Positions 1-64,000 of a stretch of DNA of 64,000 nt are shown here, piece by piece (positions within the stretch are counted from its first letter, which is position 1; every line of letters starts with the position of its first letter). Source of the DNA: Prolixibacteraceae bacterium (GTDB taxonomy: Bacteria; Bacteroidota; Bacteroidia; Bacteroidales; Prolixibacteraceae); assembly GCA_963676375.2 (NCBI GenBank), contig CAXXPT010000012.1, positions 3,035 to 67,034 on the forward strand, read 5' to 3'. The translations under genes were made by a program, and so were the position numbers. The notes under the pieces are model-generated. The model ran no database searches. It worked only from the letters and a program-made list of their open reading frames with translations, and was not told the origin of the DNA.

Positions 1-432
1 AATTATATTTTAGATCGCTTTATGAGAGATATTACGGTGCAAGTTACTGATGGTGAGCAACTATTAGATGTTTATCAGAATTATTGGAAAAAGCCGGGAG
101 ATGTAGCTAAGTACCAACGCCTGACCTGGAAGAACAATGTGAAAATGGAAGATGGCACTATTTTGGGGTTAGGAGACCAACGTGTCTGGACCGATCAATT
201 TCTGTTTAAAGGTGACTTCGTGAAATTGAAGTCCATAAATATGGGATATACGCTGCCTAATTTATCCGGCAGTAAGAAGCTATTCAAAGCGTTCAGAATT
301 TACGCTACTATAGAAAACCTATATACGCTAACCAAATACCCCGGATGGGATCCTGAAGGACAAGGGTTGGTTAACCAATGGGACTTACCACAACTATTCT
401 CTGCAAGTATGGGAGCATCTATTAAATTTTAA
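1..432 (+). CDS. TonB-dependent receptor, SusC/RagA family, C-terminal end (5' part outside window)
   Basis: The frame is open from the window edge. The sequence ends ...SMGASIKF with a terminal aromatic residue, as in TonB-dependent barrels. A SusD-like gene follows 12 nt downstream. Confidence 0.8.
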   Translation, partial: NYILDRFMRDITVQVTDGEQLLDVYQNYWKKPGDVAKYQRLTWKNNVKMEDGTILGLGDQRVWTDQFLFKGDFVKLKSINMGYTLPNLSGSKKLFKAFRIYATIENLYTLTKYPGWDPEGQGLVNQWDLPQLFSASMGASIKF

Positions 433-444
433 AAATTAATCGAC

Positions 445-2034
445 ATGAAAAAAGTTATAATACTGGCTTGCCTTTTCCTGATGCTGGGTACAGCATGTGA
501 AAACAGGGAATTTTTTGAACTTGAAAGGCCCGTTCAAAGCCCATGGACTAAATTGGATGAATTTGACAGGGCCGTGATCGGCCCAAGTTCCTGGCTTTTT
601 GCGTGGGGAGATTGGGGAAATATTTTTAACTATTGGTATTTGTATAAAAATGCCGTTGCTGATGACGTAGCTTGGTCAACCCCGGGGGATAATGCATGGG
701 GATGGTACCGCGATACCGAAAACAACAAGCAATTTACGGATGACACATTCACTAAATCATTCCAGGTTATTTCCTCTGTAAACGATGCGCTTCGATTTGT
801 AGAAGAAAAAGGAGGTGAACCTTTCCCTAAAATGAGTGCGGACGACAAAAAGTATAATCTTGACAGGATTGTGGGCGAACTTTACTTTTTAAGAGGATTC
901 TCCTATTATATGAACGCAACTCTTTTTTGTGATGCCTATGTACCAGGCGGAGCTAACGATACCAAACAGATTCCTTTGCGGACAACAAAAGCAAGTTCTT
1001 ATGAGGATGCCTCAAATCCTAAAATAGGAACGGTACAGGAAATATGGGATCAGATTCTTGCTGATTTTCAAAAAGCTTATGAACTTTTGCCTGAACGGTA
1101 TGTCGCAGGCAAAATGCATGCTTCGTACCAGGCTGGCCGGGCCAATAAATTTGCGGCTGCCGCCATGTTAGCGCGTTCCTGTCTTGTAATGGGCAATTAC
1201 CCTAAAGCAAAAGAATATGCCAGTTTTGTTATTGATCAAAACGGAGGGGATTTCGACCTGAGTGAAGAGCCTATCGCGGCTTTTAATAAAAGCACGCTGG
1301 CCCGGGGTAAGGAAGTGATCATGTATATTCCATCTTACGATAAAACTTATGGCAAGCAGAACTTACATGCGACCACCTTTAGCCATATGTTTCAGGCAAC
1401 TCCATGTGGCTGGGTAGCCACCCATATGGATTATGCAACACTAAAACGGATTGGGTGGATGAATGATGCCAAAAATGATACTTCAATAAATATGGCTGCA
1501 AGAAGGGACAAACGGTTTTCTCAGTTAATGTTTGTCAGGGAGCCTGCAAATATACCTAAGGAACAACGAATAGCAGGACGATACTATGAAACACGGATAA
1601 ACCTGACCTGGCGTACTATTGTCGCTAATAAGTATTACAGGGGGCCGGGGATAGGATATACCAATGTTCCCCAGATAAGGCTCGCCGAAATGTATCTGAC
1701 CCGTGCAATTTGTTCATTTAAGGTTGGAGATAAGAAAAGTGCTGCCAACGATTTAAATGTGGTCAGGAAACGTGCCTGGAATGCACAGATAGCTGGTCAG
1801 GCTTATGAAGCATCATCAAACTTCGTCACAGAGAGTAATATTACAGAGCAAATGATCGGTGATGAACGGTTGATTGAAATGTTTTGTGAAGGCGACCGGA
1901 TTGATTACCTGAGAGGATTAAAGGTTAACATTGCCAACGGTGAACGGGGAGCCGGTACAGTTCCATATACCGATAAAGGATTTGTATGGCCGGTCCCGGT
2001 TGTCGAAAAAAATTTAAACAACAGTTATAAATAA
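445..2034 (+). CDS. SusD/RagB family nutrient-binding outer-membrane lipoprotein
   Basis: 529 aa with a lipoprotein signal (LMLGTAC). It lies directly after the SusC-like gene, and its size and helical character are typical of SusD. Confidence 0.8.
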   Translation: MKKVIILACLFLMLGTACENREFFELERPVQSPWTKLDEFDRAVIGPSSWLFAWGDWGNIFNYWYLYKNAVADDVAWSTPGDNAWGWYRDTENNKQFTDDTFTKSFQVISSVNDALRFVEEKGGEPFPKMSADDKKYNLDRIVGELYFLRGFSYYMNATLFCDAYVPGGANDTKQIPLRTTKASSYEDASNPKIGTVQEIWDQILADFQKAYELLPERYVAGKMHASYQAGRANKFAAAAMLARSCLVMGNYPKAKEYASFVIDQNGGDFDLSEEPIAAFNKSTLARGKEVIMYIPSYDKTYGKQNLHATTFSHMFQATPCGWVATHMDYATLKRIGWMNDAKNDTSINMAARRDKRFSQLMFVREPANIPKEQRIAGRYYETRINLTWRTIVANKYYRGPGIGYTNVPQIRLAEMYLTRAICSFKVGDKKSAANDLNVVRKRAWNAQIAGQAYEASSNFVTESNITEQMIGDERLIEMFCEGDRIDYLRGLKVNIANGERGAGTVPYTDKGFVWPVPVVEKNLNNSYK

Positions 2035-2291
2035 GAACCTTTGTTCATTTATTAAACGCTGTATTGTGCTAAGCGATAAATGAGTATAGAAGTTCAAATT
2101 TATTCATTTGTTGTTTCTTTAAGAAATAGGGGGAAAACTATCTTTCTCCTTATTTCTTACAATCAATTGATAATAAATCCATTATTGTGTATTTGGGTTA
2201 ATCCTAACCCAATAGGATATGTGTTTGATTGTGACAATACGACAACCAAATCATCATTATAAAGCATAATATATAACACAGCTAAACTTTC

Positions 2292-3752
2292 ATGAAAAAA
2301 ACTTCTTCCTTAATGATGTTTGTCTTGATGGCATTTGTATTTATAACAGCGTCCTGCAAAAAAAAAATAAACCCTCCGGAACCTATTCTTCCAATTCCCA
2401 CCGACCGCCAGTTGGCTTGGCATGGAATAGAACAATATGCTTTTGTGCATTTTACAACCAATACCTTCACCGATAAAGAATGGGGATTTGGCGATGAGAG
2501 CGAATCTGCTTTTAACCCGACCGCCATGGATGTTACACAGTGGACCAAAACGATTAAAGCTGCCGGATTAAAAGGCTTGGTTTTGACCTGTAAACATCAC
2601 GATGGTTTTTGTTTGTGGCCAAGCCAGTATACCGAACATTCGGTAAAAAATAGTCCGTACAAAGGAGGCAAAGGCAACGTAGTAGACGAGGTGGAAAAAG
2701 CCTGTCGTATTGACGGGCTGAAATTCGGTGTTTACATGTCGCCCTGGGACCGAAATCGCACCGATTATGGCTCACCTTCGTATGTTGAATACTATCGCAA
2801 CCAGCTAAAAGAGCTTTTTGCTGCACATTCACCTGTATTCGAAATGTGGTTCGACGGGGCCAATGGGGGAGACGGCTATTATGGCGGAGCAAAAGAAAAA
2901 CGAAAAATCGATGGCAAAACCTATTACGGTTGGCCAACTACGATGAAAATGGTTCGCAGCATAGAACCCAATGTGATTTTCTTTGGAGATGGAGGAGATA
3001 TTCGCTGGTGCGGTAATGAGCGCGGTTATGCAGGCGAACCGAATTGGTGTTCATTCAATTACGATTCCACTTTTTACAAGATGAATGAGAAAGAGCAAAT
3101 TACTTATTTGAATCATGGCGATGAGAAAGGGAAACAATGGGCTCCTGCCGAAGTGGATGTTTCAATCCGTCCGGGATGGTTTTATCATTCCAGGGAAGAT
3201 TCACTGGTTAAAACCCCGGAACAGCTTTTCGACATTTACCTCAATTCGGTCGGTCGCGGTGCTAACCTGATCCTGAATATTCCTCCTGACAGGCGTGGGC
3301 TAATCAACGAAATTGACGTTGCTTCTTTGCTTGGCTGGAAAAAATTGATCGATGAGAGGTTCAAAACCAATGTGGCTCTAAACAAACCAGTCAAAGCCTC
3401 AACCGTTCGTGGCAATTTGTTAGTCTATGGTGCTGAAATGACCACTGACGGAAACAAGGAAACCTACTGGGCAACCAACGATCAGGAGAAAACAGGCACC
3501 TTGGAGATTGATTTGGGGGAAAAGAAGTTGATCAGTTATGTGCTTGTTCAGGAATACATTAAACTCGGACAGCGTGTAAAAAGTTTTTCTGTAGAAATTG
3601 AAAAAGACGGCAACTGGCTGGAAGTATCAAAAGGAACCACTATTGGATACAAACGCATTCTTCGCATCAATCTGGTTGAAACTCAAAAGGTTCGGGTTGT
3701 AATTGCTGATTCAAAAGCCTGCCCTGTTATTTCGAACGTGGAATTCTATTAA
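2292..3752 (+). CDS. alpha-L-fucosidase (GH29) with C-terminal F5/8 type C (discoidin) domain
   Basis: Carries the GH29 motif TCKHHDGFCLWPS and WFDGANG, a lipoprotein signal, and a discoidin-like C-terminus (TDGNKETYWAT...). Confidence 0.9.
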   Translation: MKKTSSLMMFVLMAFVFITASCKKKINPPEPILPIPTDRQLAWHGIEQYAFVHFTTNTFTDKEWGFGDESESAFNPTAMDVTQWTKTIKAAGLKGLVLTCKHHDGFCLWPSQYTEHSVKNSPYKGGKGNVVDEVEKACRIDGLKFGVYMSPWDRNRTDYGSPSYVEYYRNQLKELFAAHSPVFEMWFDGANGGDGYYGGAKEKRKIDGKTYYGWPTTMKMVRSIEPNVIFFGDGGDIRWCGNERGYAGEPNWCSFNYDSTFYKMNEKEQITYLNHGDEKGKQWAPAEVDVSIRPGWFYHSREDSLVKTPEQLFDIYLNSVGRGANLILNIPPDRRGLINEIDVASLLGWKKLIDERFKTNVALNKPVKASTVRGNLLVYGAEMTTDGNKETYWATNDQEKTGTLEIDLGEKKLISYVLVQEYIKLGQRVKSFSVEIEKDGNWLEVSKGTTIGYKRILRINLVETQKVRVVIADSKACPVISNVEFY

Positions 3753-3773
3753 ACATACCGAAACAAGAATCAT

Positions 3774-5537
3774 ATGATCAGACAATTGATATTTTACTGC
3801 ATTATTTTTTTTTTAGCTGGTTGTCAACTGAATAAAACGAAGGAAAAAGTATTTGTAAAACCAGCGAAACCTGAATTTTATCAATTAAAAGATACAAGTT
3901 GGAAAACCTTTACGCTTCGGCAGAAAATAGGTCAAACCATGCTAATGCTCCCCGACCGGAAAAAGGAATTAGAGCTGGGCAAAGGATCTCTAAAAACGTA
4001 TTTCGAAAATTATCCTATATCGGGTTATTTTATGGGATGGAAGTTGTACGAAAATGTAAAGTATGAAGATCGTTTAAATCATATTCGGAACTCATGCAAA
4101 GAATATCAGGAAGTTAGCAATCTACCCTTGATTTTTCAGGAAGATTACGAAAGTGGGGTAGATATTGACGGGATGACATCATTTCCAAATGAAATATCGC
4201 TTGGAGCAGCCAATTCGCCCGAATTGGCTTATGACTATGGAAAAGCCATCGCTCAGGAATGTCGTTCCGTGGGTGTGAAATGGGTGTTGCATCCGGTAGC
4301 CGATCTGAACCTCAATCCATTTAATCCGATAACCAATGTCCGAAGTATCTCCGACGATCCGGATAAAGCCATCAAATTGCTTAGTCAGCAAATCAGAGGG
4401 TTGCAGCAAAATGGCGTAGCAGCTACAATCAAACACTTTCCTGGTGATGGTGTCGATTTTCGTGACCAACATCTGTTAACTTCATGCAATTCGCTGTCAT
4501 TACCAGCTTGGAAAGAAAAACATGGAAAAGTATTCAAAGCTTTGATCGATAGCGGTGTGGCCTGTATTATGCCTGGTCACATCACCTTACCAGCCTACCA
4601 GAAGGAAAAAACGAACGGAATGTGCCTGCCTGCCTCCTTATCAAAAGAATTATTGACCGGGCTGTTAAAAGGTGAACTTGGTTTCCGGGGTGCGATCGTT
4701 TCCGATGCCATGGTGATGGGAGGTTTTAGAGGATGGTACGAAAACGAACTCGAAGGCGAAATCCAGAGCTTTCTGGCCGGAGTTGATGTCCTGCTTTGGC
4801 CATCCTATGCATTTATGGACACCTTGGAAGCCAGAATAATACGCGGTGAAATTCCAATGGAACGTTTAGACGATGCCGTACAGCGAGTTTGGACTTTAAA
4901 AGAACGCTTTGGCTTACTCGATAAAACCAGCGAGTTGATAAAGGAAATATCATCCAGCGAAAAAAATGAAGCACTCAAAACCTCAAAAAAAATTTGTGAA
5001 AAAGCAGTCACGCTGGTTCGCTATACAAAAAACGCATTACCGCTAAATCCAACCATAGATAAAAATATTTTGGTTATTGGTGTCACTCCGATTTCCCGCA
5101 AAGGGGGTGACGAACATCTGAAGCAGTTGGAGAATTTCGCTCAACAATTAAGGGACAAAGGATTTCAGGTAGATTTCAGACACAATATTTTATATGAAAC
5201 TCAAGGCTGGGCTGATGATGCACCTCAAAAATACGATCGAATTATCGTAGCTGTTGCCCGTACACCACACACGCCTTTTGGCCCGTTGCAATTGTACGAC
5301 GATGAAGCTCAATCGGCTTGGGCAGTAAATGCCATGCCAAAGGAAAAAATTATTTTAGTAAACTTTGGCAGTCCCTATCTGACCAATGAATATTTCGAAA
5401 GGGTAAATACCTGCATTAATGCTTATTCCAACACTCCTGTAATGCATGCTGCAGTGATAGCTGCATTATTGGGAGAAGTAAAAATGACGGGGCTTTCGCC
5501 AGTTAACTTAGATATAAAAAATTATAATAACTATTAA
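3774..5537 (+). CDS. glycoside hydrolase family 3 (NagZ/beta-hexosaminidase-like)
   Basis: Carries the GH3 motifs KHFPGDG and IVSDAMVMGG, plus a lipoprotein signal (FFLAGC). Confidence 0.8.
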   Translation: MIRQLIFYCIIFFLAGCQLNKTKEKVFVKPAKPEFYQLKDTSWKTFTLRQKIGQTMLMLPDRKKELELGKGSLKTYFENYPISGYFMGWKLYENVKYEDRLNHIRNSCKEYQEVSNLPLIFQEDYESGVDIDGMTSFPNEISLGAANSPELAYDYGKAIAQECRSVGVKWVLHPVADLNLNPFNPITNVRSISDDPDKAIKLLSQQIRGLQQNGVAATIKHFPGDGVDFRDQHLLTSCNSLSLPAWKEKHGKVFKALIDSGVACIMPGHITLPAYQKEKTNGMCLPASLSKELLTGLLKGELGFRGAIVSDAMVMGGFRGWYENELEGEIQSFLAGVDVLLWPSYAFMDTLEARIIRGEIPMERLDDAVQRVWTLKERFGLLDKTSELIKEISSSEKNEALKTSKKICEKAVTLVRYTKNALPLNPTIDKNILVIGVTPISRKGGDEHLKQLENFAQQLRDKGFQVDFRHNILYETQGWADDAPQKYDRIIVAVARTPHTPFGPLQLYDDEAQSAWAVNAMPKEKIILVNFGSPYLTNEYFERVNTCINAYSNTPVMHAAVIAALLGEVKMTGLSPVNLDIKNYNNY

Positions 5538-5541
5538 AATC

Positions 5542-7395
5542 ATGAAAGAAAAGGCAATTGTGGGATTACTGTTGTTTTTGCTTGTTATTTCCGGATACGG
5601 ACAAGTGAGTAAGGAGGATGAAATGATATCGATGCAAAAAAAGAACAGTACTCCAGAAAAATTTCAACCTGTCAAATCCAATGAAATGCAGGACATTTCC
5701 ATAAATACCAGGCAAAATCGGAGTGTTGCATTTCAGTACAATCTCAATATGGTTCATCACAATCCCGGTGAACCACCTTTCGTTACAAAGTATAATGGCC
5801 CTTCCTATCTTAAGGATCAAGGATTTAATGGTCAGGTACCGCGAATATTTCTACCTTGTGCTATTACATACGATTCGTTCGATCCGGAACTAATGCCGAA
5901 GGGTTCAAAAGTAAGCGCGGAGGCAGAGGCCTATGCCCAAAAACTGGATCTAGAGATACGCCATGCAAAGGAAGTTGGTATGCCAATCTATCCATTCACG
6001 GATTTATTAGTCGTTCCAAAGTCGCTTCAGGAAAAATATGGCAAGGAGATGGCACCCGAGGGGAAGGTTACTGATAAAAATGTGCTTGGAGGCACCAAGC
6101 TACAGGCCAGTATTCTTCAAAAGCGGACAGAGGAAGTGTTGCGTGCGCAAATATTTGAAATTTTCAAAAGATTCCCTGACCTGGACGGTTTGACTACACG
6201 GTATGGAGAAACGTACCTACAGGAGTTTCCGGATTATGCCGGCGGAAGTCCTGCGGAAAATCCGGAAGAGCAAATTGCATTAATAAATATACTTCGAGAT
6301 GAGATTTGCGTGAAACGGAACAAGAAACTTTTCTATCGTACGTGGGACTTTGGTCATTTCCATACAAACCCTGATTATTATCTTAAAGTTACGAATGCCA
6401 TAGAGCCGCATCCCAATCTGATATTCTCTATCAAGCATGTACAGTCCGATTTTATACGCCTCAATCCGTTTAACCCTTGCCTGAGAATCGGAAAACATCA
6501 GCAGATCGTTGAAATTTCGTGCAATCCAGCAGGATTATATGGGAAAAATGCTCATCCCTATTATATTGGACAGGGTGTTATTGACGGATGGGAAGAATTT
6601 GCCTGGATTAAAAATACCGGCCCGGCCAAATGTTTGCGAGACTTATTGAAATGTCCACAGGTCGTTGGGATTTGGACATGGGCAAGAGGAGATGGTTGGG
6701 CTGGACCCTATATCAATAACGAGCTTTGGGTTGATCTTAATATTCAGGTGTTCACTCGTTTTGCCCGCGAGCCATGGCGCTCGGAGGAGGATTTGTTTAA
6801 TGAAGCGGCTCGTTCCCGTTTCGGGATTGATGGAGATGAACTAAAAAAATTGCGTAAACTTTGTTTACTCTCTGCATCGGCTGTTATGCACGGACAAGCC
6901 TCTGTTTATGCTCATGTGAGTGAATGGTGGTGCCGTGACGAGTATTTAACGGCAATCGATTTAAGTATGGTCGTCATCGCGGGCAAGACCAAAGAGGTAT
7001 TAGAAGAGAAAGCTGATGCGGTCAAAATGTGGCGGTCAATTGAAGAAATAGCCCGGACGATTCACCTGCCGAATCAGACAGATCAAGAATTTCTTGAAGT
7101 ATCCTGCACTTATGGACGCATCAAGTCTCAGATTTTTGAACAGATATGGAAGATGCAATTACTTGCTGCGGAATCTGAAATTAACAAAAAACCGCTAGAT
7201 ACCGAATCGATGCAGGCTTCCATTATTGCTTATGATCAGCGTTGGAAGGATTGGAGGAAACTCAAAGCCGATCACATATGTTGCCCGACGCTTTACCGGG
7301 ATGATAAGGCACAGCATTGTCCATTCCCACCATTTCGGGAAGTACTTGACCAGTACCGAATCAAAGTTGATAAATTGAAGGTTGAAGTAAAATGA
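5542..7395 (+). CDS. secreted hypothetical protein of the glycan locus (possible glycoside hydrolase, family not recognised)
   Basis: A 617 aa uninterrupted ORF with a signal peptide, tightly packed between PUL genes. I recognised no diagnostic motif. Confidence 0.55.
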   Translation: MKEKAIVGLLLFLLVISGYGQVSKEDEMISMQKKNSTPEKFQPVKSNEMQDISINTRQNRSVAFQYNLNMVHHNPGEPPFVTKYNGPSYLKDQGFNGQVPRIFLPCAITYDSFDPELMPKGSKVSAEAEAYAQKLDLEIRHAKEVGMPIYPFTDLLVVPKSLQEKYGKEMAPEGKVTDKNVLGGTKLQASILQKRTEEVLRAQIFEIFKRFPDLDGLTTRYGETYLQEFPDYAGGSPAENPEEQIALINILRDEICVKRNKKLFYRTWDFGHFHTNPDYYLKVTNAIEPHPNLIFSIKHVQSDFIRLNPFNPCLRIGKHQQIVEISCNPAGLYGKNAHPYYIGQGVIDGWEEFAWIKNTGPAKCLRDLLKCPQVVGIWTWARGDGWAGPYINNELWVDLNIQVFTRFAREPWRSEEDLFNEAARSRFGIDGDELKKLRKLCLLSASAVMHGQASVYAHVSEWWCRDEYLTAIDLSMVVIAGKTKEVLEEKADAVKMWRSIEEIARTIHLPNQTDQEFLEVSCTYGRIKSQIFEQIWKMQLLAAESEINKKPLDTESMQASIIAYDQRWKDWRKLKADHICCPTLYRDDKAQHCPFPPFREVLDQYRIKVDKLKVEVK

Positions 7396-7437
7396 ATATA
7401 TAATATTCCGGATTTTAAATTAAAAAACGTCAGACCA

Positions 7438-8121
7438 ATGAAGCATAAAATTCTTATAACACTTCCAATATTACTAATTTTCTTAGTAGGATGCATTTCA
7501 CAGAAAGTTACCCGTGAAGAGACCGAATGGAGCGATTTCTGGTGGGGCCACGAAGGTGATACCACGAACCCCCGTATATTATTTATCGGGAACTCCATTT
7601 CAAGAGGGTATTATTCAGCCGTTTCAACCAACTTGGCAGGAAAAGCGAACTGTGACCGGTATGCTACCTCCAGGAGTATTGAAGATCCGGCCTTATTCCG
7701 GGAAACCCAAATGGCCATGGGCAATTACCACCATGCAGTTATCCATTTTAACAACGGACTTCATGGCTGGCATCTTACCAACGAACAATACGAAGAAGGC
7801 CTGAGAAAGTATGTGGAATTTCTGAAAGCAAAAAAATCCAAAAATTGCGTTTTAATCTACTCACTTACAACCCCATATCCATCCGTAGAACTTGGGCAGA
7901 AACTGGATCCTGTCAAAAACCAGGTGGTCATAGACCGGAACCGGATTGCCCGTAAAATCATGGATGAAAACGGGATCACGGTCATCGACCTGTACAGCTT
8001 GATGGAACCGGAGTTGGAGAAATACAGTGGTTCGAAAGGCAATGTTCATTATAACAATGAAGGTTATGAGAGACTTGCCGAACGAATCAGCAATGAAATT
8101 CTAAAACTGATCGTGAAATGA
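7438..8121 (+). CDS. SGNH/GDSL hydrolase family esterase
   Basis: Block I motif FIGNSISRGY, a lipoprotein signal, and PUL context. Confidence 0.75.
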   Translation: MKHKILITLPILLIFLVGCISQKVTREETEWSDFWWGHEGDTTNPRILFIGNSISRGYYSAVSTNLAGKANCDRYATSRSIEDPALFRETQMAMGNYHHAVIHFNNGLHGWHLTNEQYEEGLRKYVEFLKAKKSKNCVLIYSLTTPYPSVELGQKLDPVKNQVVIDRNRIARKIMDENGITVIDLYSLMEPELEKYSGSKGNVHYNNEGYERLAERISNEILKLIVK

Positions 8122-9587
8122 ACCAAATACTTTTTATGCCTCACCGTTTTTTAACTGTGAAACTTCTGAAATCCGGAATTATCTATCTTACTATTAGTGT
8201 GTTATTTTTGACGTTAGTAAGTCAAAAGGTATTTTCGCAGAACCTCCATACCCCTGTTTTTAAAGATGGAGACCGGGTTTGTTTTGTGGGGAACAGCATT
8301 ACCAACAATGCGCAGTTTTATAATTTCGTCAACCTCTATTATGCGACCCGTTACCCTGAACGCAGGATTGTTTTTATCAATTGTGGCATTTCAGGAGATG
8401 TAACGCAAGGAGTCATCAACCGGATGAAAGGGGATATTTTGGTTAACAATCCCACCTGGTCGGTACTGATGATCGGAATGAACGATGTCAACCGCGATTT
8501 ATATGCCAAATCCAGGCAGAACGAAGCAGGGATTGCACAAAAAAAAGAGGAAGCTCTGGCACTTTACCTGAAAAACCTGGAAATTATTATTCAGGAATTA
8601 ACCAAAGATGGCCGGAGACTTATCATTCAAAAACCTTCCATTTACGACCAGACCAGCAAATTGGCTGCGGAGAATCTGTTCGGGGTAAATGATGCATTGA
8701 AACAATGTGCCGATTTTACTCAGGTTTTGGCTGATAAGTATAATTTGCCGGTGGTCGATTACTGGACCATCTTAACTGAAGTCAACCGAACCATCCATAA
8801 AAAAGACTCTACTGCAACCATTGTCGGTAAGGATCGGGTTCATCCCGGTGCACCAGGTCACCTGGTTATGGCCTATGAGTTTTTGAAATCGACAGGCGCT
8901 GATGAATATGTTTCGAAGATGGTGATCGGGAAGCGGGTGAAAAAAAGCAACAGGCATAGCGACAACTGTTCAATCCGGAATATCGTTTTCAGGAAAGGAA
9001 AAATTGAATTTGAGGTGAAGGAAGGGAGTTTGCCATTCCCAGTGGAACAGGATGCCAAACCTGCTCTAGACCTTGTTCCTTTCACCGATCGTTTTAACCA
9101 GGAGGTGCTTCAGGTTGCAGACATTCCGTATGGAGAATATCAGCTATCTATCGATGGACTTCAGATCGGGACCTATACTTCTATGGAATTGAGGAAAGGG
9201 ATTAATCTGGCCCTTATAGAAAATACCCCGCAATATCTTCAGTCTGTGAAGATAATGGCCCTCTACACTGAATACAGGAATACACAAGCCATTTACCGGA
9301 ATATTGTAACTGTTGAAATCTGCAATTTACCGGATTCCCTGAAAAATGCTTCACTGGAAAGAAAAGAGATTTTTCTGAACGAGGATCTGGAACAAAAACG
9401 AAAGACAGCTAACAATTATGAGTACTATAAGTGGAGATTCGGATCATACATTTCCAATAAAAATGCACAGGCTGAAATTGAAAAGAAAATACCAGAATTA
9501 ATTGAGGATGTTTCCCGGACGAATAAACCTGTATTCCATACTTTCAGTCTTGAGAAAGCTAAAACATCTATGCTTCAAAGAAAATAA
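8118..9587 (+). CDS. SGNH/GDSL hydrolase domain protein with uncharacterised C-terminal extension
   Basis: Block I FVGNSITNN and block V DRVHPGAPGH. Its ATG overlaps the upstream stop (ATGA). Confidence 0.75.
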   Translation: MNQILFMPHRFLTVKLLKSGIIYLTISVLFLTLVSQKVFSQNLHTPVFKDGDRVCFVGNSITNNAQFYNFVNLYYATRYPERRIVFINCGISGDVTQGVINRMKGDILVNNPTWSVLMIGMNDVNRDLYAKSRQNEAGIAQKKEEALALYLKNLEIIIQELTKDGRRLIIQKPSIYDQTSKLAAENLFGVNDALKQCADFTQVLADKYNLPVVDYWTILTEVNRTIHKKDSTATIVGKDRVHPGAPGHLVMAYEFLKSTGADEYVSKMVIGKRVKKSNRHSDNCSIRNIVFRKGKIEFEVKEGSLPFPVEQDAKPALDLVPFTDRFNQEVLQVADIPYGEYQLSIDGLQIGTYTSMELRKGINLALIENTPQYLQSVKIMALYTEYRNTQAIYRNIVTVEICNLPDSLKNASLERKEIFLNEDLEQKRKTANNYEYYKWRFGSYISNKNAQAEIEKKIPELIEDVSRTNKPVFHTFSLEKAKTSMLQRK

Positions 9588-9884
9588 TCATGCTTGAAAT
9601 AGATTAAACTTATTGATTTCTAATTAATTAAAACAATAGATAAAATCTATTATGCACTTATAGGATTTGAGGTTAAAGTATAAGGTATTTGTTTATCAGT
9701 CAATTTGTTCTTACAAAAAAGGCGATGGAAAATTCAGATAATCCAAAGTTCCCCTACTCTAATGAGTAAAAGATGATGTACAATTAATGGAATTTTATCA
9801 AACATACACAAGTGATTTGCATAAAATGACTTAAAAAGGCAAATACAATTAACGTTGTGAATTAAAAACTTTAAAATATTTTTT

Positions 9885-11255
9885 ATGAAAAAAACTATTT
9901 GGATTATAATGATTGCCAGCATGGCCGTCATAAAAGGACTTTCTGCACAGGAAGCTCCTTCAAAGGAATATAAAGCGAATTATGAGCAGATAATGAAACG
10001 TACCGAGTGGTGGAGGAACTCCCGTTTTGGTATGTTTATCCATTTTGGTGCTTATGCAGTTCCGGCACGCGGAGAATGGGTAAAATCGAATGAACGATTG
10101 ACTACAGAACAATATCAGAAATACATCGATGACTTTAATCCGATAGACTTCGATGCCAAAGCATGGGCAAAAACTGCGAAAGCAGCAGGAATGAAATATG
10201 CTGTTCTTACCGCTAAACATCACGATGGCTTTTGTTTGTTTGACAGCAAGTTAACCGAATACAAACTGAGTACCCGATTTGGTGGTCGTGATTTGGTTCG
10301 TGAGTTTCTTGAAGCTTTTCGAGCTGAAGGGATAAAAGTTGGCATTTATTATTCCATAATCGACTGGCACCATCCCGATTATCCGAATGTGGGTAACCAT
10401 CCTCAACGCAGTGATAAGGAATATGCCAAACGAAATTTTAACTGGGCCAATTACCTCAAATATATGCACTGTCAAGTAGAAGAACTCGTGAAAAATTACG
10501 GAAAAATTGATATTATGTGGTTCGATTATTCGTTCGACGAATACAGTGGTGAGAAATGGAAAGCGAAAGAACTGGTAGACATGGTTCGGAAGTATCAGCC
10601 TGAAATCATCTTAGATAATAGGCTTGCAACGCATGACGGTTCTTCATCCAAACAGCGGATGGTGAAAACTTTGGGCGATTTTGAAACTCCTGAACAAGGC
10701 ATTCCTGATGTTCCACTTGTGGATAAATACGGCAATCCCGTTCCATGGGAAACCTGTCTGACACTTAATGGTGGCTGGGGTTATACAGAACAGGACCATA
10801 ATTGGAAATCACCTGAACTCATCATCCATAGTTTGGTGAATTGTGTAAGCAAAAATGGCAATCTGTTGCTGAATATTGGGCCTGATGCCCGTGGAACTAT
10901 TCCGGAAGTAAGTGTTGCGATTCTGACTGAAGTAGGCAAATGGATAGACAAAAACGGCGAAAGTATATTTGGCTGCGGCATCAGCAATTTGCCTAAGCCT
11001 GACTGGGGACGATATACGCAAAAGGGCAAAACAATTTATGCACATTGGTTATACCCAAATCTTGGACAATTGAATGCTAAGGGAGTTAATTCTGAAAATG
11101 TAAAAAATGTATATCTGCTGAAATCAGGTGCCGAGTTACCCTATCAGAATACATGGTGGGGAAACACTGAAACTGGTAATTTCTTTATCACATTGGGTAG
11201 CTCAACAGAGAAACCAGTTAAATATGATACAGTTGTAAAAATTGATTTGAAATAA
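9885..11255 (+). CDS. alpha-L-fucosidase (GH29)
   Basis: LTAKHHDGFCLFDS and WFDYS motifs, plus a signal peptide. Confidence 0.9.
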   Translation: MKKTIWIIMIASMAVIKGLSAQEAPSKEYKANYEQIMKRTEWWRNSRFGMFIHFGAYAVPARGEWVKSNERLTTEQYQKYIDDFNPIDFDAKAWAKTAKAAGMKYAVLTAKHHDGFCLFDSKLTEYKLSTRFGGRDLVREFLEAFRAEGIKVGIYYSIIDWHHPDYPNVGNHPQRSDKEYAKRNFNWANYLKYMHCQVEELVKNYGKIDIMWFDYSFDEYSGEKWKAKELVDMVRKYQPEIILDNRLATHDGSSSKQRMVKTLGDFETPEQGIPDVPLVDKYGNPVPWETCLTLNGGWGYTEQDHNWKSPELIIHSLVNCVSKNGNLLLNIGPDARGTIPEVSVAILTEVGKWIDKNGESIFGCGISNLPKPDWGRYTQKGKTIYAHWLYPNLGQLNAKGVNSENVKNVYLLKSGAELPYQNTWWGNTETGNFFITLGSSTEKPVKYDTVVKIDLK

Positions 11256-11325
11256 TATAATAGATTGATTTTCCAGTCTTTGAATTGAGTTCCATTCGAC
11301 CCTAAAAATCATAATATTAACGACA

Positions 11326-12735
11326 ATGAAACGCCGAGACCTTTTAAAATCAGCCGCAGCAATTGCTGCAATGCCGTTTTTTGCGCAATGGGCAAGTGCC
11401 CATGTTTCAGGAGAAAACAATTTTTTAGAGAATCCTAATAAAGGAATAAATGGCATTCCACGTTTCGGCGATGGCCGCGACTGGTTTTTTGAACGAAGGT
11501 ATGGCATGTTTGTGCATTGGGGGGTATATTCCATTCCCGGGTGGCACGAACAACATCAATGGCGGGCAAGAGTTTCCAGGGATGAATACATAAAACTTGC
11601 GAATCAGTGGAATCCAAAGAAATTTAATCCTGAAGAGTGGCTCGATTTGGTGGAAGACGCAGGAATGAAATACATCATCATTACGACCAAACATCATGAC
11701 GGTTTTTGTTTGTGGGATACTAAACAAACGACATTTAATACAATGAATACCCCATACAAAAAAGATATTATTGGTATGCTGTCAGAAGCCTGTCACAAAC
11801 GGGAAATCCCGCTGTGTCTGTATTATTCAATAGTCGATTGGAACCATCCCAACTATCCAAATCAAGGACGCCATCATGAACTTCAACTTCAGTCGCAGGA
11901 TTCTCCTAATTGGAACAAATACTTGGTATTCCTGAAAGAACAGGTACGAGAACTTTGCACCAACTATGGCGAAATACATGGATTTTGGTGGGATATGAAT
12001 GTTTCTGAGTACAGAGATCCTTCGATCAATGCCTTGATCCGGAAACTCCAACCCAAAGCCATGATTAATAACCGAGGATTTGATGAAGGCGATTTTGGTA
12101 CTCCCGAGCGTGATTTCGATCTAGGGGCATCTACATTAAACGAATTCCAGAGGCCAGTTGAAGCTTGCCAGTCAGTTGGTATGGAAAGTTGGGGGTATAA
12201 AACCGATGAAGATTATTATTCTGATCGACATCTGATCAGCAGTTTGGACAGCTACTTGGCTAGGGATGCCAATTATTTGCTGAATGTTGGTCCAACTGGA
12301 GAAGGAGTAATTCCGAAAGAAGCAATTACCATTTTGAAACGTATCGGAAAATGGAAAAAATCGGTGGATGAATCGTTTCAAAACCTACAGGTCGATTCAA
12401 AAATAATAAGTGCTCCGGGAGTTCTAGCGACCAAACATGATCGAACACTCTACATTCATCTGAATAAAGTTCCAGTTGGGAACGGGCTTAAATTGAAGCC
12501 AATCAATGTTCTTCCGGTAAAAGCAACGCTTTTAAACACAGGTAAGCCGATTGACTGCACTGTAAATTTATGTCCCAGCGATCATGCTTCACAACAGCCA
12601 TACCTTAGATTAAGAAATCTACCTGTAAATGAGATGGCTAATTCTGTTCTGGTAGCGAAGCTAGAATTCGATAGGCCGTTTGCGCAAATTCTCAAGTCTA
12701 CCCAACAGGAAACAAATATTGAATTGACTAAATAA
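11326..12735 (+). CDS. alpha-L-fucosidase (GH29), Tat-type signal
   Basis: TTKHHDGFCLWDT motif. The N-terminus MKRRDLLKSAAAIAAMPF is twin-arginine-like. Confidence 0.9.
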   Translation: MKRRDLLKSAAAIAAMPFFAQWASAHVSGENNFLENPNKGINGIPRFGDGRDWFFERRYGMFVHWGVYSIPGWHEQHQWRARVSRDEYIKLANQWNPKKFNPEEWLDLVEDAGMKYIIITTKHHDGFCLWDTKQTTFNTMNTPYKKDIIGMLSEACHKREIPLCLYYSIVDWNHPNYPNQGRHHELQLQSQDSPNWNKYLVFLKEQVRELCTNYGEIHGFWWDMNVSEYRDPSINALIRKLQPKAMINNRGFDEGDFGTPERDFDLGASTLNEFQRPVEACQSVGMESWGYKTDEDYYSDRHLISSLDSYLARDANYLLNVGPTGEGVIPKEAITILKRIGKWKKSVDESFQNLQVDSKIISAPGVLATKHDRTLYIHLNKVPVGNGLKLKPINVLPVKATLLNTGKPIDCTVNLCPSDHASQQPYLRLRNLPVNEMANSVLVAKLEFDRPFAQILKSTQQETNIELTK

Positions 12736-12768
12736 AGCGAATAAAATTTTGAGAAACATTTTCTGATT

Positions 12769-13026
12769 ATGTCTATGCATTCTAAATTCAATCATATGGC
12801 TTTTAAAAATAATCTCTATGGTTTGGCATACGGCTGCCCATACATTGAAAGGAGAGATAATTGTCCTTTTAAAGGTATAGATCAACTTTCGTTTAAGGAA
12901 AAAGTAGAATGGATTGATAGTATGAGTGAAGAAAAGAAAAAATCAGTTTACGAGAGCCACTTGATTTGTCATTATATAATCGGAGAAAATAAAAGTAGTA
13001 CAACTCGTAGTGTTAATACCAAATGA
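12769..13026 (+). CDS. small CCHC-motif protein (paralogue of 14425-14679)
   Basis: 85 aa. It shares C-P-[YF]-x5-D-N-C-P-F ... H-x2-C, with the same spacing, with the ORF at 14425. Confidence 0.5.
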   Translation: MSMHSKFNHMAFKNNLYGLAYGCPYIERRDNCPFKGIDQLSFKEKVEWIDSMSEEKKKSVYESHLICHYIIGENKSSTTRSVNTK

Positions 13027-13267
13027 ATAAATTATTTAGTTTAATTAGGATTCCTTGGTTTTAAAGAAAAAGAAGGTCCCCGGGGGCGTTTCGATGCTCC
13101 CAGGATTAAACTTAGTACTTGAAATACTTAGAGTTACGTACATAGGTTCTGTGTAACAAAATGCGATTTTGAAAAAGAAAAAACTGAACTGTTATAGAAT
13201 TTTGGTGGATCAAATTTATTAATAAGCTTTTTTAAAGGCTTAATTATTAACAGTTTAAATTTTAGCT

Positions 13268-14116
13268 ATGGAAACATTTTGTGAAATCATCCTGGACTTG
13301 GATAATGAACTGTCCCGGATGAAAGAAGTGTCGGAAAATATTCCAGGACAGATGGAATATGCCATCGGTCAATGTAAGGTTGCATTGGACCGCATGCGCA
13401 AACTTGTTATCAGTGAAGGCTTTCCCGATCAAAAGTCGGAAATCTACTTTTTTAAGAAAATTAAACCGGCTGTTTACAGTAAATTATTATACCATCAGGC
13501 GGTCTTTGATCTGGAAAGTAAACGTCAGAAAGCCGACTCATCAGTTATCAGGAGGTACTTTCAGAAAAGGCTCTACAAAATCAATGAGTATATGGAAGAA
13601 CACCAAGTAAAAGTCCAGTACTTCAAATGTGGATTCAAGCACTTGGATGAAAAATACTTTGTCCGGGGAACGACTGAAATACCACTTGAACTCCGCGGCA
13701 GTCATCATTTGATGGACGAGGATTTTTTCACATGGCACGACCATACCTTTTCAATGATCATGGCCAACGAAATGTTGATCGATTACATCCAAAGAGAATT
13801 AGAGAAGCTGGAGCATTCTGAATTGAGTGTAAACGCACTTCCAAAGTCGCCTTTGTACTGGACGGGAAAGAATATCGAACTGGTCGAAAATTTATATGCC
13901 TGGTATTTTTCAAAGTCAGTCAACCACGGGAAGGCCACCATTAAAGACTTGGTCGAATTTATCGGGTTGGTCCTAAATATCAACCTTTCAAAAGACGTAT
14001 ACAAGTATTACTCCGAACTTCAGCAACGGAAAATTGACCAGACCAAATTCCTGGATTATTTGAAAGCTGTTTTGATACAAAAGCTGGATGAAAAAAACAA
14101 GTTTAAAAAAAAATAA
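13268..14116 (+). CDS. rteC: RteC-like regulatory protein of conjugative transposons
   Basis: 282 aa. Size, helical composition and position next to an excisionase-type HTH gene and tra genes match RteC-domain proteins of CTnDOT-like elements. The call is from memory of the family, not from a search. Confidence 0.55.
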   Translation: METFCEIILDLDNELSRMKEVSENIPGQMEYAIGQCKVALDRMRKLVISEGFPDQKSEIYFFKKIKPAVYSKLLYHQAVFDLESKRQKADSSVIRRYFQKRLYKINEYMEEHQVKVQYFKCGFKHLDEKYFVRGTTEIPLELRGSHHLMDEDFFTWHDHTFSMIMANEMLIDYIQRELEKLEHSELSVNALPKSPLYWTGKNIELVENLYAWYFSKSVNHGKATIKDLVEFIGLVLNINLSKDVYKYYSELQQRKIDQTKFLDYLKAVLIQKLDEKNKFKKK

Positions 14117-14194
14117 CCCGAGAGTGATGTGTTTTTTTTCTAACCAATCAATAAGGTATGTTTACTATATTTGTAAAATATAAATACAGTTTGT

Positions 14195-14360
14195 CAACAG
14201 AGCAGTGGTTCTGTTGAATTGAAAACATAAAAGCGTTAGCTTTTATTCTTGTCTCAAAAATCGCCAGTTTTTAAGCACCACAGGAATAATAAGAGAACGC
14301 TCACGCTAAGGGCGTGGGCTATTCTTATTAGTGGTGAGGTGTCTGGCGATACCTTGAGAC
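14195..14360 (+). ncRNA. candidate structured RNA or 5' leader (three consecutive hairpins)
   Basis: Hairpins at 14195-14216 (7 bp), 14227-14246 (8 bp) and 14251-14360 (about 37 bp in 5 helical segments). A TAtaTTTG -7-like box lies at 14166-14173, and a T-run follows at 14383-14388. Confidence 0.35.
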
Positions 14361-14424
14361 AGTAGGTAATGGTTCGCGCCTCTTTTTTGTAAAAGCATCA
14401 AATTACAATTCAAAAACTATAACT

Positions 14425-14679
14425 ATGTCAGATCTTTACACTGAAAAAATCCGCAGAAACGCCGACCTGGTTGTTCCTGTTTCGGCCTGTCCGTTTGGAA
14501 ACCCAGTCGACAATTGCCCTTTTATTCTATTTCATGGAATAGGAAACGAGAGTGAGCAAATCCTGCAAATAGATCTTTGCCCACAGGAAGAGTTAGACAA
14601 ACTTAGGACATTCCACCGTGCTTGTACACAAAGATATATGAGCGGCGAATGGAAACCAAAAAAAACAAACGGGAAATAA
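14425..14679 (+). CDS. small CCHC-motif protein (paralogue of 12769-13026)
   Basis: 84 aa with ACPFGNPVDNCPF ... HRAC. The spacing is the same as in the paralogue. Confidence 0.5.
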   Translation: MSDLYTEKIRRNADLVVPVSACPFGNPVDNCPFILFHGIGNESEQILQIDLCPQEELDKLRTFHRACTQRYMSGEWKPKKTNGK

Positions 14680-14895
14680 TATAAAAATCGCCGGAGGAAT
14701 TCCACCCTTCCTCCATGTATATCCTTCCTTTTCCAATTGAATACCGTTGGCTGTCGTTGTGTCTTCGGTTCTTCAACTACTCGTCTGAATAAAATTTCCC
14801 TATTATACTTCATATGACATCTGATTGTTTATCAGGCTTGTGTTGTATCGCCATGTGATTTATCTTAAGAACTACTTCTTTGTTTTTTTATATTC

Positions 14896-14963
14896 AACCA
14901 TAATAAACACACCACCTGAACTCGTATTGACAACAAATGATTTTTGAAGGCTTCAAATTTGGG
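14896..14963 (+). promoter_or_regulatory. conserved promoter/operator copy 1 (partner at 17913-17981)
   Basis: AACCATAATAAACACACCACCTGAACTCGTATTGACAA...CTTCAAATTTG aligns closely with the copy upstream of the tra operon. It sits 36 nt upstream of the HTH gene. Confidence 0.45.
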
Positions 14964-14998
14964 ACTATTCAAAATGTACCAATTTAAATTTTAAAGCT

Positions 14999-15295
14999 AT
15001 GCCTTCAGAAATTATTACAACTGACGATCTTCGGGAATTCAAAACCGAATTACTCACCGAGTTCAGAAAGATGCTGAAAGAGCATCATGGTCAACCCTCC
15101 AAAAAGTGGCTCAAATCCTACGAAGTCAAGAAAATGCTTGGTATTTCTCCGGGAACCCTCCAGAACATGAGAATAAATGGAACTATTCCCTTTACCAAAA
15201 TGGGCGGAATCCTTTTCTATGATTCAGAAGACATTCGTAAAATCCTGGAAGACAACAAGAATGTGCCCCGGTTCAGTTTCGACGGGAAAAGATGA
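14999..15295 (+). CDS. helix-turn-helix DNA-binding protein (excisionase/MerR-like family common in Bacteroidota mobile elements)
   Basis: 98 aa with a KKMLGISPGTLQNMRINGTIPFTKMGG HTH segment. It is the first gene of an overlapping three-gene module. Confidence 0.7.
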   Translation: MPSEIITTDDLREFKTELLTEFRKMLKEHHGQPSKKWLKSYEVKKMLGISPGTLQNMRINGTIPFTKMGGILFYDSEDIRKILEDNKNVPRFSFDGKR

Positions 15296-16332
15296 ACTAC
15301 ATCAGGCACCTGAGCGGATTCTTTATCCGACTGGCAGAAGATCAGCGGATGACACCCTATCACATCAGCCTGTATTTTGCCCTGTTCCAACAGTGGAATG
15401 CTGAACGGTTCGGAGATTGGTTTGTCATTTCCAGAAGTGAAATGATGCAACTGTCTAGGATCGGTTCTGCCAATACCTATGCCCGTTGCATGAAAGAGCT
15501 GTCTGATTGGGGGTATATCATGTATAACGCTTCATCCAACCTCCACTCAGGTAGCCGCGTCTCCTGTATCAGATTCGATACTGCAACTGATATTGCAAGA
15601 AATACAGGAACCGATACCGGTATCAAAACGAATACTTCAGCTGATACCGGTAATGATACGGGAAGAAATACCGGTATTTCAGGCAGTACCGAAAACGATA
15701 CAGGAAGTGATACCGGTACTAAATCTGATACTGCATCTGATACAACAAATGATACCGGAAGAAATACTGGTACTTCCAGCAATCTCAAAAGTGATACAGC
15801 AAACAGTACTGCAAGTGATACCGGTATCACAGCCAATACTGAAACTGATACCGGAAGAAGTACCGCAAGTGAAAAAAAAGATGCTGCCAGTATCAAAACT
15901 GATACTGGATGTGATACAGGAAGTGATACACTTCTTATAAACAGTCTAAACACAAACAAACAGGAAGAAAAGTCAGTCAGAGGAAATCAAAAATTAAATG
16001 TTGATGAAAACGAAAAAAAACAAAAACGATTCCGAACGACCAATTCTGAAAATCTTCCGAATGAGAAATTTCAGGTTCCGGATTTGTCCGAAGTCGAACA
16101 ATTTTTTGAACAGAACCAGTTTCCGCGCAGCGAGGCGCAGAAGTTTTACGCCCACTACCAGTCCTCGGGCTGGAAGACGGGAGATATGAAAAAAATAATT
16201 TCCTGGCAGGCCGTTGCCCGGAAGTGGATGAACAATACCCAAAGTTTTAAAACAGATGAACGAGAATTCAATCAAGTCGGGACCAGCAAACACAGTGTCA
16301 CCGTCAACAAAAATTACGCTGAACCCTTATGA
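15292..16332 (+). CDS. mobile-element protein with internal D-T-G-rich repeat linker
   Basis: 346 aa. Its ATG overlaps the upstream stop (ATGA). The N- and C-terminal parts are non-repetitive, and the middle is encoded by GATACCGG repeats. Confidence 0.65.
   Translation: MNYIRHLSGFFIRLAEDQRMTPYHISLYFALFQQWNAERFGDWFVISRSEMMQLSRIGSANTYARCMKELSDWGYIMYNASSNLHSGSRVSCIRFDTATDIARNTGTDTGIKTNTSADTGNDTGRNTGISGSTENDTGSDTGTKSDTASDTTNDTGRNTGTSSNLKSDTANSTASDTGITANTETDTGRSTASEKKDAASIKTDTGCDTGSDTLLINSLNTNKQEEKSVRGNQKLNVDENEKKQKRFRTTNSENLPNEKFQVPDLSEVEQFFEQNQFPRSEAQKFYAHYQSSGWKTGDMKKIISWQAVARKWMNNTQSFKTDEREFNQVGTSKHSVTVNKNYAEPL
15577..15932. repeat. degenerate GATAC(C)GG repeat tract with two perfect palindromes
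   Basis: 15 GATAC copies in about 355 bp. GATACCGGTATC is at 15613-15624 and GTGATACCGGTATCAC at 15815-15830. Two forward frames and one reverse frame stay open across the tract. Confidence 0.85.
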
Positions 16333-16984
16333 ACAGATAGCCAATTATAGCGGCGGAGTGTTTAATTTCAATTTACAGACCAGTCTGCAATGGATGGAAG
16401 AACGGGGCAAAATCCTGTTCGGGAACCACTTTGCGATAGTTCCAACGGATATAGAGCTGATCTACAAACTGCTGGTTTATGCCATCGGCGATCAGGAAAA
16501 TGCCGAAAGGCACGGGATCAACCTAAGAAAAGGTATCCTTTTGTGCGGCCCAATCGGATGCGGCAAGACCAGTTTATTAAAGCTCATTAGCTATTTTTGC
16601 CCTCGGGAGACTCAGTTTTTGGTTAAGCCCACACGGGAGATTAGTTTTGAGTTCGAAAAAGATGGTTATTCCGTGATTAACCAGTACAGCAAAGGATCGT
16701 TTGTCAGATATGCCAACATGCCTTTCATCCCCAAAGTGTATTGCTTTGATGATTTGGGATTGGAACAAACCCCGAAATATTACGGAAATGAATGCAACGT
16801 AATGGCCGAAATATTGCTGAACCGTTACGATCTTTTTATTTCAAAACGTATGCTAACACATATCACCACCAACCTTTCTGCATCAGAGTTGGAGGAGATT
16901 TACGGCAACCGGATCAGGAGCCGGATGCGCGAAATGTTTAATCTGGTTGCCTTTGACCGTGATACAAAGGACAAGCGGGCTTAG
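16256..16984 (+). CDS. P-loop ATPase (DnaC/IstB-like AAA)
   Basis: Walker A CGPIGCGKTS and Walker B-like CFDDLG. The start is uncertain: ATG 16256 overlaps the previous gene by 77 nt, and ATG 16394 is the alternative. Confidence 0.7.
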   Translation: MNENSIKSGPANTVSPSTKITLNPYEQIANYSGGVFNFNLQTSLQWMEERGKILFGNHFAIVPTDIELIYKLLVYAIGDQENAERHGINLRKGILLCGPIGCGKTSLLKLISYFCPRETQFLVKPTREISFEFEKDGYSVINQYSKGSFVRYANMPFIPKVYCFDDLGLEQTPKYYGNECNVMAEILLNRYDLFISKRMLTHITTNLSASELEEIYGNRIRSRMREMFNLVAFDRDTKDKRA

Positions 16985-17050
16985 GATAAAAGCCATAAAA
17001 AGATAAACACCAAATCAGATATTAGCCGATGTTTGGTTAGTTGGTTCTGC

Positions 17051-17090
17051 GGCCTGTTCGCGCTGTGGCTCCGCCGGGCGCGAACAAGCC
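17051..17090. other. GC-rich hairpin in ORF-free region (candidate oriT/terminator element)
   Basis: GGCCTGTTCGCGC ... GCGCGAACAAGCC forms a 13-bp stem with one mismatch. It begins 67 nt after the ATPase gene stop. Confidence 0.35.
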
Positions 17091-17912
17091 TCGATTCAGC
17101 ATGGAAGAGTGGCCCGCCGGTATAAAGCTCAATCCCTGCCATTTCATGTCTGGATTGACTTTTCCCGTCTGGGCCACACTTCCCCGTTTTTTTAGGTTTT
17201 AAATGAATTTTGAGGTTTAAAACTCCTTTTAGCAGGTATTTTCCCTGTACTCCGGCACATTCGCCACACTCGCTTTTTCGCTCCCTAATCCCGTTCGTGC
17301 CTCACCGGAATCGGTCGCTCAATTTGCTCGTTCAGCTCATAAGCCGGGTTGTACCGCACGGCAAGAGTAGCCCGATTCATTCCACTGCGCTGACCCCTCC
17401 CAAACTCCATTTCACCCGCCCGGTTTACCTATAACCACTTTCCCTGCACAAAACCGGATGCAGGGCTCCATTCCGGCCCTGCCGTCAGCTTCATTCCATT
17501 TCCGGGCTACACTTGCCTTTTGCCCGCCCGCTCTCAAAATTTTTGATCAGTTAATAGTTTTGTCAAAATCAAAAAGCAAGCCTAATTTAGCCAATCTCCA
17601 CACAACCTAACGCCGGAACAAATGCAAGACCAAGGCAAGTGTCCCGCTTTTTTTCTCATTTTGTTTTCCGTTTCAATAAGAAATTTTCCTGATTAAGCGG
17701 TACAGCCTTGCATTTCCGCCCCGATCGGCTCTTGATTGGCTTTCTTTTTCTTTTTTTGACTGTTTTTTCTTTCTCTTTTGGAATAATCTTTCACCCTCCA
17801 AATTGTATCAAATCATACGCTTTGAAATGGGATTTAAAGCCTAAACAAATCCCATCAGTATCAAAACGGTACAAAACCAATCAAAATGCAATTGACTATC
17901 AATGTGTTGCTT

Positions 17913-17981
17913 AACCATATAAAACACCCCACCTGAACTCATCTTGATAAATAATCTGATTCCGGTACTTCACCTTTGCGG
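17913..17981 (+). promoter_or_regulatory. conserved promoter/operator copy 2 (partner at 14896-14963)
   Basis: AACCATATAAAACACCCCACCTGAACTCATCTTGATAA...CTTCACCTTTG. It lies 76 nt upstream of the first tra-operon gene. Confidence 0.45.
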
Positions 17982-18056
17982 CGATGACTTGAGGGAATGG
18001 ATTGACCAAAAAACCTCAATGTCCATCGCTTTTTATCTACCAAAAACTTAAAAAAT

Positions 18057-18416
18057 ATGTTTGGAATCGATCAAATCAGTTGGGGGCAATTCGTTCAATT
18101 CATTGCAGGAGCCCTTATTTTATGGTACCTGTCAATTGTCCTTATTGCGCTTGTCAATAAAAAAAACAATCGGAAAACTCTTTTTGAGGACGACCAATTA
18201 ACTCTAGTTCTTTCAGAGGGCTTGCAACCCATTGCAGTCTCTGCACAGGATTATCCTTCTGAGCTTATCCCAATCCGGTTGGCAGAAGCGATTCTCTTAC
18301 CTGTTTCCTTGTACGAAGAAACAGGAATAGACGACGGTTATCCCATCGAATGCTTTACAAACCCCAATCATCCGCAAATGCCAAAAATCCTGGAGAACAT
18401 CCAGTTTCAGTCATAA
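18057..18416 (+). CDS. small membrane protein, first gene of tra operon
   Basis: 119 aa with one clear hydrophobic helix (FIAGALILWYLSIVLIALV), in an operon position. Confidence 0.5.
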   Translation: MFGIDQISWGQFVQFIAGALILWYLSIVLIALVNKKNNRKTLFEDDQLTLVLSEGLQPIAVSAQDYPSELIPIRLAEAILLPVSLYEETGIDDGYPIECFTNPNHPQMPKILENIQFQS

Positions 18417-18455
18417 GTCATCCTTAATTATTCATTCTTAAAAACTCAAAGTTTC

Positions 18456-18770
18456 ATGAAAACAAAAGTTCAGTATTTTTTCAAACGGGCAGAAGCCCTT
18501 GTTGCAATGCTCATTCTCAGTATTTACCAGACCATGGCTCAATCCGCTGCCGGTATTGACCAGGCTACTGCTGAAGTGAGTTCCTACGTGGATCCGATCT
18601 CGAACCTGATTATTGCCATTGGAGCGGTTGTCGGATTGATCGGCGGAGTCCGTGTATATATCAAGTGGCAGAGTGGTGACCAGGATACCCAGAAAGCCAT
18701 CATGGGCTGGTTTGGAGCCTGTTTGTTCCTGATTCTGGTGGGTGTGGTGATCAAAGCATTCTTTGTCTGA
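18456..18770 (+). CDS. traE: TraE-like (DUF4134-type, pilin-like) conjugative transposon protein
   Basis: 104 aa with a signal plus two TM helices (IIAIGAVVGLIGGVRVY..., GACLFLILVGVVIKAFF). It sits directly before TraF/TraG homologues. Confidence 0.65.
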   Translation: MKTKVQYFFKRAEALVAMLILSIYQTMAQSAAGIDQATAEVSSYVDPISNLIIAIGAVVGLIGGVRVYIKWQSGDQDTQKAIMGWFGACLFLILVGVVIKAFFV

Positions 18771-19069
18771 TGCAGGGCTACCCAGTCAAAAAGGTGGATA
18801 CCCGGTTGTATATCAAAGGGCTTTCCGGCCCTTTGGTATTCCGGGCACTGTATGGCATTATTGCTACTTTCTTTTTGTTCTCAGCACTTTACATCCTTGC
18901 GGGAGTTTTCCCGGCAGTACTGATCGGAGTCCCTGCTTTTTTCGGTTACCTCTACCGGCTGAATACCATCCAGAAGAAGTATGGTCCGGAAGGCTGGGGA
19001 AAGAAACAGACTGCGCGGAAACTGCCTCAATTCATTAGCTGCAAGCGACGAATCCATCAAATTTCTTAA
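18770..19069 (+). CDS. traF: TraF-like (DUF4133-type, VirB3-like) conjugative transposon protein
   Basis: 99 aa with two TM helices. Its start overlaps the upstream stop, and it precedes the VirB4-like ATPase. Confidence 0.65.
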   Translation: MQGYPVKKVDTRLYIKGLSGPLVFRALYGIIATFFLFSALYILAGVFPAVLIGVPAFFGYLYRLNTIQKKYGPEGWGKKQTARKLPQFISCKRRIHQIS

Positions 19070-19071
19070 AA

Positions 19072-21495
19072 ATGAAAATCAAGAATCTTGAAAGTATCCT
19101 TCCTATAATGGGATTTAACGGTGATGTTCATGTCTCCAATAACCTGGATTTGACCATCGGGTTTCGTCTTCAGTTGGCTGAAGTCCTGTCATGCAGTACA
19201 GAACAACTCTATATGCTGCATGATACTTTCCAGCGGATGATCAACCTTTTACCTGCTGGAAGTTTTATCCATAAGCAGGATTTTTTCCTGATCAACGAAT
19301 TCCATCAAATGGAATCGGAATCAGAAACAACCGGAGCAAAGGAAAGCCTGAATGAATCATACCTGGAGCACTTTGACGGAAGACGATATCTGAAACACAA
19401 CTGCTGTTTTTACATCAGTTTGCTGAATAAAGGGCTTCTGAAAAACTACCTCGAATCCGCTTTGATTTTTTCACGAAAAGAACGCAATCTGGAAAAATTG
19501 CAGTACGACAAGATCAACGAACTGCGTTCAAATGTGATTGCTATTTTTCAGCAAAACGGTATCGGATGTGAACCCATCTCCAAAGAAGAAGCCATTGGTG
19601 ATGACAAGTCGTTGGGGCTTATTGAACGTTTTCTGAGCCTCAATTTTACCGAGAACCATCCGGCTTTAGGAGGGATTGATTTTCGGGATCGGTTAAAAGT
19701 GATGGACCAGTTTGTGGAAGTATTGTCCTTATGTGATTATTCCCATATCCCTGCAGAACTCAGGCCCGCCTCGGAACATCCGCAGACCGGACTGCCCGTA
19801 TCGCTGGTCTATCCGGTAAGTTATCATCTGCCTTTTTCACACATAACCAACCAGTTTATCTACATTCCTGATCAGCAGGAGATCAAAGGCTTTCTGGAAG
19901 GAAGTTATAAGAAGATCTTCAGCCTTTCGAAATTCTCATCAGAGAACAAGGTCAATGCCGGGCTGATTGAATCCTTTCTGTACCAGGTGCAAACTTCAGG
20001 AGAAAAGATCGTGAAAACCCATTTTAATGTGATGCTTTTCGATTCAGCCCTGAAAGATTTGAAGCAACACAAAAGCGAAACCAGTTCCGCATTCTCCATG
20101 ATGAACTGCTTTCCGTATCAGCACACCCATGACCTGCCAATGCTGTTTTTCTCCTGTGTACCTTTCTCCACGCAGCTACCTGAAACCGAACTGTTCATCA
20201 CCCAGGTTCCACAGGCTTGCTGTTTGACCAACTTCGAAGGGGAATTGAAGAACAGCATTTCTGATTTTACCATCCGGCTTTCTGATAGGCTGGAAGGGTG
20301 CCCGGTGAAGATTGACATTTCGGATGAACCCATGCACAAACACCTGATCCATAACCGCAATAAGATCATTATTGGCGGATCAGGCTCTGGAAAATCATTT
20401 TTCACCAACCATTTACTCAGACAGTATGCTGAAAGCGGAAACTGCCACATCGTTTTACTGGATGTTGGCCGAAGCTACGAACTGCTTACAATCTATCTGA
20501 ACGAACGACTTAAAGACCTTGGAGGTGCAATGATGGTTGAGTTCACTACAGAAAACCCGATTTCGTTCAATCCTTTTATTTTGGAAGGAGAACTGGACAT
20601 TGAACGTAAACAAACCATACTGTCAGTGATCTATACCATTTATAAGGAAAACCTTTCCGAGATGGAAAAGGATGTTATTGCCCATTCATTGACAGCCTTT
20701 TTTGAATCAGACTTAAATGAACGGTCTTTCAATGGTTTTTACGAGTTCTGCCAAAACTATATTCCAAATCTTGTTAAAGAACAATCCATCCAATTCAACA
20801 GCAACGAGTTTTTCTTCATCCTGGGCAAATATTACCGGGGAGGCGAATATGACTATTTGCTGAATAAGGAGATGAATACGGATGAGTTTTTCCGTTGCCC
20901 TTTTATTGTCTTTGAATTGGACAACATAAAGGACCACGCAACGATTTTCCCGGTTGCCACCCTGATTATCATCGACATTTTCATGCAGAAGATGAGGCGG
21001 TTAAAGGGTGTTCGTAAGGTTCTGTGCATTGAGGAGGCCTGGAAAGCAATTGCGACTCCACAGATGGCCAGTTACATCAAATATTTCTATAAAACCATCC
21101 GCAAATTCTTTGGGGAAGCGATGGTAGTGACTCAGGAAGTGGACGATGTGATTTCCTCTCCTGTAATCCGCGATGCCATCATCAATAATGCCGATACCCG
21201 GATATTGCTTGACATGAGCAAATTCCGGAACAAGTTCCAAAGCATCAGCGACACCCTTGGACTCTCCGAGTTTCAGAAAGACCAGATACTTTCGATTAAC
21301 AAAAACTTACCATCTGGAAGAAAGCTCAAGGAAGTCTTTATCGGGCTCGGGAGCTACTCACAGGTTTATGCACTGGAGGTCAGCAAACCCGAATATTACT
21401 GCTACACCTCTGAACAAAGCGAAAAGGAATCGATCCTGAAAAAACTCGATCAGGGGCAGGATCAATCCTTTGTTGAAATCCTCAAATCCATGTAA
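19072..21495 (+). CDS. traG: TraG-family conjugative transposon ATPase (VirB4-like)
   Basis: 807 aa with Walker A GGSGSGKS. Size and position are typical of CTnDOT TraG. Confidence 0.9.
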   Translation: MKIKNLESILPIMGFNGDVHVSNNLDLTIGFRLQLAEVLSCSTEQLYMLHDTFQRMINLLPAGSFIHKQDFFLINEFHQMESESETTGAKESLNESYLEHFDGRRYLKHNCCFYISLLNKGLLKNYLESALIFSRKERNLEKLQYDKINELRSNVIAIFQQNGIGCEPISKEEAIGDDKSLGLIERFLSLNFTENHPALGGIDFRDRLKVMDQFVEVLSLCDYSHIPAELRPASEHPQTGLPVSLVYPVSYHLPFSHITNQFIYIPDQQEIKGFLEGSYKKIFSLSKFSSENKVNAGLIESFLYQVQTSGEKIVKTHFNVMLFDSALKDLKQHKSETSSAFSMMNCFPYQHTHDLPMLFFSCVPFSTQLPETELFITQVPQACCLTNFEGELKNSISDFTIRLSDRLEGCPVKIDISDEPMHKHLIHNRNKIIIGGSGSGKSFFTNHLLRQYAESGNCHIVLLDVGRSYELLTIYLNERLKDLGGAMMVEFTTENPISFNPFILEGELDIERKQTILSVIYTIYKENLSEMEKDVIAHSLTAFFESDLNERSFNGFYEFCQNYIPNLVKEQSIQFNSNEFFFILGKYYRGGEYDYLLNKEMNTDEFFRCPFIVFELDNIKDHATIFPVATLIIIDIFMQKMRRLKGVRKVLCIEEAWKAIATPQMASYIKYFYKTIRKFFGEAMVVTQEVDDVISSPVIRDAIINNADTRILLDMSKFRNKFQSISDTLGLSEFQKDQILSINKNLPSGRKLKEVFIGLGSYSQVYALEVSKPEYYCYTSEQSEKESILKKLDQGQDQSFVEILKSM

Positions 21496-21514
21496 AACAT
21501 CAACAATTACAACC

Positions 21515-22177
21515 ATGAGAACAAAAGCAACATTTTTAACCTTTCTGTTTATTGCATTTTTCTTCATTCTCTCAAGTAGGAACACCTTTGCCCAGACAGC
21601 CGCACCGGTATCTGATGTAGGGGCAGGAATCCAACGTGAAGCTTTATGGGAACAGGAAAAAGGGATACTTTCGGAAATCAACTGGTACAATGTTCTGATC
21701 AAAATCCTCAATGGCGACATCAAAGGGTTAACCCAGGAACTGGTTGGTATCGATAAAAAGAAGCTGGAAAGCCTTCAGAAAGTTTCCTACCTGATCAAGG
21801 ATTACAAGCGTATCAAGCAGACCAAGGAGATGCTCGACAAGATCATCTACATCTACACCACCAAACTGCCCTTGTTGGTTCAGGACGAAAACTTTACCAC
21901 CCGACAGGCTGCGGTGATTGTCGAATCTTTTGACCTGGTGCTGGACGACAGCCGCCAGCTGGTCACTTCCATATTGAACACCATTGTGGAAGACGATCTG
22001 TTTATGATGGATGACAAACAGCGATACGATGCCATCAACGGGATTTATATCGACGTGAAAAAGCATTACGGGACCATCTGTTACCTCTACAACAAGCTGG
22101 CCTGGGCTTCCTATCAGAGAAGCTTTAATACCGGGCAGATAGAACAGTTCGCCTTTTACTACACCCTCTATAATTAG
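21515..22177 (+). CDS. secreted conjugative transposon protein (TraH/TraI-position)
   Basis: Signal peptide (FFILSSRNTFAQ) and operon position. I moved the start to ATG 21515. Confidence 0.55.
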   Translation: MRTKATFLTFLFIAFFFILSSRNTFAQTAAPVSDVGAGIQREALWEQEKGILSEINWYNVLIKILNGDIKGLTQELVGIDKKKLESLQKVSYLIKDYKRIKQTKEMLDKIIYIYTTKLPLLVQDENFTTRQAAVIVESFDLVLDDSRQLVTSILNTIVEDDLFMMDDKQRYDAINGIYIDVKKHYGTICYLYNKLAWASYQRSFNTGQIEQFAFYYTLYN

Positions 22178-22183
22178 ACCGTA

Positions 22184-22897
22184 ATGAAGAAACATTTTTT
22201 AATCCTGATAACTGCCTTGGTATTGCTTTTTGCCGGGGAAAATCTTCAGGCACAGATTATTGCCATCAAATCATGGAATGGGACTTACCCTGAAATGAAC
22301 GGCAAATATCCGCTGACGTTTATTGCTTTCAAAGGCAATCTCTTTCCAGTTCCCCATGAGTTTATCCGGCTCTGGCCGACCCATTATTACTACGAAGTGG
22401 TATCAGTGCCAACCTATGACATCGGGGATTACGCCAGCGAACTGAAAGTAAGTTTCTTGAAGATAGCTGTCAAGCTGCTGGAAAAATCCCAGATGAAGAA
22501 AAGACATGAAGAAACTGAGCAAATCAAAAACAACACCGAAATACAACGGGAAATTGAAAAGAAGATCTTCGATTCCAATTCCGATGAGTTGCCCGATGTG
22601 TATAGTATTGCTTCCGGCTTTATCCGGCTATATGTTAGCATTGCTAATATGGACAAGCTGGACAATTGCAAATGGCTCCGGCAGACTTACCAAAAGGAAG
22701 CCGATGAACTGCTTACCCGGTTTATTTCTATCAACCTGTTTATAACCGATCACGGCAAAAAGCTGGAAGCCTTTGACGAGATCAAACAGGAACTGGACAA
22801 GCAAATTGGCGAAACCGACTATACCTACCGAAAGGTCTTGCACCTGCAGGCTTTCAACAACAATGTGCCTCAGTCTTATGCATTCCTGAAGGATTAA
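22184..22897 (+). CDS. secreted conjugative transposon protein (TraI-position)
   Basis: Signal peptide (LLFAGENLQAQ) and operon position. Confidence 0.5.
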   Translation: MKKHFLILITALVLLFAGENLQAQIIAIKSWNGTYPEMNGKYPLTFIAFKGNLFPVPHEFIRLWPTHYYYEVVSVPTYDIGDYASELKVSFLKIAVKLLEKSQMKKRHEETEQIKNNTEIQREIEKKIFDSNSDELPDVYSIASGFIRLYVSIANMDKLDNCKWLRQTYQKEADELLTRFISINLFITDHGKKLEAFDEIKQELDKQIGETDYTYRKVLHLQAFNNNVPQSYAFLKD

Positions 22898-22936
22898 CAA
22901 TTAACCATTGATCATTAACCATTTAAAACTTGATTC

Positions 22937-23887
22937 ATGCTTTTACAAGTAATGAGTACCCAAAGCTTTTTTCAATTTACCGATGTCTTGGTCCGCGGAG
23001 GCCTGGACAATGCCCAGCTCCTGGTCAATATGGCTCGCGCCATTGGTGGTATTGCCGCCTTTCTATACATCTCCAAACGCATCTATGAACAGCTGATTGC
23101 TGATAATCCCATCTCCCTGCTGCCTTTACTCCGGCCTTTTGCACTGGTGCTGGTCATCACCTTTTGGGCTCCTTTTGTTCAACTGCTGATGGTTCCCACC
23201 AAAGGACTGACCAAACTCTCTGAAGCTATTTATGCCGACAAAAAGCACATTGTAGCCGCCAAACTCGAAGAAAAGCAGGATGCGATTCTGGCTGTTGATT
23301 TGCCTTCTTTTCAGGAAAACGAAGAAAAAGAAGCCTCACTGTGGGACAAAGGGGTTAACCTGCTTTTGACCACCTACAACATAGTCTCCGGAAGGGCTTT
23401 GCAGCACCAGATCAATTTTTATTTGATGGACAGCGTCCGGCAGCTTTTGGAATCTTTTTTTGAAGCACTGGTTTACCTGATCGCCTTTCTGCGAACGGTC
23501 TTTTGTGTGCTGCTGATCATCTTTGGCCCACTGGTATTTGCCGTTTCTATCTTCGACGGTTTTCAGGAGAACTACCTGCAATGGATTGCCAGGTTCGTGA
23601 ATGTGAACCTGTATCTGCCCATTGCCATGATTGTCCTTTCATTGGTTCAGGAAGTGCTGATTTATGTGCTCGATGCTGAGATTGCTGCCACCAAATCCTC
23701 GATGATCTACCAACCCTCACTGTACTACGTTTCCAATATGGTTGTTCCGGTTTGCGGCATTGTTGGCCTGATGATGGTGCCCAAAATCGCATCGTGGATT
23801 GTCAGCGCATCAGGAACCGGAAGCGGCGGGGGACGGATGGTGAAAACCGCAGCCATGATGATGATCACCAAAGGGGCAATGAAATAA
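22937..23887 (+). CDS. traJ: conjugative transposon protein TraJ (VirB6-like polytopic membrane protein)
   Basis: 316 aa with multiple TM helices. It occupies the conserved position before TraK. Confidence 0.8.
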   Translation: MLLQVMSTQSFFQFTDVLVRGGLDNAQLLVNMARAIGGIAAFLYISKRIYEQLIADNPISLLPLLRPFALVLVITFWAPFVQLLMVPTKGLTKLSEAIYADKKHIVAAKLEEKQDAILAVDLPSFQENEEKEASLWDKGVNLLLTTYNIVSGRALQHQINFYLMDSVRQLLESFFEALVYLIAFLRTVFCVLLIIFGPLVFAVSIFDGFQENYLQWIARFVNVNLYLPIAMIVLSLVQEVLIYVLDAEIAATKSSMIYQPSLYYVSNMVVPVCGIVGLMMVPKIASWIVSASGTGSGGGRMVKTAAMMMITKGAMK

Positions 23888-23924
23888 CCAGAATTTATAT
23901 AATCTCAAATAATCCAAAATCAAG

Positions 23925-24551
23925 ATGAACAAGATTTTTGATATACAGCGCAAGTTCCGCTTTACTGTTTATGTCCTTTTGGCCATCAGCCTGCTGATGA
24001 CCGGCTTCAGCACTTTTGTTTTCACCCGTTCCATCGGACTGGTTGAACGCTCGCGCCAGAAAATCTATGTTCTGGACAACGGTAAATCCCTTTTACTGGC
24101 CCTTCGTGCCGACATTACGGACAACCGGCCTTCAGAAGCCAAAGACCATGTGAAACGCTTTCACGATCTGTTTTTTACGATGGAACCCGATAAACAGTAC
24201 ATCGAGAACAATGCACGAGAAGCACTGTATCTGGCAGACGGTTCGGCCATGAAACAGTATCAGTCCTACAAGGAAAACAACGTCTATAACCAGATCATCG
24301 CTTCCGACATCAGCATGACCCTGACAACCGATTCGGTGCAAATCGACTTTTCAGCTTATCCCTACCAATTTCGATTTTTCGGCAGACAGAAGATTGTTCG
24401 TAAATCCAACATTACTATCCGAAACCTGGAAACTTCCGGACGGCTCCGGAATATCTCCCGGACAGACAATAACCCGCACGGGTTTATGATCGAAGATTGG
24501 CTGATAACCGACAATAAAGATTTGGAAACCATGAAACGCAAGTCCTTTTAA
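23925..24551 (+). CDS. traK: conjugative transposon protein TraK
   Basis: 208 aa. The segments KIYVLDNGKSLLLAL, RFHDLFFT and SRTDNNPHGFMIE match my memory of CTnDOT TraK. Confidence 0.85.
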   Translation: MNKIFDIQRKFRFTVYVLLAISLLMTGFSTFVFTRSIGLVERSRQKIYVLDNGKSLLLALRADITDNRPSEAKDHVKRFHDLFFTMEPDKQYIENNAREALYLADGSAMKQYQSYKENNVYNQIIASDISMTLTTDSVQIDFSAYPYQFRFFGRQKIVRKSNITIRNLETSGRLRNISRTDNNPHGFMIEDWLITDNKDLETMKRKSF

Positions 24552-24568
24552 TCCTAATAACGACGATT

Positions 24569-24922
24569 ATGAATACTGAAAATAAACAATCTAAAAACCT
24601 TATGACCCGAATCAGCGAGGCCATACGCTTCCATGAATGGATCAACCGGTTGGACCGGAAGGATCAAAAACTTGACCCAGCCAAACGGAAGAAAAAGTGG
24701 ACCATCATCCTGGGTGCATCGTTCCTGATTTATGTGATTTCGTTCTTTGTTTTTCCCAAACCGGCAATCACCTACGAACCCATTCAACCGGTCAGTGAAG
24801 GAAATCCGGATATAGCGAAAACATTGAAACAAAAAAAAAACCTCTCATTCGAAATGCCCGTTGACTCGTTTGAAACCATCTTAAAACAAGAAATACATGA
24901 AAGCATACCTGAAAAGAAATAA
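24569..24922 (+). CDS. TraL-position small membrane protein
   Basis: 117 aa with one TM helix, lying between traK and traM. Confidence 0.5.
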   Translation: MNTENKQSKNLMTRISEAIRFHEWINRLDRKDQKLDPAKRKKKWTIILGASFLIYVISFFVFPKPAITYEPIQPVSEGNPDIAKTLKQKKNLSFEMPVDSFETILKQEIHESIPEKK

Positions 24923-26084
24923 GCCTTTGCTTTTCCTTCCTTTGGTTTTGATCCCTTTTATTGTTCTGATATTCTATGTATTGGGAGGGGGAGAAAAGAA
25001 GGAAAAGGAAGAACAAAAGCAAAAAGAGCAGCAAGTGGCAAAGGGTGCCAATTACACCCTTCCTGATGCTGATAAAAGCGTCGCTATCTACGATAAAATG
25101 GACAACTATTCTTCGAAAAAGGAAGTTGCTACCAGTCACGATTACAACATTGCTGGAGAGACCGATTCCACCAATGAGGAAAGCTTGGAAGAGGAAACTC
25201 TGACCGAAGAACAGCTACTTTCCGAAAAGAAGAATCTGTATAAGAACGACCCGGTTCCTGAATTGAATGCCGATGTTTCTACCGATTTGTTGGCACATAT
25301 CCGGCAAAAGGAAAAGAAGGTTAGGGAAGATTTGGAAAACAGCCAGGTTGAAACGAAATCACAAAATGAGGATGCCGACTCAAGTCAGAAAGAGAAAGAT
25401 AACAAAGAGTCAGAAGATAAAAAAGGATCAGTTTCAATTGCTCCGACCGGTATTGAAGAACTGGATAAAGTTTTCCGGCAAAACAGCAGACTGGCAAAAC
25501 AGAACGATTCATTGAATATCCGGCTAAAGGAAACCTCAGTTAAAAATGAGAAGCTGGAAGCCGAAAAGAACAAACGGTCTACCCTGGAGAAAGGGGGTAA
25601 GTCAGGGTTTAAGCCCAAAGATACGGCAGTCCCGGTTATTGAAGCTGAAGTATATGAAACCACCACGGTGCTGACCGGCAACAGGGTGAAGCTGCGGCTT
25701 CTGGAAGAAGCCTGGTTGAACGGGGTAGAAATCCCTGTCAACACCTTTTTGTATGGCATCTGTGAAGTCAGCAACGAACGCCTTCAGATCGAAGTGCTCC
25801 AAATTCCGGTTGGTGAAAAGTTTGTCCCGGTGGAAGTCACTGTTTGCGATCTGGACGGATTGCCGGGATTGTATGTTCCCGATAACGCCTCACGAAAGGT
25901 TGCCAAAGAGGTTGGAAGTAGCGCTAACACTTCCTCTATGTTCGGTGTGAGCAATAATCCGCTGACTTATATGGGAATGCAGGCAGCTGACCGGACAGCC
26001 CAATCCCTGCTAAAAATGATCCGAATCAAAAAAGTCACCATCAAAAAAAATACCCTCGTTTATTTAATCAACAAAAGCAAATAA
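24897..26084 (+). CDS. traM: conjugative transposon protein TraM
   Basis: 395 aa with an N-terminal TM helix, an E/K-rich linker and a conserved C-terminal beta domain (TGNRVKLRLLEE...), in the position before TraN. Confidence 0.8.
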   Translation: MKAYLKRNKPLLFLPLVLIPFIVLIFYVLGGGEKKEKEEQKQKEQQVAKGANYTLPDADKSVAIYDKMDNYSSKKEVATSHDYNIAGETDSTNEESLEEETLTEEQLLSEKKNLYKNDPVPELNADVSTDLLAHIRQKEKKVREDLENSQVETKSQNEDADSSQKEKDNKESEDKKGSVSIAPTGIEELDKVFRQNSRLAKQNDSLNIRLKETSVKNEKLEAEKNKRSTLEKGGKSGFKPKDTAVPVIEAEVYETTTVLTGNRVKLRLLEEAWLNGVEIPVNTFLYGICEVSNERLQIEVLQIPVGEKFVPVEVTVCDLDGLPGLYVPDNASRKVAKEVGSSANTSSMFGVSNNPLTYMGMQAADRTAQSLLKMIRIKKVTIKKNTLVYLINKSK

Positions 26085-26086
26085 CC

Positions 26087-26890
26087 ATGAAAACCTTTTT
26101 AATCATTTTGATTTGTGCATTGATCCAGATTTCGGTTGACGCACAAAATATCCTAAAAATATCCGATAGTAAAACCAGCCATCTGGTTTGCCCCGACAAA
26201 GTCAACTATGTGCAGGCCGGTGATTATTCGATAATCCAGGCCGAAGTTGTTCCCGAACTTTCAAACCTGATCAGGGTGAAAGCCACCCAGCCTTTTGACA
26301 AACCGACCTCCTTGACCGTCGTTTGTGCAGATCACATTTATTCTTTCGAATTGCAGTATGGCAACGATGCTCCGATCACTTACCCGATTGAAACTTTTGG
26401 TTCACAAAAAGCCATGACCTTTTCGGGGCAGCTGATGCCTGATTATCTTCTGAAAGACCTTTGCGATCAGGTTTTGGATCAACACAGGCATAAGTTTCGG
26501 AAGCGCAAGACCGAAAAAGACGGAATCAAAATCCGGCTCAATTCCATTCATCTGAAAAACGATGCACTCTTTTTTGAGCTTCAGATCACCAATAAGACCA
26601 ATATGGCTTATGATGTGGAAAGTTTTAATTTCTGGATCACCGATAAGAAAAAGGCCAAGGCAACCAATGTGCAGGAATATCAGGTTTTTCCGCAGTATCA
26701 GCGGAACAAGGTACTACGTATTCCGGGAGAAGTCACGGTTCGGGAAGTATTTGTGATTGAAAAGATGACCATTCCCGATCAGCGTATCCTAAAGATCGAA
26801 CTCAATGAAAAGGCACTGGGCAACACAGGGCGAAAACTCAGATTTAACCTGAAAAATAAGGATATTCTCAAAGCCAGGTCCCTGAAGTAA
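26087..26890 (+). CDS. traN: conjugative transposon protein TraN
   Basis: 267 aa with a signal peptide, directly after traM. Confidence 0.8.
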   Translation: MKTFLIILICALIQISVDAQNILKISDSKTSHLVCPDKVNYVQAGDYSIIQAEVVPELSNLIRVKATQPFDKPTSLTVVCADHIYSFELQYGNDAPITYPIETFGSQKAMTFSGQLMPDYLLKDLCDQVLDQHRHKFRKRKTEKDGIKIRLNSIHLKNDALFFELQITNKTNMAYDVESFNFWITDKKKAKATNVQEYQVFPQYQRNKVLRIPGEVTVREVFVIEKMTIPDQRILKIELNEKALGNTGRKLRFNLKNKDILKARSLK

Positions 26891-26989
26891 TCACAGGGAA
26901 TCCAACTAGTCTCAAAGTAAAAAGAAAATAGAAACAGCTTTTCTGAACCCTTCTATCCGGAGGATTCAGAAAAGTTAAAAGCAAAAACT

Positions 26990-27999
26990 ATGTCAATGAC
27001 TGAAGGAAGAGAACTGGAAAAACTGCACGAAGGGTTTCGGTTCTTCAGCTATTTGTTACTGTTTTTATCCATGTACCTGAACCAGTTGGGTTACTTTACA
27101 GTGCATGGGATAAACATCCCGGCATTTAATCCATTGGTAGCCAAAATGCAAAACCTGACATTTCTGGTAAACGTTTATAAATCCAAGACCGTTTGTTTGG
27201 TTTTTCTGGCTATTACCTGTGTGGGGACCAAAGCCCACAAAGACCGAGAACTGGCTGTTTCTACCATAGTCGGGCAGGTGATTGCCGGTCTTATTTTGTA
27301 TTGGGGAAGCCTGATCCTTTTCAAATCTTATCCGGTATCTTATCTGACCTTGACTTTCTTTGGCTTTGTTTTACTGAATATCGGCTTTGACAACATCTCC
27401 AAACTGATCAACGTCAATTTGATGAAAGACCGCTTTAACGTGGAGAACGAAAGCTTTCCGCAGGAAGAAGTTTTAAGGAAGAACGAGTACTCTGTCAACC
27501 TGCCGACAGTTTACCAGCATAAAGGCAGCGAGCACAATGGCTGGATCAACATTGTCAATCCGTTTCGGGCCACAATGGTGATTGGCACTCCCGGCTCCGG
27601 AAAATCTTTTTCGGTAGTATTGCCCTTTATTCGGCAACACCTGAATAAAGGGTTCTCGATGTGTGTCTATGACTTTAAGTATCCGGATTTATCGCTGGTT
27701 ACTTACAACCATTTCCTGAAAGCGAAGAAAAATGGGAAGTTGCCAGAATCCACCCGGTTCTACGTGATCAACTTTGAGAATATTCAAAAATCCTACAGGT
27801 GCAACCCACTGGCACCGGAGTGGATGGAAAGCCCTATCGATGCCTTTGAATCATCCCGGACGGTACTGTACAACCTGAACAGGGAATGGATACGCCAGCA
27901 GGGTGAGTTTTTCTCCGAATCCGCCGTTTCCTTTTTTGCGGCTGTAATCTGGTTTTTGAAAAAGTACAAGGATGGTCGGTTTTGCACTTTGCCCCATGC
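26990..27999 (+). pseudogene. type IV coupling protein (TraG/VirD4 family), 3'-truncated by IS21-family insertion
   Basis: N-terminal TM helices plus Walker A GTPGSGKS. The reading frame runs into the IS inverted repeat at 28000, and the C-terminal half is absent downstream of the IS. Confidence 0.8.
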
Positions 28000-28007
28000 T
28001 GTAAATT

Positions 28008-28073
28008 CCGGTCAAAGTGACCACCCTGTGCCGATTCAAATTGACCATGCGTTGCCGATTTAAATTGACCACC
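28008..28073. repeat. IS21 subterminal repeats, left end (3 copies of AA(A/T)TGACCA(C/T))
   Basis: Three copies are visible: caaagtgaccacc, caaattgaccatg and taaattgaccacc. Confidence 0.7.
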
Positions 28074-28136
28074 TAAAAATGCCATCTAAAAGCTACCTTT
28101 TTTTCATGCCGTAATTCATATTCAAAATTGTAAAAA

Positions 28137-28874
28137 TTATTCCTTGTTGATACTTTTTTTCTTTCTCATTGATTCTCCATGTAATTCGATGCGGTGAGCC
28201 TGATGAATCAGCCTGTCTAATACCGCATCAGCAATGGTTTTTTCTCCAATAATATCATACCATCCCTGAACCGGTATTTGTGAAGTAACGATTATAGAAC
28301 CCTTATTGTGTCTGTCTTCAATGATTTCCAACAGCGTTATCCTGTTCTGACTGTCGAGTGCCTGGAGTCCAAAATCATCGAGTATAATAACATCTTGCCT
28401 TTCGATTTTCGCTAGTTCCTTCAAGTATGAGCCATCGGCTTTTGCCATTTTTAACTTGGAAAACAGCTTCGATGTATTGAAGTAATTTACCCGGTATCCC
28501 TGGATACATGCCTGATAACCCAGTGCCGTTGCCAAATAACTTTTACCCACACCAGTACTTCCTGTGATTAAAACGTTCTCGTTCTTCTCTACGAACTCAC
28601 ACTCTCCAAGTCGTAAAATGAGGTTGCGTTCCAAGTTCCGTGATTGATCAAAAGTGATGCTTTCGATGTTTGATTTGTAATGGAACTTGGCATTTCTAAT
28701 TAGTCTCTCTATTTTTCGGTTGTGGCGCTCGTCCCATTCGGCATCAATAATCATGGACACAAACTGATCGATGGTGTAATGGTCTGTTTTCCCGGTTTCG
28801 ACTGCAGTTTTAAATGCACCATGCATTCCGGAAAGCTTCATTTGTCTCATTTTCGTTAACGTTGATTCATTCAT
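28137..28874 (-). CDS. istB: IS21-family helper ATPase IstB
   Basis: Walker A GSTGVGKS and Walker B IILDDFG, with the typical N-terminus MRQMKLSGM. Confidence 0.9.
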   Translation of the reverse strand: MNESTLTKMRQMKLSGMHGAFKTAVETGKTDHYTIDQFVSMIIDAEWDERHNRKIERLIRNAKFHYKSNIESITFDQSRNLERNLILRLGECEFVEKNENVLITGSTGVGKSYLATALGYQACIQGYRVNYFNTSKLFSKLKMAKADGSYLKELAKIERQDVIILDDFGLQALDSQNRITLLEIIEDRHNKGSIIVTSQIPVQGWYDIIGEKTIADAVLDRLIHQAHRIELHGESMRKKKSINKE

Positions 28875-28892
28875 AATAATTTGATTTTAAGT

Positions 28893-30440
28893 TTATTTGT
28901 AATAGTTTTTCCCTCGTATGTTGTTGTGTTCGGGCAATTCCGGATCTTCTGTTGTCTCATCCTTAATCATATCCAGGTTGTTTTCAAGGATGTTTTGTAT
29001 GGCTTTAAAACTATAGGTTCCAAAGTCAAGAGCACGTTTGCAGGCATTGATAAGTCTTTGTTTGCCAACCTTCTTTTCAAACGAAAGTATTCCCATACAA
29101 CTTTTAAACGCCTGCTCAGGATGGTTTCGGCTTTCAATGATTTTAAAGATATATTCCCCGGCAACCGGGTCGATACTGTTTGCCCAATTGATAAACCGGG
29201 GAGCAGTCCAATCGGTTACAAATTGATGGGTGCTCGCTAAATGTTCGGGTGTGGTTGTGTAGCTGTAAAGTGCGTAGTCCCGGGGATGGGTAGCCAACCG
29301 ATTGTATTTAAAGTAAATCTCGACCGTTGTTCTGGTGTACATCACCTTCACCTTTTTGCGGATGTATTGATACGGCACGCTATAAAAATGTTTGTCACAA
29401 CTAAGCTGCACATGACCATTTTGCATGACCGTTGCCTGCGCCTGATACTTGATCTCAAAGCGTTGGATGGGCAGTGGCGACAGTTTGTCCTTCTCGATGT
29501 CATTGTATAGCTCAAAACGTGTGTATGGACGGCCGGTGAGCTTTCTGTTGTTGTGTGCATCCAACAGGTCGCCAACGCGATCGTTCAGTTCCGCGATGGA
29601 GAAAAACGTTTCGTCCTTCAGTGCAGCATAAATCCTGCGGTATAATATTTTAACAGCACCTTCAACTAATGATTTGTCCCGTGGTTTATAAGCTCTGGCG
29701 GGTAGAATAGTGGTTTCGTAATGTTCTGCCAGATCTACCAGTGTTTCGTTGATGGTGGGCTCAAAACGGCTGCTTTTTATCACCGCTGACTTTAGATTGT
29801 CCGGAACTATGGCTGCCGGAACGCCTTCAAAAAAACGCATGGCATTTTCTACCGATACAACAAAATCTTCCTTCTTTTGGCTGGGCGTGGCTTCTGCATA
29901 GGTATATTGGCTTGCTCCTAAAACAGCAACAAAAAATTCTACTTCACTTACCTCTCCTGTATCTTTTTCAACCACAGATAGCTTCTTGCCTGCATAATCA
30001 ACAAACATCTTGTCGCCTGCCTTGTGGTTCATGTGCATCACCGGGTTTACCTTCTGGCTCCACAGTTTGTAATACTCCCGGAACTGAGAGCTTTGATAAC
30101 CCCCGGGATATTTTTTAATGTACTCTTCCCACATACACTGGCCCGTGACGCCAACCCGTTTGAGCTCCCGTTCCATATGAGGGAAAAACTCATATAGCTT
30201 TTGTAATCGAGGGCTAATGGACTCTTCCGGAGGGTGTGAAAACAACGTTTCCAACTCAAGGTCAGTCCTTTGATTGATCTCTTCAATGGTCAACCCCTGA
30301 ACTTCAAAAAGGGAAATATACTTCTTTACTGTATTTCTTGATAAGGATAAATATTGGCTTATAAACAGCTTACTTTTCCCGCTGCAATGCAACTTAATCG
30401 CTTTTCTAATTTTACTCATGTCCGTTAATTTATTTGCCAT
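28893..30440 (-). CDS. istA: IS21-family transposase IstA
   Basis: 515 aa with an N-terminal HTH and a DDE integrase core. It lies immediately upstream of istB. Confidence 0.9.
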   Translation of the reverse strand: MANKLTDMSKIRKAIKLHCSGKSKLFISQYLSLSRNTVKKYISLFEVQGLTIEEINQRTDLELETLFSHPPEESISPRLQKLYEFFPHMERELKRVGVTGQCMWEEYIKKYPGGYQSSQFREYYKLWSQKVNPVMHMNHKAGDKMFVDYAGKKLSVVEKDTGEVSEVEFFVAVLGASQYTYAEATPSQKKEDFVVSVENAMRFFEGVPAAIVPDNLKSAVIKSSRFEPTINETLVDLAEHYETTILPARAYKPRDKSLVEGAVKILYRRIYAALKDETFFSIAELNDRVGDLLDAHNNRKLTGRPYTRFELYNDIEKDKLSPLPIQRFEIKYQAQATVMQNGHVQLSCDKHFYSVPYQYIRKKVKVMYTRTTVEIYFKYNRLATHPRDYALYSYTTTPEHLASTHQFVTDWTAPRFINWANSIDPVAGEYIFKIIESRNHPEQAFKSCMGILSFEKKVGKQRLINACKRALDFGTYSFKAIQNILENNLDMIKDETTEDPELPEHNNIRGKNYYK

Positions 30441-30501
30441 AATCCGTTCCTTTTTTGAACGAAAGTATGGGTAACGACATGAAAAAAAGTAACTGATTTT
30501 A

Positions 30502-30612
30502 GGTGGTCAGTTTCCTCCGGAAACAGTGGTCAATTTGCTCCGGAATCTAGTGGTCAGTTTGCCCCGGAAATGGTGGTCAATTTAAACTGGAATCAGGTGG
30601 TCAATTTCACCG
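30502..30612. repeat. IS21 subterminal direct repeats, right end (5 copies, about 22-bp period)
   Basis: Five copies of (A/G)GTGGTCA(G/A)TTT, each followed by a CCGGAA-like or CTGGAA spacer. Confidence 0.75.
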
Positions 30613-30888
30613 TTTTTTCCACTGACATAATAACGTAAAGTTTTACAAGTTTACAACCTCAGTTTCGATTGAGATTTTTCATAATTGTTGTAGATTGTCG
30701 CGTGAAATTGATTGATCAATAATAATTGTCAAATAACTGATACAAAAAATAATATCATTCATAAGTATGGATAGCTACCCTAATCTTGCTGTATACCCTT
30801 TCTTTTGGTAGCGATACAAAATAGTTACATGCAATAATTTAACTTGCAAACGAAGAGATTGATAATTGATTCACAATAGAGCATAAAA

Positions 30889-31704
30889 ATGGCAGCAATA
30901 CCTAAAATTCCGATAGAGATATTAAGAAAGTTATGCGACATTATTGGTGAAACATCTAATGGGCTTTCAAATACTGAGATATCTAAGATGCTCGCTGACT
31001 GTCAAATCAATGATGTTGCCCCAACCCTTAATAAAAGGACAAGAGTATATGAGGCTTTAATTAATAAACAAAATCAAGACAATTGCTCAAATAATATTTT
31101 GAAATTTATTACAACATTTGTTAGTCCAGTAAGCTATATCGGAAATAAGAATCTACACACTGAAAGACTTGGTTACATTAATGAAGTTTTATTATTTGCA
31201 GGATTACAAATTGATGAGAGAGGAACTTTATTAAAGGCAACTGCAGCAAAGACAATAGACGAAGCACAAGAACGCGCTGGTCGTTTAAAGAAAAAACTTG
31301 TTGATAGAGCCGTTCATTCCGATGTCATCAGATTTTGTAACGCAGAACTTCTTCAAGAGAATTATTTTCATGCTGTCTTTGAATCAACAAAAAGCGTAGC
31401 AGATAAGATCAGGGAAAAAACAGGTTTGACACTTGATGGCGCAGACCTTGTAGATAAAGCATTTGGACTTGGACCAACGAACACTCCTAAACTTGCATTT
31501 AATTCCTTGCAGACAGAATCTGAACAAAGTGAGCATAAAGGATTTGCTAATTTACTCAAAGGATTATTTGGAATGTTTAGAAATGTGACAGCACACGTTC
31601 CAAAAATAAAGTGGACGATTAATGAAGAAGATGCACTTGATAGTTTAACAATGGCTTCACTATTACATAGAAAACTTGATAAATGCGTACCGACAGGATA
31701 CTAA
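30889..31704 (+). CDS. HEPN-superfamily protein (Ymh / TIGR02391-like)
   Basis: 271 aa. The C-terminal domain carries an Rx4H motif, R231-NVTA-H236 (FGMFRNVTAHVPK), as in the Ymh clade of HEPN. Confidence 0.65.
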   Translation: MAAIPKIPIEILRKLCDIIGETSNGLSNTEISKMLADCQINDVAPTLNKRTRVYEALINKQNQDNCSNNILKFITTFVSPVSYIGNKNLHTERLGYINEVLLFAGLQIDERGTLLKATAAKTIDEAQERAGRLKKKLVDRAVHSDVIRFCNAELLQENYFHAVFESTKSVADKIREKTGLTLDGADLVDKAFGLGPTNTPKLAFNSLQTESEQSEHKGFANLLKGLFGMFRNVTAHVPKIKWTINEEDALDSLTMASLLHRKLDKCVPTGY

Positions 31705-31769
31705 AAACTGTTTGTAATATGTAGGACTTTAAGCGGTGCGCAGTACCAAGCGTGAAGTCCCGGTTGAAC
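31643..31769 (+). other. attC-like imperfect palindrome after the HEPN gene
   Basis: GTTTAAC-aatgg-CTTCAC ... GTGAAG-tcccg-GTTGAAC. It has a 7-bp outer stem (one G-T), symmetric 5-nt spacers and a 6-bp inner stem, 127 bp in total. The boxes fit RYYYAAC/GTTRRRY. Confidence 0.45.
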
Positions 31770-32014
31770 TACATCCGCATACAGTATCTATTATGGGCTT
31801 ATCAAGGGTATATTGATTCTGATCAGATTGAAATTCGGTAGCTTTCCCCAATTTGGGGGCTTAAACTTACCTTTTTCGCGTTCTGAGGGAAAACTTTTCG
31901 CGAAAATTGCCTGGCCATTCTTCGGAATTGCTTTTTTATTGACTCTTTTTGTCCGGATTAGGCCATACGGCTCCGGCCCTTCCGGATGAAAGGGTTTTGG
32001 TCAGGATGGATGTT

Positions 32015-33166
32015 TTATTGGTGGTTCCGGATATTTTGTGCGTAAAAGCTTGTTGGAGAACGGACCCGTGGCAATTCCTCGACCCGTTGCATGGTTCCCT
32101 GTTTGCAATACGGACACCGACATACATCGAAGCCCGTCAACCGTTTGATTCGCTCCCGCACGTTTTCTTTGGGCTTGAGGCTGATCTCCGTTTTAGGGTT
32201 TTGCTTTTGCTTCAATGCCCTTGCACGGCTGCTGTAAATGCCATACCGGCGTATCTTTACAAAACGGTGCGGCAAAATGTGCTGGCAAAACCTCCGGAGA
32301 AATTCCACCCCGGTGAACGTGACTGGTTTTTGTTTAGCTCCATTGCGATAATCTTTGTGGCGAAAAGTCACACCTGTTTGGTCAACTTTAATTATCCGCT
32401 GGTTGGTAATGGCCACCCGATGTGTGTATTGTCCCAGGTACCTAACCACATGTTCTGCTTTAGCCAGCGAGGGTTCACAATTCACCGACCAGGGTTTGTT
32501 TCTTGCCGCTTTGAGCAAAGGTTTGTACTGCTCATATAACGATTGTTTTTTTAGCCGGCTTTCGATGCATTCCATCAGCTTTCCCCGAAATACCGAGCTT
32601 AACTGTCTGACCGGATACAGGTATTTTCCACTACTCCCAATGTGCTTCATATTTCCGGCAAGTGTTTCCCCTGCTGCCGGAACAATGCAATGAATGTGAG
32701 GGTGCAGACTCAGGTTTTGCCCCCAGGTGTGCAGCACACACACTGCTCCTGTTTCCACCCCGAAACGAGTATAACCCAGTTGGCGCAGGGTTTCCCAAAC
32801 AGCGGAAAACAAACGAATGTAAAACCATTGGCTGTCCAACAGGCAAATGGCATTCAATTCGTGCGCAACCGTGAACACAATATGGTAATGTTTTACCTCA
32901 AGTGTGGTTTCAAGTAAGTCTTCTACCCAGAATGCCTGCTTTGATCCCTGACATTTGGGGCAGTGGCGGTTGCGACAACTGTTATAGCTGATCCGATGTT
33001 TGCCACAGCAATCACATACCTCTTTATGGCCACCTAATTCCGAACTACGGCAAATGCTCAGGGCATTCAGTACCCTTTGCTGGTAACTGTTGGGATGATA
33101 TTCCGATGTAAACTGCGCTCCAAATTGCCGGATTACATCGGCAATCTCGTATTGCGGGCGATTCAT
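32015..33166 (-). CDS. IS91-family (HUH, Y2) rolling-circle transposase
   Basis: N-terminal zinc-binding CDCCG...CRNRHCPKCQ, an HUH-type LHPHIHCIVP, and a Y2 region VVRYLGQYTHRVAI. Confidence 0.9.
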   Translation of the reverse strand: MNRPQYEIADVIRQFGAQFTSEYHPNSYQQRVLNALSICRSSELGGHKEVCDCCGKHRISYNSCRNRHCPKCQGSKQAFWVEDLLETTLEVKHYHIVFTVAHELNAICLLDSQWFYIRLFSAVWETLRQLGYTRFGVETGAVCVLHTWGQNLSLHPHIHCIVPAAGETLAGNMKHIGSSGKYLYPVRQLSSVFRGKLMECIESRLKKQSLYEQYKPLLKAARNKPWSVNCEPSLAKAEHVVRYLGQYTHRVAITNQRIIKVDQTGVTFRHKDYRNGAKQKPVTFTGVEFLRRFCQHILPHRFVKIRRYGIYSSRARALKQKQNPKTEISLKPKENVRERIKRLTGFDVCRCPYCKQGTMQRVEELPRVRSPTSFYAQNIRNHQ

Positions 33167-34065
33167 TTCTTTACCCGGTACAGCGTATCCAGAGGGCTGT
33201 GTGCCTTAATCAGCGGACATTGGGCAACGTGAAGATAAATCATCGTGGTGGCAATGTGTGCATGCCCCAGAAGTTCTTTTAGGGTAACAATGTTCAGACC
33301 TTCTTCCAGCAAATGGGTGGCATAGGTGTGCCGTAGCGAATGCAGGGTGACCTCTTTTCGGATCGCGGTTTTCTTCAGCGATTCGCGCATTACCCACGAC
33401 AGACCCCGAACGCTGTAGCGGCCATCGGGTTCATGCCCGTTAAAAAGCCAGATGTGCGGATGCTCTGCCTGAAGGTACTTCTTCAGCCCTTTGGCCATAT
33501 TATCAGCCAGCGGAACGATACGGTCTTTCTTGTACTTGCTTTGCCGGATGTGAATGGTTCGGCGCTCGAAGTCGATGTCCGACAGTTTCAGGTTGACCAC
33601 TTCCTGCCCACGGAGCCCGGCCGAATAAATCAGCGTTAACACAATGCGGTGTTTGAGCAGCGTGGGTGCCTTAAACAGTTCTTTCAGCTCCGAACGGTTC
33701 AGGATAACGGGCAACTTTGCCTCCTTTTTGAGTGAGGGCAGGGAAATGACTCTTTTGTTTTGTCCGATCAGCCTGAAATAATACCGCAATCCATACACAG
33801 CATGCTTAAACGTGCTTCGCGAAGCTGATTTAGCAGACAAGGCAAGCCCGGTTAGGTATTCGTTGATTTCCTCATCCATGACATGTTCGGGCAACCGTTC
33901 AAAATGAAGCGAGATTTGCGCAATGCGCCGGATGTAATTATCAAGGGTGCTATGGCTTTGGCCACGAAGGGTAACTTGTTGATTAAGCAATTTCAAGGCA
34001 GCAGCAAAGCCTTCAATGGTTTCTGTGGCATGTTCCACGATTGTTTGTCCTGATTTCTTTCTCAT
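33163..34065 (-). CDS. tyrosine recombinase with integron-integrase-like C-terminus
   Basis: Catalytic LRHTYATHLL and LGHAHIATTMIYLHV. HV is followed by 9 residues then SPLDTL, the same spacing as IntI1 (HV-x9-SPLDAL). It lacks the roughly 40-aa IntI-specific insertion. Its stop overlaps the transposase ATG (ATGA). Confidence 0.85.
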   Translation of the reverse strand: MRKKSGQTIVEHATETIEGFAAALKLLNQQVTLRGQSHSTLDNYIRRIAQISLHFERLPEHVMDEEINEYLTGLALSAKSASRSTFKHAVYGLRYYFRLIGQNKRVISLPSLKKEAKLPVILNRSELKELFKAPTLLKHRIVLTLIYSAGLRGQEVVNLKLSDIDFERRTIHIRQSKYKKDRIVPLADNMAKGLKKYLQAEHPHIWLFNGHEPDGRYSVRGLSWVMRESLKKTAIRKEVTLHSLRHTYATHLLEEGLNIVTLKELLGHAHIATTMIYLHVAQCPLIKAHSPLDTLYRVKK

Positions 34066-34167
34066 TGGGAAAACTTTTTAAATTAGTAATCCCGGAAAGT
34101 TCTCAAATCATACTTTATGTTTATATTAGTGAAGATGAAAAAAGCTATCCGCCAGTTGGCGGATTTA

Positions 34168-34297
34168 GTTCAACATCAGCTACTCGGCCAAGTTCGGCAA
34201 CAGGGTTTTCGGTGTGTATCTTTCCGCTTGGGCTGTTTTTCGTCTTGACAGCAAATTGCCCGCAGTCCGCTTATGTGTGTAGCTTTTTGAGTTATGC
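34168..34297 (+). other. attC/attI-like site between recombinase gene and Mrr-like gene
   Basis: GTTCAAC-atc-AGCTAC ... GTAGCT-ttttga-GTTATGC. The 6-bp inner stem is perfect, and the outer boxes pair only partly (4 Watson-Crick pairs plus 1 wobble). Confidence 0.35.
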
Positions 34298-34329
34298 GCA
34301 ATTAGACTTAACCACGAATTAAGCAACAT

Positions 34330-35898
34330 ATGAATGATGAATTAAAATATATATTGACAGATTTTCTCAATATTAAAACCGATTCCTTTAAGAAAGAAAT
34401 TTCAGACGGAATTGAGTTTAGTTTATCATTTCCTCTTCCTTCGATAGGTTTTTCAAATAGTAGGATTGATATTATTAGAGATTATACTGAGGTTTCATAT
34501 TGCTGTGAAGAAATAGCTCCTTTTATAACAATACTAAATTCAGATTTTGTTACAAGGGAGAAATATTATAAGGACTTTAAATTTTCATGTATAGCCAATG
34601 ATGTAGAATCCCTAACAGAGAAATTAGTATTCTTTGCTGAAATGTTACATGGAGACTCTTCTGATTATGATGATATTGATAGAATATGCTTCTTTGATGA
34701 GCTTTCTGAATATGAAGAAAGTTATTCAAAAAGAGAATTTGTTTTTCCTGAATTAATTAATAATTACTGGGCAAACCTAATTAATGGAGCATATTGGGAG
34801 TTCGCATCAGAATATGAGGAATCTGAAAGTAAATTCTTCGCTAAAACATATAAAAAATATCCAGAGCACAGATACGGATTTTGGAAAAGTCCTCTATCCA
34901 AAGATTTTAAAGAGCCAATTTTTTTCTCAACTGAAAACTGGATTATACCACCAAAAACAGACTTGATTGAATCTTTAAAAATTTACTCAGGTTTAGAACA
35001 TAAATTAGTTTTAGAAGCAGCAGATAGAATTGACTACCAAGATCAAATAATATTGTTAAGTAATTCAACTGCTGTTCGTTTTTCTCAGGAAAATGACTTG
35101 ATAAACTCAATAAAATGTACCGAAAGAGCTCTGATGCTTAAAAACAATAAGATTGATAGTGTTAAAGTAACCAATTTGAATAAAACTATTGTACAGAAAG
35201 ATCTATTTGGAGAAGAAGTTCAGCAAAAGAAAGTGAATAAACGAATTAGGCATAATGACAATATCCAAGTTGATTATTCAAAATTAAAATTCAGTCTTTC
35301 AGAATATGGTGATTTAGTAACAGTTGAATACAATAATTATACTCATGTATTCTTTTATAATGAGCCACTTACATTTGATAAAATCAAAGACTTAAATTCT
35401 TATTTGTATCCTGCATTTTCAAAAACACAGAAATTAATTGACAATTCAATAACTGGTACTTGTGACTGGACAAAGTTAGACGATGATTCTTTTGAGGAAC
35501 TATGTTATGATATTTTATATTGTCACCCTCATTTTGATTTCACTACAATAAAAAAAATGGGAAAGTCAAAGTCGAGAGATGGTGGACGTGATATTACAAT
35601 AAAAACAAGAAGGACTCCTACTAAAGAACCAGAACTCTATATATTTCAATGTAAGTTTTTATCCGAAAAGACATCATTATCGACTTCTAAATTACCAAAT
35701 GCGGGAAATGTAATAATGCAATTTGGAGCAAAAGGATATGGCGTTTTTACAAGTACTGTAATTGACTCTACTTTGTATGACATGTTGGATGGATTTAGTC
35801 GGAATATGCATGTTGATACTTCATTTAGTTGGTCGAAGTATGAACTTGAAAGACATCTAAATAAAAATGTAATGATTAAGGATAAACATTTCAAATAA
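34330..35898 (+). CDS. Mrr-type (PD-(D/E)xK) restriction endonuclease domain protein with uncharacterised 370-aa N-terminal region
   Basis: The C-terminus FEELCYDIL...SRDGGRDITI...LYIFQCKF matches the Mrr_cat pattern. The gene is very AT-rich. Confidence 0.65.
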   Translation: MNDELKYILTDFLNIKTDSFKKEISDGIEFSLSFPLPSIGFSNSRIDIIRDYTEVSYCCEEIAPFITILNSDFVTREKYYKDFKFSCIANDVESLTEKLVFFAEMLHGDSSDYDDIDRICFFDELSEYEESYSKREFVFPELINNYWANLINGAYWEFASEYEESESKFFAKTYKKYPEHRYGFWKSPLSKDFKEPIFFSTENWIIPPKTDLIESLKIYSGLEHKLVLEAADRIDYQDQIILLSNSTAVRFSQENDLINSIKCTERALMLKNNKIDSVKVTNLNKTIVQKDLFGEEVQQKKVNKRIRHNDNIQVDYSKLKFSLSEYGDLVTVEYNNYTHVFFYNEPLTFDKIKDLNSYLYPAFSKTQKLIDNSITGTCDWTKLDDDSFEELCYDILYCHPHFDFTTIKKMGKSKSRDGGRDITIKTRRTPTKEPELYIFQCKFLSEKTSLSTSKLPNAGNVIMQFGAKGYGVFTSTVIDSTLYDMLDGFSRNMHVDTSFSWSKYELERHLNKNVMIKDKHFK

Positions 35899-35903
35899 TA
35901 AAA

Positions 35904-36037
35904 GCGCATAACACTGTATATACAAAATGGGCGAGATTGTAGTAAGTTAAATGGTTGTAGCCCGCTTTAAATTGTCTCGGTTTGATTAGTTTGAAGCCCG
36001 CAATCGCTCGCTTTGCATATACTTGTCCGTTGTGCGT
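35904..36037 (+). other. attC-like imperfect palindrome after the Mrr-like gene
   Basis: GCGCATAAC-act-GTATATAC ... GCATATAC-ttgtcc-GTTGTGCGT. The 9-bp outer stem has 2 wobbles, the 8-bp inner stem has 1 mismatch, and AAA/TTT and GCGAG/CTCGC pair further in. It is 134 bp long. Confidence 0.5.
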
Positions 36038-36091
36038 CAGGATACGAATTAGCGGAATCTATTTTGCATTATTGACTTAAATATTTAGAAT

Positions 36092-36643
36092 ATGAAAATT
36101 GCATGTTTAGGTTGGGGATCATTAATTTGGCAACCCAAAAACCTACTTATTAGGAGAGAATGGTTTTCGGATGGACCGTTTTTACCAATCGAATTTGCAA
36201 GAAAATCACAAGATGGCAGATTAACACTTGTGATAACGGAGACAGCTAAACCGATTCGGACATTGTGGGCATTAATGGCGACAGAAAATCTCGATACTGC
36301 TAAAAATTCTTTGCTAGTTCGAGAAGGAATTCCCACAAAAAATATAGATAGTTCTATCGGATCAATAACAATAACAGAAGAAACTGAGAACAAGATAAAG
36401 TTGATTATAAGGGACTGGGCAAATAGGCAGGGACTAGATGCTGTTATATGGACAAACCTTCCACCAAAGTTTGATGCGAACACTTGTGAACCCAGTTTAA
36501 TTCAAGCAATTGATTATTTAAAATCTTTAGATATAAATTCAAGATCAAATGCCGAGGAATATATCAGAAAAACGCCGAAACAAATTGATACGGATTTTAG
36601 ACGGAAATTTGAATCAGAATTTGATTGGACATTTGTTTCTTAA
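36092..36643 (+). CDS. gamma-glutamylcyclotransferase-like (ChaC/GGCT fold) protein, tentative
   Basis: The N-terminal ACLGWGSLIWQP resembles the ChaC/GGCT signature [FY]GYGSLIW. The protein is 183 aa. Confidence 0.4.
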   Translation: MKIACLGWGSLIWQPKNLLIRREWFSDGPFLPIEFARKSQDGRLTLVITETAKPIRTLWALMATENLDTAKNSLLVREGIPTKNIDSSIGSITITEETENKIKLIIRDWANRQGLDAVIWTNLPPKFDANTCEPSLIQAIDYLKSLDINSRSNAEEYIRKTPKQIDTDFRRKFESEFDWTFVS

Positions 36644-36683
36644 CGCACGAACGCACAACATCCAGAAGGTGGAAGATTTGAGC

Positions 36684-36902
36684 ATGCTTATCGAAAAATG
36701 GCGCAAGCCCACCGAAACCAGAAGGAACCTGCAAACCTTCTCTCTGGGAGCAGATGGGTTGGGTGCAACAGTATTCCTTTGGGACGCATCAGGAAAAGAG
36801 GTTAAAACTTCTAACACTCCGGTAGTATTCGCTGTGATGGAAGAAATCAAAACGACTTTGGATGAACGGATCAAAGAAGTTGAAACCCAGATCAAGTTCT
36901 GA
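36684..36902 (+). CDS. small hypothetical protein or gene fragment (72 aa from ATG 36684)
   Basis: The ORF lies in a locally GC-richer segment and is followed directly by a strong hairpin. The upstream part of track ORF 36549 overlaps the previous gene and is probably not translated. Confidence 0.3.
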   Translation: MLIEKWRKPTETRRNLQTFSLGADGLGATVFLWDASGKEVKTSNTPVVFAVMEEIKTTLDERIKEVETQIKF

Positions 36903-36904
36903 AA

Positions 36905-36933
36905 AAAGAAAGAGGCGAAATGCCTCTTTCTTT
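36905..36933 (+). terminator. stem-loop terminator candidate
   Basis: AAAGAAAGAGGC-gaaat-GCCTCTTTCTTT forms a perfect 12-bp stem starting 2 nt after the stop codon. Confidence 0.55.
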
Positions 36934-37042
36934 AAGAGTATGAATAGAGTACTTTTATTAGTCAGAAAACAAAAAATAGTAATTGACAATTGACTCTTAT
37001 TGTTTATCTTTGATATAATATTAAAATTCAATTACAACTCCA

Positions 37043-38320
37043 ATGTATATTATTACGGTACTTAAGGATAAATCCATCAAAGAGGAAATCAGTAAATTAT
37101 TCAGCATTAGAGATTCTTATGATACCATACACATAAAACTCCCTTTAATAGAGTGGATTAGTGCGAATAGCCTGAATTTTCTTGTGACATTTATTGTCTC
37201 CAATAGATATCATTTCCATTTTAAAAAGATTATTATCGAGCTTTTTGAAGCTAAAATTATCTCAGACGTATTAGAAGAAAATGATGTTTCTGAGGAAATA
37301 CTTGACTCATTGACCAAAAAATTAATATTCTATGAGTCGATGGAGTTATATGAGAATATAAATTATGATTATGTTATACAGTTTCCAAACTGCGATACCT
37401 TAAAAAAAGTGAAGGAGTTATTGGTTTCTCATGAATATGAAAAAAAATGGATGTATTCTTCCAAGATGCTGGCGCTTAATCCTCTAATTAATGACGAAAA
37501 AGAACAAATATATCTTACTGCCCGGCTAAATACATTGACAAATATTATATTTCATAATCTATATGGTAAAGTAGATTATGGTGAGGCAAGAGAGGCTAGC
37601 TCCCAGATAATGTATGAACTCGTGAAGAATATATATCAACACGCATATAGTGAGGATATTAGTGCCAGACTGGAGAAACACGGTATAGCCTGTGCGCAGA
37701 TTAATAAATTTCCAATTATCCAAAATAAAGAATATAGTTTAAAGGATATTAGCGGAATTTTAGAATTGGTTAAAAAAAGGACGAAAGGCAAAGTCTGGAA
37801 ATTTTTATCCATTTCGATTTGTGATTTCGGTGTTGGTATTAATTCAGTAATTAGAACAGATTTGAAAAGTAAGTTGACAAGTGAGAAAAGCGATTTTACG
37901 ATCGGTGAATTTACTGTGAATGAAGAATTATTGGCGGATGACTATAAGTTGATCGAGATCCCCATAAGAACTGAGTATAGTACCAAGACTTTATCCGACA
38001 AAAGAGAAGATTGGACAATTAGTAAAGAAAGAAAACTGGTACTTTCTAGAAGGGGGCGGGGATATATTTTCTGCATTTGCTTCGTTGGCGAATTTTTTGG
38101 AAGGATGCAGATTCGAAGCAATAATTATGTATTGGATGTCTTTGCCAAAGAAAGTGCTGCATTGAGAAGTACTAAGTGGAGAACAGAACCCGAAGAATCA
38201 CTTGCTATCATTGAGAAAGAATTTGGGAATTACTTTCAAATAATACAAAAAAAAGAAAAAGGATTTTTCCCAGGAACTCAAATCATAATCGAAATTCCAG
38301 TCGAAGTTTTTCAAAATTGA
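37043..38320 (+). CDS. GHKL-type ATPase-like protein (histidine-kinase/anti-sigma-kinase-like ATP-binding fold)
   Basis: N-box-like E192-LVK-N196-IYQHA, G1-box-like D261-F-G-V-G265, RRGRGY, and the terminal GTQIIIEIP typical of HATPase_c ends. The N-terminal 180 aa are uncharacterised. Confidence 0.55.
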   Translation: MYIITVLKDKSIKEEISKLFSIRDSYDTIHIKLPLIEWISANSLNFLVTFIVSNRYHFHFKKIIIELFEAKIISDVLEENDVSEEILDSLTKKLIFYESMELYENINYDYVIQFPNCDTLKKVKELLVSHEYEKKWMYSSKMLALNPLINDEKEQIYLTARLNTLTNIIFHNLYGKVDYGEAREASSQIMYELVKNIYQHAYSEDISARLEKHGIACAQINKFPIIQNKEYSLKDISGILELVKKRTKGKVWKFLSISICDFGVGINSVIRTDLKSKLTSEKSDFTIGEFTVNEELLADDYKLIEIPIRTEYSTKTLSDKREDWTISKERKLVLSRRGRGYIFCICFVGEFFGRMQIRSNNYVLDVFAKESAALRSTKWRTEPEESLAIIEKEFGNYFQIIQKKEKGFFPGTQIIIEIPVEVFQN

Positions 38321-38330
38321 CATTATTACA

Positions 38331-40334
38331 ATGAGTTATAATTGGAACGAAGTAGCATTGGTTGATTTAAAAAATCAGCCTTTTAGAAATAATAATGGTA
38401 TTGAAATAAATTTATTGGATTATCTGTTTAATCAGATTAATCTAATTGTTAAGCAACAAGAGCTTAGTCAAAAAAATAGTTTTGAAAAATTCAGGCAAAG
38501 TCGCTGTTTGATTTGTTTGGATTCGGTAAATATATCAAATGAAGATTGCTCGCTTTTGGACACTCTTATCCCAGTAAGTGAAAAACATCCATTTATTTTA
38601 ATCAATTGTTCTGTTGATTCTATCAATCTTTTTTCACTTGCATTACATGCCGATTTTCAAAGGCTGGGGTACATTTTACCCATATTTGGACAATTAACAC
38701 CAATTGATCCTGTTTATGTCAAAGAAAAGTATGGAATCAAATTTTATGAATTTTTAAATGGAGAAGTTGACACGCTTTCAATCTCGGATTTAAAAGATCC
38801 CGACAAAGTTTTGGTTGATGATATTCTTAGAAGGTATTCATATCTCGAATGCATAAATGATGTTTTAAGGTTTGTGGATAATCACATTGAATGGTTGGGG
38901 GTCAAATCTAAAAAATTCAAAGACCTGCTAAATCATTTATATTCAAGTAATAGGGAATGTTTTGATCCCCAGTGGGCAGTCAATACTTTTGGTGTCTCTG
39001 AAAGTGAATTAAATCGTTATAGCCAAAGTTCAATGCTGTTCAGCAAAGAAGGTGATCAAATCAGGTTCAGATTTCTAAAAAGCAATTTGTTTTTAAAGAT
39101 TCAGTCAAAACTATACTACCAATTTGAAGAAAAAATGATCGAAGCCGAAGCTTTGCAGGTCTATAGAAAAACCAAAGCAGGCGAAAGCAGTTTTAATGAG
39201 TATCATAATATTGGGAGGGTCTTTGAAAATACAGATCGGTATAAGCTTAAGTTACTGGCGGCATTCAAGAAGAAAATAGCATATCATTTTCCGGACTTTC
39301 TCTATCCTCAGCAGAAATCAATTATCTTGATTGATAACGGTTATGAATCAGGAATGTATTTCCTGCTAAAAAAGTATTTCCCCAGCAAAAAGGTAACCAG
39401 AATTCTGAATTGCCATGATCATCCAATAATTTACCCGTTTGATGAAGAGATTAATAGTTCAGATAACGCAATTGTGGTAATTGATCTCATCAATACCGGT
39501 AATTTTCTTAGTAAAGTAGTCAAAATGGTAAAGGATATGTATAAAGCGGAAATCTTCGCAGTTTATACATTCGTTATTAATGGCTCAATAGCGACAAATC
39601 AGATCAGTTCCGCACCTATTTTTTCATATGTGGAAAAGAAACTTGAAAAGTCAGATGAAATAAAGGATATCTTACATGCAACCAGAGACAATGCTCGTGA
39701 CAATTTCAGATATAAAAGCTTTTGGCAAATCATTAATAATGTGGGCAGCATTGATGGGAAAATTCAACAAAATGTCGTTAGAAAGGGAGGTTCTATTTTT
39801 TATACACTATACAGAAACAAGATTTTTGTTGACGTAAAAAATCCTTCTTTTGAAACGACTGATTTTAATGTTTTTTTGGGAACAATAATAACATCGAATA
39901 ACATTAATAAAATAATTTTTCTCAGCGAGAACTCGAAATCGTTTTTCCATTCACTGAATGATTTTTCTAAGTATACGGTTAACTCGGTGATTTTTAATAG
40001 TAAAAGCAAAACATTTTCATCCCAAATTTTTGACTCGGATCGGATTCTAATTTTGGATGTTACCTTATTAAGCGGACACAACATCGAAGCTTGTTTAACT
40101 GAATTAGATAAAAAAGAATACCATAATCGTAAAGTTTTTGTCGCTGTTTTCTTTGAGAAAAGGATTATCGATGAAAATGTTATTGGTAAAATTGATTCTT
40201 TAGTTAATCTGCACCCGGAATTGAAGGGAAAAATCTTTAAATATTACACAAGTAATATTCCTTTTTATAAAATTGATAAAGACTCAATTAATTCAAGCAG
40301 AATAAAAAATAGTTTAGAAAAATATAAGAAATGA
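38331..40334 (+). CDS. protein with two phosphoribosyltransferase-like (type I PRTase) segments
   Basis: AIVVIDLINTGNF (aa 380-392, nt 39468-) and RILILDVTLLSGH (aa 571-583, nt 40041-) resemble the PRPP-loop pattern (hydrophobic x4, acidic, xxx[TS]G). Each is preceded by a beta-strand/Gly segment (SIILIDNGYESG). Each has one acidic residue rather than two. Confidence 0.45.
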   Translation: MSYNWNEVALVDLKNQPFRNNNGIEINLLDYLFNQINLIVKQQELSQKNSFEKFRQSRCLICLDSVNISNEDCSLLDTLIPVSEKHPFILINCSVDSINLFSLALHADFQRLGYILPIFGQLTPIDPVYVKEKYGIKFYEFLNGEVDTLSISDLKDPDKVLVDDILRRYSYLECINDVLRFVDNHIEWLGVKSKKFKDLLNHLYSSNRECFDPQWAVNTFGVSESELNRYSQSSMLFSKEGDQIRFRFLKSNLFLKIQSKLYYQFEEKMIEAEALQVYRKTKAGESSFNEYHNIGRVFENTDRYKLKLLAAFKKKIAYHFPDFLYPQQKSIILIDNGYESGMYFLLKKYFPSKKVTRILNCHDHPIIYPFDEEINSSDNAIVVIDLINTGNFLSKVVKMVKDMYKAEIFAVYTFVINGSIATNQISSAPIFSYVEKKLEKSDEIKDILHATRDNARDNFRYKSFWQIINNVGSIDGKIQQNVVRKGGSIFYTLYRNKIFVDVKNPSFETTDFNVFLGTIITSNNINKIIFLSENSKSFFHSLNDFSKYTVNSVIFNSKSKTFSSQIFDSDRILILDVTLLSGHNIEACLTELDKKEYHNRKVFVAVFFEKRIIDENVIGKIDSLVNLHPELKGKIFKYYTSNIPFYKIDKDSINSSRIKNSLEKYKK

Positions 40335-41470
40335 TAGAAAACATTGAAGACCAATTAATATCCAATTCAATGGATATCTTGTCAAAACTCAGGGATGATG
40401 AGATGCTTGTTTCTGTATTTTTTATTGATCAGATTAATTTTTATAGAGATAAGAAATTAGCATCTTATTTTATTAACAAGATTCTAAGTGAAAATCAAAA
40501 ATTTGGAAGAATAAAAATTGCTGGAATTGTTGATGCAATTTATGAATATCAACTAAGCTCTTCAATTTCAGAGGAAGTTGTAGAAAGCTTAATTCGACTG
40601 GTTGAAAATTACTTTTATGATAATGACTCATCGGACACTTCTTGGATAAATAAGGTTCTGGATATCGTGCTTAATTCATACAGCCCCAGAAAATTGGAAA
40701 TGCTTATTGATATTTTGAGTTTGCGGTTTAAGCCCTATCCTGAAAAGCATTTTGGGATTTTTTCAGAAAAATTGCTGAAAACGATCTTAATAGAAAAAGA
40801 ATTAAATGTCAATTTTAAATATCAAGCCAAAATTTACAAACTTAAAATTGAGGATGCAAGTAAAGAAGAGGAAGAAAAAAACATAAAACATCATATAAGT
40901 CGAATAATTAAAGAATTAAGTATGATCCCATCAAAAAAAATTATTGATGTTTTTATTTCATATTCTCATGAAGGTGATGAGCATAAAACTAAGGTGATCG
41001 AATTTACCAATCATTTAAGAAAGTTAGGCTTTAACGCCAAGTGTGATTTCTTTTTAAAACAACAGGAAACATCCATTGATTTTGATGAAATGATGTTGGA
41101 CCAGATATCACGTTCTGATAAAATAATTTTAGTACTAACCGAAGAATATAAAAGGAGAGCTGATGATACAAAGCAATCTGGTATTAAAGATGAAATGAAA
41201 TTAATAAAACAGATACTTGAAAAGAGTGATAATAAAATAATTTTGGTCTCATTCAAGTCTCTGCCACAACAGATAAAACCCGACCAAATTACTCCACTTT
41301 GGTTAGCATCTAGGGAAGTGATCGATCTAAAAGATGACATGAATCACGGTTTACGAACCTTAATCTCAAAATTGAAAGAAATTGAATTATTGAATTTTGT
41401 CGAAGTAAATTCAGAGCAAAGTGAAATTGAATCAGAGAAAATAGGGAATTTTACTCTCGATGATATTTAG
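40331..41470 (+). CDS. TIR-domain protein with helical N-terminal region
   Basis: DVFISYSHEGDEH at aa 206-218, ILVLTEEY, and SGIKDEMKLI containing a candidate catalytic Glu288. Its ATG overlaps the upstream stop (ATGA). Confidence 0.7.
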   Translation: MIENIEDQLISNSMDILSKLRDDEMLVSVFFIDQINFYRDKKLASYFINKILSENQKFGRIKIAGIVDAIYEYQLSSSISEEVVESLIRLVENYFYDNDSSDTSWINKVLDIVLNSYSPRKLEMLIDILSLRFKPYPEKHFGIFSEKLLKTILIEKELNVNFKYQAKIYKLKIEDASKEEEEKNIKHHISRIIKELSMIPSKKIIDVFISYSHEGDEHKTKVIEFTNHLRKLGFNAKCDFFLKQQETSIDFDEMMLDQISRSDKIILVLTEEYKRRADDTKQSGIKDEMKLIKQILEKSDNKIILVSFKSLPQQIKPDQITPLWLASREVIDLKDDMNHGLRTLISKLKEIELLNFVEVNSEQSEIESEKIGNFTLDDI

Positions 41471-41508
41471 AATAACTACAAAATTAATTTTGGTTTTTTG
41501 TATGCAGA

Positions 41509-42059
41509 TTATTTGACGTTTTTTATCAAAGTGAACTCGTCTTTTCTATTCCGAAGTTCAATTGCTTTATCAATGTAAGCTCCAACCCCCTTGATAAAGT
41601 CCACCCATTTTACTGATTCGATGTACGAACAATCTTCAGGATAAACCTAGAGTCTGTTACACAGATTTCTTTGAGGCGCTTTTGTGTTGAACATGTTGTC
41701 TATAAGTATTTTTAATAATGTCGGTGTATTTAATCTTAGGCAATTGCATATTGGATCATAGGTAATGTAATAATCATACCTGCTGTTTTCATCGGGCAGA
41801 ACAACCGCGATAACTCCGTTGGTTTTACTTCGTTGGCCTTGCCTGCAGTTCCTTTAAAGAATATGAAATTCCATGCTCTCGCCGTCGTCCTCACCATTGT
41901 AGATGTGGTCATCGTTTTCAAGCATTTCAGCTAGTTTATCTACATAATGCCGTGCTGTCGTCGGAATCTTCTGCCGAAAAAATCGACTACTTCATAAATA
42001 TTCAAATCTTCTACCAGCGAATCAGAATATTTGTATGAAACAAAGACTTTTCTTCCCAT
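41509..42059 (-). pseudogene. decayed ThsB-like TIR (DUF1863-type) gene
   Basis: The minus strand reads MGRKVFVSYKYSDSLVEDLN..., then needs frameshifts to continue TARHYVDKLAEMLENDDHIYNGEDDGES, ...SKTNGVIAVVLPDENSRYDYY..., NMFNTK... and YIESVKWVDFI. There are at least two stops or frameshifts, and a central segment is missing. Confidence 0.6.
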
Positions 42060-42061
42060 AT

Positions 42062-42655
42062 CTAAATTTGATCAATAAGTAAATCCTGAAAAAGAGACAT
42101 GTACTCATAATCGTGGAGTAAACGCTCGTTTTTTTTGACTTGCCGCAACCTATCGTAAACCAACTTTGAAGCTGCTCCGGTACTTGCTATAGGCAGGATA
42201 AGAGCTTTGGAGTTATACTTTCGGAACATTTCGTATTCTTCCAGGATTCCGTCCATACCACCAATAAAGATTGCAGCTGTGAAGTTATTCTCCGAAAACA
42301 TTCTTTCCCGCATCAATCTTACACTTGATTCTTTTGTTCCTGAAGTTCTGGTTAGAATGACATTATTAAAATCAAAATTGGACGCATGGAAATTCTCTAT
42401 GAAGAATTCCGATTGATAGAGAGTGACATGGTCTTGAATATCCATGTTCAATTTCTCCAAAACGTTATAAATAATCGGAGTGATCGACGGGTGACCTCCC
42501 CAAATTAATTTAAACCTTGGCAGTATACTAATTGCAAGGGCAATTACGGCATCCCGAATAGCAATGACATCAGCCGTTTCGAAATATTTTGGATCTCTTT
42601 CTTTTAACGGGATACTCGCGGAAAGGAATATATTTTTTAATTTGTCTGAAACCAT
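42062..42655 (-). CDS. standalone SLOG/LOG-like (STALD-type) domain protein
   Basis: 197 aa with LIWGGHPSITP, then FIGGMDGILEE (GGxxGxxxE-like) and PIASTGAA, which is the Rossmann/LOG pattern. Its start overlaps the upstream TIR gene by 19 nt. Confidence 0.55.
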   Translation of the reverse strand: MVSDKLKNIFLSASIPLKERDPKYFETADVIAIRDAVIALAISILPRFKLIWGGHPSITPIIYNVLEKLNMDIQDHVTLYQSEFFIENFHASNFDFNNVILTRTSGTKESSVRLMRERMFSENNFTAAIFIGGMDGILEEYEMFRKYNSKALILPIASTGAASKLVYDRLRQVKKNERLLHDYEYMSLFQDLLIDQI

Positions 42656-43803
42656 GATTCAAATTCTTGCTTTTTGATCGTTTTAACATCTAAATAAGTG
42701 TTAAGATAGTCTAAATGGCGTAACCACTTCTCTCTGATTCTAATATTGTCATAGATAAGAAAAACTTCGTCTACCGAGTATTGCTTGATCTCTCTCTTCA
42801 ATTCAGACGACTGATTGTAGTCGATCGACTGAGGTATACCAACAGACGGGATGAAAATTCTTCTTTTGGTTTCAGATAATTCCTCGGTTATGAACCGCTC
42901 AGGTTGTATGTTTACCCTTCTGCCGTTTTTTCTGGCTAAATTTAGGAATTCCGTGATCAGACTTTCCTCCCTGGCTGCCAGGTTTCGTGCCCTGATTGAT
43001 TCAACTTTTTGGATGATGTTGTTCACAACATCATCTGTCAGTCTCGAAAGATCCTTATCTCCATATATGTTGGATTTAAAACTATCAGTCTCTAATTGAT
43101 ATGGGAAACAAACTTCAGCCATTGGAGACAATGTCTCATCCGGCCAAATTAATTGCAATACACCAATTCGCTTGACACTTGCTTCGGCTATTTCTTTTTC
43201 ACACCATTCACTTTTTAAAAAATTTGGCGTGTTTAAAAGGACTATGACATCACAATCTGTCATTCGATGCCATAATTCTTCTTGGAAAGGTTCTCCCTGT
43301 TTGATGGAATGGGTATCGAGAAAAACGTCAAAGTTATTCTTTTCTAAGGCTTCGTATAATTGAATTGCAACGGACGAAGATTCGTCTCTCTTATAACTAA
43401 TGAAAACTTTTCTGGTGTTTCTTAATTTGCCAAAAGATTCCAGAATTAAACTAACTACTTTCTCTTTTTGGTAATGATCCCACTTAAGCCCATTCTGATT
43501 TTCAAGAATCTTTGGAATTTCATTTTTAAACGAATCATAAAAGATGGGCAGCACTATTTTACCAAGGCTGATGAGTCTTTCGACAATTGCGATATCCTCA
43601 TATTTTCTAGTAGGACTACCGAAATAAAGGGCGTAAGTCGGTTGATTGGCTTCGAAATCCCGGTCAAATTGCGATGCATAAATGACTCGGTAAAACTTTT
43701 CCTGAAGCTTTAGTTCTCTGATCCTTTGAAACAGTAAATCTATGATTTCATTAGCTAATTTTTCGGGACTTCCAAGAATAACTATTTGATATTTATATTC
43801 CAT
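42637..43803 (-). CDS. TIR-domain protein flanked by uncharacterised N- and C-terminal domains
   Basis: KVFISYKRDESSSVAIQLYEAL and NFLKSEWCEKEIAEA (a W-C-x2-E catalytic-Glu motif). The track starts at a TTG (43830), and I prefer ATG 43803 (MEYKYQIVILG). Confidence 0.7.
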   Translation of the reverse strand: MEYKYQIVILGSPEKLANEIIDLLFQRIRELKLQEKFYRVIYASQFDRDFEANQPTYALYFGSPTRKYEDIAIVERLISLGKIVLPIFYDSFKNEIPKILENQNGLKWDHYQKEKVVSLILESFGKLRNTRKVFISYKRDESSSVAIQLYEALEKNNFDVFLDTHSIKQGEPFQEELWHRMTDCDVIVLLNTPNFLKSEWCEKEIAEASVKRIGVLQLIWPDETLSPMAEVCFPYQLETDSFKSNIYGDKDLSRLTDDVVNNIIQKVESIRARNLAAREESLITEFLNLARKNGRRVNIQPERFITEELSETKRRIFIPSVGIPQSIDYNQSSELKREIKQYSVDEVFLIYDNIRIREKWLRHLDYLNTYLDVKTIKKQEFESWFQTN

Positions 43804-44317
43804 AATTTTGATCGGGGTATAATAATTCAATCGAAGTTTCCGCTCTGGTTTAACCCTTTTGGACTAGGCTTATTAGTATCATTCGAAGTAAAAAGACATT
43901 GAGTTATAGCTATTATGATTTTTCCCAACTCCAATTTTAACACAAATAATACTTCTACGGCACTTAAAATTTTTAATTTCACTGTAAATATAATAAAAGG
44001 CGATTTATCCATTGAGATGAAATCGAAATATTTTCACCTCTTTTTCTCTACTCACTCTGCCAAAGAAAGTAGCTATTTTGAATGCTCATAGATTTGATAT
44101 TAATAATCACTTTTAAGTCGCCATTACAAGAGCTATTAGAGATTGGTTATTTTTTAACTTAGATACAATTGACTTTCGTTGAAAAGCAACAGTTAGATTG
44201 TTTCACCCTTTGCATTCTATTCATTAAATTTGATTATATTTGTATTGTAATGAATTGAATATCAGGCGAGACTATATCGAGACCTGTTGAAATAAGCATT
44301 TAGTAAAACATTGATAA

Positions 44318-45115
44318 TCAGCTTGGAATAAGGATGCGTTCAAACTCCAGCTGGGTCACTTGATGAGACAAATCCAATATTGATGGATTTGTCTCATTTT
44401 TTTTGCCTTGTATTTTGCTGTTTATCAGTAGTATCAGATTCAATGCTTCATTTATATGAGTGGTTCGATATTGAAATCCGTCAAAAGTCAGTTTTTCGGG
44501 GAACATCGAACAATGATTTTTCTTTTCTATGTTATAGTTCCATTTTCATACAAAACATCCAATTGTGAATTTCTGCTGATAGCTTTATCCCATAAGGGTT
44601 CTATGTTGGTTGTGTCCGTTACTGAAGCTGATAATTTAACTTCCAGTCTGTTTATTCGTTCCTCACTTTCGGATTTTATTGTGCGGTAATCATCAGCTTC
44701 AATGTCACCACAGAGCAACAATTCTCTTGCTTTTGAAAGACTTTTATTGGCTTCTTCCAGCTGCATTTTCAATTCCTGAACTTCGTTGCGCTGGACATGT
44801 GTTTTAGTCTTATAAACACTAATAATTACCTCGTTGAATTATTTAAGCCGTGCCAAAGGTTGATCATACTCCCCGGATTTCATCCACCATCATAACATTT
44901 ACTTCCGGAGCTTTATAACGGATACCACATTCGGAACTACAATGATAATAATGGTAGTAATGATTACGTCCTTTAGAGGCGCTGGCAATTAATATCCTTC
45001 CGCAATTGGAACCTACCAGAAAAACTCTTAATGGGATGTTATCATCGGTAATTATCTTGGTTCGTTTAACTCTTCATTCATCGCATTTTCAACTATAATG
45101 AGAACAGCGTAAAAA
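44318..45115 (-). pseudogene. decayed large serine recombinase (C-terminal zinc-ribbon and coiled-coil parts only)
   Basis: The minus strand reads ...CGRILIASASKGRNHYYHYYHCSSECGIRYKAPEVN then a stop. It continues in other frames as ...LEEANKSLSKARELLLCGDIEADDYRTIKSE... and ...FPEKLTFDGFQYRTTHINEALNLI. No resolvase catalytic domain was seen. Confidence 0.6.
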
Positions 45116-45529
45116 AAGGAGTGAATTGTCATCGGGGCTGAAAATTATCCGCTGAATACAGAAAAAATGAGTCTGAAAATGAAGCTCAATTTTTTATTGA
45201 AACGCTTGGTATGTGATCTTTCCCTGATTTGGTGTACTGTGGGAACGACCTTGTAATTCCACTTCAGAAGTTATCGTGGAAAAGAAACATTTTCGGACAG
45301 TAACCTTAGAGCCTAAGCTATTTAAATGGATTGAAGTTGGCAATTCTACCTTTTCAACAAAGAATCTTAACCGAATATTTGAAAATACAAATCAAAAATA
45401 AGTATAAGGGTTAAAATAGAATGTATATTGAATAAAATAATAGAAGTTTTTAATTCTCCAATAATTTTCCTTTGCCATACATCAAGGTATTTTGAATTTG
45501 ATGATGCAATAACTAATTAACTAAATAAG

Positions 45530-48231
45530 ATGAAGAAACGCTATTCAATAATTGCCTCACTTTTTTTAGTTTTTCTGAATTCGATTCTGTTTTCCGGATG
45601 CTCAGGAAAAGATAGCTTATCTGCCTTTCGTTCAGAAGTTTTATCGGAGAATTGGAAAATGCAGCCCACCAATAAGCTGACAGGGATGGACGAAAGTCTG
45701 ATCTCGGAAAACGGATTCGATACAAAATCGTGGTACGATGCTATTGTGCCGGGAACTGTAATGGGAGCCCTTTCGACCAATAAAGTGATTGAAGATCCAA
45801 CTTTTGGTATCAATATGAAAAATGTGGATCCAATCCTATTTCAGCAACCTTGGTGGTTCCGTAGTACATTCAAATTATCGGCTGACGATTTGAAAAGGGA
45901 TGTTTCGCTCCGGTTTAACGGCATTTGTTACCGCGCAGATTTATGGGGGTGAACGGTAAAAAAGTTGTTGGAAATGATACATTTGCCGGAACATACCGCA
46001 TGTTTTCTTTTAATATCAATCCATATATTCAGGAAGGTGAAAATACGGTTGCTTTAAAAATGGTACAGTTTGCCAATGGGGAATATACCCTTGGTTTTTG
46101 CGACTGGAACCCGCTTCCCACCGACCGCAGCATGGGTATTTTCAGAGAAGTATTTCTTGAAGTCAATGATGGGATAAAAATCAGGAGCCCATTTGTTTAT
46201 TCAAAAGTGGATACTGCATCAAAAAGCGCTGCTGATCTTTACATTCAGGCTGAAATTGTGAATAGCACAGATAAGCCTGTGGAAGGAATTGTTCGTGTCA
46301 ATTACGAAGTCGGACAAGTGGAGAAAAAAGTGACTGTTGAGGCGCACGACACACTTTCGTGCAAATTTGCCCCGGCTGATTTTAGCCAGCTTTCAGTAAA
46401 AAATGTTGAACTCTGGTGGCCTAATGGAATGGGGAAAGCCAAACTGTACAACCTGAAAACCGAGTTTGTTTCCGATAACAAAATCCTCGATCAGGTTGAA
46501 AAGAAATACGGAATCCGCGAAATCCGCAGTTATCTGAACGATCATAAAGACCGAACTTTCGAAATCAACGGCAAATTCGTTATGCCTAAAGGCGGGGGCT
46601 GGGCCGATGATATTTTCCTCCGCGACACCCGTAAATCAGTAGAATCGCAAATGCGCTATATCCGTCACATGGGACTGAACAGTATTCGCTGCGAAGGTTT
46701 CTGGGGGAAAGATGAAAACCTTTACGACCTGTGCGATGAATATGGTGTTTTGGTGATGATTGGCTGGAACTGTATTTGGGAATGGGAAGAATATCTATAC
46801 AAGCCCTGTCATGAAAAATACGGCGGTGCTGTTACTCCGGAAGACATAAAGCTTCTTTCTTTGATGTGGAAAGATCAGATGCTGTGGCTGAGAAACCATC
46901 CGAGCATTTATTTGTGGATGTTAGGAAGCGATAAGTTGCCAGATCCAAGACTGGAAACGAAGTATATTGAATTGTTCAAAAAATATGATCCGTCCCGTCC
47001 ATACTCAACTTCTGCTGGTGGCGCCGGAACCGAAACAAACAAAGTTGTAGCTGAAGTGCCTATTGTTAGCGATATCAGTGGTCCAAGTGGCATGAAAATG
47101 ATGGGACCATATGCTTGGACACCGCCTCACTATTGGTTTACCGACACTACCCTGGGTGGAGCATGGGGTTTCAACACCGAAACTTGTCCGGGAGCCAGCA
47201 TTGCACCTTTGGCTTCGCTTCGTAAAATGATGCCCGAAAAAGCGCTTTGGCCAATCGATAAAACATATTGGGAGTACCATACCGGCCGTAACGAATTTAC
47301 TTCGCTCGACCGCGATATAAACGCTATTGATCAACGCTACGGCAAATCTGCCAATATTGAAGAGTTTGCCTTTAAAGCTCAGGTGAACAACTACGAAATT
47401 ATGCGCCCCCAGTTCGAGGCTTTCATCGCCAACAAACCTAAAAGCACAGGGTTGGTGCAATGGCAGCTGAATTCGGCATGGCCGAAACTGATTTGGCAGT
47501 TGTACGATACTTATCTTCAACCGAACGGATCGTTTTATGGGGTGAAGAAAGCTTGTACGCCTCTTCATGCCATTTACAGATATGGGTTTGATGACATCTA
47601 TCTGGGGAACGAAGATTTGCAGACAGCCAAGAACCTGACTGTGAAAATCCGGGTTCTGGATATTCATTCCAAAGAAATATTCGCGGACCAGTGGACCGGA
47701 GAGATTCCTTCCAATATTTCGAAGTTCATATACAAACTTCCGGAAATTAAAAATCTAACTCCGGTTTATTTCCTTGATCTGCGGGTTTTCAATGCTGAAA
47801 ACAAAGAAGTGGACAACAGCATTTACTGGTTATCAACCAAAAAAGATGTGTTGGATTATGACGGATATAAAAAACTGTCATGGCCATTCTATACGCCAAC
47901 CAGCCAGTATGCCGATTATACCGCGTTGGATCAGTTGCCTAAAGTTAAACTCGGTTATAACTATCAATATACCAAAGACGATCAGTTTGGAAAGATTAAC
48001 CTGACCGTTAAAAACACCAGCGAATCAGTTGCTTTCTTTAATTTCTTCGATGTTCTTGATCCTCAAACAAAGTTGCCAATTCTGCCGATCTATTGGGACG
48101 ACAACTACGTGACTTTATTGCCTGGCGAAGAACGGACTTATAATGGCAGCTTCTTCCTTTCTGACTTTAACGGAGAAAAACCATTGATTGAGGTACGTGG
48201 GTGGAATGTTGAAAAAGCAACAATAAACTAA
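45530..48231 (+). pseudogene. glycoside hydrolase family 2 (beta-mannosidase/exo-glucosaminidase-like), reading frame broken at a G5 run
   Basis: The 140-aa N-terminal ORF ends ...RFNGICYRADLWG*. The 768-aa ORF continues VNGKKVVGN... in another frame. The junction lies at GGGGG 45945-45949. There is a lipoprotein signal. Confidence 0.75.
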
Positions 48232-48238
48232 TTTGAAC

Positions 48239-49168
48239 ATGGAAAATAAAAGATATGCTGTAGGAATTGATCTGGGTGGAACATTCATCAAGTTCGCCCT
48301 GGTTTCCAATTCAGGAGAAATTTTGTATACAAGCAAGCTTTCAATTGGTACTTCCGCTACCCGTGATGATATTTTAGAGACCATTCGCCGGTCAATTATC
48401 CTGAGCCTTGAAAATGCTGCTCAAAATGAAATTTCTGTTTCAGGAATAGGCATTGGTTCTCCCGGGCTTTGCTGCGATGGAATTGTGGTTGGTGGCGCCG
48501 ACAACCTGAATGGCTGGGTGGATGTACATCTGACTGAAATATTTTACTCAGAATTCAACTTGCCTGTCCTGATTGACAACGATGCCAACGTGATGGGCTT
48601 GGGTGAAGCTGTTTTTGGCGCAGCCAGGGATTGTACCGACGTAATTTTCCTGACTGTGGGTACCGGAATCGGCGGAGCCATCGTTGCCGACGGTAAACTT
48701 TACGGAGGCTATAAAAATCGGGGTACCGAAATGGGTCATGTTACCATCGACCACAAAGGAATTGCCTGTAATTGCGGTGGACGTGGTTGTCTGGAAGCTT
48801 ATGCCTCAACAGGTGCCTTGCTGCGTCAGTATTCAGAAGCTGCCGGACTGAATGAAAATGAGATTGACGGGTTTTACCTCGTTCAAAAATTCAGGGAAGG
48901 AGAGGAAGCTGCGGTGAAATGTATGGAAGAGCATACCGATTACCTGGGACACGGAATTGCCGGATTCATTAACACGTTTGCCCCACAAAAAGTAGTGGTT
49001 GGTGGCGGAATTTCAGAAGCAGGCCAGTTTTATATCGATATGATTAAAAAGTCAGCCCTAAATTATGCGATGCCCGACTGTGCTGCCAATACCGATGTGG
49101 TAGGAGCTACTCTGGGAAATCAGGCAGGTTGCCTTGGTGCCGCATCTCTTATTTTCAGGAATTGCTAA
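48239..49168 (+). CDS. ROK-family sugar kinase
   Basis: GIDLGGT, and the ROK zinc motif GHVTIDHKGIACNCGGRGCLEAYAS. I moved the start to ATG 48239 because the track start is TTG. Confidence 0.85.
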   Translation: MENKRYAVGIDLGGTFIKFALVSNSGEILYTSKLSIGTSATRDDILETIRRSIILSLENAAQNEISVSGIGIGSPGLCCDGIVVGGADNLNGWVDVHLTEIFYSEFNLPVLIDNDANVMGLGEAVFGAARDCTDVIFLTVGTGIGGAIVADGKLYGGYKNRGTEMGHVTIDHKGIACNCGGRGCLEAYASTGALLRQYSEAAGLNENEIDGFYLVQKFREGEEAAVKCMEEHTDYLGHGIAGFINTFAPQKVVVGGGISEAGQFYIDMIKKSALNYAMPDCAANTDVVGATLGNQAGCLGAASLIFRNC

Positions 49169-49268
49169 AAATTTTGAACTCTTGCTAAATCGATTTAACA
49201 GATTGAAATGCTACGGAAAAATTGGTTTCAGCTTTCCGTTTGTCAGTTAAAAAATAAACTATAAACAA

Positions 49269-50543
49269 ATGAAAAAAAATTATTTCATCGTCATCCTTAT
49301 CTTCTTTATCTTTTTTGTCATCTCATTTCTTACCAATATCATTGGCCCCCTAATTCCTGAAGTAATTAAGGGTTTCAGTGTTAGCAAAGGAATGGCAGGC
49401 CTCCTCAATTTTTCTTTTTTTATCGCCTATGGCGTGATGTCTATTCCGGCCGGAATATTAACTGAGCGCTACAAAGAGAAGAAAGTGATAACAGCAGCCT
49501 TTATTTTAGCAACAACGGGGGCTTTTTTGTTTTCGTTTTTCCCAAGTTTCGGCGTATACCTGTTTTCCTTGTTTTTGATCGGGATGGGAATGGCCATTTT
49601 GCAGGTAGCTATTAATCCATTGCTCAGGGTTTCAGGTGGAGAAGAACATTTTGCGTTTACTTCGGTACTTGCCCAGTTATTTTTCGGGGGAGCTTCCTAT
49701 CTGAGTCCGCTCATGTATTCGTACCTGGTTACCAATCTTTCAGCCGGAAATACATCCAATATATTGTTGTCAACCTTAAGCAATCTTGTCCCAGAAAATT
49801 TAAAATGGGTAGCAGTTTACTGGATTTTTGGCATGGTGGCCGCCGCAATGGTATTGGTCATCCTGGTTTCCCGGTTTCCAAAAGTTGAGCTCAACGAAGA
49901 TGAAAAAGTTGGCAGTTTAAAGACAATCAAAGAGTTGCTCAAAAACAAATATGTGATTCTTTTCTTCTTTGGAATTTTTGCTTATGTAGGTACCGAACAG
50001 GGAGTTGCAAGCTGGATTTCCAAATTTCTGGAAGAATATCATGGAATGAACGCGGAAGTGGAAGGCGCAACGGCTACTTCATGGTTTTGGGGATTGCTGA
50101 CTGTCGGTTGTTTCCTCGGACTTGGTTTATTGAAGTTAATGGACAGCAAACTGGTTTTACGGATTTTTTCCATCGCAGCCATGATTTCATTGGCTACTGC
50201 CCTGACCACAAGTAACGGAATGACTGCTTATTACGGATTTATTGGAGTAGGATTTTTTGCTTCTGTAATGTGGTCGATTGTTTTTTCATTGGCGCTTAAC
50301 TCCTTGAAAGATAATCATGGCGCTTTTTCGGGAATACTTTGCTCGGGTATCATCGGCGGAGCAGTAGTTCCGCTTATCGTTGGAGTTCTTGGCGATGCAT
50401 TCGGACTTCGTGTTGGAATGTCGTTCGTTTTCCTGACTCTTTCCTACATTTTAGGGTTGACATTCTGGGCGAAACCGTTGATTAATAATAAAACGGTAAG
50501 CATAAAAGAGGTTCTTAGGCTAATCATGCGCTCATCAAATTAA
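49269..50543 (+). CDS. MFS sugar transporter (FucP/GluP-like)
   Basis: 424 aa with about 12 hydrophobic helices, in a sugar-catabolic context. Confidence 0.8.
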   Translation: MKKNYFIVILIFFIFFVISFLTNIIGPLIPEVIKGFSVSKGMAGLLNFSFFIAYGVMSIPAGILTERYKEKKVITAAFILATTGAFLFSFFPSFGVYLFSLFLIGMGMAILQVAINPLLRVSGGEEHFAFTSVLAQLFFGGASYLSPLMYSYLVTNLSAGNTSNILLSTLSNLVPENLKWVAVYWIFGMVAAAMVLVILVSRFPKVELNEDEKVGSLKTIKELLKNKYVILFFFGIFAYVGTEQGVASWISKFLEEYHGMNAEVEGATATSWFWGLLTVGCFLGLGLLKLMDSKLVLRIFSIAAMISLATALTTSNGMTAYYGFIGVGFFASVMWSIVFSLALNSLKDNHGAFSGILCSGIIGGAVVPLIVGVLGDAFGLRVGMSFVFLTLSYILGLTFWAKPLINNKTVSIKEVLRLIMRSSN

Positions 50544-50591
50544 TAATGAAACAATTATAAACTAATCAATAATATTTAAAAACTTACCGCT

Positions 50592-51869
50592 ATGACTAAA
50601 TTAGCAATTCAAGGAGGTTCACCCGTTCGTGATACAAAAACAAACCCTTGGCCTAAATGGCCTGTATGGGATGGAAAAGAAGAAAAAGCGCTGTTGGAGG
50701 TTTTAAACAGCGGTGTATGGTCGTACAATGGCCCTAAAGAAACAGAATTTAATAAACTATTTGCTGAATATACCGGAACGAAATATGCGATAAGCGCAGC
50801 CAACGGGACGGTAACCTTGCAAATGGCTCTCGAAGCTTGCGGCGTTGGCGTTGGCGATGAGGTCATTCTTCCGGGTCTAACCTGGCAAGCAACAGCGGCG
50901 ACAATTCTGGATGTAAACGCTACTCCGGTTTTAGTCGACGTTTGCGAAGATACCTGGTGTATCGATCCGAAGGAAATTGAAAAAGCGATTACACCTCGCA
51001 CCAAAGCGATTATTCCAGTCCATTTATATGGCAGTTTTGCCGATATGGATGAAGTTTTGAGGATAGCAAAAGAACACAACCTATACGTCATTGAAGACTG
51101 CGCTCATAAACATGGTGGCGAGTGGAACGGTAAAAAAGCAGGAAGTATTGGCGATATTGGTAGTTTCAGTTACCAATTGTCGAAACATTTAACTGCCGGA
51201 GAAGGCGGTTCAGTTACTACCAATAATTTCGAATTGTACGAAAAACTGGATGCGCTGCGCAATTGTGGTCGCCGTCCGGAACCCGAAAGCGTTGCCGGGG
51301 CCGACAAAGGCGAAGGCGTTTATTTTGATGCAGGAAATTTTTACCAATCAGGTAATTACCGTATTACTGAATTTCAGGCTGCCATCCTGGTTGAAGGCTT
51401 AAAAAGGCTTCCGGAGCAAAACGCAGTCAGAGATGCCAATGCCATTTATCTGAATTCTCTTTTGGTTGATATGCCTGGCGTTATGCCAATGAAACGTGAT
51501 AAGCGTGAAACCAAAGAAGCTTATTTCAATTTTGCATTCAGGTACAATCAGGCCGAATTTAAAAATTTGCCGGTTAAAAAATTCAGGGCCGCTTTAACTG
51601 CTGAACTCGGAATTGAGGTGGCTGCCAGCTATATTCCGCTAAACAAATGCTCATTGTATGCACCACATACGAAACCGGCACGTCATAAACTGACCGAAGA
51701 ATACTGGGCTGCAATTAATCCTGAACGGTTTGAATTACCCGTTTGCGATAAAATTCACTTTGAAGGATCAGCTTGTATCCACCATAAAATCCTGATGGGA
51801 ACAAAAGCCGACATGGATTTGGTTGCTGCCGCAATTAAGAAAGTGTACGATAACGCCGAAAACCTTTAA
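50592..51869 (+). CDS. DegT/DnrJ/EryC1/StrS-family PLP aminotransferase
   Basis: GDEVILPGLTW, DCAHKHG, and SFSYQLSKHLTAGEGG containing the PLP lysine. Confidence 0.85.
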   Translation: MTKLAIQGGSPVRDTKTNPWPKWPVWDGKEEKALLEVLNSGVWSYNGPKETEFNKLFAEYTGTKYAISAANGTVTLQMALEACGVGVGDEVILPGLTWQATAATILDVNATPVLVDVCEDTWCIDPKEIEKAITPRTKAIIPVHLYGSFADMDEVLRIAKEHNLYVIEDCAHKHGGEWNGKKAGSIGDIGSFSYQLSKHLTAGEGGSVTTNNFELYEKLDALRNCGRRPEPESVAGADKGEGVYFDAGNFYQSGNYRITEFQAAILVEGLKRLPEQNAVRDANAIYLNSLLVDMPGVMPMKRDKRETKEAYFNFAFRYNQAEFKNLPVKKFRAALTAELGIEVAASYIPLNKCSLYAPHTKPARHKLTEEYWAAINPERFELPVCDKIHFEGSACIHHKILMGTKADMDLVAAAIKKVYDNAENL

Positions 51870-51870
51870 G

Positions 51871-52875
51871 ATGAAAAAAATAAAAGTAGCAGTTATTGGC
51901 TGCGGATATATTGCCAACTATCACGTTCGTGGACTTCAGTCAATCCCTGAAGTTGAAGTTGTTGCTGTTGTTGGACTTCCAATAGAGGCAGCTCAGGCAT
52001 TTGCGCAAAAATATAACATTAAAGACGCTACCGCAGATGTTGCGGATCTCTATTCGCGTGATGATATTGATGCGGTGGTTATTGGAACTCCCAATAAGTT
52101 CCATGCGCCTTATGCCATCGAATTCCTGAATCACGGTAAAGATGTATTTCTGGAAAAACCAATGGCCATGAGCGCCGAAGAAGGTTTGACCATCAAAACT
52201 GCAGCCGATGCCAATAATAAATTGGTTATGGTTGGTCATATGTGGCGGTTCGATACCGATGTAAACTATGTGAAAGATGTGGTTGATTCGGACCAAATGG
52301 GCAAGATTGTTAAGACCAAAGGCTATGGAATTCACGAAAACTGGGGACCTGCGGGTTGGTTCTCACAGAAGGAACTGGCTGGTGGCGGAGCTTTAGCCGA
52401 TATGGGTGTTCATGCCATTGATACCGTTCGATATATTTTGGGCGATCCGAAACCGACAAAAGTATATGCCAAAATCGGAACCTATTATGGGGATTTTGAT
52501 GTAGACGATTCCGGAATTATCATGATTTCGTGGGACAACGGAACCGAATCAATCATCGAAAGTGGTTGGTGGCAACCTCATATGGATGGACCGGAAGCTG
52601 CTACCGGACTTTACGGAACAAAAGGATACGCCAATGTATTTCCAACATACCTGAAATACAAAGTGGGTGGAGTTCCCGGAAAATTTGACGCTAAATTGCC
52701 GATTCGGACCGAACATTGCGAACAAGGCATGTACACCCGCCAAATGGAACATTACGTAGATTGTATCAGGTCAAGAAAACAACCTGTCCCCGGACTGACT
52801 GAAGGCCAGATTATATTGGACATAGTTGATGCAGCTTATAAATCGTCAGAAACAGGTGAAGTTGTAAATCTCTGA
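51871..52875 (+). CDS. Gfo/Idh/MocA-family NAD(P)-dependent oxidoreductase
   Basis: Rossmann N-terminus KVAVIGCGYIANYH, and EKPMA. The start is taken at ATG 51871, 1 nt after the upstream stop. Confidence 0.85.
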   Translation: MKKIKVAVIGCGYIANYHVRGLQSIPEVEVVAVVGLPIEAAQAFAQKYNIKDATADVADLYSRDDIDAVVIGTPNKFHAPYAIEFLNHGKDVFLEKPMAMSAEEGLTIKTAADANNKLVMVGHMWRFDTDVNYVKDVVDSDQMGKIVKTKGYGIHENWGPAGWFSQKELAGGGALADMGVHAIDTVRYILGDPKPTKVYAKIGTYYGDFDVDDSGIIMISWDNGTESIIESGWWQPHMDGPEAATGLYGTKGYANVFPTYLKYKVGGVPGKFDAKLPIRTEHCEQGMYTRQMEHYVDCIRSRKQPVPGLTEGQIILDIVDAAYKSSETGEVVNL

Positions 52876-52918
52876 TTTTAAATTCTGAAAACAATTTAAT
52901 TCGATAAACCTTTGAACT

Positions 52919-54325
52919 ATGACTAAGAAATACCCCCTATGGATGTTCATCGTTTTTCCATCAATCACCATGCTTCTCGGCTGGGGACTTCGCGGCTACA
53001 TTGGCGGTGGCCCGTTTGGCGCGATGATTCCAGGCGCTTTGGTTGCCCTGAGTCTATCCATGTTATTGGAACTTTCGGTTGAGGCAGCATCAGTTTTGGT
53101 CGTTTTTAGCGCAGTCGGAATTGGTATGGGTGGTGAAATGACCTACGGACAAACCCTGGGGTTTTTGAGAAATCCGGATACCATGTGGTGGGGAACACTT
53201 GGGACAACAGTCAAAGGGTCTATTTGGGGTTTGCTTGGCGGAATCGTTTTTGGACTGGGTATGATTTATCGGCGATTATCCCAAAAGACTATTATTATTG
53301 CTTTTTTATTGCTTCTGGCCGGAATGTTGGTTGGTTTTAAACTCATCAATCAGCCCATGGTTATCTATTTTTCTGATCCGGAAAAACCTCGTCCGGAGTC
53401 ATGGGCGGCTTTACTTTTTGGCGCAATTGCGATGTTCTTCTATCTGAGGAATAAAGTTGATAAAATTGATTTTAAAATTATTTCCCGCATGGCAATGTGT
53501 GGGTTTATTGGTGGGGGATTAGGTTTTGGTCTCGGTGGCTTCTGGATGGTAATGGGTAGCCGGCTCCCCAACGACGTTATTTTTAACAGTTGGTGGAAGG
53601 CTATGGAATTTACCTTCGGAATGCTGCTCGGAGCGAGTTTAGGTTTGGCTGTATGGCTCAGTCGGAAGGAAATATACTCTATTCGGGTTATTCCTTCCAC
53701 TGAACCATTTTTTGCATCTACCTCAATCTGGAAAGATCTGTTGGTTACCCTTTTTCTTGCTCTTTTAATTTTCTGGGTCATGCCCAATTATTTAGATCCG
53801 ATTGCCGATGAATATGGCAATAATCAGGGTCGCTTTTCGATGGTTAACTTTGCCGATCTGGCTAAAATGCTGAGCAACTTTGCTTTTTATGGTTTTATCA
53901 TGATTTTGGCAGTGATGCGATTTCCTAAATCGGTTTGGCAAATTGGTATTACGCTCACCTTTTGTTATTCCGCAATTGATTTGTTTCAGGACGTTTTTCC
54001 TGATGCGTCTACCGATACGCCTTTTACGCTTTACTTTTTCCTGATTTTTCTAATGACTTTAGCTGTCGCACTTTTAACCGCACGATTCCAGAGACGGGAA
54101 AAAGTACTTCGCAACATGTTCCTGATTTTAACCGGCGCCTGCATGGTGGTTGCTTTCATCCGTTTGGGACTTTTTGAAAAGTCAAAAGATACAGCCAGCC
54201 TATCGTTCTTCGTATTTGTTTGCCGACGATATTTCGTGCACATCATCTTCGCTTTGTCTACGATTTACATCTCACTGGTTTCCTTTCAGATTAGTAAAGA
54301 ATCACCTTGCCTTCAATCGAAATAA
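52919..54325 (+). CDS. polytopic membrane protein of unknown function
   Basis: 468 aa, hydrophobic throughout with at least 10 predicted helices by eye. Confidence 0.6.
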   Translation: MTKKYPLWMFIVFPSITMLLGWGLRGYIGGGPFGAMIPGALVALSLSMLLELSVEAASVLVVFSAVGIGMGGEMTYGQTLGFLRNPDTMWWGTLGTTVKGSIWGLLGGIVFGLGMIYRRLSQKTIIIAFLLLLAGMLVGFKLINQPMVIYFSDPEKPRPESWAALLFGAIAMFFYLRNKVDKIDFKIISRMAMCGFIGGGLGFGLGGFWMVMGSRLPNDVIFNSWWKAMEFTFGMLLGASLGLAVWLSRKEIYSIRVIPSTEPFFASTSIWKDLLVTLFLALLIFWVMPNYLDPIADEYGNNQGRFSMVNFADLAKMLSNFAFYGFIMILAVMRFPKSVWQIGITLTFCYSAIDLFQDVFPDASTDTPFTLYFFLIFLMTLAVALLTARFQRREKVLRNMFLILTGACMVVAFIRLGLFEKSKDTASLSFFVFVCRRYFVHIIFALSTIYISLVSFQISKESPCLQSK

Positions 54326-54334
54326 ACTGAGCAA

Positions 54335-56716
54335 ATGAAATCAAATAATGTTCTGAGGTTAGGGCTGATCTTTGTGTCAGCACAATTTATAATACATGGC
54401 TGTACCAGTAAACAAACTCAAACTCCTCAGCTAGGCAAAGATGAAATCAAATCGGTTATTGCCGCCATGACTCCGGAAGAAAAAATCGGAATGACTGTTG
54501 GCGATGGTAAATTTCTGCAGACAGGTGATTCAAAAAATATTGAGCAAGGCACCGGAATCATTATTGCCAATCAAAATTCAAAACTGGTTGTTCCAAGACT
54601 CTCAGTCTGGTCAACAGCATTTTCTGACGGACCTTCCGGATTGAATCGCGATCCTCATCCCGCCGGGGCAACTGAATTTTCATATACTACTGCTTTTCCA
54701 ACATCAACCTGTATGGCTGCAAGCTGGAACACTGAATTAATGGAAAAACTGGGAGTAGCTTTCGGGAATGAAGTGTTGGAATACGACTATGATGTGATAT
54801 TGATGCCTGCGCTAAACTTGCATCGGAATCCGAAAGATGGTCGATGTTTCGAATATTATTCTGAAGATCCGTTGCTATCCGGCAAAATGGCTGCATCAGT
54901 AGTCAAAGGTCTTCAATCCAATGGAATAGGAGCCACATTAAAGCATTTTGCTGCGCATAATCAGCAATCGAACCGGAGGGTTTACAATGCAGTAATGAGT
55001 CAGCGAGCCATGCGCGAAATTTATTTACGTGGATTTGAAATCGCTGTGAAAGAATCTAATCCTTTGGCAATTATGACTTCTTACAACAAATTGAACGGTT
55101 ATTATACCGCTGAATCGCCAGAGCTGTTAAATGACATCGTTCGTCAGGAGTGGGGATTTAAAGGACTTTTTGTTACCGATTGGGATGGTTCAGGAAGTGC
55201 TGTTGCAAAAGTTCGGGCAGGAAACAACCTACTGATGAGTGGAAGTATGGATGAGCTAAACGAGTTGACCGCAGCGCTCAAGGACAAATCGCTGGATGAA
55301 GCTACTCTCGACAAGAACCTGGTCCCAAATATGCAGCTTAAACTCAATTCGCCACGTGCCAAAGGTTATAAACCTTCGTTTAAACCCGATTTGGAAGCAC
55401 ATGCTAAAATCGCACGCGAAGCTGCAGGTGAGGGAATGGTACTTCTTAAGAATGATAAAAATACCCTTCCTTTTAAGGATATTAAGACTGTTGCTGTATT
55501 TGGGAAAATTGCCTATTACCTGATTGAAGCCGGAACCGGAAGCGGGGGAATCCGGAGTAACAAGTATGCCGTTTCGGTAAACGACGGACTCAAAGCCGCT
55601 GGATTTCAGGTGCTAAAGAATCTGGAAGACACCTATACTGCATTTAATCAGGATATCATTGAAAAAAATCTGGTGCCCGATTTTTTCAATACACCTCAAA
55701 TGCTGGCTGACAATGGCATTAAAGACGGTAAAGCACCGGGACACTTCAAGAAAAGATTAGTTCCGTTCCATGACGAAATGCCGATATCAAAGGCTGAAAT
55801 TGAAAAACAAGTTCAGAATTCGGATGTTGCGGTAGTTACTCTTGGCCGTAGTGGCGGAGAAAATTACGAAAATGGTTATTTACCAACCACTGCGCTCGAA
55901 ATTGAAATGGTAAAAAATGTTTGCGAAACTTATCATGCTGCCGGGAAGAAAGTTGTAGTGGTTCTCAATGTTGGTGATGTTTGCGAAACAGCCAGCTGGC
56001 GCGACTATCCTGATGCAATCCTCGTGGCCTGGCAACCCGGACAGGAAGGTGGCTATGCGGTTGCCGATATTCTGAAAGGAGCTGTTAATCCATCAGGAAA
56101 ATTGCCTGATTCCTTCCCAATAAAATATGAAGATGTTCCTTCAGCAAGTACTTTCCCCGGTGAACCGACAGTTAATCCGATTAATTCATTCTACAAAGAA
56201 GGCATCTATGTGGGTTATCGGTACTACGATACCTTCAAAGTTCCGACTGCTTATGAGTTTGGTTACGGAATGTCGTACACCAGTTTTGAGTACTCCGGTT
56301 TGAAATTAAGCAGTACCAATTTTACCGATAAAATACAGGTTTTGGTTACTATTAAAAATACGGGTAAGGTTGCTGGTAAGGAAGTTGTTCAGTTGTATTT
56401 ATCCGCTACAAATAATGGTCTTGAAAAACCTGATCAGGAATTGAAAGGATTTGCCAAAACAAAATTGCTTGAACCAGGCGAAAATCAGGAACTCTCATTT
56501 GAATTGGATGCCCGTTCGCTGGCTTCGTTCCAAAGCGGAATTAGTGCCTGGGTTGCCGATGCCGGGAAATATGAAGTGCGTATTGCTGCCTCATCCAGAG
56601 ATATTCGGCTGAAAGCTTCTTTCGATCTGTCCAAAACCATCATTGTGGAGAAAGTTCACGATGTGCTGTATCCAAATTTTGCCATGGAGGAATTGAGCCG
56701 AAATACAACTAAATAA
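54335..56716 (+). CDS. glycoside hydrolase family 3 (beta-glucosidase-like) with C-terminal Fn3-like domain
   Basis: LKHFAAHNQ and FVTDWDG (nucleophile region). It has a lipoprotein signal and is 793 aa. Confidence 0.9.
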   Translation: MKSNNVLRLGLIFVSAQFIIHGCTSKQTQTPQLGKDEIKSVIAAMTPEEKIGMTVGDGKFLQTGDSKNIEQGTGIIIANQNSKLVVPRLSVWSTAFSDGPSGLNRDPHPAGATEFSYTTAFPTSTCMAASWNTELMEKLGVAFGNEVLEYDYDVILMPALNLHRNPKDGRCFEYYSEDPLLSGKMAASVVKGLQSNGIGATLKHFAAHNQQSNRRVYNAVMSQRAMREIYLRGFEIAVKESNPLAIMTSYNKLNGYYTAESPELLNDIVRQEWGFKGLFVTDWDGSGSAVAKVRAGNNLLMSGSMDELNELTAALKDKSLDEATLDKNLVPNMQLKLNSPRAKGYKPSFKPDLEAHAKIAREAAGEGMVLLKNDKNTLPFKDIKTVAVFGKIAYYLIEAGTGSGGIRSNKYAVSVNDGLKAAGFQVLKNLEDTYTAFNQDIIEKNLVPDFFNTPQMLADNGIKDGKAPGHFKKRLVPFHDEMPISKAEIEKQVQNSDVAVVTLGRSGGENYENGYLPTTALEIEMVKNVCETYHAAGKKVVVVLNVGDVCETASWRDYPDAILVAWQPGQEGGYAVADILKGAVNPSGKLPDSFPIKYEDVPSASTFPGEPTVNPINSFYKEGIYVGYRYYDTFKVPTAYEFGYGMSYTSFEYSGLKLSSTNFTDKIQVLVTIKNTGKVAGKEVVQLYLSATNNGLEKPDQELKGFAKTKLLEPGENQELSFELDARSLASFQSGISAWVADAGKYEVRIAASSRDIRLKASFDLSKTIIVEKVHDVLYPNFAMEELSRNTTK

Positions 56717-56722
56717 AAACCA

Positions 56723-57823
56723 ATGAGCGCAAAAATTCTGCTGGTTATTTCACTGTTTTTACTCATTGGAAATGCAGGCCAACTGAGCGCTCAGATGTAT
56801 GACAAAATGGAAGGTGGTGGTAAACCTGATCCGCAGTTAAGCCAAAAAGATAATGATTACCTCGACCGTCAAGCCAAAGTTTTTTTAGATACCGTATCAG
56901 CTATTTTGTTCAAATTTCAGCCTACCGCTTTGCCTGAAATAAGGGAACGTGGAATGGCCAAATTACTGATGGATGCCGTATTTCACGAACATTTTTCCGT
57001 TTACCGGAAACCTGTTCAGGAGTTTTTTCATGTACGGGTCGATCAGGTAATTAAGGAATTGGAAACCACCAAAGTTGAAAAAGGTGTTCAGATCTGGAAG
57101 GTATACAACATGGCTTTCATCGCACGAACCAAATCAGTAACCATTGCCTTTGATCTGGTGAGTGGAATCACTTCTGGATCTCCCGATTTTGCTATGAGTC
57201 AGGATCAAATTGATCGTCTCGCCAAACAATGCGATGCTTTGCTGATTTCGCACCGGCATCCGGATCATGCTGATAAACCTGTTGCTGAGAAGTTCATTGA
57301 ATTGGGGCTGCCGGTAGTTGCTCCGGAACAGGTTTGGAAAGATGAACCAATTTCTTCGAAGATTACTCATTTGGAACGAACTGCCGAGAAAACTCAAAAA
57401 CTCAAACTCAAAAAATGTACACTTGATCTGGTGGTTTATCCCGGCCATCAGATGAAATCGATTGATAACAATGTTTATCTGGTAAAAACTCCGGAAGGAA
57501 TTACGCTTGCCCATATTGGCGATCAGATTAATGAAGGGGATTTTATGGTGGATTGGGAATGGATCGATCAGGTAAACAAAACCCAACGCGTCGATGTGCT
57601 CATGCCCAATGCCTGGACCACCGATATTTTCAGGATTGCAAAAGGCTTTGATCCCAGGCTGATCATACCGGGTCATGAAATCGAAATGGGACACACCGTT
57701 TGGGACAGGCTACCGTTTTGGGGCGATGATCAGTATCTGGAATTGAATTATTCGGAACTAAAGAAATCAAAATATACGGTGGCAGTGCTGGTTTGGGGCG
57801 AATCGTACCGGTATATTCCTTAA
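56723..57823 (+). CDS. MBL-fold metallo-hydrolase
   Basis: ISHRHPDHAD (HxHxDH), plus a signal peptide. Confidence 0.7.
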   Translation: MSAKILLVISLFLLIGNAGQLSAQMYDKMEGGGKPDPQLSQKDNDYLDRQAKVFLDTVSAILFKFQPTALPEIRERGMAKLLMDAVFHEHFSVYRKPVQEFFHVRVDQVIKELETTKVEKGVQIWKVYNMAFIARTKSVTIAFDLVSGITSGSPDFAMSQDQIDRLAKQCDALLISHRHPDHADKPVAEKFIELGLPVVAPEQVWKDEPISSKITHLERTAEKTQKLKLKKCTLDLVVYPGHQMKSIDNNVYLVKTPEGITLAHIGDQINEGDFMVDWEWIDQVNKTQRVDVLMPNAWTTDIFRIAKGFDPRLIIPGHEIEMGHTVWDRLPFWGDDQYLELNYSELKKSKYTVAVLVWGESYRYIP

Positions 57824-57835
57824 AAAATTAATGAT

Positions 57836-58822
57836 ATGAAGAACAGATTTGGAATGCTTTGGGCAATATGGACTTTGTTTGGCATCGCATTAATTTATTG
57901 CGTCTCTGTTTCTGATTCAAAGCTCAGCCCGATTTCAATCATTGCGAATGTTTTTAGCCTTTCGCCTTTAATCGGACTTTTGATTGCCTTAGGTTCCGGA
58001 AAAGCTTCTGGGCAGTTTAACGATTGGCTTCGTGGAAACACCAATTCGCTGGTTTATGTTGCGGGTGGAATATCGCTTCTGGCCTTGCTTCCCGGAATAA
58101 TGACCTTTAATTTCAATCCGTATTATTGGGTCATTTTTGCCGCTAGCGTTTTTGCGGTATTGGGAGTCTTAAAACAATCGAAAAACGAAGAATATACCTT
58201 TACCTGGACTGATTTGGCGCTCTGGATCCTACTTTGGATTCCTTTTGATCTCCGCTGGTCAATGGAATTACTTCCGGGAGTGAGTGAAACCTATACCTGG
58301 TGGTCGATTGCCATTTCGGTTATTGCAGTAATTGGCTGGTCAGGTTATCGCGGCGCCGATATTGGGTTTAATCTCGTCCCCAAATTCAAGGATATCCGTG
58401 TTGCATTAATTGCATTGGCAATAATCATGGCATTCGTTGTTCCACCAGGATTGATCACCGGATTTCTGAAGTTTAATGTTCCTGAATCGTACAATATCCC
58501 AAAGTTAGTCCTTCATTTTGTTGGATTGTTTCTAACTGTTGCATTGCCCGAAGAGCTCTTTTTCAGAGGAATTCTGCTTCGGGGACTGGATAAAATGTTT
58601 TCCAAAAAATGGATTCCATTGGTTATATCCTCCTTGGCTTTTGGGCTCATGCACTGGAACAATGTGAATACTTTACCCACACAAATCACCTACGTGGCTT
58701 TAGCCGCAATTGCCGGTGTGGGCTATGGTTGGGCCTTTCGGAAAAGCGGAAACAGTTTATTTGCCGCCATTCTGGTTCATACACTGGTCGATTGGGTTTG
58801 GAAATTAATCCTTGCCGGCTAA
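57836..58822 (+). CDS. CPBP-family intramembrane glutamic endopeptidase (CAAX protease-like)
   Basis: Motifs EELFFRG, FGLMHWNN and HTLVDW, in a polytopic membrane protein. Confidence 0.8.
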   Translation: MKNRFGMLWAIWTLFGIALIYCVSVSDSKLSPISIIANVFSLSPLIGLLIALGSGKASGQFNDWLRGNTNSLVYVAGGISLLALLPGIMTFNFNPYYWVIFAASVFAVLGVLKQSKNEEYTFTWTDLALWILLWIPFDLRWSMELLPGVSETYTWWSIAISVIAVIGWSGYRGADIGFNLVPKFKDIRVALIALAIIMAFVVPPGLITGFLKFNVPESYNIPKLVLHFVGLFLTVALPEELFFRGILLRGLDKMFSKKWIPLVISSLAFGLMHWNNVNTLPTQITYVALAAIAGVGYGWAFRKSGNSLFAAILVHTLVDWVWKLILAG

Positions 58823-58893
58823 TCGAGAACATTCCTGAATTTAGTATCGCATGCTGAATCAAAATAGAACACTTAGCCATTAAAAAACTGACT

Positions 58894-61824
58894 ATGCACA
58901 TCAAGAATTTATATTCCAAACTTTTTATCCTCCTGCTCCTTCTCACAGCTTGTCAGAAAAAAAAGGACTACACCCAATTGGTGAATGTTTTTGTCGGGAC
59001 AGATTTTCATGGTCATACTTTTCCGGGAGCTACCGTACCGCATGGAATGGTTCAACTGAGTCCGGATACCCGCACAACAACCTGGGATGGCTGCTCCGGA
59101 TACCATTATTCCGATCAAAGTATCATCGGTTTTAGCCATATTCATTTCAGCGGAACCGGTGCCGGAGGTGGGGCAGATATCATGCTGATGCCTTCTGTTG
59201 GCGCGGTTCAGCTGACTCCGGGCGATCCTGCCGATTCGAAATCGGGTTACCGCTCGGCCTTTTCCCATGAGCAGGAAAAAGCTTCACCCGGCTATTATTC
59301 AGTGATGTTGGAGGATGGAATAACGGCTGAACTTACGGCCAGCACACATGTTGGCTTGCATCAATATACCTTCAGTCAAACCGATTCAGGAAACATTATC
59401 CTCGACGTGACACACGGGATCAACGATCAGGTCGACAGTTTGGTTATTCAGAAAATATCAGATTCTAAAGTTGTGGGTTTCCGCCATGCGCACCGCAGTC
59501 TCGAAGGTGACCGCATCATTTATTTTGCAGCCGAATTTTCAAGACCATTTTCGTCATGCGGGCTTTATAGCAATGATCAGGTGCAGGCCAATCAGCAAGC
59601 CGTCGGAAGTAAAAATGCCAAAGCGGTATTTAGTTTCGATACCAAACAAACCAAAGAAGTACTGGTAAAAGTGGCCATTTCGAAAGTAGGTATTGCCGGT
59701 GCTGAGAATAACCTGAAAGAGATTCCGGGTTGGGATTTTGAAGCGGTTCGTGAAAATGCCCGGAAACTTTGGAACGAAGAACTTTCAAAAATTGAGGTGG
59801 AAGGCGGAACAGAAGTTCAGCAACGTACTTTTTACACGGCTTTGTATCATGCCAATATTCACCCCAACATCAACATGGACCTCGACCGCCGGTATTGCAG
59901 CACCGATCACAAAATTTATACTGCCGACCATTTCGACAATTACACCACCTATTCACTTTGGGATACGTTCAGAGCCCTGCATCCGCTTTTTACCATCATC
60001 GATCAGAAACGAACGAACCAATACATCCGGAGTTTTATTGAGCGCTACCAGCATTTCGGAAACCTGCCCATTATGGAATTTGGCGGAAATGAGGGATTTG
60101 CCATGATCGGCTATCATTCGTTGCCGGTGATTGCTGATGCCTGGGTCAAAGGAATCCGGGATTATGACGTCAATCTGGCTTATGAAGGAATGAAAAAGCT
60201 GTCGGAAGGATACCGCACCGGAAAGGACGTTTACAAAAATATGGGCTTCATTCCGTATGACAATGAAAACCAGTCGGTCTCCAAAACCCTGGAATATTGT
60301 TACGACGACTGGTGCGTATCGCAACTGGCCAAAACATACAACGAGGCTGACTATCATTTTTATTCGCAGAAAGGACAATTTTACCGGAATGTTTTTTCAT
60401 CGGAAGCCGGATTTATGCGGCCAAAGGGCAATGATTACCAGTGGCTGACTCTATTTGATCCGATGAAAATTTCGGGTCATTATACCGAAGGGAATGCTTT
60501 TCAGTACAGCACTTTTGTTCCTCATGACCTAAACAGTTTGATTGAGTTGATGGGTGGTGATCAGAAGTTTGAGAACTGGCTGGATACCTGTTTCACGAAA
60601 CAGAACGAATCCGGTAAGGCCGATCTTCAGGATGTTACCGGACTGATTGGCCAGTATGCCCAAGGCAATGAGCCCAGCCACAACATGGCCTATTTATACA
60701 ATTTTGTGGGCAAACCCTGGAAAACCCAGCAACGGGTTAGGCAAATTCTGGAAACGCTTTATACCGATCAGCCTGACGGATTGTGCGGAAATGAGGATGC
60801 CGGTCAGATGTCGGCCTGGTTTGTTTTGAGTTCGATGGGTTTCTACCCGGTCACTCCCGGCCTGGACTATTATGTCATTGGCTCTCCGCTCTTCAACAAA
60901 GTGACCATCCACCTCGAAAATGGAAAGAATTTCGTGATTCAGGCAAAAAATGCGGGTGAACAGAATAAATATATTCAATCAGCTGCCTTAAATGGTGCAG
61001 CATATACCCAATCGTTTCTCCTTCACAATGAAATCATGAATGGTGGAGATTTGGTTTTCACCATGGCCGAAAAGCCCAATCCTGAATGGGGAAGTAAAAC
61101 CGAAGACCGGCCAAAAACCACCGGATATTCATCCGTAGCTATGCCGCAGATCGTTTCAAAGGAAAAAAGTTTTCTATTGACAACCGATGTTTCTTTAGTT
61201 TGCGAAGATAGAAATGCAGTAATCCGCTACACCACTGATGGTTCGGATCCAAACGAATCTTCTGTCCTTTACAGCAAACCAATTGTTATAACTCAAACAA
61301 CAACTATAAAAGCCAGAAGCTTTATCAAAGGGAAGAATCCGAGCTATCCGGCTACCATGAACTTCGAAAAATTGTCGGTTCAGCCTGCAGTGGAGGTAAA
61401 TAATCTACAACGCGGCTTGAAATACGAATACCTTGAAGGCTATTGCATGTCGGTTGCCGATATGAAAAACTACAAGATCATTCAAACGGGTTCAATGCCC
61501 GAAATCAGCATCGACGCCATCAAAGACGACCGAGCTTTTGGTTATTTCTTTACAGGATATCTGAAAGTGCCCGTCAGCGGAGTTTATACCTTCTTCCTTG
61601 GTTCAAACGACGGAAGTAACCTGATTATCGACGATAAATTGCTGATCGATAACGATGGCGGTCATGGGAAAGATGAGAAATGGAACAAACGCGCTTTGGA
61701 AAAAGGCTGGCATTCCTTTCAGTTAAATTACTTCCAGATGGGATTGGCGAAAGCTTTAAATGTAAGCTGGCAGCCGCCCGGAAAGCAAAAGGAAAAAATT
61801 CCGGCTTCGGTATTGTTTCATTAA
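58894..61824 (+). CDS. GH92 alpha-mannosidase with C-terminal CHB_HEX_C-like and PA14 domains
   Basis: GH92 N-terminus VNVFVGTDFHGHTFPGATVPHGMVQLSPDT. PA14-like YFFTGYLKVPVSGVYTFFLGSNDGSNLIIDD. It has a lipoprotein signal. Confidence 0.9.
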   Translation: MHIKNLYSKLFILLLLLTACQKKKDYTQLVNVFVGTDFHGHTFPGATVPHGMVQLSPDTRTTTWDGCSGYHYSDQSIIGFSHIHFSGTGAGGGADIMLMPSVGAVQLTPGDPADSKSGYRSAFSHEQEKASPGYYSVMLEDGITAELTASTHVGLHQYTFSQTDSGNIILDVTHGINDQVDSLVIQKISDSKVVGFRHAHRSLEGDRIIYFAAEFSRPFSSCGLYSNDQVQANQQAVGSKNAKAVFSFDTKQTKEVLVKVAISKVGIAGAENNLKEIPGWDFEAVRENARKLWNEELSKIEVEGGTEVQQRTFYTALYHANIHPNINMDLDRRYCSTDHKIYTADHFDNYTTYSLWDTFRALHPLFTIIDQKRTNQYIRSFIERYQHFGNLPIMEFGGNEGFAMIGYHSLPVIADAWVKGIRDYDVNLAYEGMKKLSEGYRTGKDVYKNMGFIPYDNENQSVSKTLEYCYDDWCVSQLAKTYNEADYHFYSQKGQFYRNVFSSEAGFMRPKGNDYQWLTLFDPMKISGHYTEGNAFQYSTFVPHDLNSLIELMGGDQKFENWLDTCFTKQNESGKADLQDVTGLIGQYAQGNEPSHNMAYLYNFVGKPWKTQQRVRQILETLYTDQPDGLCGNEDAGQMSAWFVLSSMGFYPVTPGLDYYVIGSPLFNKVTIHLENGKNFVIQAKNAGEQNKYIQSAALNGAAYTQSFLLHNEIMNGGDLVFTMAEKPNPEWGSKTEDRPKTTGYSSVAMPQIVSKEKSFLLTTDVSLVCEDRNAVIRYTTDGSDPNESSVLYSKPIVITQTTTIKARSFIKGKNPSYPATMNFEKLSVQPAVEVNNLQRGLKYEYLEGYCMSVADMKNYKIIQTGSMPEISIDAIKDDRAFGYFFTGYLKVPVSGVYTFFLGSNDGSNLIIDDKLLIDNDGGHGKDEKWNKRALEKGWHSFQLNYFQMGLAKALNVSWQPPGKQKEKIPASVLFH

Positions 61825-61870
61825 ATCAGAATTGAATTTAAAACGAGAAACAAACATCACAACATATCCA

Positions 61871-64000
61871 ATGAAAACACTTTTCAGAATTTTCATCTTA
61901 GTACTGATGCTGAGCTCCTGCAAGGAAAAAACGGAGGTTAAAGTCGTCAACTTAAAATGCGAGTATAAGGTAAATCCGATCGGGGTGGACCTTGCCAAAC
62001 CGCGGCTGAGCTGGGTTTCCGAATCTGCTCAGCGGGGAGTTTCGCAGTCGGCTTATCAGGTACTGGTTGCATCAACTCAGAAAAATCTGGATGAAAATGT
62101 TGCCGATATCTGGGACAGCCAAAAGGTTTCGTCAGATCAATCGATTCAGATTGTTTATGAAGGAAAACCGCTCGAAAGCAATCAGACCTATTTCTGGAAA
62201 GTAAAAATCTGGGATCAGAACGGCGATGAGCATGTAAGCGAACCGGCTTTCTGGACTACCGGATTACTGAACCAATCGGACTGGAAAGCCAAATGGATTG
62301 GGTTGGACAAGGCTGTTGGGATCGATGATCCAAATACACCGCGCAAAATACTTTCTGCCAGAATGTTGAGGCACGAATTTGATCTGGATAAGAAAGTAAA
62401 ATCAGCTACTGCATTTATTTCAGGACTTGGCCTGTTTGAACTTTATCTGAACGGTGAAAAAATCGGTGATCAGGTTCTGGCTCCGGGATTGACAGAATAC
62501 AACAAGCGGGCTTTTTACCTGACTTTTGACGTGACAAAGTATTTACAAGCCGATAAAAATACACTTGGGGTCATACTCGGTAACGGGCGCTTTTATGCCA
62601 TGCGAGGTGGTGGTACCGAGAAAACAAGACATTACGGGTTTCCGAAATTGATCTGTCAGCTCGTAGTAAAATATGAAGATGGATCGGAGCAGACGATCGT
62701 TTCGGACGAAACTTGGAAACTGACAGCCAATGGTCCGATTCGCAAAAACAGTGAATACGATGGTGAGTTTTACGACGCCCGAATGGAACTGAAGGATTGG
62801 AGTAAAACAGGCTTCGATGATGCTTCGTGGATGAATGCTGAATTGGTTCAGAAACCTTGCGAAAAGATAGTTGCGCAGCCTATTGAGCCGATTAAAATAA
62901 CCGACGAAATCGCACCGGTGGGCATTAAGCAGATCAAACCCGGAACTTATATTTTTGACATGGGCCAGAATATGGTAGGCTGGTGCGAATTGCTGGTTAA
63001 GGGTAAAAAGGGCGATAAAGTGACACTCCGGTTTGCAGAGCGTTTAAATCCCGATGGATCATTATATCTGGATAATATTCGTACTGCCGAAGTTACCGAT
63101 ACTTATGTCCTGAAAGGCGAAGGCGAAGAAAGATGGGAACCCCGGTTCACTTATCATGGGTTCAAGTATGTTGAAATGATCGGGTATCCCGGAGTTCCGA
63201 CCCTTTCATCAATTAAAGGAAAAGTGGTTCATGATGCATTGGATATTTCCGGATCGTTTACCTGCTCCAATCCAATCATTAACAGTGTCTATAAAAATGC
63301 ATTCTGGGGAATCAGCGGAAATTACCGAAGTATGCCAACCGACTGTCCGCAGCGCGACGAACGGCAAGGCTGGCTGGGCGACCGCTCGGCTGAATGTACC
63401 GGAGAGAGCTACATTTTCGATATTTCGAAACTCTATAACAAATGGGTAACCGACATGAATGATGCCCAGAATGACAGCGGAAGCATTCCTGATGTTGCTC
63501 CTTCTTACTGGCCATTTTACAGCGATAACACCACCTGGCCCGGAACATTCCTGTTTGCTTCAGACATGCTTTACACGCAGTACGGCGATCTGAAAACCAT
63601 CGAAAACAACTATCCGGCCATGCAAAAGTGGATTGCTCACATGAGCCAGTTCCTAAACGATGGCATCATGCCAAAAGATACTTACGGCGATTGGTGCGTT
63701 CCGCCGGAAGATTTGACTTTTATAAATTCGAGCGATCCGCAACGGATTACGAGAGCCGATTATATCGGGACAGCCTATTTCTATTACGAATTAAAGCTCA
63801 TGGGCAAATTTGCCCGTTTGCTGGGCAAAGAAAATGATGCGGCAGGCTATTCCAAAACGGCTGAAGTAATGAAAACAGCTTTCAATAAAAAGTTTTTGGA
63901 TCCGAAGGAGTTGAAATACAGCAACAATACCTGTACCGCTAATATTTTGGCTCTTGCCTTCGACTTGGTACCTGCGGAAAACAAAGACAAAATCGTTGAT
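61871..64000 (+). CDS. GH78 alpha-L-rhamnosidase (3' end outside window)
   Basis: Translating from ATG 61871 gives MKTLFRIFILVLMLSSC..., LKCEYKVNPIGVDLAKPRLSW, and later MPTDCPQRDERQGWLGDR. The frame is open to the window end, so it is absent from the ORF track. Confidence 0.85.
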   Translation, partial: MKTLFRIFILVLMLSSCKEKTEVKVVNLKCEYKVNPIGVDLAKPRLSWVSESAQRGVSQSAYQVLVASTQKNLDENVADIWDSQKVSSDQSIQIVYEGKPLESNQTYFWKVKIWDQNGDEHVSEPAFWTTGLLNQSDWKAKWIGLDKAVGIDDPNTPRKILSARMLRHEFDLDKKVKSATAFISGLGLFELYLNGEKIGDQVLAPGLTEYNKRAFYLTFDVTKYLQADKNTLGVILGNGRFYAMRGGGTEKTRHYGFPKLICQLVVKYEDGSEQTIVSDETWKLTANGPIRKNSEYDGEFYDARMELKDWSKTGFDDASWMNAELVQKPCEKIVAQPIEPIKITDEIAPVGIKQIKPGTYIFDMGQNMVGWCELLVKGKKGDKVTLRFAERLNPDGSLYLDNIRTAEVTDTYVLKGEGEERWEPRFTYHGFKYVEMIGYPGVPTLSSIKGKVVHDALDISGSFTCSNPIINSVYKNAFWGISGNYRSMPTDCPQRDERQGWLGDRSAECTGESYIFDISKLYNKWVTDMNDAQNDSGSIPDVAPSYWPFYSDNTTWPGTFLFASDMLYTQYGDLKTIENNYPAMQKWIAHMSQFLNDGIMPKDTYGDWCVPPEDLTFINSSDPQRITRADYIGTAYFYYELKLMGKFARLLGKENDAAGYSKTAEVMKTAFNKKFLDPKELKYSNNTCTANILALAFDLVPAENKDKIVD

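Follow-up and report, generated by a model that had tools for sequence, protein, structure and literature searches.

Between 30.8 and 36.7 kb of the 64-kb stretch of DNA analysed here (the window), successive genes are separated by imperfect palindromes, which raises the question of whether these are the recombination sites of an integron. The preliminary description had proposed integron-type cassettes (an ORF followed by an attC) with defence-type cargo; every string that it quoted was found in place, and its core idea was right. The segment very probably represents the remains of an integron-type gene-cassette array, with three cassettes, every one on the + strand, carrying in order a PD-Lambda-3_B HEPN protein, a 522-aa putative nuclease-motif protein and a 183-aa protein. 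The array is real but truncated, and its setting is a low-GC defence island in a Prolixibacteraceae-like (Bacteroidota) mobile region. On the left, the end site has lost its R'' box and adjoins an IS21; on the right, the last attC breaks off just past its R'' box, at the junction with a truncated 119-aa gene. No second tyrosine recombinase was found within the 64-kb window besides a 300-aa one encoded by an insertion sequence (IS), so that the array is CALIN-like. Four attC-type sites had been listed, of which 0 (34174–34299) and A (35904–36037) stand and H and B do not.

Upstream of the first cassette, a degenerate attC-like remnant can be read from the sequence (30765–30832, + strand; GTATGGATAGCTACC...GGTAGCGATAC-aaaata-G|TTACATGC). 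The AAC of its R'' is missing and it gave no match to the covariance model R1 (see below); its L boxes (AGCTAC/GTAGC) are similar to those of site 0, and its GTTACA is complementary, over 6 nt, to the TGTAAC of the HEPN cassette's own R''. The G|TT at 30824/30825 is tentatively presumed to be the start of that cassette. The cassette 1 ORF (30889–31704, +) encodes a 271-aa protein whose earlier naming as HEPN/Ymh was borne out by Pfam (Hypoth_Ymh, 142.7 bits), TIGR02391 and PADLOC (PD-Lambda-3_B, 271 bits, full length). Starting 5 nt past its stop is the left half of the attC_0 R'' box, GTTTGTAA| (31710–31717, +; junction from comparison of IS copies), the final C of which now lies at 34174, with the IS in between. 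The attC_0 body (34174–34299, +) reads C-atc-AGCTAC...GTAGCT-ttttga-GTTATGCGC, with the canonical crossover G|TT at 34291/34292, and as a member of the R1 training set scored 46.5 bits on the minus strand; three sites in a related locus, L052, are of the same subtype. Removal of the IS in silico restored TAA-aaact-GTTTGTAAC-atc-AGCTAC..., and site 0 is therefore the attC of the HEPN cassette.

The cassette 2 protein (522 aa; 34330–35898, +), whose ORF is also present in L052 at 97% DNA identity, gave no Pfam, NCBIfam or PADLOC match, and looks Mrr/restriction-endonuclease-like, as previously named, solely by its C-terminal ...DGGRDI...FQCKF motif. Its attC, attC_A (35904–36037, +), has the form GCGCATAAC-act-GTATATAC...GCATATAC-ttgtcc-G|TTGTGCGT (right box in full, GTTGTGCGT), scored 82.5 bits with R1 (training-set member; L052 orthologue, 79.2 bits) and folded on the bottom strand with R and L boxes paired (z = −1.8). 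The 183-aa cassette 3 protein (36092–36643, +) has 2,321 homologues and no Pfam, NCBIfam or PADLOC family match; a single homologue bears the JGI name ChaC, and the one that was looked up (P0014) has McrBC, SIR2, HerA and Schlafen-type genes as neighbours. What had been taken for a degenerate attC (site B) is a stump of the cassette 3 attC, consisting of the R'' box ACGCACAAC plus ATC (36651–36662, +); it has no model match, and L052, in which cassettes 2 and 3 are 97% identical to those of the window, has a complete attC there. At AA|C, with CATC microhomology, the array passes into the C-terminal 80 codons of the 119-aa gene (36660–36902, +), followed by a terminator-like hairpin (~36904–36935). 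This gene is conserved in Prolixibacteraceae (67 homologues of ~119 aa, mostly 78–95% identical to the fragment), and the intact copy of Sunxiuqinia indica reads ...GAAAAACG|CATCCAG. In the cassettes of the window, 5–7 nt separate ORF stop and attC hairpin, and the attC is ~130 nt long.

The recombinase and Y2 transposase genes, previously counted as a cassette of their own, belong to a multi-copy IS91-family element of 2,456 bp with ISWz1-like architecture (31718–34173, −), inserted antisense to the cassettes at AA|C of the R'' box of the HEPN cassette's attC_0. The IS search found 51 loci, with related copies in >40 loci; homology between copies ends at the 31718/34173 borders (50 loci; left limit ~31716), and one MAG contains five ~99.7%-identical copies with differing flanks. 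GC content is 48–50% in the IS and 30–37% in the flanks. On its own strand, the IS reads TTGAAC-TAAAT-hairpin, recombinase, transposase and GTTCAAC-hairpin-TACATA. The Y2 HUH transposase (383 aa; 32015–33166, −) matched NF033538 over its full length (379.5 bits), as well as Y2_Tnp and Zn_Tnp_IS91, and contains HPHIH and YLGQY motifs. The Xer/IntI-like tyrosine recombinase (300 aa; 33163–34065, −; Phage_integrase and Phage_int_SAM_4), which overlaps the transposase start (ATGA), scored 193 bits with XerA_Arch and, in two stretches, 162 bits with TIGR02249 (cut-off 265); its best PDB sequence matches were XerA and VchIntIA, the latter breaking at ~residue 181, and it is without the IntI-specific insert. 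The IS has an attC-like terminal site of its own at 31718–31769 (−), in which GTTCAAC is followed by 3 unpaired nt, then by an imperfect stem-loop, a spacer of 6 nt and A|TT. When 10 diverged copies were aligned, the site showed 19 pairs, 9 with compensatory changes, and the strand complementary to the IS genes was the more stable in 7 of 9 (a tie in L029, less stable in L017). An IS circle joining this site to the TTGAAC end gives a 6-bp R box. Site H is thus lost as an attC, being a chance match between IS and coding sequence: its right arm (GTGAAG-tcccg-GTTGAAC) is the IS terminal site, as the IS-copy homology reaches ~31716, and its left arm (GTTTAAC-aatgg-CTTCAC) belongs to the HEPN ORF. 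A strict scan recovers the match, with shuffles giving 0.2 per window. The boxes at 31763/34168, read as a cassette pair, are the IS's own R-box pair, found in every copy.

We consider it unlikely that the locus is a complete if unusual integron, in which the 300-aa recombinase would be the integrase, site 0 an attI or first attC, and recombinase plus transposase a cassette. The recombinase gene runs divergently from the + strand cassettes at 100 nt from site 0, the protein resembles IntI in both its N- and its C-terminal part, and the unit is flanked by complementary GTTGAAC/GTTCAAC boxes. However, the gene is part of a distinct multi-copy element whose ends are conserved and which occupies many different attCs, sometimes three within 10 kb (L029/L037), the protein lacks the IntI insert, and related array heads carry a different recombinase, XerA/IntI-like and co-oriented with the cassettes. 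No IntI with the IntI-specific insert was found in the window or at three related array heads.

No more probable is that the block 31718–36659 (the IS together with two cassettes, those upstream of its genes) travelled as a unit by IS91-type one-ended rolling-circle transposition, with termination at the pseudo-end G|TTGTGCGT, making the array IS-assembled rather than integrase-assembled. The right junction, 36659, falls at AA|C, as does the point of IS insertion, read-through of terIS by IS91/ISCR elements mobilizes DNA on that side (PMC7923331, PMC5714925), and circles spanning ISWz1 copies were detected by PCR in Elizabethkingia (PMC11322121). Against this, cassettes 2 and 3 of L052 (a contig that begins inside site 0 and whose homology to the window ends at 36662) run on, like an ordinary array, into an intact third attC (ATC-AGCCAC...GTAGCT-tcttgc-ATTGGCGGC) and two more cassettes, and the HEPN stop and GTTTGTAA|C-atc-AGCTAC, read across the IS, together make up a normal cassette end.

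The reading as an integron-type array also draws on the sites themselves. Sites 0 and A, the only two intact attCs in the window, align with a structured repeat family of many Bacteroidota genomes (alignment A1), from whose hairpins R1 was built; both are in the training set, outside which R1 matched ~20 additional members at other loci, plus 6 on a Myroides plasmid. Among 30 distinct members, stem cells were paired in 90% (65% in shuffles) and double changes occurred in 113 cells (36 expected), values reached by 0 of 500 shuffles, and covariation was strong in both the A1 and A2 alignments. A G.T wobble was kept in 24 of the 30, and in 12 of 15 the strand antisense to the ORF gave the more stable fold, consistent with folding of the bottom strand. 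At other loci, sites and single ORFs alternate and the ORFs are all co-directional, with the stop codon ~10–40 nt from AAC and the next start 25–66 nt past GTT; cargo across loci includes thioredoxin-like, AAA_15, HD-CE and SUKH proteins, esterases and resistance genes. A point against the attC reading is the R''-L'' spacer of 3–4 nt, compared with 5 nt in extracted class 1 attCs. Rfam contains no attC family. The host lineage, once thought unusual, is not exceptional, because integrons have already been reported in Bacteroidota (PMC8618304).

Each cassette starts with TTxxxxxx, the reverse complement of the same cassette's R'' box; that is, the GTT+6 that follows a site and the 6+AAC of the next site are exact reverse complements. 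Such starts would be the footprint of a circular cassette integrated by G|TT crossover. This cassette-specific complementarity, claimed from the outset, was upheld both in the window and at related loci: 10 of 14 cognate pairs were perfect (6/6 beyond the triplet; nine scored by the run and the tenth, L029 IS1, extracted by eye), as against 0 of 156 non-cognate pairs. Exact 9-mer complementarities in the window are 34291/35904 and 36029/36651, and on Myroides p63039 the rule held 9/9 for aadS (twice) and a GNAT gene. The boxes vary widely among cassettes (GGCATT, AGCGGT, GTATGC, AGGTTG, GGCAAA...). The suggested comparison of related loci showed arrays unlike in content, and copies of one unit in L003 and L004 diverge exactly at the AAC/GTT box. 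That the hairpins are intergenic palindromes (REP/MITE-like or terminators), complementary through a shared end consensus RCGCAYAAC, is highly improbable: the four window boxes resemble each other, a relaxed AAC...stem...GTT scan is non-specific (40 matches, 38.5 in shuffles) and no integrase is nearby, but widely differing boxes match their own partner only, and related arrays vary in content and diverge exactly at these boxes.

At least 19 independent IS copies are inserted in one orientation at a single point, the AA|C that lies nearest the stop codon in an attC, their left junctions coinciding exactly with the 3' GTT of an R1 match. The copies always follow the G of the G|TT with which an attC ends. 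About one-third of left flanks had no R1 match, several of these showing the family's 3' arm; on the right flanks, TT+6 pairs with the next site. The comparisons thus show the borders of the IS, its copy number, its target family, its fixed position and orientation, and the structures of both kinds of site. On the Myroides plasmid, R1-family sites and the IS stand between tet(X2), aadS, blaMYO-1 and blaOXA, and the IS targets cassette recombination sites also in antibiotic-resistance islands of clinical Flavobacteriia. It behaves like a self-mobilizing cassette: given its TTGAAC start and GTTCAAC-hairpin-spacer-A end, a circular form would carry a complete attC-like site. Insertion may be catalysed by its own recombinase, acting on circle junction and attC, and a single-stranded circle may come from the Y2 transposase, by analogy with IS91, which forms circular single-stranded intermediates (PMC5714925, citing Garcillan-Barcia 2001). 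The IS uses the target's R'' end (top-strand AA|C), not the canonical R' crossover, and the 3/6 spacer geometry of the target mirrors the 6/3 of its own site; a simple attC × attC reaction does not explain the insertion product. In the literature, we found no paper describing the attC-type target, G|TT junctions or attC-like end of this IS.

CTX-phi and other elements rely on Xer recombinases that act on folded single-stranded DNA: the circular single strand forms a hairpin site, which the Xer-family tyrosine recombinase joins with a site in the chromosome, CTX-phi using host XerCD and dif. This is a plausible analogue for the present IS, which also encodes a rolling-circle enzyme, although the IS encodes its own recombinase and targets an attC. 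The IS1111-attC group (PMC11187229 and earlier work) and group IIC-attC introns (PMC3001079) are likewise autonomous and occupy a fixed position and orientation in attC; their enzymology is entirely different, being based on a DEDD transposase that works with a guide RNA or on a reverse transcriptase/ribozyme, whereas the present IS combines a tyrosine recombinase with a Y2 HUH transposase and has cassette-like ends and an attC-like site of its own. The two-ORF IS91 members ISWz1 and ISMno24 (ISfinder) share the gene pair and its order, a likeness of architecture. These and the 'tetX-catB-IS91-XerD' clusters of Weeksellaceae are also multi-copy in Bacteroidota ICE/plasmid accessory regions, with no target duplication, and were treated as ordinary IS copies beside resistance genes in the Weeksellaceae papers (PMC10973501, PMC11322121, PMC11194056); RefSeq labels relatives 'tyrosine-type recombinase/integrase' and 'IS91 family transposase'.

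For the cassettes, the aph(3')-IVb, lnu(H) and blaRATA units of Riemerella anatipestifer, with a 27-bp 5' UTR, a 140-bp attC-like stem-loop 3' region and homology-free integration (PMC13148043), are alike in geometry (25–66 nt leader and ~130-nt site here), but that work gives no cassette rule, array context or recombinase. CALINs (IntegronFinder definition) and the defence cassettes of chromosomal integrons (bioRxiv 10.1101/2024.07.02.601686) share with the present array a layout in which every unit has a single ORF and, behind it, an imperfect-palindrome attC (57–135 nt, AAC/GTT cores), as well as cassette-specific R'/R'' complementarity, a single orientation and diverse, partly anti-phage cargo. 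What is unusual here is the attC-targeting IS, together with the absence of a canonical IntI from the window and the three related array heads, where the recombinases are XerA/IntI-like and co-oriented; the array also differs from those systems in its shorter R''-L'' spacer and in an attC family that is conserved across orders of Bacteroidota.

What is preserved in this region is a truncated cassette array of the integron type, which has no integrase of its own and carries a cassette-like, attC-targeting insertion sequence (IS). The backbone of the window has a GC content of 42–47%; the array lies in a low-GC island (28–38%, ~30.6–46 kb) that contains a block of 48–50% GC at ~31.7–34.2 kb. On the forward strand, an HEPN/Ymh protein is encoded at 30889–31704 (Pfam Hypoth_Ymh; PADLOC PD-Lambda-3_B, 271 bits), followed on the reverse strand by an IS91-family Y2 transposase (32015–33166; NF033538, 379.5 bits over positions 1–355 of 356; PF04986 and PF14319) and, within the flagged region, by the ORF of a tyrosine recombinase (33163–34065) borne by the same IS. 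Two further forward-strand ORFs, of 522 amino acids (34330–35898) and 183 amino acids (36092–36643), had no family match, and exact-protein look-ups of both products and of the recombinase returned no match. To the left, an IS21-family element (istA 28893–30440 and istB 28137–28874, both on the reverse strand) has an end near 30480–30632 with repeated GGTGGTCAATTT motifs. It apparently cuts an ORF (26990–28063) whose product is type IV coupling protein-like by its P-loop motif; no continuation of this gene was found to the right of the element.

The preliminary description had treated the recombinase and Y2 transposase as one unit of the array. This block is instead a discrete insertion sequence, of which five copies of ~2,434 bp with ~99.7% identity and conserved ends occur between unrelated flanks in one Prolixibacteraceae metagenome-assembled genome (MAG), with no target duplication beyond a shared TT. 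When one genome per species was scanned, relatives of the recombinase turned up at 51 loci, almost all of them in Bacteroidota and many on contigs of 2–4 kb; RefSeq labels the relatives of the gene pair “tyrosine-type recombinase/integrase” and “IS91 family transposase”. Two features of the IS91 family were found, namely a Y2 HUH transposase with an N-terminal zinc-binding domain and a discrete multi-copy element without target-site duplication. Homology between the window and the other copies ends at ~34182 and ~31715, and reading of the junctions places the window element at 31718–34173 (reverse strand, 2,456 bp). On its own strand, every copy starts ...G|TTGAAC-TAAAT-hairpin and ends GTTCAAC, a few nucleotides, an imperfect stem–loop, TATTTA|TT. 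When the two ends are joined, the junctions of ten diverged copies share one fold (19 pairs, nine with compensatory changes), in which a 6-bp R box and three unpaired nucleotides are followed by a stem interrupted by internal loops and by a spacer of 6 nt. The strand of this site complementary to the IS genes was the more stable in seven of nine copies, with one tie and one copy in which it was less stable; at the target, it runs on into the top (cassette-sense) strand.

These borders account for two of the earlier observations. The right arm of the attC site proposed at 31643–31769 (GTGAAG-tcccg-GTTGAAC, 31752–31769) is the reverse complement of the IS terminal site and its left arm lies in the HEPN ORF, so that this palindrome (site H) is not an attC. 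Similarly, the complementary pair GTTGAAC (31763) and GTTCAAC (34168), which had been listed as the first of the core pairs, is formed by the end boxes of the IS and recurs in every copy. Removal of the IS in silico restored TAA-aaact-GTTTGTAAC-atc-AGCTAC...GTAGCT-ttttga-GTTATGCGC, from which the site at 34168–34297 (site 0) is identified as the attC of the HEPN cassette. An attC-type structure was upheld both for this site and for that at 35904–36037 (site A), which follows the 522-amino acid ORF: AAC...GTT boxes around an imperfect palindrome of 57–141 nt are present at 34174–34299 (with 31710–31717), at 35904–36037 and throughout the family described below.

The fourth proposed site (site B, 36651–36766) was clarified by a metagenome contig (L052) that is 97% identical to window 34192–36662 and carries the same 522- and 183-amino acid ORFs. 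There, a complete attC stands after the 183-amino acid ORF, reading ACGCACAAC-ATC-AGCCAC...GTAGCT-tcttgc-ATTGGCGGC, and beyond it lie two further cassettes, one of them LmuA-like. The homology ends at 36662, and window 36660–36902 comprises the C-terminal 80 codons of a conserved 119-amino acid Prolixibacteraceae protein, mostly 78–95% identical to relatives from Sunxiuqinia and Mangrovibacterium. Of the third attC, therefore, the window retains only the R'' box (the box beside the stop codon), and the complete site proposed here did not stand. The intact 119-amino acid gene reads ...GAAAAACG|CATCCAG; the join to the array lies at AA|C, where the IS also inserts, and shows CATC microhomology. 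An N-terminal part of the gene was also sought at the left edge of the array, where the sole candidate was a 10-nt resemblance at the IS21 border, judged to be chance; an exact-protein look-up of match P0122 found nothing. Upstream of the HEPN cassette, where the attI of a complete integron would be sought, only a short, degenerate hairpin without an R'' box precedes G|TTACAT at 30824; it lies ~130 nt from the IS21 end, with roughly 190 nt between that end and G|TT. Three R' boxes of L052 (the R' box being the side of the canonical G|TT crossover) read GAT or ATT in place of GTT (GATATGCGC, 113–121; ATTGGCGGC, 2596–2604; GATAGCAGC, 4297–4305), which may reflect either decay of the sites or tolerated variation. 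Unlike L052, the window has a canonical GTT at the orthologous R' site.

Additional defense-type genes lie 3' of the array (37043–43830) with no attC sites between them. They encode a bSEFIR/TIR protein (40331–41470) and a ThsB-like TIR protein (42637–43830, 409 bits); a further, small ORF (42062–42655) matches ThsA/STALD weakly, and the other two, of 425 and 667 amino acids, are unknown. Beyond these genes is a non-coding stretch of ~70–140 nt (44209–44360) conserved at ~79% identity directly after the last cassette of L052 (5292–5358) and, in Sunxiuqinia indica (L058, 12900–13040), 4.5 kb from the intact 119-amino acid gene. This stretch may mark the invariant right-hand limit of a mobile-element hotspot whose cargo varies. 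Within overlapping ORFs where the low-GC island ends on the right (45917–45969), an AAC...GTT palindrome of 53 nt, with a stem of 9 bp, scores only weakly (6.9 bits) with the covariance model described next and is probably due to chance.

For characterization of the site family, thirteen IS left flanks and the minus strands of sites A and 0 were aligned. RNAalifold predicted a 12-pair stem with compensatory changes at every pair, and a covariance model (R1) was built from the alignment. With filters off, R1 recovered just sites A and 0 in the window, both of which were in its training set, and neither site H nor site B. A total of 35 matches came from the other loci, including ~20 that had not been used in training, almost all in the IS orientation. 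Across 30 distinct members, 90.4% of cells pair as compared with 65.1% in shuffles, and 113 cells have double changes against 36 expected, distributed over 12 of the 15 pairs. None of 500 shuffles reached these values, and the covariation score was 0.60 versus 0.15 in shuffles and 0.05–0.14 in slid controls; as the members were aligned to R1 itself, the structure is favored in this test. The ORF-antisense strand folds best in 12 of 15 members and a G·T wobble is kept in 24 of 30, in agreement with the bottom-strand folding of integron sites. The bottom strand of site A does fold, with a 4-nt bulge on the 3' arm; a conserved single extrahelical G or T, the other feature sought by folding, was not identified in the family. 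Family spacers are 3–4 and 6 nt, against 5 and 6 nt in class 1 attCs, the latter represented by seven sites from two plasmids, nearly all of the aadA type and so too uniform to serve as the basis of a surrogate canonical attC model, which was abandoned. Simpler searches performed poorly: Rfam 15 returned noise only (gathering threshold over the whole window; E-value mode over 30.4–37.2 kb), and a relaxed AAC...stem...GTT scan was non-specific (40 matches versus 38.5 in shuffles). A strict scan for RYYYAAC, a 6-bp L box and GTTRRRY matched only the spurious site H, since the real sites deviate from the strict consensus.

In related loci, the sites alternate with ORFs, all of which are antisense to the site-sense strand. 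Read in the ORF sense, the order is ORF, stop codon, ~10–40 nt, AAC...hairpin...GTTRRRY, 25–66 nt and the next ATG, which is the layout of an integron array. The expectation that the same sites would flank different genes in related genomes was borne out, in that more than 20 loci had R1 sites separating ORFs unrelated to one another and L052 had two shared, then different, cassettes; loci L053 and L054, which encode homologues of the 183-amino acid product (“GGCT-like” in the preliminary description), have no R1-type site nearby. It had further been claimed that the upstream core of each cassette is the exact reverse complement of its own downstream core. With the IS pair set aside, this rule held: the window contains two exact complementary 9-mers, corresponding to the second and third pairs described. 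In 10 of 14 cognate pairs, GTT and the six nucleotides after a site are the exact reverse complement of the six nucleotides and AAC of the next site, a count that includes the two window pairs and several read across an inserted IS, with nine scored as perfect and the tenth (L029 IS1) re-extracted by eye. None of 156 non-cognate pairs was perfect (mean, 1.8 of 6). The site family is thus a family of cassette recombination sites; taken as a whole, the earlier observation was confirmed in part and its interpretation supported in part.

The same family composes the multidrug-resistance region of the clinical Myroides odoratimimus plasmid p63039 (NZ_CP013691; L061, 5571–22252), a cassette array with tet(X2), two copies of aadS, blaMYO-1, blaOXA and a GNAT gene as cargo. 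R1 detected sites between these genes at up to 98.9 bits, none of them used in training. The complementarity rule also extends to this plasmid, where both aadS cassettes and that of the GNAT gene match perfectly (9/9) and blaMYO-1 matches at 8/9. Four copies of the IS91 plus recombinase element are inserted at G|TTGAAC after sites of the family; the box after the fourth copy pairs with the site beside tet(X2), 16 kb away, implying rearrangement between IS copies. Such regions have been described just as flanked by “ISWz1/ISMno24” (PMC10973501, PMC11322121), a “tetX-catB-IS91-XerD” cluster has been published (PMC11194056), and Riemerella resistance units have been reported to possess an attC-like 140-bp 3' region and to integrate without homology by an unknown mechanism (2026; PMC13148043). 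The same attC family and IS may also compose the “ISWz1” and “IS91-XerD” regions of Elizabethkingia and Chryseobacterium ICEs.

The left flanks of the IS are non-random, most being imperfect hairpins of 57–135 nt that read YAAC-GGTnn-stem...stem-nnT-G on the IS-sense strand, directly followed by TTGAAC of the IS. At least 19 left junctions fall exactly on the 3' GTT of an R1 match. Read in the site sense, the crossover falls behind the G of G|TT; read in the cassette sense, this point is AA|C within R''. Insertion thus occurs at the stop-codon side of the attC and not at the canonical R' crossover, and the IS is always antisense to the cassettes. We suggest that the IS circularizes, that its circle junction serves as an attC-like site, and that its recombinase would link this junction to an attC on the top-strand side. 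IS91 yields circular single strands (PMC5714925), and so the Y2 transposase may provide a single-stranded circle as substrate. Separately, two other ~370-nt repeat families (95–97% identical) flank ORFs in the Prolixibacteraceae MAG (L006, 2051–2425 and 3603–3963; L011, 380–755, 1803–2177, 5536–5905, 1315–1675 and 5048–5408), and one IS copy (L011, at 5906) lies at the end of such a repeat and not after an R1-type attC.

The IS-borne recombinase is the only tyrosine recombinase in the 64-kb window, as judged with a profile of five Xer/IntI-like recombinases. It had been called IntI-like at its C-terminus only. It matches TIGR02249 in two stretches (162 bits versus a cut-off of 265), its alignment to VchIntIA (PDB 2a3v) is interrupted near residue 181, and archaeal XerA and VchIntIA are about equally close. 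Together, these results indicate that it has no IntI-specific insert. No integrase with an IntI-specific domain, as required for a complete integron, lies beside the window array. Three related array heads (L004 and the Persicobacter plasmids L059 and L060) carry a different recombinase of ~360–390 amino acids, upstream of and co-oriented with the cassettes, with TIGR02249 scores of 188 bits (L004) and 206 bits (L059), both below the IntI cut-off; that of L060 was detected by our own recombinase profile only. The two proteins from Persicobacter sp. JZB09 (L059, 28579–29754; L060, 23255–24346), whose arrays are short, have an N-terminal extension of ~115 amino acids and no IntI insert, and that of L059 scores above the cut-off of NF040815 (“site-specific tyrosine recombinase/integron integrase”). 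The first L059 cassette begins G|TTGGCGGT, ~175 nt past the recombinase stop codon, and its R'' box is ACCGCCAA|C. In one Prolixibacteraceae genome, a 946-bp unit occurs in two places at 99% identity (L003, 11896–12841; L004, 9530–10474), inside cassette arrays, with G|TTGAAC at one edge and hairpin-GAAAC-G|TT at the other. The similarity of the two copies breaks off precisely at the AAC/GTT box, as an attI-like border would predict. Use of this unit as a duplicated cassette to locate the crossover was rejected, given that it encodes an IntI/XerA-like recombinase (266 amino acids in L003, 373 in L004) and does not qualify as a clean cassette; its appearance is rather that of a mobile module of integrase plus attI.

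Recombinases lacking the hallmark domain of IntI seem to serve arrays of this type, and tools that require the domain would consequently report such arrays only as attC clusters without an integrase. We tentatively propose, at slightly less than even confidence, an integron-like system of Bacteroidota's own, in which a conserved attC family and true circular-type cassettes are combined with co-oriented head recombinases lacking the IntI domain and with a parasitic, cassette-mimicking element of the ISWz1-like IS91 plus recombinase type. The parasite would enter the non-canonical top-strand R'' side of an attC, perhaps as a rolling-circle single strand, and the IS unites in one element two single-strand DNA machineries, rolling-circle transposition and hairpin-site recombination. 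If correct, this proposal would explain both the build-up of “IS91-XerD” multidrug-resistance regions on Weeksellaceae and Myroides ICEs and plasmids and the homology-independent integration in Riemerella, and it provides testable hypotheses on the assembly of tet(X)-type resistance islands in Bacteroidota. The defense cargo of the array is in line with recent studies that view integrons as reservoirs of anti-phage systems.

As to known systems, insertion of the IS91 type by the transposase alone would place the element beside GAAC or CAAG (GTTC/CTTG). Here, GAAC belongs to the conserved end of the element (G|TTGAAC-TAAAT) rather than to the variable flank, and site-specific recombination is suggested by the attC nature of the flanks. 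Literature combining IS91, tyrosine recombinases and attC yielded no account of attC targeting, within an incomplete coverage that did not extend to ISfinder and TnCentral text. The likeness to the IS1111-attC group and to group IIC-attC introns is confined to target choice: the former employs a DEDD transposase with a guide RNA and the latter a reverse transcriptase with a ribozyme, neither of which is present here. Membership in either family was rejected, as the sole ORFs of the IS encode the tyrosine recombinase and the Y2 transposase and no Rfam intron match was obtained. The cassette array itself belongs to a known kind; what sets the region apart is the target choice of the IS, together with the non-canonical recombinases of the Bacteroidota system.

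What the first reader, a model, noticed from the sequence alone, without database searches (positions are those of the whole stretch)
31763..34174. IntI-like tyrosine recombinase translationally coupled to an IS91 Y2 rolling-circle transposase, itself packaged like a cassette
The 300-aa recombinase ends LGHAHIATTMIYLHV-x9-SPLDTL, the same spacing as the IntI1 C-terminus. It lacks the roughly 40-aa IntI-specific insertion between KDR and LRH. Its stop overlaps the ATG of an intact IS91-family HUH/Y2 transposase (ATGA). The two-gene unit is bounded by 17/20-matching inverted repeats whose outermost 7 nt are GTTGAAC/GTTCAAC. Those 7-mers serve both as integron-type core/inverse-core boxes and as carriers of the GTTC tetranucleotide known as the IS91 target/end signal. 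There are two readings. (a) It is a two-ORF IS91-family element that landed in or next to an attC. (b) It is a hybrid element in which a rolling-circle transposase supplies single-stranded DNA and an IntI-type enzyme recombines folded single-stranded hairpin sites. Reading (b) is speculation but mechanistically coherent.
Basis: partly seen in the sequence, partly recalled or inferred. Interest (0 to 1): 0.65.

Follow-up and report, generated by a model that had tools for sequence, protein, structure and literature searches.

The report
attC-targeting IS91 element with integrase
This is a two-gene jumping element (a rolling-circle transposase plus an integron-like recombinase) that is built like a backwards integron gene cassette and, in every relative examined, sits at the same nucleotide of the hairpin recombination site that follows a cassette gene, among them resistance cassettes in clinical Flavobacteria.

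Summary
The recombinase, the IS91 Y2 transposase, the ATGA overlap, the missing IntI insertion and the 17/20 inverted repeat are all real. The transposase-distal repeat is subterminal, not terminal: a conserved 45-nt hairpin lies beyond it. The element spans window 31718-34173 (±2 nt).

The gene pair itself is known: a two-ORF IS91 subgroup (ISWz1-like, the 'IS91-XerD' clusters), whose recombinases are already classed as integron-like.

I did not find the following in the literature searched:
- In at least 13 independent insertions the element lies at RYYYAA|C of the ORF-proximal box of an attC-like site. It is antisense to the cassette genes, 10-50 nt after a stop codon.
- An empty site (Bacteroides plasmid versus Myroides plasmid) shows precise insertion without target duplication.
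- The element's joined ends fold into their own attC-like site (13 covarying pairs).
- Head-to-tail tandems exist.

Reading (a) is right and can be made exact. Reading (b) fits every feature but cannot be separated by sequence from insertion by the HUH transposase alone. The window's array is a defence-gene cassette cluster in a Bacteroidota conjugative element, with no other tyrosine recombinase in 64 kb.

The parts
31718..34173 (-). Whole mobile element, 2,456 bp. The AA dinucleotide occurs at both junctions, so each boundary may shift by 0-2 nt.
   Evidence: Boundaries come from 5 near-identical copies in different contexts, the family alignment of ends, and an empty site for a relative. 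A contig in runs X1 and X2 diverges just after 34175.
31718..31762 (-). Transposase-distal (ori-side) 45-nt tail: a nested hairpin (outer stem GGACTTCACGC/GCTTAAAGTCC, inner stem GGTAC/GCACC) followed by the terminal CCTACATA.
   Evidence: 10 of 16 pairs show compensatory changes across 14 elements. 88.6% of cells of the whole 31-pair structure (both helices) are paired, against 28-41% in slid controls. Classical IS91-family oriIS also carries subterminal palindromes (PMC13181058).
31763..31782 (.). Subterminal inverted-repeat arm. GTTGAAC on the + strand fits GTTRRRY; GTTCAAC on the gene strand fits RYYYAAC and is the element's own R''-type box.
   Evidence: The arm GGGAT(G/T)TAGTTCAAC is nearly invariant across the family.
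32015..33166 (-). IS91-family HUH/Y2 rolling-circle transposase, 383 aa, intact.
   Evidence: NF033538 at 379 bits (cutoff 125), plus Pfam Y2_Tnp and Zn_Tnp_IS91. HPHIH and YLGQY motifs are visible in the translation.
33163..34065 (-). Tyrosine recombinase, 300 aa, of the Xer/IntI 'simple' type without the IntI insertion. Its stop codon overlaps the transposase start (ATGA).
   Evidence: The catalytic R, K, HxxR, H and Y residues align with XerA and IntI4. It is 69-81% identical across the family, against 54-76% for the transposase.
34147..34164 (.). Subterminal palindrome ATCCGCCAGTTGGCGGAT, 3 nt from GTTC(AA). This is the ter-side hairpin.
   Evidence: The stem varies between elements but stays paired (CGCAAAAGCG, CACATTCGTG, CTCCGG and others). 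It matches the published terIS layout of a single subterminal palindrome next to a GTTC cleavage site (PMC13181058).
34155..34173 (.). Terminal inverted-repeat arm ending GTTCAA on the + strand (TTGAAC at the start of the gene strand).
   Evidence: The motif TTG(A/T)ACTAAACC plus hairpin is conserved even in the Clostridium and Caballeronia relatives.
31705..31717 (+). Host side of the interrupted attC-like site: 13 nt after the stop codon of the PD-Lambda-3_B gene, ending TTTGTAA (the RYYYAA part of the R'' box).
   Evidence: In 16 of 17 insertions the equivalent flank, read on the gene strand, begins TT, and in 15 of those 16 the next base is a purine.
34174..34297 (+). Remainder of the same host attC-like site: C-A, the L'' arm, the centre, the L' arm, then G|TTATGC.
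   Evidence: nhmmer hit at 34171-34295, E = 2.8e-6. TTATGCGC at 34292 is complementary to GCGCATAA at 35904, the R'' of the next cassette.
35904..36039 (+). Intact neighbouring attC-like site of the 522-aa cassette (GCGCATAAC ... GTTGTGC).
   Evidence: nhmmer E = 7.5e-17. The fold pairs GCGCATAAC with GTTGTGCG.
30889..31704 (+). Cassette gene whose attC-like site is interrupted: a PD-Lambda-3_B / Hypoth_Ymh defence protein.

Best explanation
**What it is.** A member of the two-ORF branch of the IS91 family (tyrosine recombinase followed by an HUH/Y2 transposase) that specialises in integron-type attC-like sites and is itself laid out as an inverted gene cassette.

**Shown:**
- The element is the segment TTGAAC ... 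int ... tnpA ... GTTCAAC-[45-nt nested hairpin]-CCTAYNTA.
- It is inserted without target duplication exactly at RYYYAA|C of the ORF-proximal (R'') box of an attC-like hairpin.
- It always lies antisense to the cassette genes.
- When its two ends are joined they form a long stem (the two repeat arms), a short unpaired spacer and a second covarying stem-loop. This is the R box / spacer / L box / loop plan of an attC.
- Near-identical multicopy sets and head-to-tail tandems show it is mobile.

**Inferred mechanism:**
1. The transposase nicks after YAA at the ori side and after GTTCAA at the ter side.
2. As in IS91, it peels off and circularises the strand antisense to the genes.
3. That strand is the 'bottom strand' of the element viewed as a cassette, and its junction folds into the attC-like hairpin.
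4. The recombinase then pairs this hairpin with a folded host attC strand and exchanges one strand at AA|C.
5. Replication completes the insertion.

The division of labour in steps 1-4 is the least certain part. The transposase could perform the strand transfer itself, with the recombinase providing attC recognition or resolution.
For: **Family and ends.**
- The int-tnp pair is present in 24 of the 26 genome loci found (truncated in some; no recombinase match in L025, and none adjacent to the transposase fragment in L001), mostly Bacteroidota. The recombinase is the more conserved of the two proteins.
- GTTGAAC lies about 100-120 nt upstream of int and GTTCAAC about 235-285 nt downstream of tnp in almost every locus with enough flank.
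- Copies that are 99.6-100% identical define the ends.
- Own-site structure: 88.6% of cells paired and 13 pairs with changes on both sides, reached by 0 of 500 shuffles. Slid controls give 28-41%.
- The window's junction folds at -15 and -16.9 kcal/mol (z = -4.5 and -4.7, 0 of 200 shuffles).

**Target.**
- The left flanks are attC-like sites of about 60-135 nt, of the form xxYAAC-G..arm...arm-TG|.
- An HMM built from them recovers 9 further sites outside the training set, all in the same orientation. Two of these immediately precede second element copies.
- Flanking ORFs are antisense to the element in about 12 of 13 loci, and a stop codon lies 10-50 nt from the ori end.

**Empty site.** The aadS attC in plasmid NZ_CP072225 equals the exact join of the two flanks of the Myroides p63039 element.

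**Tandems.** One contig holds a head-to-tail tandem of two elements that are 85% identical. Another contig is circularly permuted.

**Agreement with classical IS91.** The published layout has ter upstream of the gene pair, a single palindrome next to GTTC, ori palindromes, no target duplication, and ss and ds circles (PMC13181058).

**Context.** There is no other tyrosine recombinase in the 64-kb window.
Against: - No experiment or read-level evidence here shows a single-stranded circle or recombinase activity.
- Only assembled contigs were available for the window's own runs. They showed neither an empty site nor a circle, and the predicted empty-site sequence was absent from metagenome contigs.
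- Each sequence feature is also what a purely HUH-driven IS91 mechanism predicts: the ter sequence resembles the target, the cleavage sites sit at hairpin feet, and there is no duplication.
- The last base of the element's own site is A/T where an integron cassette has G/C.
- The host strand used is the opposite of the one IntI uses.
- The recombinase lacks the IntI domain that reads extrahelical bases.
- Four or five left flanks (L002, L012, L013, L020, and partly L018) are not convincingly attC-like.
- Host sites are not thermodynamically exceptional (z about -0.7). They are recognised by homology and architecture.
Confidence: 0.6

Rival explanations
1. An ordinary IS91-type rolling-circle transposon. 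The HUH/Y2 transposase alone nicks ori, ter and the target, and joins the strand. attC-like sites are hit because their R'' box (RYYYAAC at the foot of a hairpin, exposed as single-stranded DNA) resembles the element's ter sequence GTTCAAC. The recombinase is an accessory. It might resolve multimers or cointegrates, tether the transposase to attC, or regulate, in the way Orf121 of IS91 occupies the same coupled upstream position.
For: - In classical IS91 members the target tetranucleotide resembles the ter cleavage site and abuts ori. They make no duplication and carry subterminal palindromes (PMC13181058).
- Here GTTC sits next to a single ter palindrome, as in IS801 and IS1294.
- IS91 itself carries an upstream, translationally coupled accessory ORF.
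- The transposase is intact and scores as a full IS91-family member.
Against: - The sequence next to ori is NYAA, not GTTC or CTTG.
- Specificity extends to a structured site of 60-135 nt with a fixed orientation. That is far beyond a tetranucleotide.
- The recombinase is more conserved than the transposase, and its nearest characterised relatives are enzymes that act on exactly this kind of site.
- The 15-bp repeat arms are invariant while the transposase falls to 55% identity.
Confidence: 0.3
2. A recombinase-driven cassette. The tyrosine recombinase alone excises and integrates the unit, as IntI does with cassettes, using the hybrid attC-like sites on both sides. The IS91 transposase is passenger cargo, or serves only for occasional one-ended capture of neighbouring DNA.
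For: - The layout is that of a cassette and the crossover lies at G|TT / AA|C.
- Tandem arrays resemble repeated cassette insertion at one point.
- Circular forms of ISWz1-flanked segments have been reported (PMC11322121).
Against: - The transposase is retained, usually intact, in almost all of the loci found in the genome collection and in distant phyla.
- The ends carry IS91-type ter and ori features.
- Insertion uses the host strand opposite to the one IntI uses.
Confidence: 0.08
3. Coincidence. The repeats and core-like heptamers are chance matches, and the attC-like neighbour is unrelated to the element.
For: Within the window alone, the 16-nt repeat ranks 21st among inverted pairs. The motif with up to 3 mismatches is not far above the chance expectation (3 matches observed against a mean of 0.74 in shuffles).
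Against: Family-wide invariance of the heptamers, covariation, at least 13 independent attC insertions, and an exact empty site.
Confidence: 0.01

Closest known systems
Two-ORF IS91-family elements (ISWz1 of Weeksellaceae and similar; the 'IS91 transposase + XerD' pairs reported beside tet(X), catB and aadS in Chryseobacterium, Elizabethkingia and Myroides)
   Same: Same gene pair, order and coupling. The Myroides p63039 copies (46% identical recombinase) have the same ends and the same insertion rule. The literature notes the association with resistance genes (PMC11194056, PMC11322121).
   Different: The papers I could search treat them as a transposase plus a separate XerD, or as 'truncated IS' copies. 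None describes attC-like targets, the exact insertion point, the antisense rule or the element's own attC-like end. The window copy lies among defence cassettes, not resistance cassettes.
Classical IS91 / IS801 / IS1294 (one-gene rolling-circle IS; IS91 has the coupled Orf121)
   Same: HUH/Y2 transposase. No target duplication. ter carries a single subterminal palindrome next to GTTC, and ori carries palindromes. An upstream ORF has a stop codon overlapping the tnpA start (PMC13181058).
   Different: The target is a 4-nt GTTC/CTTG anywhere, not a structured attC box. The upstream ORF is a small regulator, not a recombinase. The ends do not form an attC-like junction.
Integron integrase IntI and integron gene cassettes
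   Same: The recombinase is nearest to IntI and XerA among characterised enzymes, and its C-terminus aligns to the end of IntI4. The element has a cassette layout with RYYYAAC/GTTRRRY boxes. The crossover lies at AA|C (equivalently G|TT). The start of the element is complementary to its own R'' box.
   Different: - It has no IntI-specific insertion and scores below the IntI cutoffs.
- The gene lies inside the mobile unit rather than beside an attI.
- Insertion is at the ORF-proximal box, in reverse orientation, which implies the host top strand.
- The unit's last base is A rather than G.
IS1111-attC insertion sequences and group IIC-attC introns
   Same: Both are mobile elements that specifically invade attC sites of cassettes. 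The introns also sit opposite to cassette orientation (as summarised in PMC9229058).
   Different: The enzymology is unrelated (a DEDD transposase; a ribozyme with reverse transcriptase). Neither carries an integron-like recombinase or mimics a cassette.

Membership tests
IS91 family (rolling-circle IS) | HUH/Y2 transposase with an N-terminal zinc-binding domain | tested here: met
   NF033538 at 379 bits (cutoff 125); Pfam Y2_Tnp 178 bits and Zn_Tnp_IS91 95 bits. HPHIH and YLGQY motifs are visible in the translation.
IS91 family (rolling-circle IS) | Insertion without target-site duplication | tested here: met
   Empty versus filled aadS attC for a 46%-identical relative. Five Prolixibacteraceae copies show no flanking direct repeats. 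Not shown directly for the window copy (one search found no empty site).
IS91 family (rolling-circle IS) | ter end: a single subterminal palindrome adjacent to a GTTC-type cleavage site. ori end: subterminal palindrome(s). | tested here: met
   Palindrome at 34147-34164 followed by TTA-GTTC(AA). Nested ori hairpin at 31718-31762 with covariation. Criteria taken from PMC13181058.
IS91 family (rolling-circle IS) | Target tetranucleotide GTTC/CTTG abutting the ori end | tested here: not met
   The flank next to ori reads NYAA in 16 of 17 insertions, or NNYY if the cut is placed after GTTC. The target is a structured attC-like box instead.
Integron integrase (IntI) | Tyrosine-recombinase fold and catalytic residues | tested here: met
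   Pfam Phage_integrase 125 bits and SAM_4. R, K, HxxR, H and Y align with XerA and IntI4.
Integron integrase (IntI) | IntI-specific additional domain (an insertion of about 35-45 aa before the HxxR box) | tested here: not met
   IntI4 residues 182-248 and the IntI1 segment AWWLKDQAEG...GHSW have no counterpart.
Integron integrase (IntI) | Scores above the curated family cutoff | tested here: not met
   TIGR02249 162 bits against 265; NF011946 99.5 against 435; best hit XerA_Arch 193 against 220.
Integron integrase (IntI) | Located beside an attI site and promoter at the head of a cassette array | tested here: not met
   The gene lies inside a mobile unit within an attC-like site, antisense to the cassettes.
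Integron gene cassette | ORF(s) followed by an imperfect-palindromic site with RYYYAAC ... GTTRRRY boxes. The first bases of the unit are complementary to its own R'' box. | tested here: met
   TTGAAC at the start against GTTCAA(C) at its own site; stem, spacer, stem and loop supported by covariation.
Integron gene cassette | Integrated at G|TT of the ORF-distal (R') box, in the same orientation as the other cassettes | tested here: not met
   Always at the ORF-proximal box and antisense. The geometry is a mirror image of the canonical one.
Integron gene cassette | Mobilised by IntI-type recombination of the folded bottom strand | not testable with these tools
   Requires recombination assays.
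attC-type recombination sites (the host sites) | Sites of 55-140 nt directly after single ORFs in same-orientation arrays, with R''/R' boxes. The start of each cassette is complementary to its own R'' box. | tested here: met
   - Window: TTATGCGC at 34292 against GCGCATAA at 35904.
- Myroides: TTGTACGAC against GTCGTACAA.
- Arrays in L016-L023 and L027.
- The folding energy itself is not exceptional.
- No canonical IntI was seen in any locus.

The most novel reading that the evidence does not exclude
The recombinase carried by these IS91-type units is the missing integrase of the Bacteroidota attC-like cassette arrays. On this reading it is a portable integron-integrase analogue that travels as a rolling-circle cassette. 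It would act not only on its own ends but also excise and insert neighbouring resistance and defence cassettes. That would explain arrays that lack a canonical IntI, such as this window and the Myroides and Bacteroides plasmids. It would also explain the homology-independent integration of attC-like resistance cassettes reported in Riemerella, whose enzyme is unknown (PMC13148043).
Probability: 0.3. Interest if true: 0.9.

Novelty: new variant of a known kind. Interest (0 to 1): 0.72.

Why it matters
Three points.

1. **Mechanism.** Rolling-circle transposition yields a single-stranded circle, and integron recombination consumes folded single strands. An element that couples the two would be a natural link between two mobile-DNA systems usually treated as unrelated. 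It would also offer a way to learn what an IntI-like enzyme can do without the IntI insertion.

2. **Antibiotic resistance.** The same element type sits between aadS, blaOXA, blaMYO-1, catB and tet(X) cassettes in Myroides, Riemerella, Empedobacter and Chryseobacterium. A 2026 paper describes attC-like cassettes integrating in Riemerella by an unknown enzyme. This recombinase is a concrete candidate that can be tested.

3. **Annotation.** These units are currently split into 'XerD' plus an 'IS91 transposase', or called truncated IS copies, and their attC-like targets go unrecognised. The end motifs given here allow them to be delimited exactly.

Tried and rejected
- **Rfam scan of the window:** no hits.
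- **Exact-protein lookup of the transposase:** not on record.
- **Ungapped search for AAC...GTT palindromes and an energy-based hairpin scan:** neither discriminates attC-like sites from background. The known site ranked only 14th of 2,358. I replaced them with a sequence HMM.
- **Laying public runs on the locus:** only assembled contigs were available. They gave no empty site or circle junction. The one 'joint' (31110 to 34105) rests on 24 letters and matches a chance direct repeat (and D5).
- **Predicted empty-site 24-mer for the window:** absent from metagenome contigs.
- **A third attC-like site at 36644-36790:** it has a plausible R'' box (ACGCACAAC, complementary to the cassette start TTGTGCGTC), but no fold support (z = 0.25 and -0.68) and no HMM hit. 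Left open.
- **The 373-aa recombinase next to one Prolixibacteraceae array (L004):** considered as a canonical IntI and rejected. It has no insertion and similar sub-cutoff scores.
- **Not run:** a full phylogeny. I relied on HMM, PDB and BLASTP scores and on the published classification.
- **IS91 papers not held:** Mendiola 1994 and Toleman 2006. The criteria for ends and target were taken from PMC13181058 instead.
Full report
**1. What is in the window**

Two intact genes lie on the minus strand. The first is a 300-aa tyrosine recombinase (33163-34065). The second is a 383-aa IS91-family transposase (32015-33166). Their stop and start codons overlap as ATGA.

The transposase scores 379 bits on NCBIfam IS91 (cutoff 125). 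It has the Y2_Tnp and zinc-binding domains, and the HPHIH and YLGQY motifs are visible in its translation.

The recombinase has the Phage_integrase and SAM_4 domains. Its best curated matches are all below cutoff: XerA_Arch / 'integron integrase' 193 bits, IntI 162, XerD 144, XerC 142. Among solved structures, archaeal XerA scores 118 bits and Vibrio IntI4 110. The IntI4 match comes in two stretches that skip IntI4 residues 182-248 and then run to the C-terminal SPL. BLASTP gives IntI1 110 bits (28.8% identity), XerD 93 and XerC 77. A multiple alignment shows that the IntI1 insertion is absent from this protein and from IS91-linked recombinases of Myroides, Arenibacter, Clostridium and Caballeronia.

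'IntI-like' is fair as a description of nearest relatives, but the defining IntI feature is missing. This has been published in general terms. A classification of tyrosine recombinases states that the 'Integron-like' subgroup includes recombinases found in IS91 and IS3 elements, which lack the IntI insertion (bioRxiv 10.1101/542381).

**2. The ends**

The 17/20 inverted repeat is present (31763-31782 / 34155-34174, I21). On its own it would not stand out.

A scan of one genome per species returned 26 loci encoding a relative of the transposase. In 24 of them the recombinase, whole or in part, lies just upstream of it. One Prolixibacteraceae genome holds five copies that are 99.6-100% identical over about 2,435 bp and unrelated outside that span. 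These copies start at (TG)TTGAACTAAATCC. They end 45 nt beyond GTTCAAC, at ...CCTATTTA(TT).

The same architecture holds in 14 family members whose transposases are only 54-83% identical. Its parts, in order:
- a nearly invariant 15-nt arm, GGGAT(G/T)TAGTTCAAC;
- a nested hairpin;
- the terminus CCTAYNTA;
- at the other end, the complementary arm, followed by a short hairpin of variable sequence.

In window coordinates the element is 31718-34173. The boundaries are uncertain by 2 nt because AA occurs at both junctions.

**3. The joined ends form a conserved structure**

I wrote the right end followed by the left end, as they would be in a circle or a tandem. The two arms then form a 15-bp stem. 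It encloses 3 unpaired nt, an 11-bp stem with an inner 5-bp stem-loop, and 6 unpaired nt.

On the 14-sequence alignment:
- 88.6% of cells are standard pairs, against 28-41% when the partner columns are slid;
- 13 pairs show changes on both sides, a count reached by 0 of 500 shuffles;
- 10 of these lie among the 16 pairs of the inner helix.

The window's own junction folds at -15.0 kcal/mol on the gene strand and -16.9 on the opposite strand (z = -4.5 and -4.7). The plan is that of an attC site: R box, unpaired spacer, L box, variable loop. The R'' box is GTTCAAC (fits RYYYAAC) and the R' box is (A)TTGAAC (fits GTTRRRY apart from its first base).

**4. Where it sits**

The sequence to the left of the element, read on the gene strand, is an imperfect palindrome of about 60-135 nt in most independent insertions. 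It has the form xxYAAC-G-arm ... arm-TG|, and the element begins TTGAAC. To the right, 16 of 17 flanks begin TT, and in 15 of those 16 the next base is a purine.

The long sites from different genomes are homologous to one another and share motifs such as GATTGCGGGC and AAGCGGGCTACAA. An HMM built from them also finds nine sites that were not in the training set, all in the same orientation. Two of these directly abut second, decayed element copies in L017 and L022. The rest are uninterrupted and end TG|TTRRRY or, in one case, TA|TT.

Flanking ORFs lie on the opposite strand in about 12 of 13 loci. The stop codon of the right-hand ORF lies 10-50 nt from the element's ori end.

Read in the orientation of the host genes, the rule is as follows: gene, stop codon, RYYYAA | element (antisense) | C-A, then the rest of that gene's attC-like site, then G|TTRRRY and the next gene.

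The window follows this rule:
- The PD-Lambda-3_B gene stops at 31704.
- TTTGTAA ends at 31717.
- The element occupies 31718-34173.
- C-A and the remaining site run to GA-G|TTATGC at 34291.

The next cassette starts TTATGCGC and carries GCGCATAAC as its own R'' box at 35904. This is the start-to-R'' complementarity that marks integron cassettes.

**5. An annotated example and an empty site**

Plasmid p63039 of a clinical Myroides odoratimimus carries this arrangement:

catB | int-IS91 | aadS | int-IS91 | aadS | blaMYO-1 | blaOXA

The aadS, blaMYO-1 and blaOXA genes are antisense to the two elements (the partial catB upstream is not) and are separated by the same family of sites. The right flank of each element, TTGTACGAC, is the exact complement of the aadS cassette's R'' box, GTCGTACAA.

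I joined 200 nt of left flank to 200 nt of right flank and searched the plasmid collection. This found a Bacteroides thetaiotaomicron plasmid in which the join is contiguous...CCAATACGATG|TTGTACGACG.... Insertion is therefore precise, with no duplication or loss. The crossover falls within the TTG shared by the element and the target.

**6. Evidence of mobility and of cassette-like behaviour**

- Near-identical multicopy sets occur in the Prolixibacteraceae genome and, at the protein level, in Persicobacter.
- A contig in the window's own sample diverges just after 34175 into a different flank, which suggests a second insertion site.
- A metagenome scan for the head-to-tail junction found three contigs:
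  - one has a complete element followed directly by the left end of a different element, 85% identical;
  - one is circularly permuted (a circle or a tandem);
  - one is a junction without genes.

**7. How it most likely works**

Published work on classical IS91 members establishes several points (PMC13181058):
- ter lies upstream of the coding region and has a single palindrome next to a GTTC-type cleavage site.
- ori lies downstream and has palindromes.
- The target tetranucleotide resembles the ter site and abuts ori.
- No duplication is made.
- Single- and double-stranded circles with an ori-ter junction are formed.

By that mapping, the window's 34147-34173 is ter (a palindrome, then TTA-GTTC-AA) and 31718-31762 is ori. 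HUH enzymes bind the 5' end and displace the nicked strand from ori to ter. The displaced strand is therefore the one antisense to the genes, which is the window's + strand.

On that strand the element reads T-ATGTA-[hairpin]-CG-GTTGAAC ... antisense ORFs ... GTTCAA. This is the layout of an integron cassette's bottom strand, the strand that IntI recombines. All three cleavage points (ori, ter and target) are 'YAA|' at the 5' foot of a hairpin on one strand.

The hybrid model therefore fits: the transposase supplies the folded single-stranded circle, and the recombinase joins it to a folded host site. So does a model in which the transposase does everything. Three observations favour participation of the recombinase:
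- It is more strongly conserved than the transposase.
- The arms are invariant.
- Target specificity goes far beyond a tetranucleotide, and the expected GTTC/CTTG next to ori is absent.

Against a simple IntI analogy:
- The host strand used is the top one.
- The domain that reads extrahelical bases is missing.
- The unit ends in A rather than G.

I put about 0.6 on the hybrid mechanism, whichever enzyme makes the final joint, about 0.3 on the HUH-only version, and under 0.1 on a recombinase-only cassette.

**8. Comparison with what is known**

The gene pair is a known branch of the IS91 family. Examples are ISWz1 and relatives, reported beside tet(X), catB and aadS as 'IS91 plus XerD' (PMC11194056, PMC11322121). 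[quoted passage not shown] The pair also occurs in Clostridium and Caballeronia, with the same left-end motif.

Elements that target attC sites are known, namely IS1111-attC and group IIC-attC introns, but they use unrelated enzymes.

Eight full-text searches found no description of any of the following:
- the insertion rule;
- the antisense orientation;
- the element's own attC-like end;
- a link to cassette arrays in Bacteroidota.

A 2026 paper on Riemerella reports homology-independent integration of a resistance gene together with a 140-bp attC-like 3' region. It states that the mechanism is not yet elucidated (PMC13148043). The library does not cover subscription journals or the ISfinder and TnPedia notes, so prior description cannot be excluded.

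**9. Context in the window**

The array lies in a Bacteroidota conjugative element. TraM is at 24897-26084, TraN/DUF4138 at 26087-26890, and a short TraG-like ORF at 26990-28063 that is followed by an IS21. The cassettes and neighbouring genes are defence-type: PD-Lambda-3_B, bSEFIR, and ThsB with a SLOG protein. The element's recombinase is the only tyrosine recombinase in the 64 kb.

**10. Verdict**

Reading (a) is established and can be stated to the nucleotide. Reading (b) is a coherent and now sharply testable hypothesis. The element is a new member of a known family, but its targeting and cassette mimicry amount to a new variant of that kind, with direct relevance to how resistance and defence cassettes move in Bacteroidota.

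Noticed in passing
window 28137-30620: An IS21-family element (istB 28137-28874, istA 28893-30440, both minus strand) with a run of GGTGGTCA(G/A)TTT repeats at 30500-30610. It follows a short (357-aa) YWFCY/TraG-like coupling-protein ORF (26990-28063) of a Bacteroidota conjugative transposon and probably truncates it. TraM is at 24897-26084 and TraN/DUF4138 at 26087-26890.
   Followed up: partly
window 30889-31704: The cassette gene next to the element is a strong PD-Lambda-3_B match (271 bits), with no PD-Lambda-3_A partner evident nearby. It may be an orphan component or a single-gene variant of that defence system.
   Followed up: no
window 37043-41470 and 42062-43830: A three-gene plus-strand operon ends in a bSEFIR/TIR protein (40331-41470). 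Its two upstream ORFs (425 and 667 aa) match no family. A convergent minus-strand pair follows: ThsB-like TIR (42637-43830, 409 bits) and a SLOG cluster-3 protein (42062-42655). This looks like a Thoeris-like variant in which SLOG replaces the usual ThsA.
   Followed up: no
window 36644-36902: A GC-richer stretch (46-47% against about 30% around it) lies just after the 183-aa cassette ORF. It begins ACGCACAAC, which is complementary to that cassette's start TTGTGCGTC as an R'' box would be. But it does not fold like the neighbouring sites and is not hit by the site HMM. A 117-aa ORF (36549-36902) overlaps it.
   Followed up: partly
L033 (Ga0209287_10017146) 75-2634; L032 (Ga0210049_1056026); L034 (Ga0164318_10003990) 12380-12460: - L033: head-to-tail tandem of two diverged elements (85% identical).
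- L032: a circularly permuted 2.26-kb contig, either a circle or a tandem.
- L034: a junction-like sequence (tail remnant followed by a left end) on a contig with no recombinase or transposase. It could be a miniature derivative.
   Followed up: partly
L004 6751-7872 (Prolixibacteraceae OY759982.1): A 373-aa tyrosine recombinase lies two genes from an element insertion, on the same strand as the cassette-like genes. It is 33% identical to the element's recombinase, has an N-terminal extension of about 100 aa, and also lacks the IntI insertion. It may be a resident integrase of that array.
   Followed up: partly
L003 5454-6293; L027 (Myroides p63039); L031 (B. thetaiotaomicron plasmid): Cassette-like units bounded by these sites carry a class D beta-lactamase (environmental Prolixibacteraceae) and aadS, blaMYO-1, blaOXA and catB (clinical Myroides). 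The same aadS unit, with its site intact, lies next to tet(X2) and ere(D) in a conjugative Bacteroides plasmid.
   Followed up: partly
window 34175, runs X1 and X2: In the two public runs that hold this locus, a contig leaves the element's left end into a different flank (AAGTGTAGCGGGCAA). This suggests at least one more insertion of the same or a near-identical element in that sample.
   Followed up: no
L029 (Caballeronia plasmid) and L030 (Clostridium estertheticum plasmid): Distant int-IS91 pairs (recombinases 36-38% identical) keep the left-end motif TTG(A/T)ACTAAACC followed by a GC hairpin, and a matching subterminal arm downstream. In the Clostridium copy, the sequence just outside the left end is complementary to sequence about 290 nt past the transposase stop. 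I could not tell whether their targets are attC-like.
   Followed up: partly

Follow-up and report, generated by a model that had tools for sequence, protein, structure and literature searches.

CapK and VapK have recently been described as STAS-GHKL serine kinases (PMC13373217). The VapKSC genes are arranged in the order VapK-VapS-VapC, whereas CapK/CapS are located upstream of many different immune operons, and CapS acts via a promoter and operator in the capS-operon intergenic region (PMC13373217). PRTase domains are toxic effectors of ShosTA, PsyrTA, and type III retrons (10.1101/2025.09.30.679545; Millman preprint), and NAD+ depletion has been reported for bacterial SEFIR (10.1101/2024.02.11.579819). 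The present analysis is focused on three consecutive genes (genes 1, 2, and 3) in a 64,000-nucleotide stretch of DNA from a Prolixibacteraceae bacterium, hereafter the window. The trio shares its gene order with VapKSC and may resemble its logic, although gene 2 is six times larger than VapS and therefore may do something quite different. Furthermore, gene 1 lacks the N-terminal HTH of CapK, and the versions of gene 3 share a private N-terminal domain, whereas CapKS regulates unrelated operons. Effector domains aside, the components of the trio have no match in PADLOC, NCBIfam (2026), or Pfam, except for a match of gene 2 (aa 373-424) to NCBIfam APRT (2.5e-4), and no description of the trio was found in the searched literature. 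The trio is a rare operon without a name in current catalogues, in agreement with the first-pass annotation of this DNA, which had recognized no named system. Its features are as follows.

36983..37019, plus strand: candidate operon promoter, overlapping sigma-70-like TTGACA-16-TATCTT and TTGACT-18-TATAAT (11/12 matches, TG-extended -10)
37043..38320, plus strand: gene 1, kinase/ATPase-like component, 425 aa (ORF and family of homologues)
37043..37447, plus strand: gene 1 N-terminal alpha/beta domain, aa 1-135, possibly STAS-like (AF2 secondary structure, weak hhalign match)
37565..38320, plus strand: gene 1 GHKL/Bergerat-type ATP-binding domain, aa ~175-425 (invariant motifs, CapK/VapK profile)
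38331..40334, plus strand: gene 2, multidomain PRTase-like component, 667 aa (ORF and homologues)
38331..38765, plus strand: gene 2 N-terminal alpha/beta domain, aa 1-145 (AF2 model, conserved columns)
38805..39080, plus strand: gene 2 winged-helix-like region, aa ~159-250 (helix/strand pattern in AF2 model)
39228..39743, plus strand: gene 2 PRTase-like domain 1, aa ~300-471 (Foldseek, profile matches, conserved columns)
39744..40334, plus strand: gene 2 PRTase-like domain 2, aa 472-667, apparent degenerate duplicate (internal hhalign)
40331..41470, plus strand: gene 3, putative effector, 379 aa (ORF; homologous N-domain in 14/14 distinct loci)
40331..40870, plus strand: gene 3 conserved N-terminal domain, aa 1-~180, proposed docking/regulatory (alignments, HMM)
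40946..41362, plus strand: gene 3 SEFIR/TIR domain, aa 206-344 (Pfam, PADLOC, PDB, BLASTP)

The TGA of gene 1 is separated from gene 2 by a 10-nt spacer ('cattattaca'), and the start of gene 3 overlaps the stop of gene 2 in an ATGA; the coordinates, junctions, and AT-rich setting of the three coupled genes are as the first-pass annotation had described them. The GC content is 0.311 in the trio, 0.333 in the island at 34.1-45.9 kb, and 0.42-0.43 in the flanks, and the AT-rich cargo segment holding the trio adjoins IS and conjugation genes. At the base composition of the trio, the mean random reading frame is ~12 codons, and a stop-free run would arise by chance at 2e-15 for 379 codons and at 1e-26 for 667 codons. 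All three proteins have homologues elsewhere, and the genes are therefore real. The candidate promoter ends 24 nt upstream of the gene 1 ATG and is the top score of a scan of 36600-42200, although it is a match to the sigma-70 consensus only and may not be of the promoter type of the host; the 36 promoter-like sites in this interval, compared with 25.8 +/- 5.5 in shuffles, represent no strong enrichment.

Gene 1 belongs to a family of 27 clusters (identity 30-42%), one of them annotated by JGI as 'hypothetical protein' and the others without a name, and none of the 27 has a Pfam match. In the AF2 model (pLDDT 82.3, pTM 0.85), the elements of the N-terminal domain follow the order beta-alpha-beta-alpha-beta-alpha; W38, S40, and L44 are invariant, N45 is near-invariant, and 'W-I-S-A-N-S-L-N' opens the helix at 41-58. 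A PDB sequence search with this domain returned no match. Alignment by hhalign with Pfam-validated STAS proteins (E 0.0021, probability 13.6%, 74 columns) places the conserved Ser loop onto the phospho-Ser loop of SpoIIAA, compared with E 0.1-0.7 in nine control comparisons; a STAS-like identity is suggestive only. The remainder of the protein carries an N-box (E192/N196) and G1 (D261-x-G263-x-G265), G2 (G338-x-G340), and G3 (G411-T412) motifs, which are invariant, including N196 and D261, across 23 family members, none of which matches HATPase_c of Pfam; an H-box and a transducer/S5 domain are absent. The family profile matches that of CapK/VapK by hhalign (93.3%, E 2.7e-7, 61 columns) far better than those of classical kinases (E 0.09), and the CapK/VapK profile itself matches SpoIIAB/RsbW/EnvZ/PhoQ at 94%. 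When a CapK/VapK HMM was run on 928 ORFs, the top 14 were all homologues of gene 1, with scores of 15 bits or less. Among the 50 best Foldseek matches in the PDB, 28 are GHKL ATPases, each individually non-significant (E>=0.12), and the best BFVD match has E 4e-3. Gene 1 is best seen as encoding a GHKL protein, a remote relative of the CapK/VapK STAS-GHKL serine kinases, and the GHKL assignment of the first-pass annotation is upheld by motifs, profile, and these individually weak fold matches.

Gene 2 is very rare: an exhaustive phmmer search of 1.84 billion proteins yielded only 27 representatives, nearly all of 660-753 aa. In the N-terminal domain of its AF2 model (pLDDT 83.6, pTM 0.82), L76, P87, N92, P117, and D126 are invariant, D64 is near-invariant, and S/T74 is conserved in 20/22. 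Comparison with STAS, CapS, and VapS revealed no detectable similarity (E 0.2-0.6), although the STAS domains of CapS and CapK, which are verified, likewise escape this test. The winged-helix-like region contains the invariant W188 and G190, in 'WLGV', and its profile match to CadC (1u2w, an ArsR-family wHTH repressor) is not significant (E 0.29). By contrast, the type I PRTase fold is assigned with confidence from the model, with 141 Foldseek matches at E<=1e-3, the leading APRT/OPRT/UPRT matches reaching E about 1e-6 (probability 1.00, TM 0.60-0.66 on target, no query range being given); furthermore, profile positions 377-423 match the APRT/HGPRT PRPP loop. The loop itself, hhhh-x-D385-h-h-N388-T-G390 (AIVVIDLINTGNF, aa 379-391), is highly conserved (D385 21/22, N388 22/22, G390 22/22). 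Aligned internally by hhalign, aa 300-471 and aa 472-667 match at 94.4% (E 8.8e-8, 86 columns in register), compared with about 1% or less for control domain pairs, which supports a duplication of the PRTase-like domain with a degenerate second copy; aa 559-625 give weak OPRT-like/UPRTase matches. The tandem arrangement proposed in the first-pass annotation is thus retained, as is the first of its two PRPP-like loops. The second, RILILDVTLLSGH (aa 571-583), can be read in the window protein but lacks conservation: most members keep a relic I-N-x-G, the window protein has L-S-G, and D576, suggested earlier as a mutagenesis target, is not a conserved residue (only 5/22).

Gene 3 comprises two parts of different behaviour. 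The N-terminal domain (~175 aa), in which D33 is invariant and G65, Y73, and 'GIxxALxEYQ' are conserved, is matched by its HMM at every locus (E 1e-20 to 1e-64) and has no match in Pfam, PDB, or PADLOC. The C-terminus is exchanged among loci, with at least five interchangeable types: SEFIR/TIR in the window, a 1-2-helix transmembrane segment in 7 of the 14 loci, PCTIR-TIR (PDC-S35 model), Metallophos (2e-11), and an alpha/beta-hydrolase with a match to the LmuA model of Lamassu (1e-9). The window domain, which begins at aa 206 with the DVFISYSH quoted in the first-pass annotation, matches TIR_2 (5.9e-11) and SEFIR (7.8e-11) of Pfam, bSEFIR of PADLOC (3.3e-28), the Bacillus cereus SEFIR structure 5y8f (E 1.4e-3), and, by BLASTP, the TIR core of the neighbouring ThcB4 (E 0.007). 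The Glu of GIKDEMKLI is E288, a candidate catalytic residue placed by eye only. The TIR domain is one of several swappable ends and not a core part of the trio. With this, profile and structure searches support all three predicted folds, GHKL, PRTase, and TIR.

The order gene 1-gene 2-gene 3 is kept in 14 distinct systems, wherever a locus is of sufficient length to reveal it, with spacings of -14 to +38 nt between genes 1 and 2 and -4 to +34 nt between genes 2 and 3; the synteny anticipated for the trio was thereby found. Outside the phylum of the window, its hosts span at least three phyla and include Planctomycetota, Gammaproteobacteria, and Firmicutes. Gene 1, gene 2, and the gene 3 N-domain co-diverge (Spearman rho 0.72-0.77), and the N-domain never occurs apart from genes 1 and 2 in the loci seen. 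In the window, the trio adjoins a complete Thoeris type III pair (ThcA 3.8e-73, ThcB4 1.3e-133), which bears out at least this portion of the defence-rich island described earlier. Neighbours at other loci include a retron RT with PtuAB, a type III MTase, a HerA-like ATPase, and Cas1/2 with AbiEi, although recognizable defence neighbours are present at only about 5-6 of the 14 loci, and at one locus (L013) the trio has a ribosomal-protein operon on one side and tsaD on the other. Conjugative, IS, and transposon genes mark the window, L001, L002, L005-7, and L015 as mobile DNA.

On this basis, and by analogy, the trio may be a self-contained, horizontally mobile three-component abortive-infection system with an effector that is held by the core and then released, to which we assign a probability of about 0.5. 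Sensing and switching would fall to genes 1 and 2, the invariant core, with gene 3 as the executioner. The gene 2 protein would be the scaffold, comprising the alpha/beta domain, the winged-helix-like region, a PRTase-like domain with a conserved pocket, and its degenerate copy, while the gene 3 N-domain would dock the exchangeable C-terminal toxin to the core. In the uninfected cell, the gene 2 protein, with that of gene 1, would keep gene 3 inactive via this N-domain, by analogy with VapK-VapS-VapC. An infection cue, perhaps a nucleic-acid or nucleotide signal read partly by the phosphoribosyl-ligand pocket of gene 2, would switch on the ATP-dependent kinase or switch of gene 1, which would then modify gene 2 (candidate site S/T74, not absolutely conserved) or gene 3 and free the effector. 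The freed SEFIR/TIR domains of the window would self-associate and hydrolyse NAD+, so that phage replication is stopped and the cell is lost. The partner-switch mechanism specifically is tentative, at somewhat under even odds.

Alternatively, PRTase-like domain 1 may be active and, once licensed by gene 1, make a phosphoribosyl-derived molecule for which the gene 3 N-domain is the receptor that activates the toxic C-terminus, in the manner of CBASS, Pycsar, Thoeris, and type III CRISPR. The fold is truly that of a PRTase, and the PRPP-type loop with D385 and N388 is surrounded by E290 and H292 (invariant) and by D335-N336-G337, R357, and K436 (near-invariant); so many conserved polar residues could indicate catalysis, which would favour signalling. 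A constant sensor domain with a variable effector is likewise a hallmark of signalling systems, and at some loci there is an additional small, separate TIR protein of the PCTIR type, similar to those in Pycsar/CBASS effectors. However, column counts show that the whole gene 2 family lacks both the canonical acidic pair and the TG-x-T phosphate loop that catalytic type I PRTases carry, and searches against known domains found the gene 3 N-domain unlike any known nucleotide sensor. This domain diverges as fast as genes 1 and 2 and co-varies with both, a pattern more in keeping with docking between proteins than with the binding of a single invariant ligand; moreover, signalling systems usually tolerate separable effector genes, whereas the N-domain accompanies genes 1 and 2 at all loci seen. 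This explanation is unlikely.

Transcriptional control of the CapK/CapS type, with gene 1 as kinase, gene 2 as a winged-helix repressor only, and DNA damage or infection de-repressing a stand-alone toxic gene 3, draws on the kinship of gene 1 with CapK/VapK, the weak CadC/ArsR match, and the position of CapK/CapS before many immune operons. Nevertheless, gene 3 overlaps or abuts gene 2 everywhere, which leaves no space for a CapS-style intergenic promoter and operator; gene 1 is without the CapK HTH, a simple repressor needs no ~370 aa of PRTase-like domains, and a private N-domain co-diverging with genes 1 and 2 is at odds with the regulation of unrelated operons. We consider this quite improbable. 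Equally poor odds are given to a role other than defence, as a partner-switching stress or addiction (toxin-antitoxin-like) module stabilizing a mobile element, or as a nucleotide-metabolism regulator lying by chance in variable DNA. The mobile DNA, the loci devoid of recognizable defence neighbours, and the classical use of STAS/GHKL partner switching in stress responses favour such a role, whereas the ends typical of phage defence (SEFIR, PCTIR-TIR, LmuA-like hydrolase, small transmembrane proteins), the direct adjacency to Thoeris III, retron with PtuAB, R-M, and Cas genes, and the rare, patchy, cross-phylum spread typical of defence genes oppose it; addiction and defence can also coexist. 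Least probable is that gene 2 acts as the toxin, in the manner of the ShosT, PsyrT, and type III retron effectors, depleting or corrupting nucleotide pools with gene 1 as regulator and gene 3 as accessory or second effector, since, despite these toxic precedents and the marginal ShosT match of one homologue (E 0.0024), window gene 2 has no PADLOC match, its loop misses the catalytic acidic pair, and gene 3 already carries a dedicated exchangeable toxic module of known defence effector domains.

Anti-phage defence is the probable function of the trio, and because gene 1 is remotely related to CapK/VapK, its control logic is probably not wholly new.

The three open reading frames (ORFs) of the trio occupy exactly the positions assigned to them by the first-pass annotation:

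37043-38320, plus strand, gene 1 (g1), ORF of 425 aa
38331-40334, plus strand, gene 2 (g2), ORF of 667 aa
40331-41470, plus strand, gene 3 (g3), ORF of 379 aa

The g1 stop codon is followed by a 10-nt spacer (cattattaca) and the ATG of g2, and the TGA of g2 and the ATG of g3 overlap in an ATGA junction. The GC content is 0.311 in the trio, 0.333 in the segment at 34.1-45.9 kb, and 0.42-0.43 in the flanks. At the composition of the trio, a random frame is computed to contain a stop about every 12 codons, and a stop-free run of 379-667 codons has a chance probability of 1e-15 to 1e-26. Because such runs are improbable by chance and homologues of all three occur elsewhere, g1, g2, and g3 are real genes. 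Promoters and terminators were sought as consensus matches only, with a sigma-70 consensus that may not be that of the host; the highest-scoring sigma-70-like site of the scan (TTGACT-18-TATAAT, its -10 extended by TG) lies upstream of g1 and stops 24 nt short of it, and the scanned region contains no terminator-like site between the genes.

Homologues of g1 form 27 clusters with 30-42% identity in a collection of 5.8 billion proteins, and 27 representatives of g2 were obtained by an exhaustive scan of 1.84 billion proteins. A word-indexed search, whose 8000-candidate pre-filter can miss AT-rich, low-complexity proteins, returned only the g2 query even with a five-sequence profile, despite the presence of homologues in the collection searched; the view of g2 as an orphan was discarded on the basis of the exhaustive scan and locus look-ups. 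Pattern-limited scans identified three loci in 185,579 species genomes and eight in 241 million metagenome records; a scan of this kind over viral contigs was negative, as was tblastn of g1 against plasmid and phage records. Among the hosts are Sedimentisphaerales (Planctomycetota), Halieaceae (Gammaproteobacteria), and Dorea (Firmicutes). Metagenomes commonly contain one Firmicute lineage (103 contigs), in which the trio is on an element carrying RepA_N/ParAB and transposases. Using HMMs for g1, g2, and the N-terminal domain of g3, the order g1-g2-g3 on a single strand was found in every locus of sufficient length, comprising 14 distinct systems, the exceptions being contig ends and one split g2; the synteny expected of a three-gene operon is thus conserved. 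Adjacent genes are separated by -14 to +38 nt (g1-g2) and -4 to +34 nt (g2-g3), and the pairwise similarity scores of the three genes are correlated (Spearman 0.72-0.77 over 78 locus pairs, which are non-independent and make the value descriptive only). The split g2 belongs to L011, one of the related loci in other genomes and metagenomes (designated L001 and upward), in which two overlapping ORFs (3087-5209; 137 and 621 aa) represent either a decaying copy or an assembly frameshift.

g1 had been read as a GHKL/HATPase_c protein from N-box, G1, and C-terminal signatures, and the family alignment of 23 sequences upholds this reading. All four GHKL/Bergerat motifs are present, i.e., the N-box (E192-x3-N196), G1 (D261-x-G263-x-G265), G2 (G338-x-G340), and G3 (G411-T412); E192, N196, D261, G263, and G338 are invariant, and G265, G340, G411, and T412 are conserved in at least 90% of sequences. 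An H-box and a transducer domain are absent, as initially reported. The libraries searched did not recognize g1, Pfam HATPase_c matched 0 of 23 members, and PDB profile searches for GHKL were negative or non-significant. The AlphaFold2 model (pLDDT 82.3, pTM 0.85) gave individually non-significant Foldseek matches against the PDB (best E 0.12), 28 of the top 50 being GHKL ATPases (Topo VI-B, viral topoisomerase II, GyrB, MORC2, Hsp90, and CheA), and in the viral library a top match at E 4e-3 followed by HATPase_c, rIIA, topoisomerase, and Hsp90-like proteins. Comparison with seven Pfam-validated GHKL domains by hhalign was non-significant (E 0.02-0.1; controls 0.3-0.9). These direct fold and profile tests are weak, and the statistical support for GHKL membership runs via two serine kinases, CapK and VapK. 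CapK is an HTH-STAS-GHKL kinase activated by ssDNA, and its substrate CapS is a STAS-wHTH protein; VapK is the STAS-GHKL kinase of VapKSC, a three-gene anti-phage system that additionally comprises the STAS antitoxin VapS and the PIN toxin VapC and is often located near other defense genes (Chambers et al., EMBO J 2026, PMC13373217).

The g1 family profile matched the CapK/VapK profile (hhalign probability 93.3%, E 2.7e-7; controls E 0.08-0.7) better than any classical GHKL protein tested, with the alignment spanning the N-box to the G1 box and including a common strand (GFACAQ/VFSCGQ/GFAALQ). The CapK/VapK profile in turn matched SpoIIAB/RsbW/EnvZ/PhoQ at 94.1%. VapK alone matched g1 at 54% probability (E 1.2e-4, 135 columns); the CapK and VapK sequences were taken by OCR from Appendix Table S2 of PMC13373217 with a loss of about five VapK residues, by which the similarity can only be weakened. 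When the CapK/VapK HMM was run over 928 ORFs from the window and 23 loci, the top 14 were g1 homologues (E 4e-4 to 0.44), and the g1 HMM ranked VapK first and both CapKs next among 13 reference proteins. The N-terminal alpha/beta domain, with which g1 directly begins in the AlphaFold2 model, the HTH of CapK being absent, is suggestive of STAS (E 0.0021, probability 14%, 74 columns; nine controls 0.1-0.7) by a test that also left the verified STAS domains of CapS and CapK undetected, and the invariant S40 aligns with the STAS phospho-serine loop. We conclude that g1 belongs to the GHKL proteins, is of the type represented by anti-sigma-factor kinases, and is remotely related to CapK and VapK. 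Furthermore, aa 162-369 of g1 (window 37526-38149) match phrog_3364, a phage family of unknown function (E 1.8e-6), and the GHKL region matches an unnamed 233-aa viral protein, J7KH07, in BFVD (E 4e-3, prob 1.00); this kinase-like domain may have phage-encoded relatives or mimics.

The phosphoribosyltransferase (PRTase) character of g2 is marginal in sequence profiles (NCBIfam E 2.5e-4 to 0.09, with scores well short of the curated cut-offs; Pfam UPRTase 0.058) and distinct in structure. The AlphaFold2 model from 22 family members (pLDDT 83.6, pTM 0.82) has the type I PRTase core fold and matched adenine, orotate, and uracil phosphoribosyltransferases (Foldseek E ~1e-6, probability 1.00, TM 0.60-0.66 on target), with 141 matches at E <= 1e-3. 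Residues 300-471 and 472-667 matched each other in profile-profile comparison (94.4%, E 8.8e-8, 86 columns; domain-pair controls ~1% or less), with their strand-loop-helix elements in register. As Foldseek gave no query ranges, the domain-level fold claims rest on sequence-profile positions and on this internal repeat; together with the fold, the repeat vindicates the original description of g2 as tandem PRTase-like. One initially aligned sequence (the sixth of alignment A1, L002:3-2063) was unrelated, resembled a restriction-enzyme fragment, and was removed.

The PRPP-binding loop consists of four hydrophobic and two acidic residues followed by x-x-[ST]-[ST]-G-x-T. The loop of the first g2 domain departs from this motif and reads hhhh-x-D385-h-h-N388-T-G390-x-F, with D385 in 21 and N388 and G390 in all of the 22 sequences. 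Position 384 is never acidic (0/22), and the whole family therefore lacks the acidic pair that catalytic type I PRTases possess, leaving D385 as the single acidic residue seen at first pass. The invariant N388 occupies a position at which PRTases carry D, A, or T, and F392 replaces the final Thr. The invariance of E290 and H292 and near-invariance of D335-N336-G337, R357, and K436 across the 22 sequences argue for a real pocket in this domain. The second loop is degenerate, D576 being present in 5 of 22 sequences and a relic I-N-x-G in most members, albeit not in the window protein; of the two PRPP-loop-like segments originally proposed, the first is conserved and the second is not. N-terminal to the PRTase-like pair, aa 1-145 form an alpha/beta domain with its own invariant residues and with S/T74, a candidate phospho-site conserved in 20 of 22 sequences, and aa ~159-250 are winged-helix-like (weak CadC/ArsR match, E 0.29). 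PDB profile searches of the N-terminal half of g2 and of the g1 N-terminal domain returned nothing significant. An hhalign search for STAS in the g2 N-terminal domain was negative, as were comparisons of g2 with VapS (E 0.35-0.64) and CapS (E 0.2-0.34). Since verified STAS domains likewise escape this test, these negatives carry no information, and the g2 N-terminal domain may contain a cryptic STAS fold.

The TIR domain initially placed in the C-terminal part of g3 is confirmed as a TIR-superfamily domain of the SEFIR type (aa 206-344; Pfam TIR_2 5.9e-11, SEFIR 7.8e-11). Residues 187-355 match the PADLOC bSEFIR model PDLC03957 (3.3e-28), the Bacillus cereus SEFIR structure 5y8f is matched at E 1.4e-3, and the domain aligns with the TIR core of the neighboring ThcB4. 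On the strength of the bSEFIR, SEFIR, and TIR_2 matches, NAD+-depleting chemistry is plausible, and E288, the Glu of GIKDEMKLI, is a candidate catalytic residue when aligned by eye to the W-C-x-x-E motif. The first ~175 residues of g3 have no match in Pfam, PADLOC, NCBIfam, PHROGs, or the PDB, including no REC match; nevertheless, the third gene of each related locus encodes this domain. The C-terminus behind it varies, and no PIN domain was found in a Pfam search of 12 g3 versions.

C-terminal domains of g3 by locus
Window: SEFIR/TIR
L002: CAP12-PCTIR TIR (PADLOC PDC-S35)
L001, L003, L009, L011, L013, L015, L016: one or two predicted transmembrane helices
L012: alpha/beta-hydrolase (Lamassu LmuA model, 1e-9)
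L014: calcineurin-like phosphoesterase (2e-11)
L005, L010, L021: domain without an assigned family

A TIR-like C-terminus was considered for the clade of L005, L010, and L021 and rejected as not detectable. In four loci, a small gene for a CAP12-PCTIR-type TIR protein of 149-169 aa lies 31-51 nt upstream of g1:

L002:3158-3634, small PCTIR-type TIR gene
L005:7509-7958, small PCTIR-type TIR gene
L010:7319-7828, small PCTIR-type TIR gene
L021:3212-3664, small PCTIR-type TIR gene

These proteins match PADLOC PDC-S35 (1e-40) and the PycTIR and CBASS-TIR models (about 1e-10), and in three of the four loci the C-terminal domain of g3 matches no family. The gene and the trio constitute either a four-gene variant or a trio with an adjacent single-gene candidate system. 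The standard architecture of abortive-infection systems is a conserved coupling domain with exchangeable toxic domains fused to it.

The window trio is carried in an AT-rich cargo segment with the following neighbors:

26990-34065, mobile-element cluster directly left of the island
34330-35898, plus strand, first gene of the AT-rich island, 522 aa, weak C-terminal Mrr_cat-like signal
36092-36643, plus strand, 183-aa protein just upstream of the trio, overlapped by a 117-aa ORF (36549-36902, plus strand)
42062-43830, minus strand, Thoeris type III pair ThcA and ThcB4, convergent with g3 and ~590 nt from its stop
44318-44772, minus strand, short ORFs of 62-81 aa without significant family matches, between the Thoeris pair and the right edge of the island

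The left cluster contains a YWFCY/T4SS coupling protein, an IS21 copy (IstA/IstB) with 36-nt inverted repeats at 28038-28073 and 30572-30607, a Hypoth_Ymh protein (PF09509 6e-42; phrog_6297 2e-54), and an IS91-type Y2 transposase abutting a tyrosine recombinase; the GC content changes from 0.50 to 0.33 at about 34.1 kb, and GH2, ROK, and MFS metabolic genes follow on the right of the segment. An integron-cassette origin, considered for the recombinase facing the island, was rejected, the recombinase being paired with the Y2 transposase and a repeat search revealing no flanking or attC-like repeats. The 522-aa protein (Pfam Mrr_cat-like 0.15; PADLOC PDC-M58A 0.005) may be a restriction-type defense protein. 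The 183-aa protein has no match in Pfam, NCBIfam, or PHROGs and a chance-level PADLOC Cas8b score (E 0.0096); its N-terminus (ACLGWGSLIW) presumably recalls the YGSL motif of gamma-glutamyl cyclotransferase/ChaC-like proteins, and the ORF overlapping it may be spurious. The short ORFs could be gene remnants at the island boundary. ThcA (SLOG cluster 3, NCBIfam 3.8e-73) and ThcB4 (TIR, 1.3e-133) overlap in the usual operon manner (GC 0.366), and this complete pair immediately downstream bears out the defense-rich neighborhood noticed at first pass. Among the genes beside other loci are a retron RT with PtuA/PtuB, a type III methyltransferase (downstream in L011), a HerA/mad8-like ATPase beside E2/ThiF genes, and Cas1/Cas2 with AbiEi. 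In L009, from a Halieaceae MAG, the RT (RT_VI 5e-67) and PtuA/PtuB-like pair (PDC-M01A/B; PtuA 1.7e-180) directly follow the trio at 12249-17061 on the minus strand and look like a Septu-type retron system; the RT was rejected as a partner of the trio because it belongs to this separate unit on the opposite strand. Some loci have no recognizable defense neighbor, e.g., L013, in which the trio has a ribosomal-protein operon on one side and tsaD on the other.

The analysis showed computationally that the genes are real, identified their folds and motifs, and documented obligate synteny, co-divergence, a modular effector, mobile or defense contexts, and absence from catalogues; the trio is probably a three-gene defense or abortive-infection system (about three chances in four). 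By analogy, it would most plausibly work like VapKSC, with a g1 kinase of the same broad lineage. Both are three-gene operons in the order kinase, middle protein, and toxin, and the STAS-GHKL organization of VapK may have a parallel in g1, whose profile matches CapK/VapK and whose N-terminal STAS signal is suggestive. The homology is nevertheless remote: VapK comprises 296 aa (in the OCR copy lacking ~5 residues) and g1 425 aa; VapS is a 116-aa STAS protein, whereas g2 comprises 667 aa with tandem PRTase-like domains and no detectable similarity to it, so the second gene is not a small STAS antitoxin with an absolutely conserved Ser/Thr. The third gene is likewise no VapC-type PIN nuclease, g3 (SEFIR/TIR in the window) having a private N-terminal domain with exchangeable effectors, and the ssDNA trigger of VapK cannot be mapped onto the trio.

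The mechanism that we rank first, tentatively and at somewhat less than even odds, is partner-switching abortive infection. g2, together with g1, would hold g3 inactive via the N-terminal domain of g3; an infection cue would turn on the putative ATP-dependent kinase g1, which would modify g2 (candidate site S/T74) or g3; and the released SEFIR/TIR domains would assemble and hydrolyze NAD+. Bacterial SEFIR has been reported to deplete NAD+ (Osterman et al., 2024 preprint, 10.1101/2024.02.11.579819; Millman preprint). The conserved, non-canonical pocket of g2 domain 1 would possibly add a phosphoribosyl-ligand input. A rival account within the defense reading is a second-messenger system with a catalytic g2 and the g3 N-terminal domain as its receptor, and a rival to the defense reading itself is a non-defense addiction or stress module.

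Transcriptional control of g3 of the CapK/CapS type is disfavored. The likeness lies in a GHKL kinase of the same lineage, followed possibly by a winged-helix protein, at the head of an immune gene. By contrast, g1 lacks the HTH of CapK, g2 is unlike the ~180-aa STAS-wHTH protein CapS, and the CapK-CapS architecture is thereby absent. An intergenic promoter/operator precedes the operon regulated by CapK-CapS, whereas g3 abuts or overlaps g2 without one; moreover, every version of the downstream gene of the trio encodes a private, co-evolving domain, an indication of post-translational control. That g2 is itself the toxin, as in ShosT or retron III, is also disfavored, because the trio has a dedicated swappable effector and g2 lacks the acidic pair. 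A type I PRTase-fold domain does occur in the defense context of ShosTA, PsyrTA, type III retrons, and Ophion OpnC, where it is a single-domain toxin or enzyme partnered with a DprA-like protein, an RT, or rSAM/PHP; in the trio, the pair is tandem, partly degenerate, and embedded in a 667-aa scaffold, the acidic residues are missing, and the effector gene is separate.

Known systems were accordingly rejected as the identity of the trio, in agreement with its first-pass description as no named system: the defining features of VapKSC, CapKS, bSEFIR, Thoeris, and catalytic PRTases (motif) are lacking. The SEFIR-type domain is shared with bSEFIR, a single-gene system selected for SEFIR at the N-terminus (Millman et al., 2022), whereas in g3 it is C-terminal (ending at aa 344 of 379), behind an unrelated domain, and part of an obligate three-gene operon. 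Thoeris was excluded because g3 matched ThsB at E 0.017 only, ThcA and ThcB4, adjacent on the opposite strand, form a complete pair by themselves, and none of the other 13 loci has adjoining Thoeris genes. ShosTA/PsyrTA was excluded because the window g2 has no ShosT match (one homologue has a marginal one, 0.0024) and the operon no DprA-like gene, and a type III retron because no RT occurs among the scanned ORFs of the 34-45 kb island. Detocs is a modular system with a swappable effector, DtcC, and a His-Asp phosphorelay. The conserved coupling domain with interchangeable toxic domains in g3 recalls this design as well as Lamassu LmuA and CBASS/Pycsar effectors; the effector end of L012 matches the LmuA model, and the L002 effector and small upstream proteins match PycTIR and CBASS-TIR models. 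The trio core is nonetheless unrelated to Lamassu, Detocs, CBASS, and Pycsar, having no SMC, phosphorelay, or cyclase. Ophion (rSAM+PHP+PRTase), Ambrosia (HATPase+REC+R-M), VcSduA (paraMORC-Shedu), Detocs, ShosTA, and retron III all differ in architecture. Outside the effector domains, the core gave only the marginal g2 PRTase matches and the g1 match to phrog_3364 in PADLOC 2.0, NCBIfam 20.0 (June 2026), Pfam, and PHROGs; NCBIfam 20.0 already names the neighboring Thoeris III proteins. No description of a GHKL, tandem PRTase, and effector operon was found in the full-text literature searched.

Two of the three conserved components, g2 and the g3 N-terminal domain, are without a described counterpart. 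If the trio is anti-phage, it would be an uncatalogued three-gene system with both core proteins lacking counterparts in PADLOC, Pfam, and NCBIfam; the newly recognized CapK/VapK kinase class, now of two architectures, would gain a third and far more elaborate one; and a PRTase fold would have been recruited as a regulator or sensor instead of a toxin, linking nucleotide-metabolite sensing to abortive infection. The swapped effectors (SEFIR/TIR, PCTIR-TIR, transmembrane, hydrolase, and phosphatase) on one conserved, putative docking domain offer a ready-made test of one switch controlling chemically unrelated killers, and this new ~175-aa domain is a possible search handle for further effectors. 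A bolder reading, which we regard as unlikely, is that the pocket of g2 domain 1 is functional, either enzymatically or by specifically recognizing a phosphoribosyl metabolite such as PRPP, a nucleotide, or an ADP-ribose-type molecule, and wired to the CapK/VapK-type kinase, such that reading the nucleotide/PRPP state of the host or writing a new phosphoribosyl signal would drive partner switching by phosphorylation and free the interchangeable suicide effectors. If true, this would be a sensing principle new among described bacterial defense systems and the first regulatory, non-toxin use of the PRTase fold in immunity.
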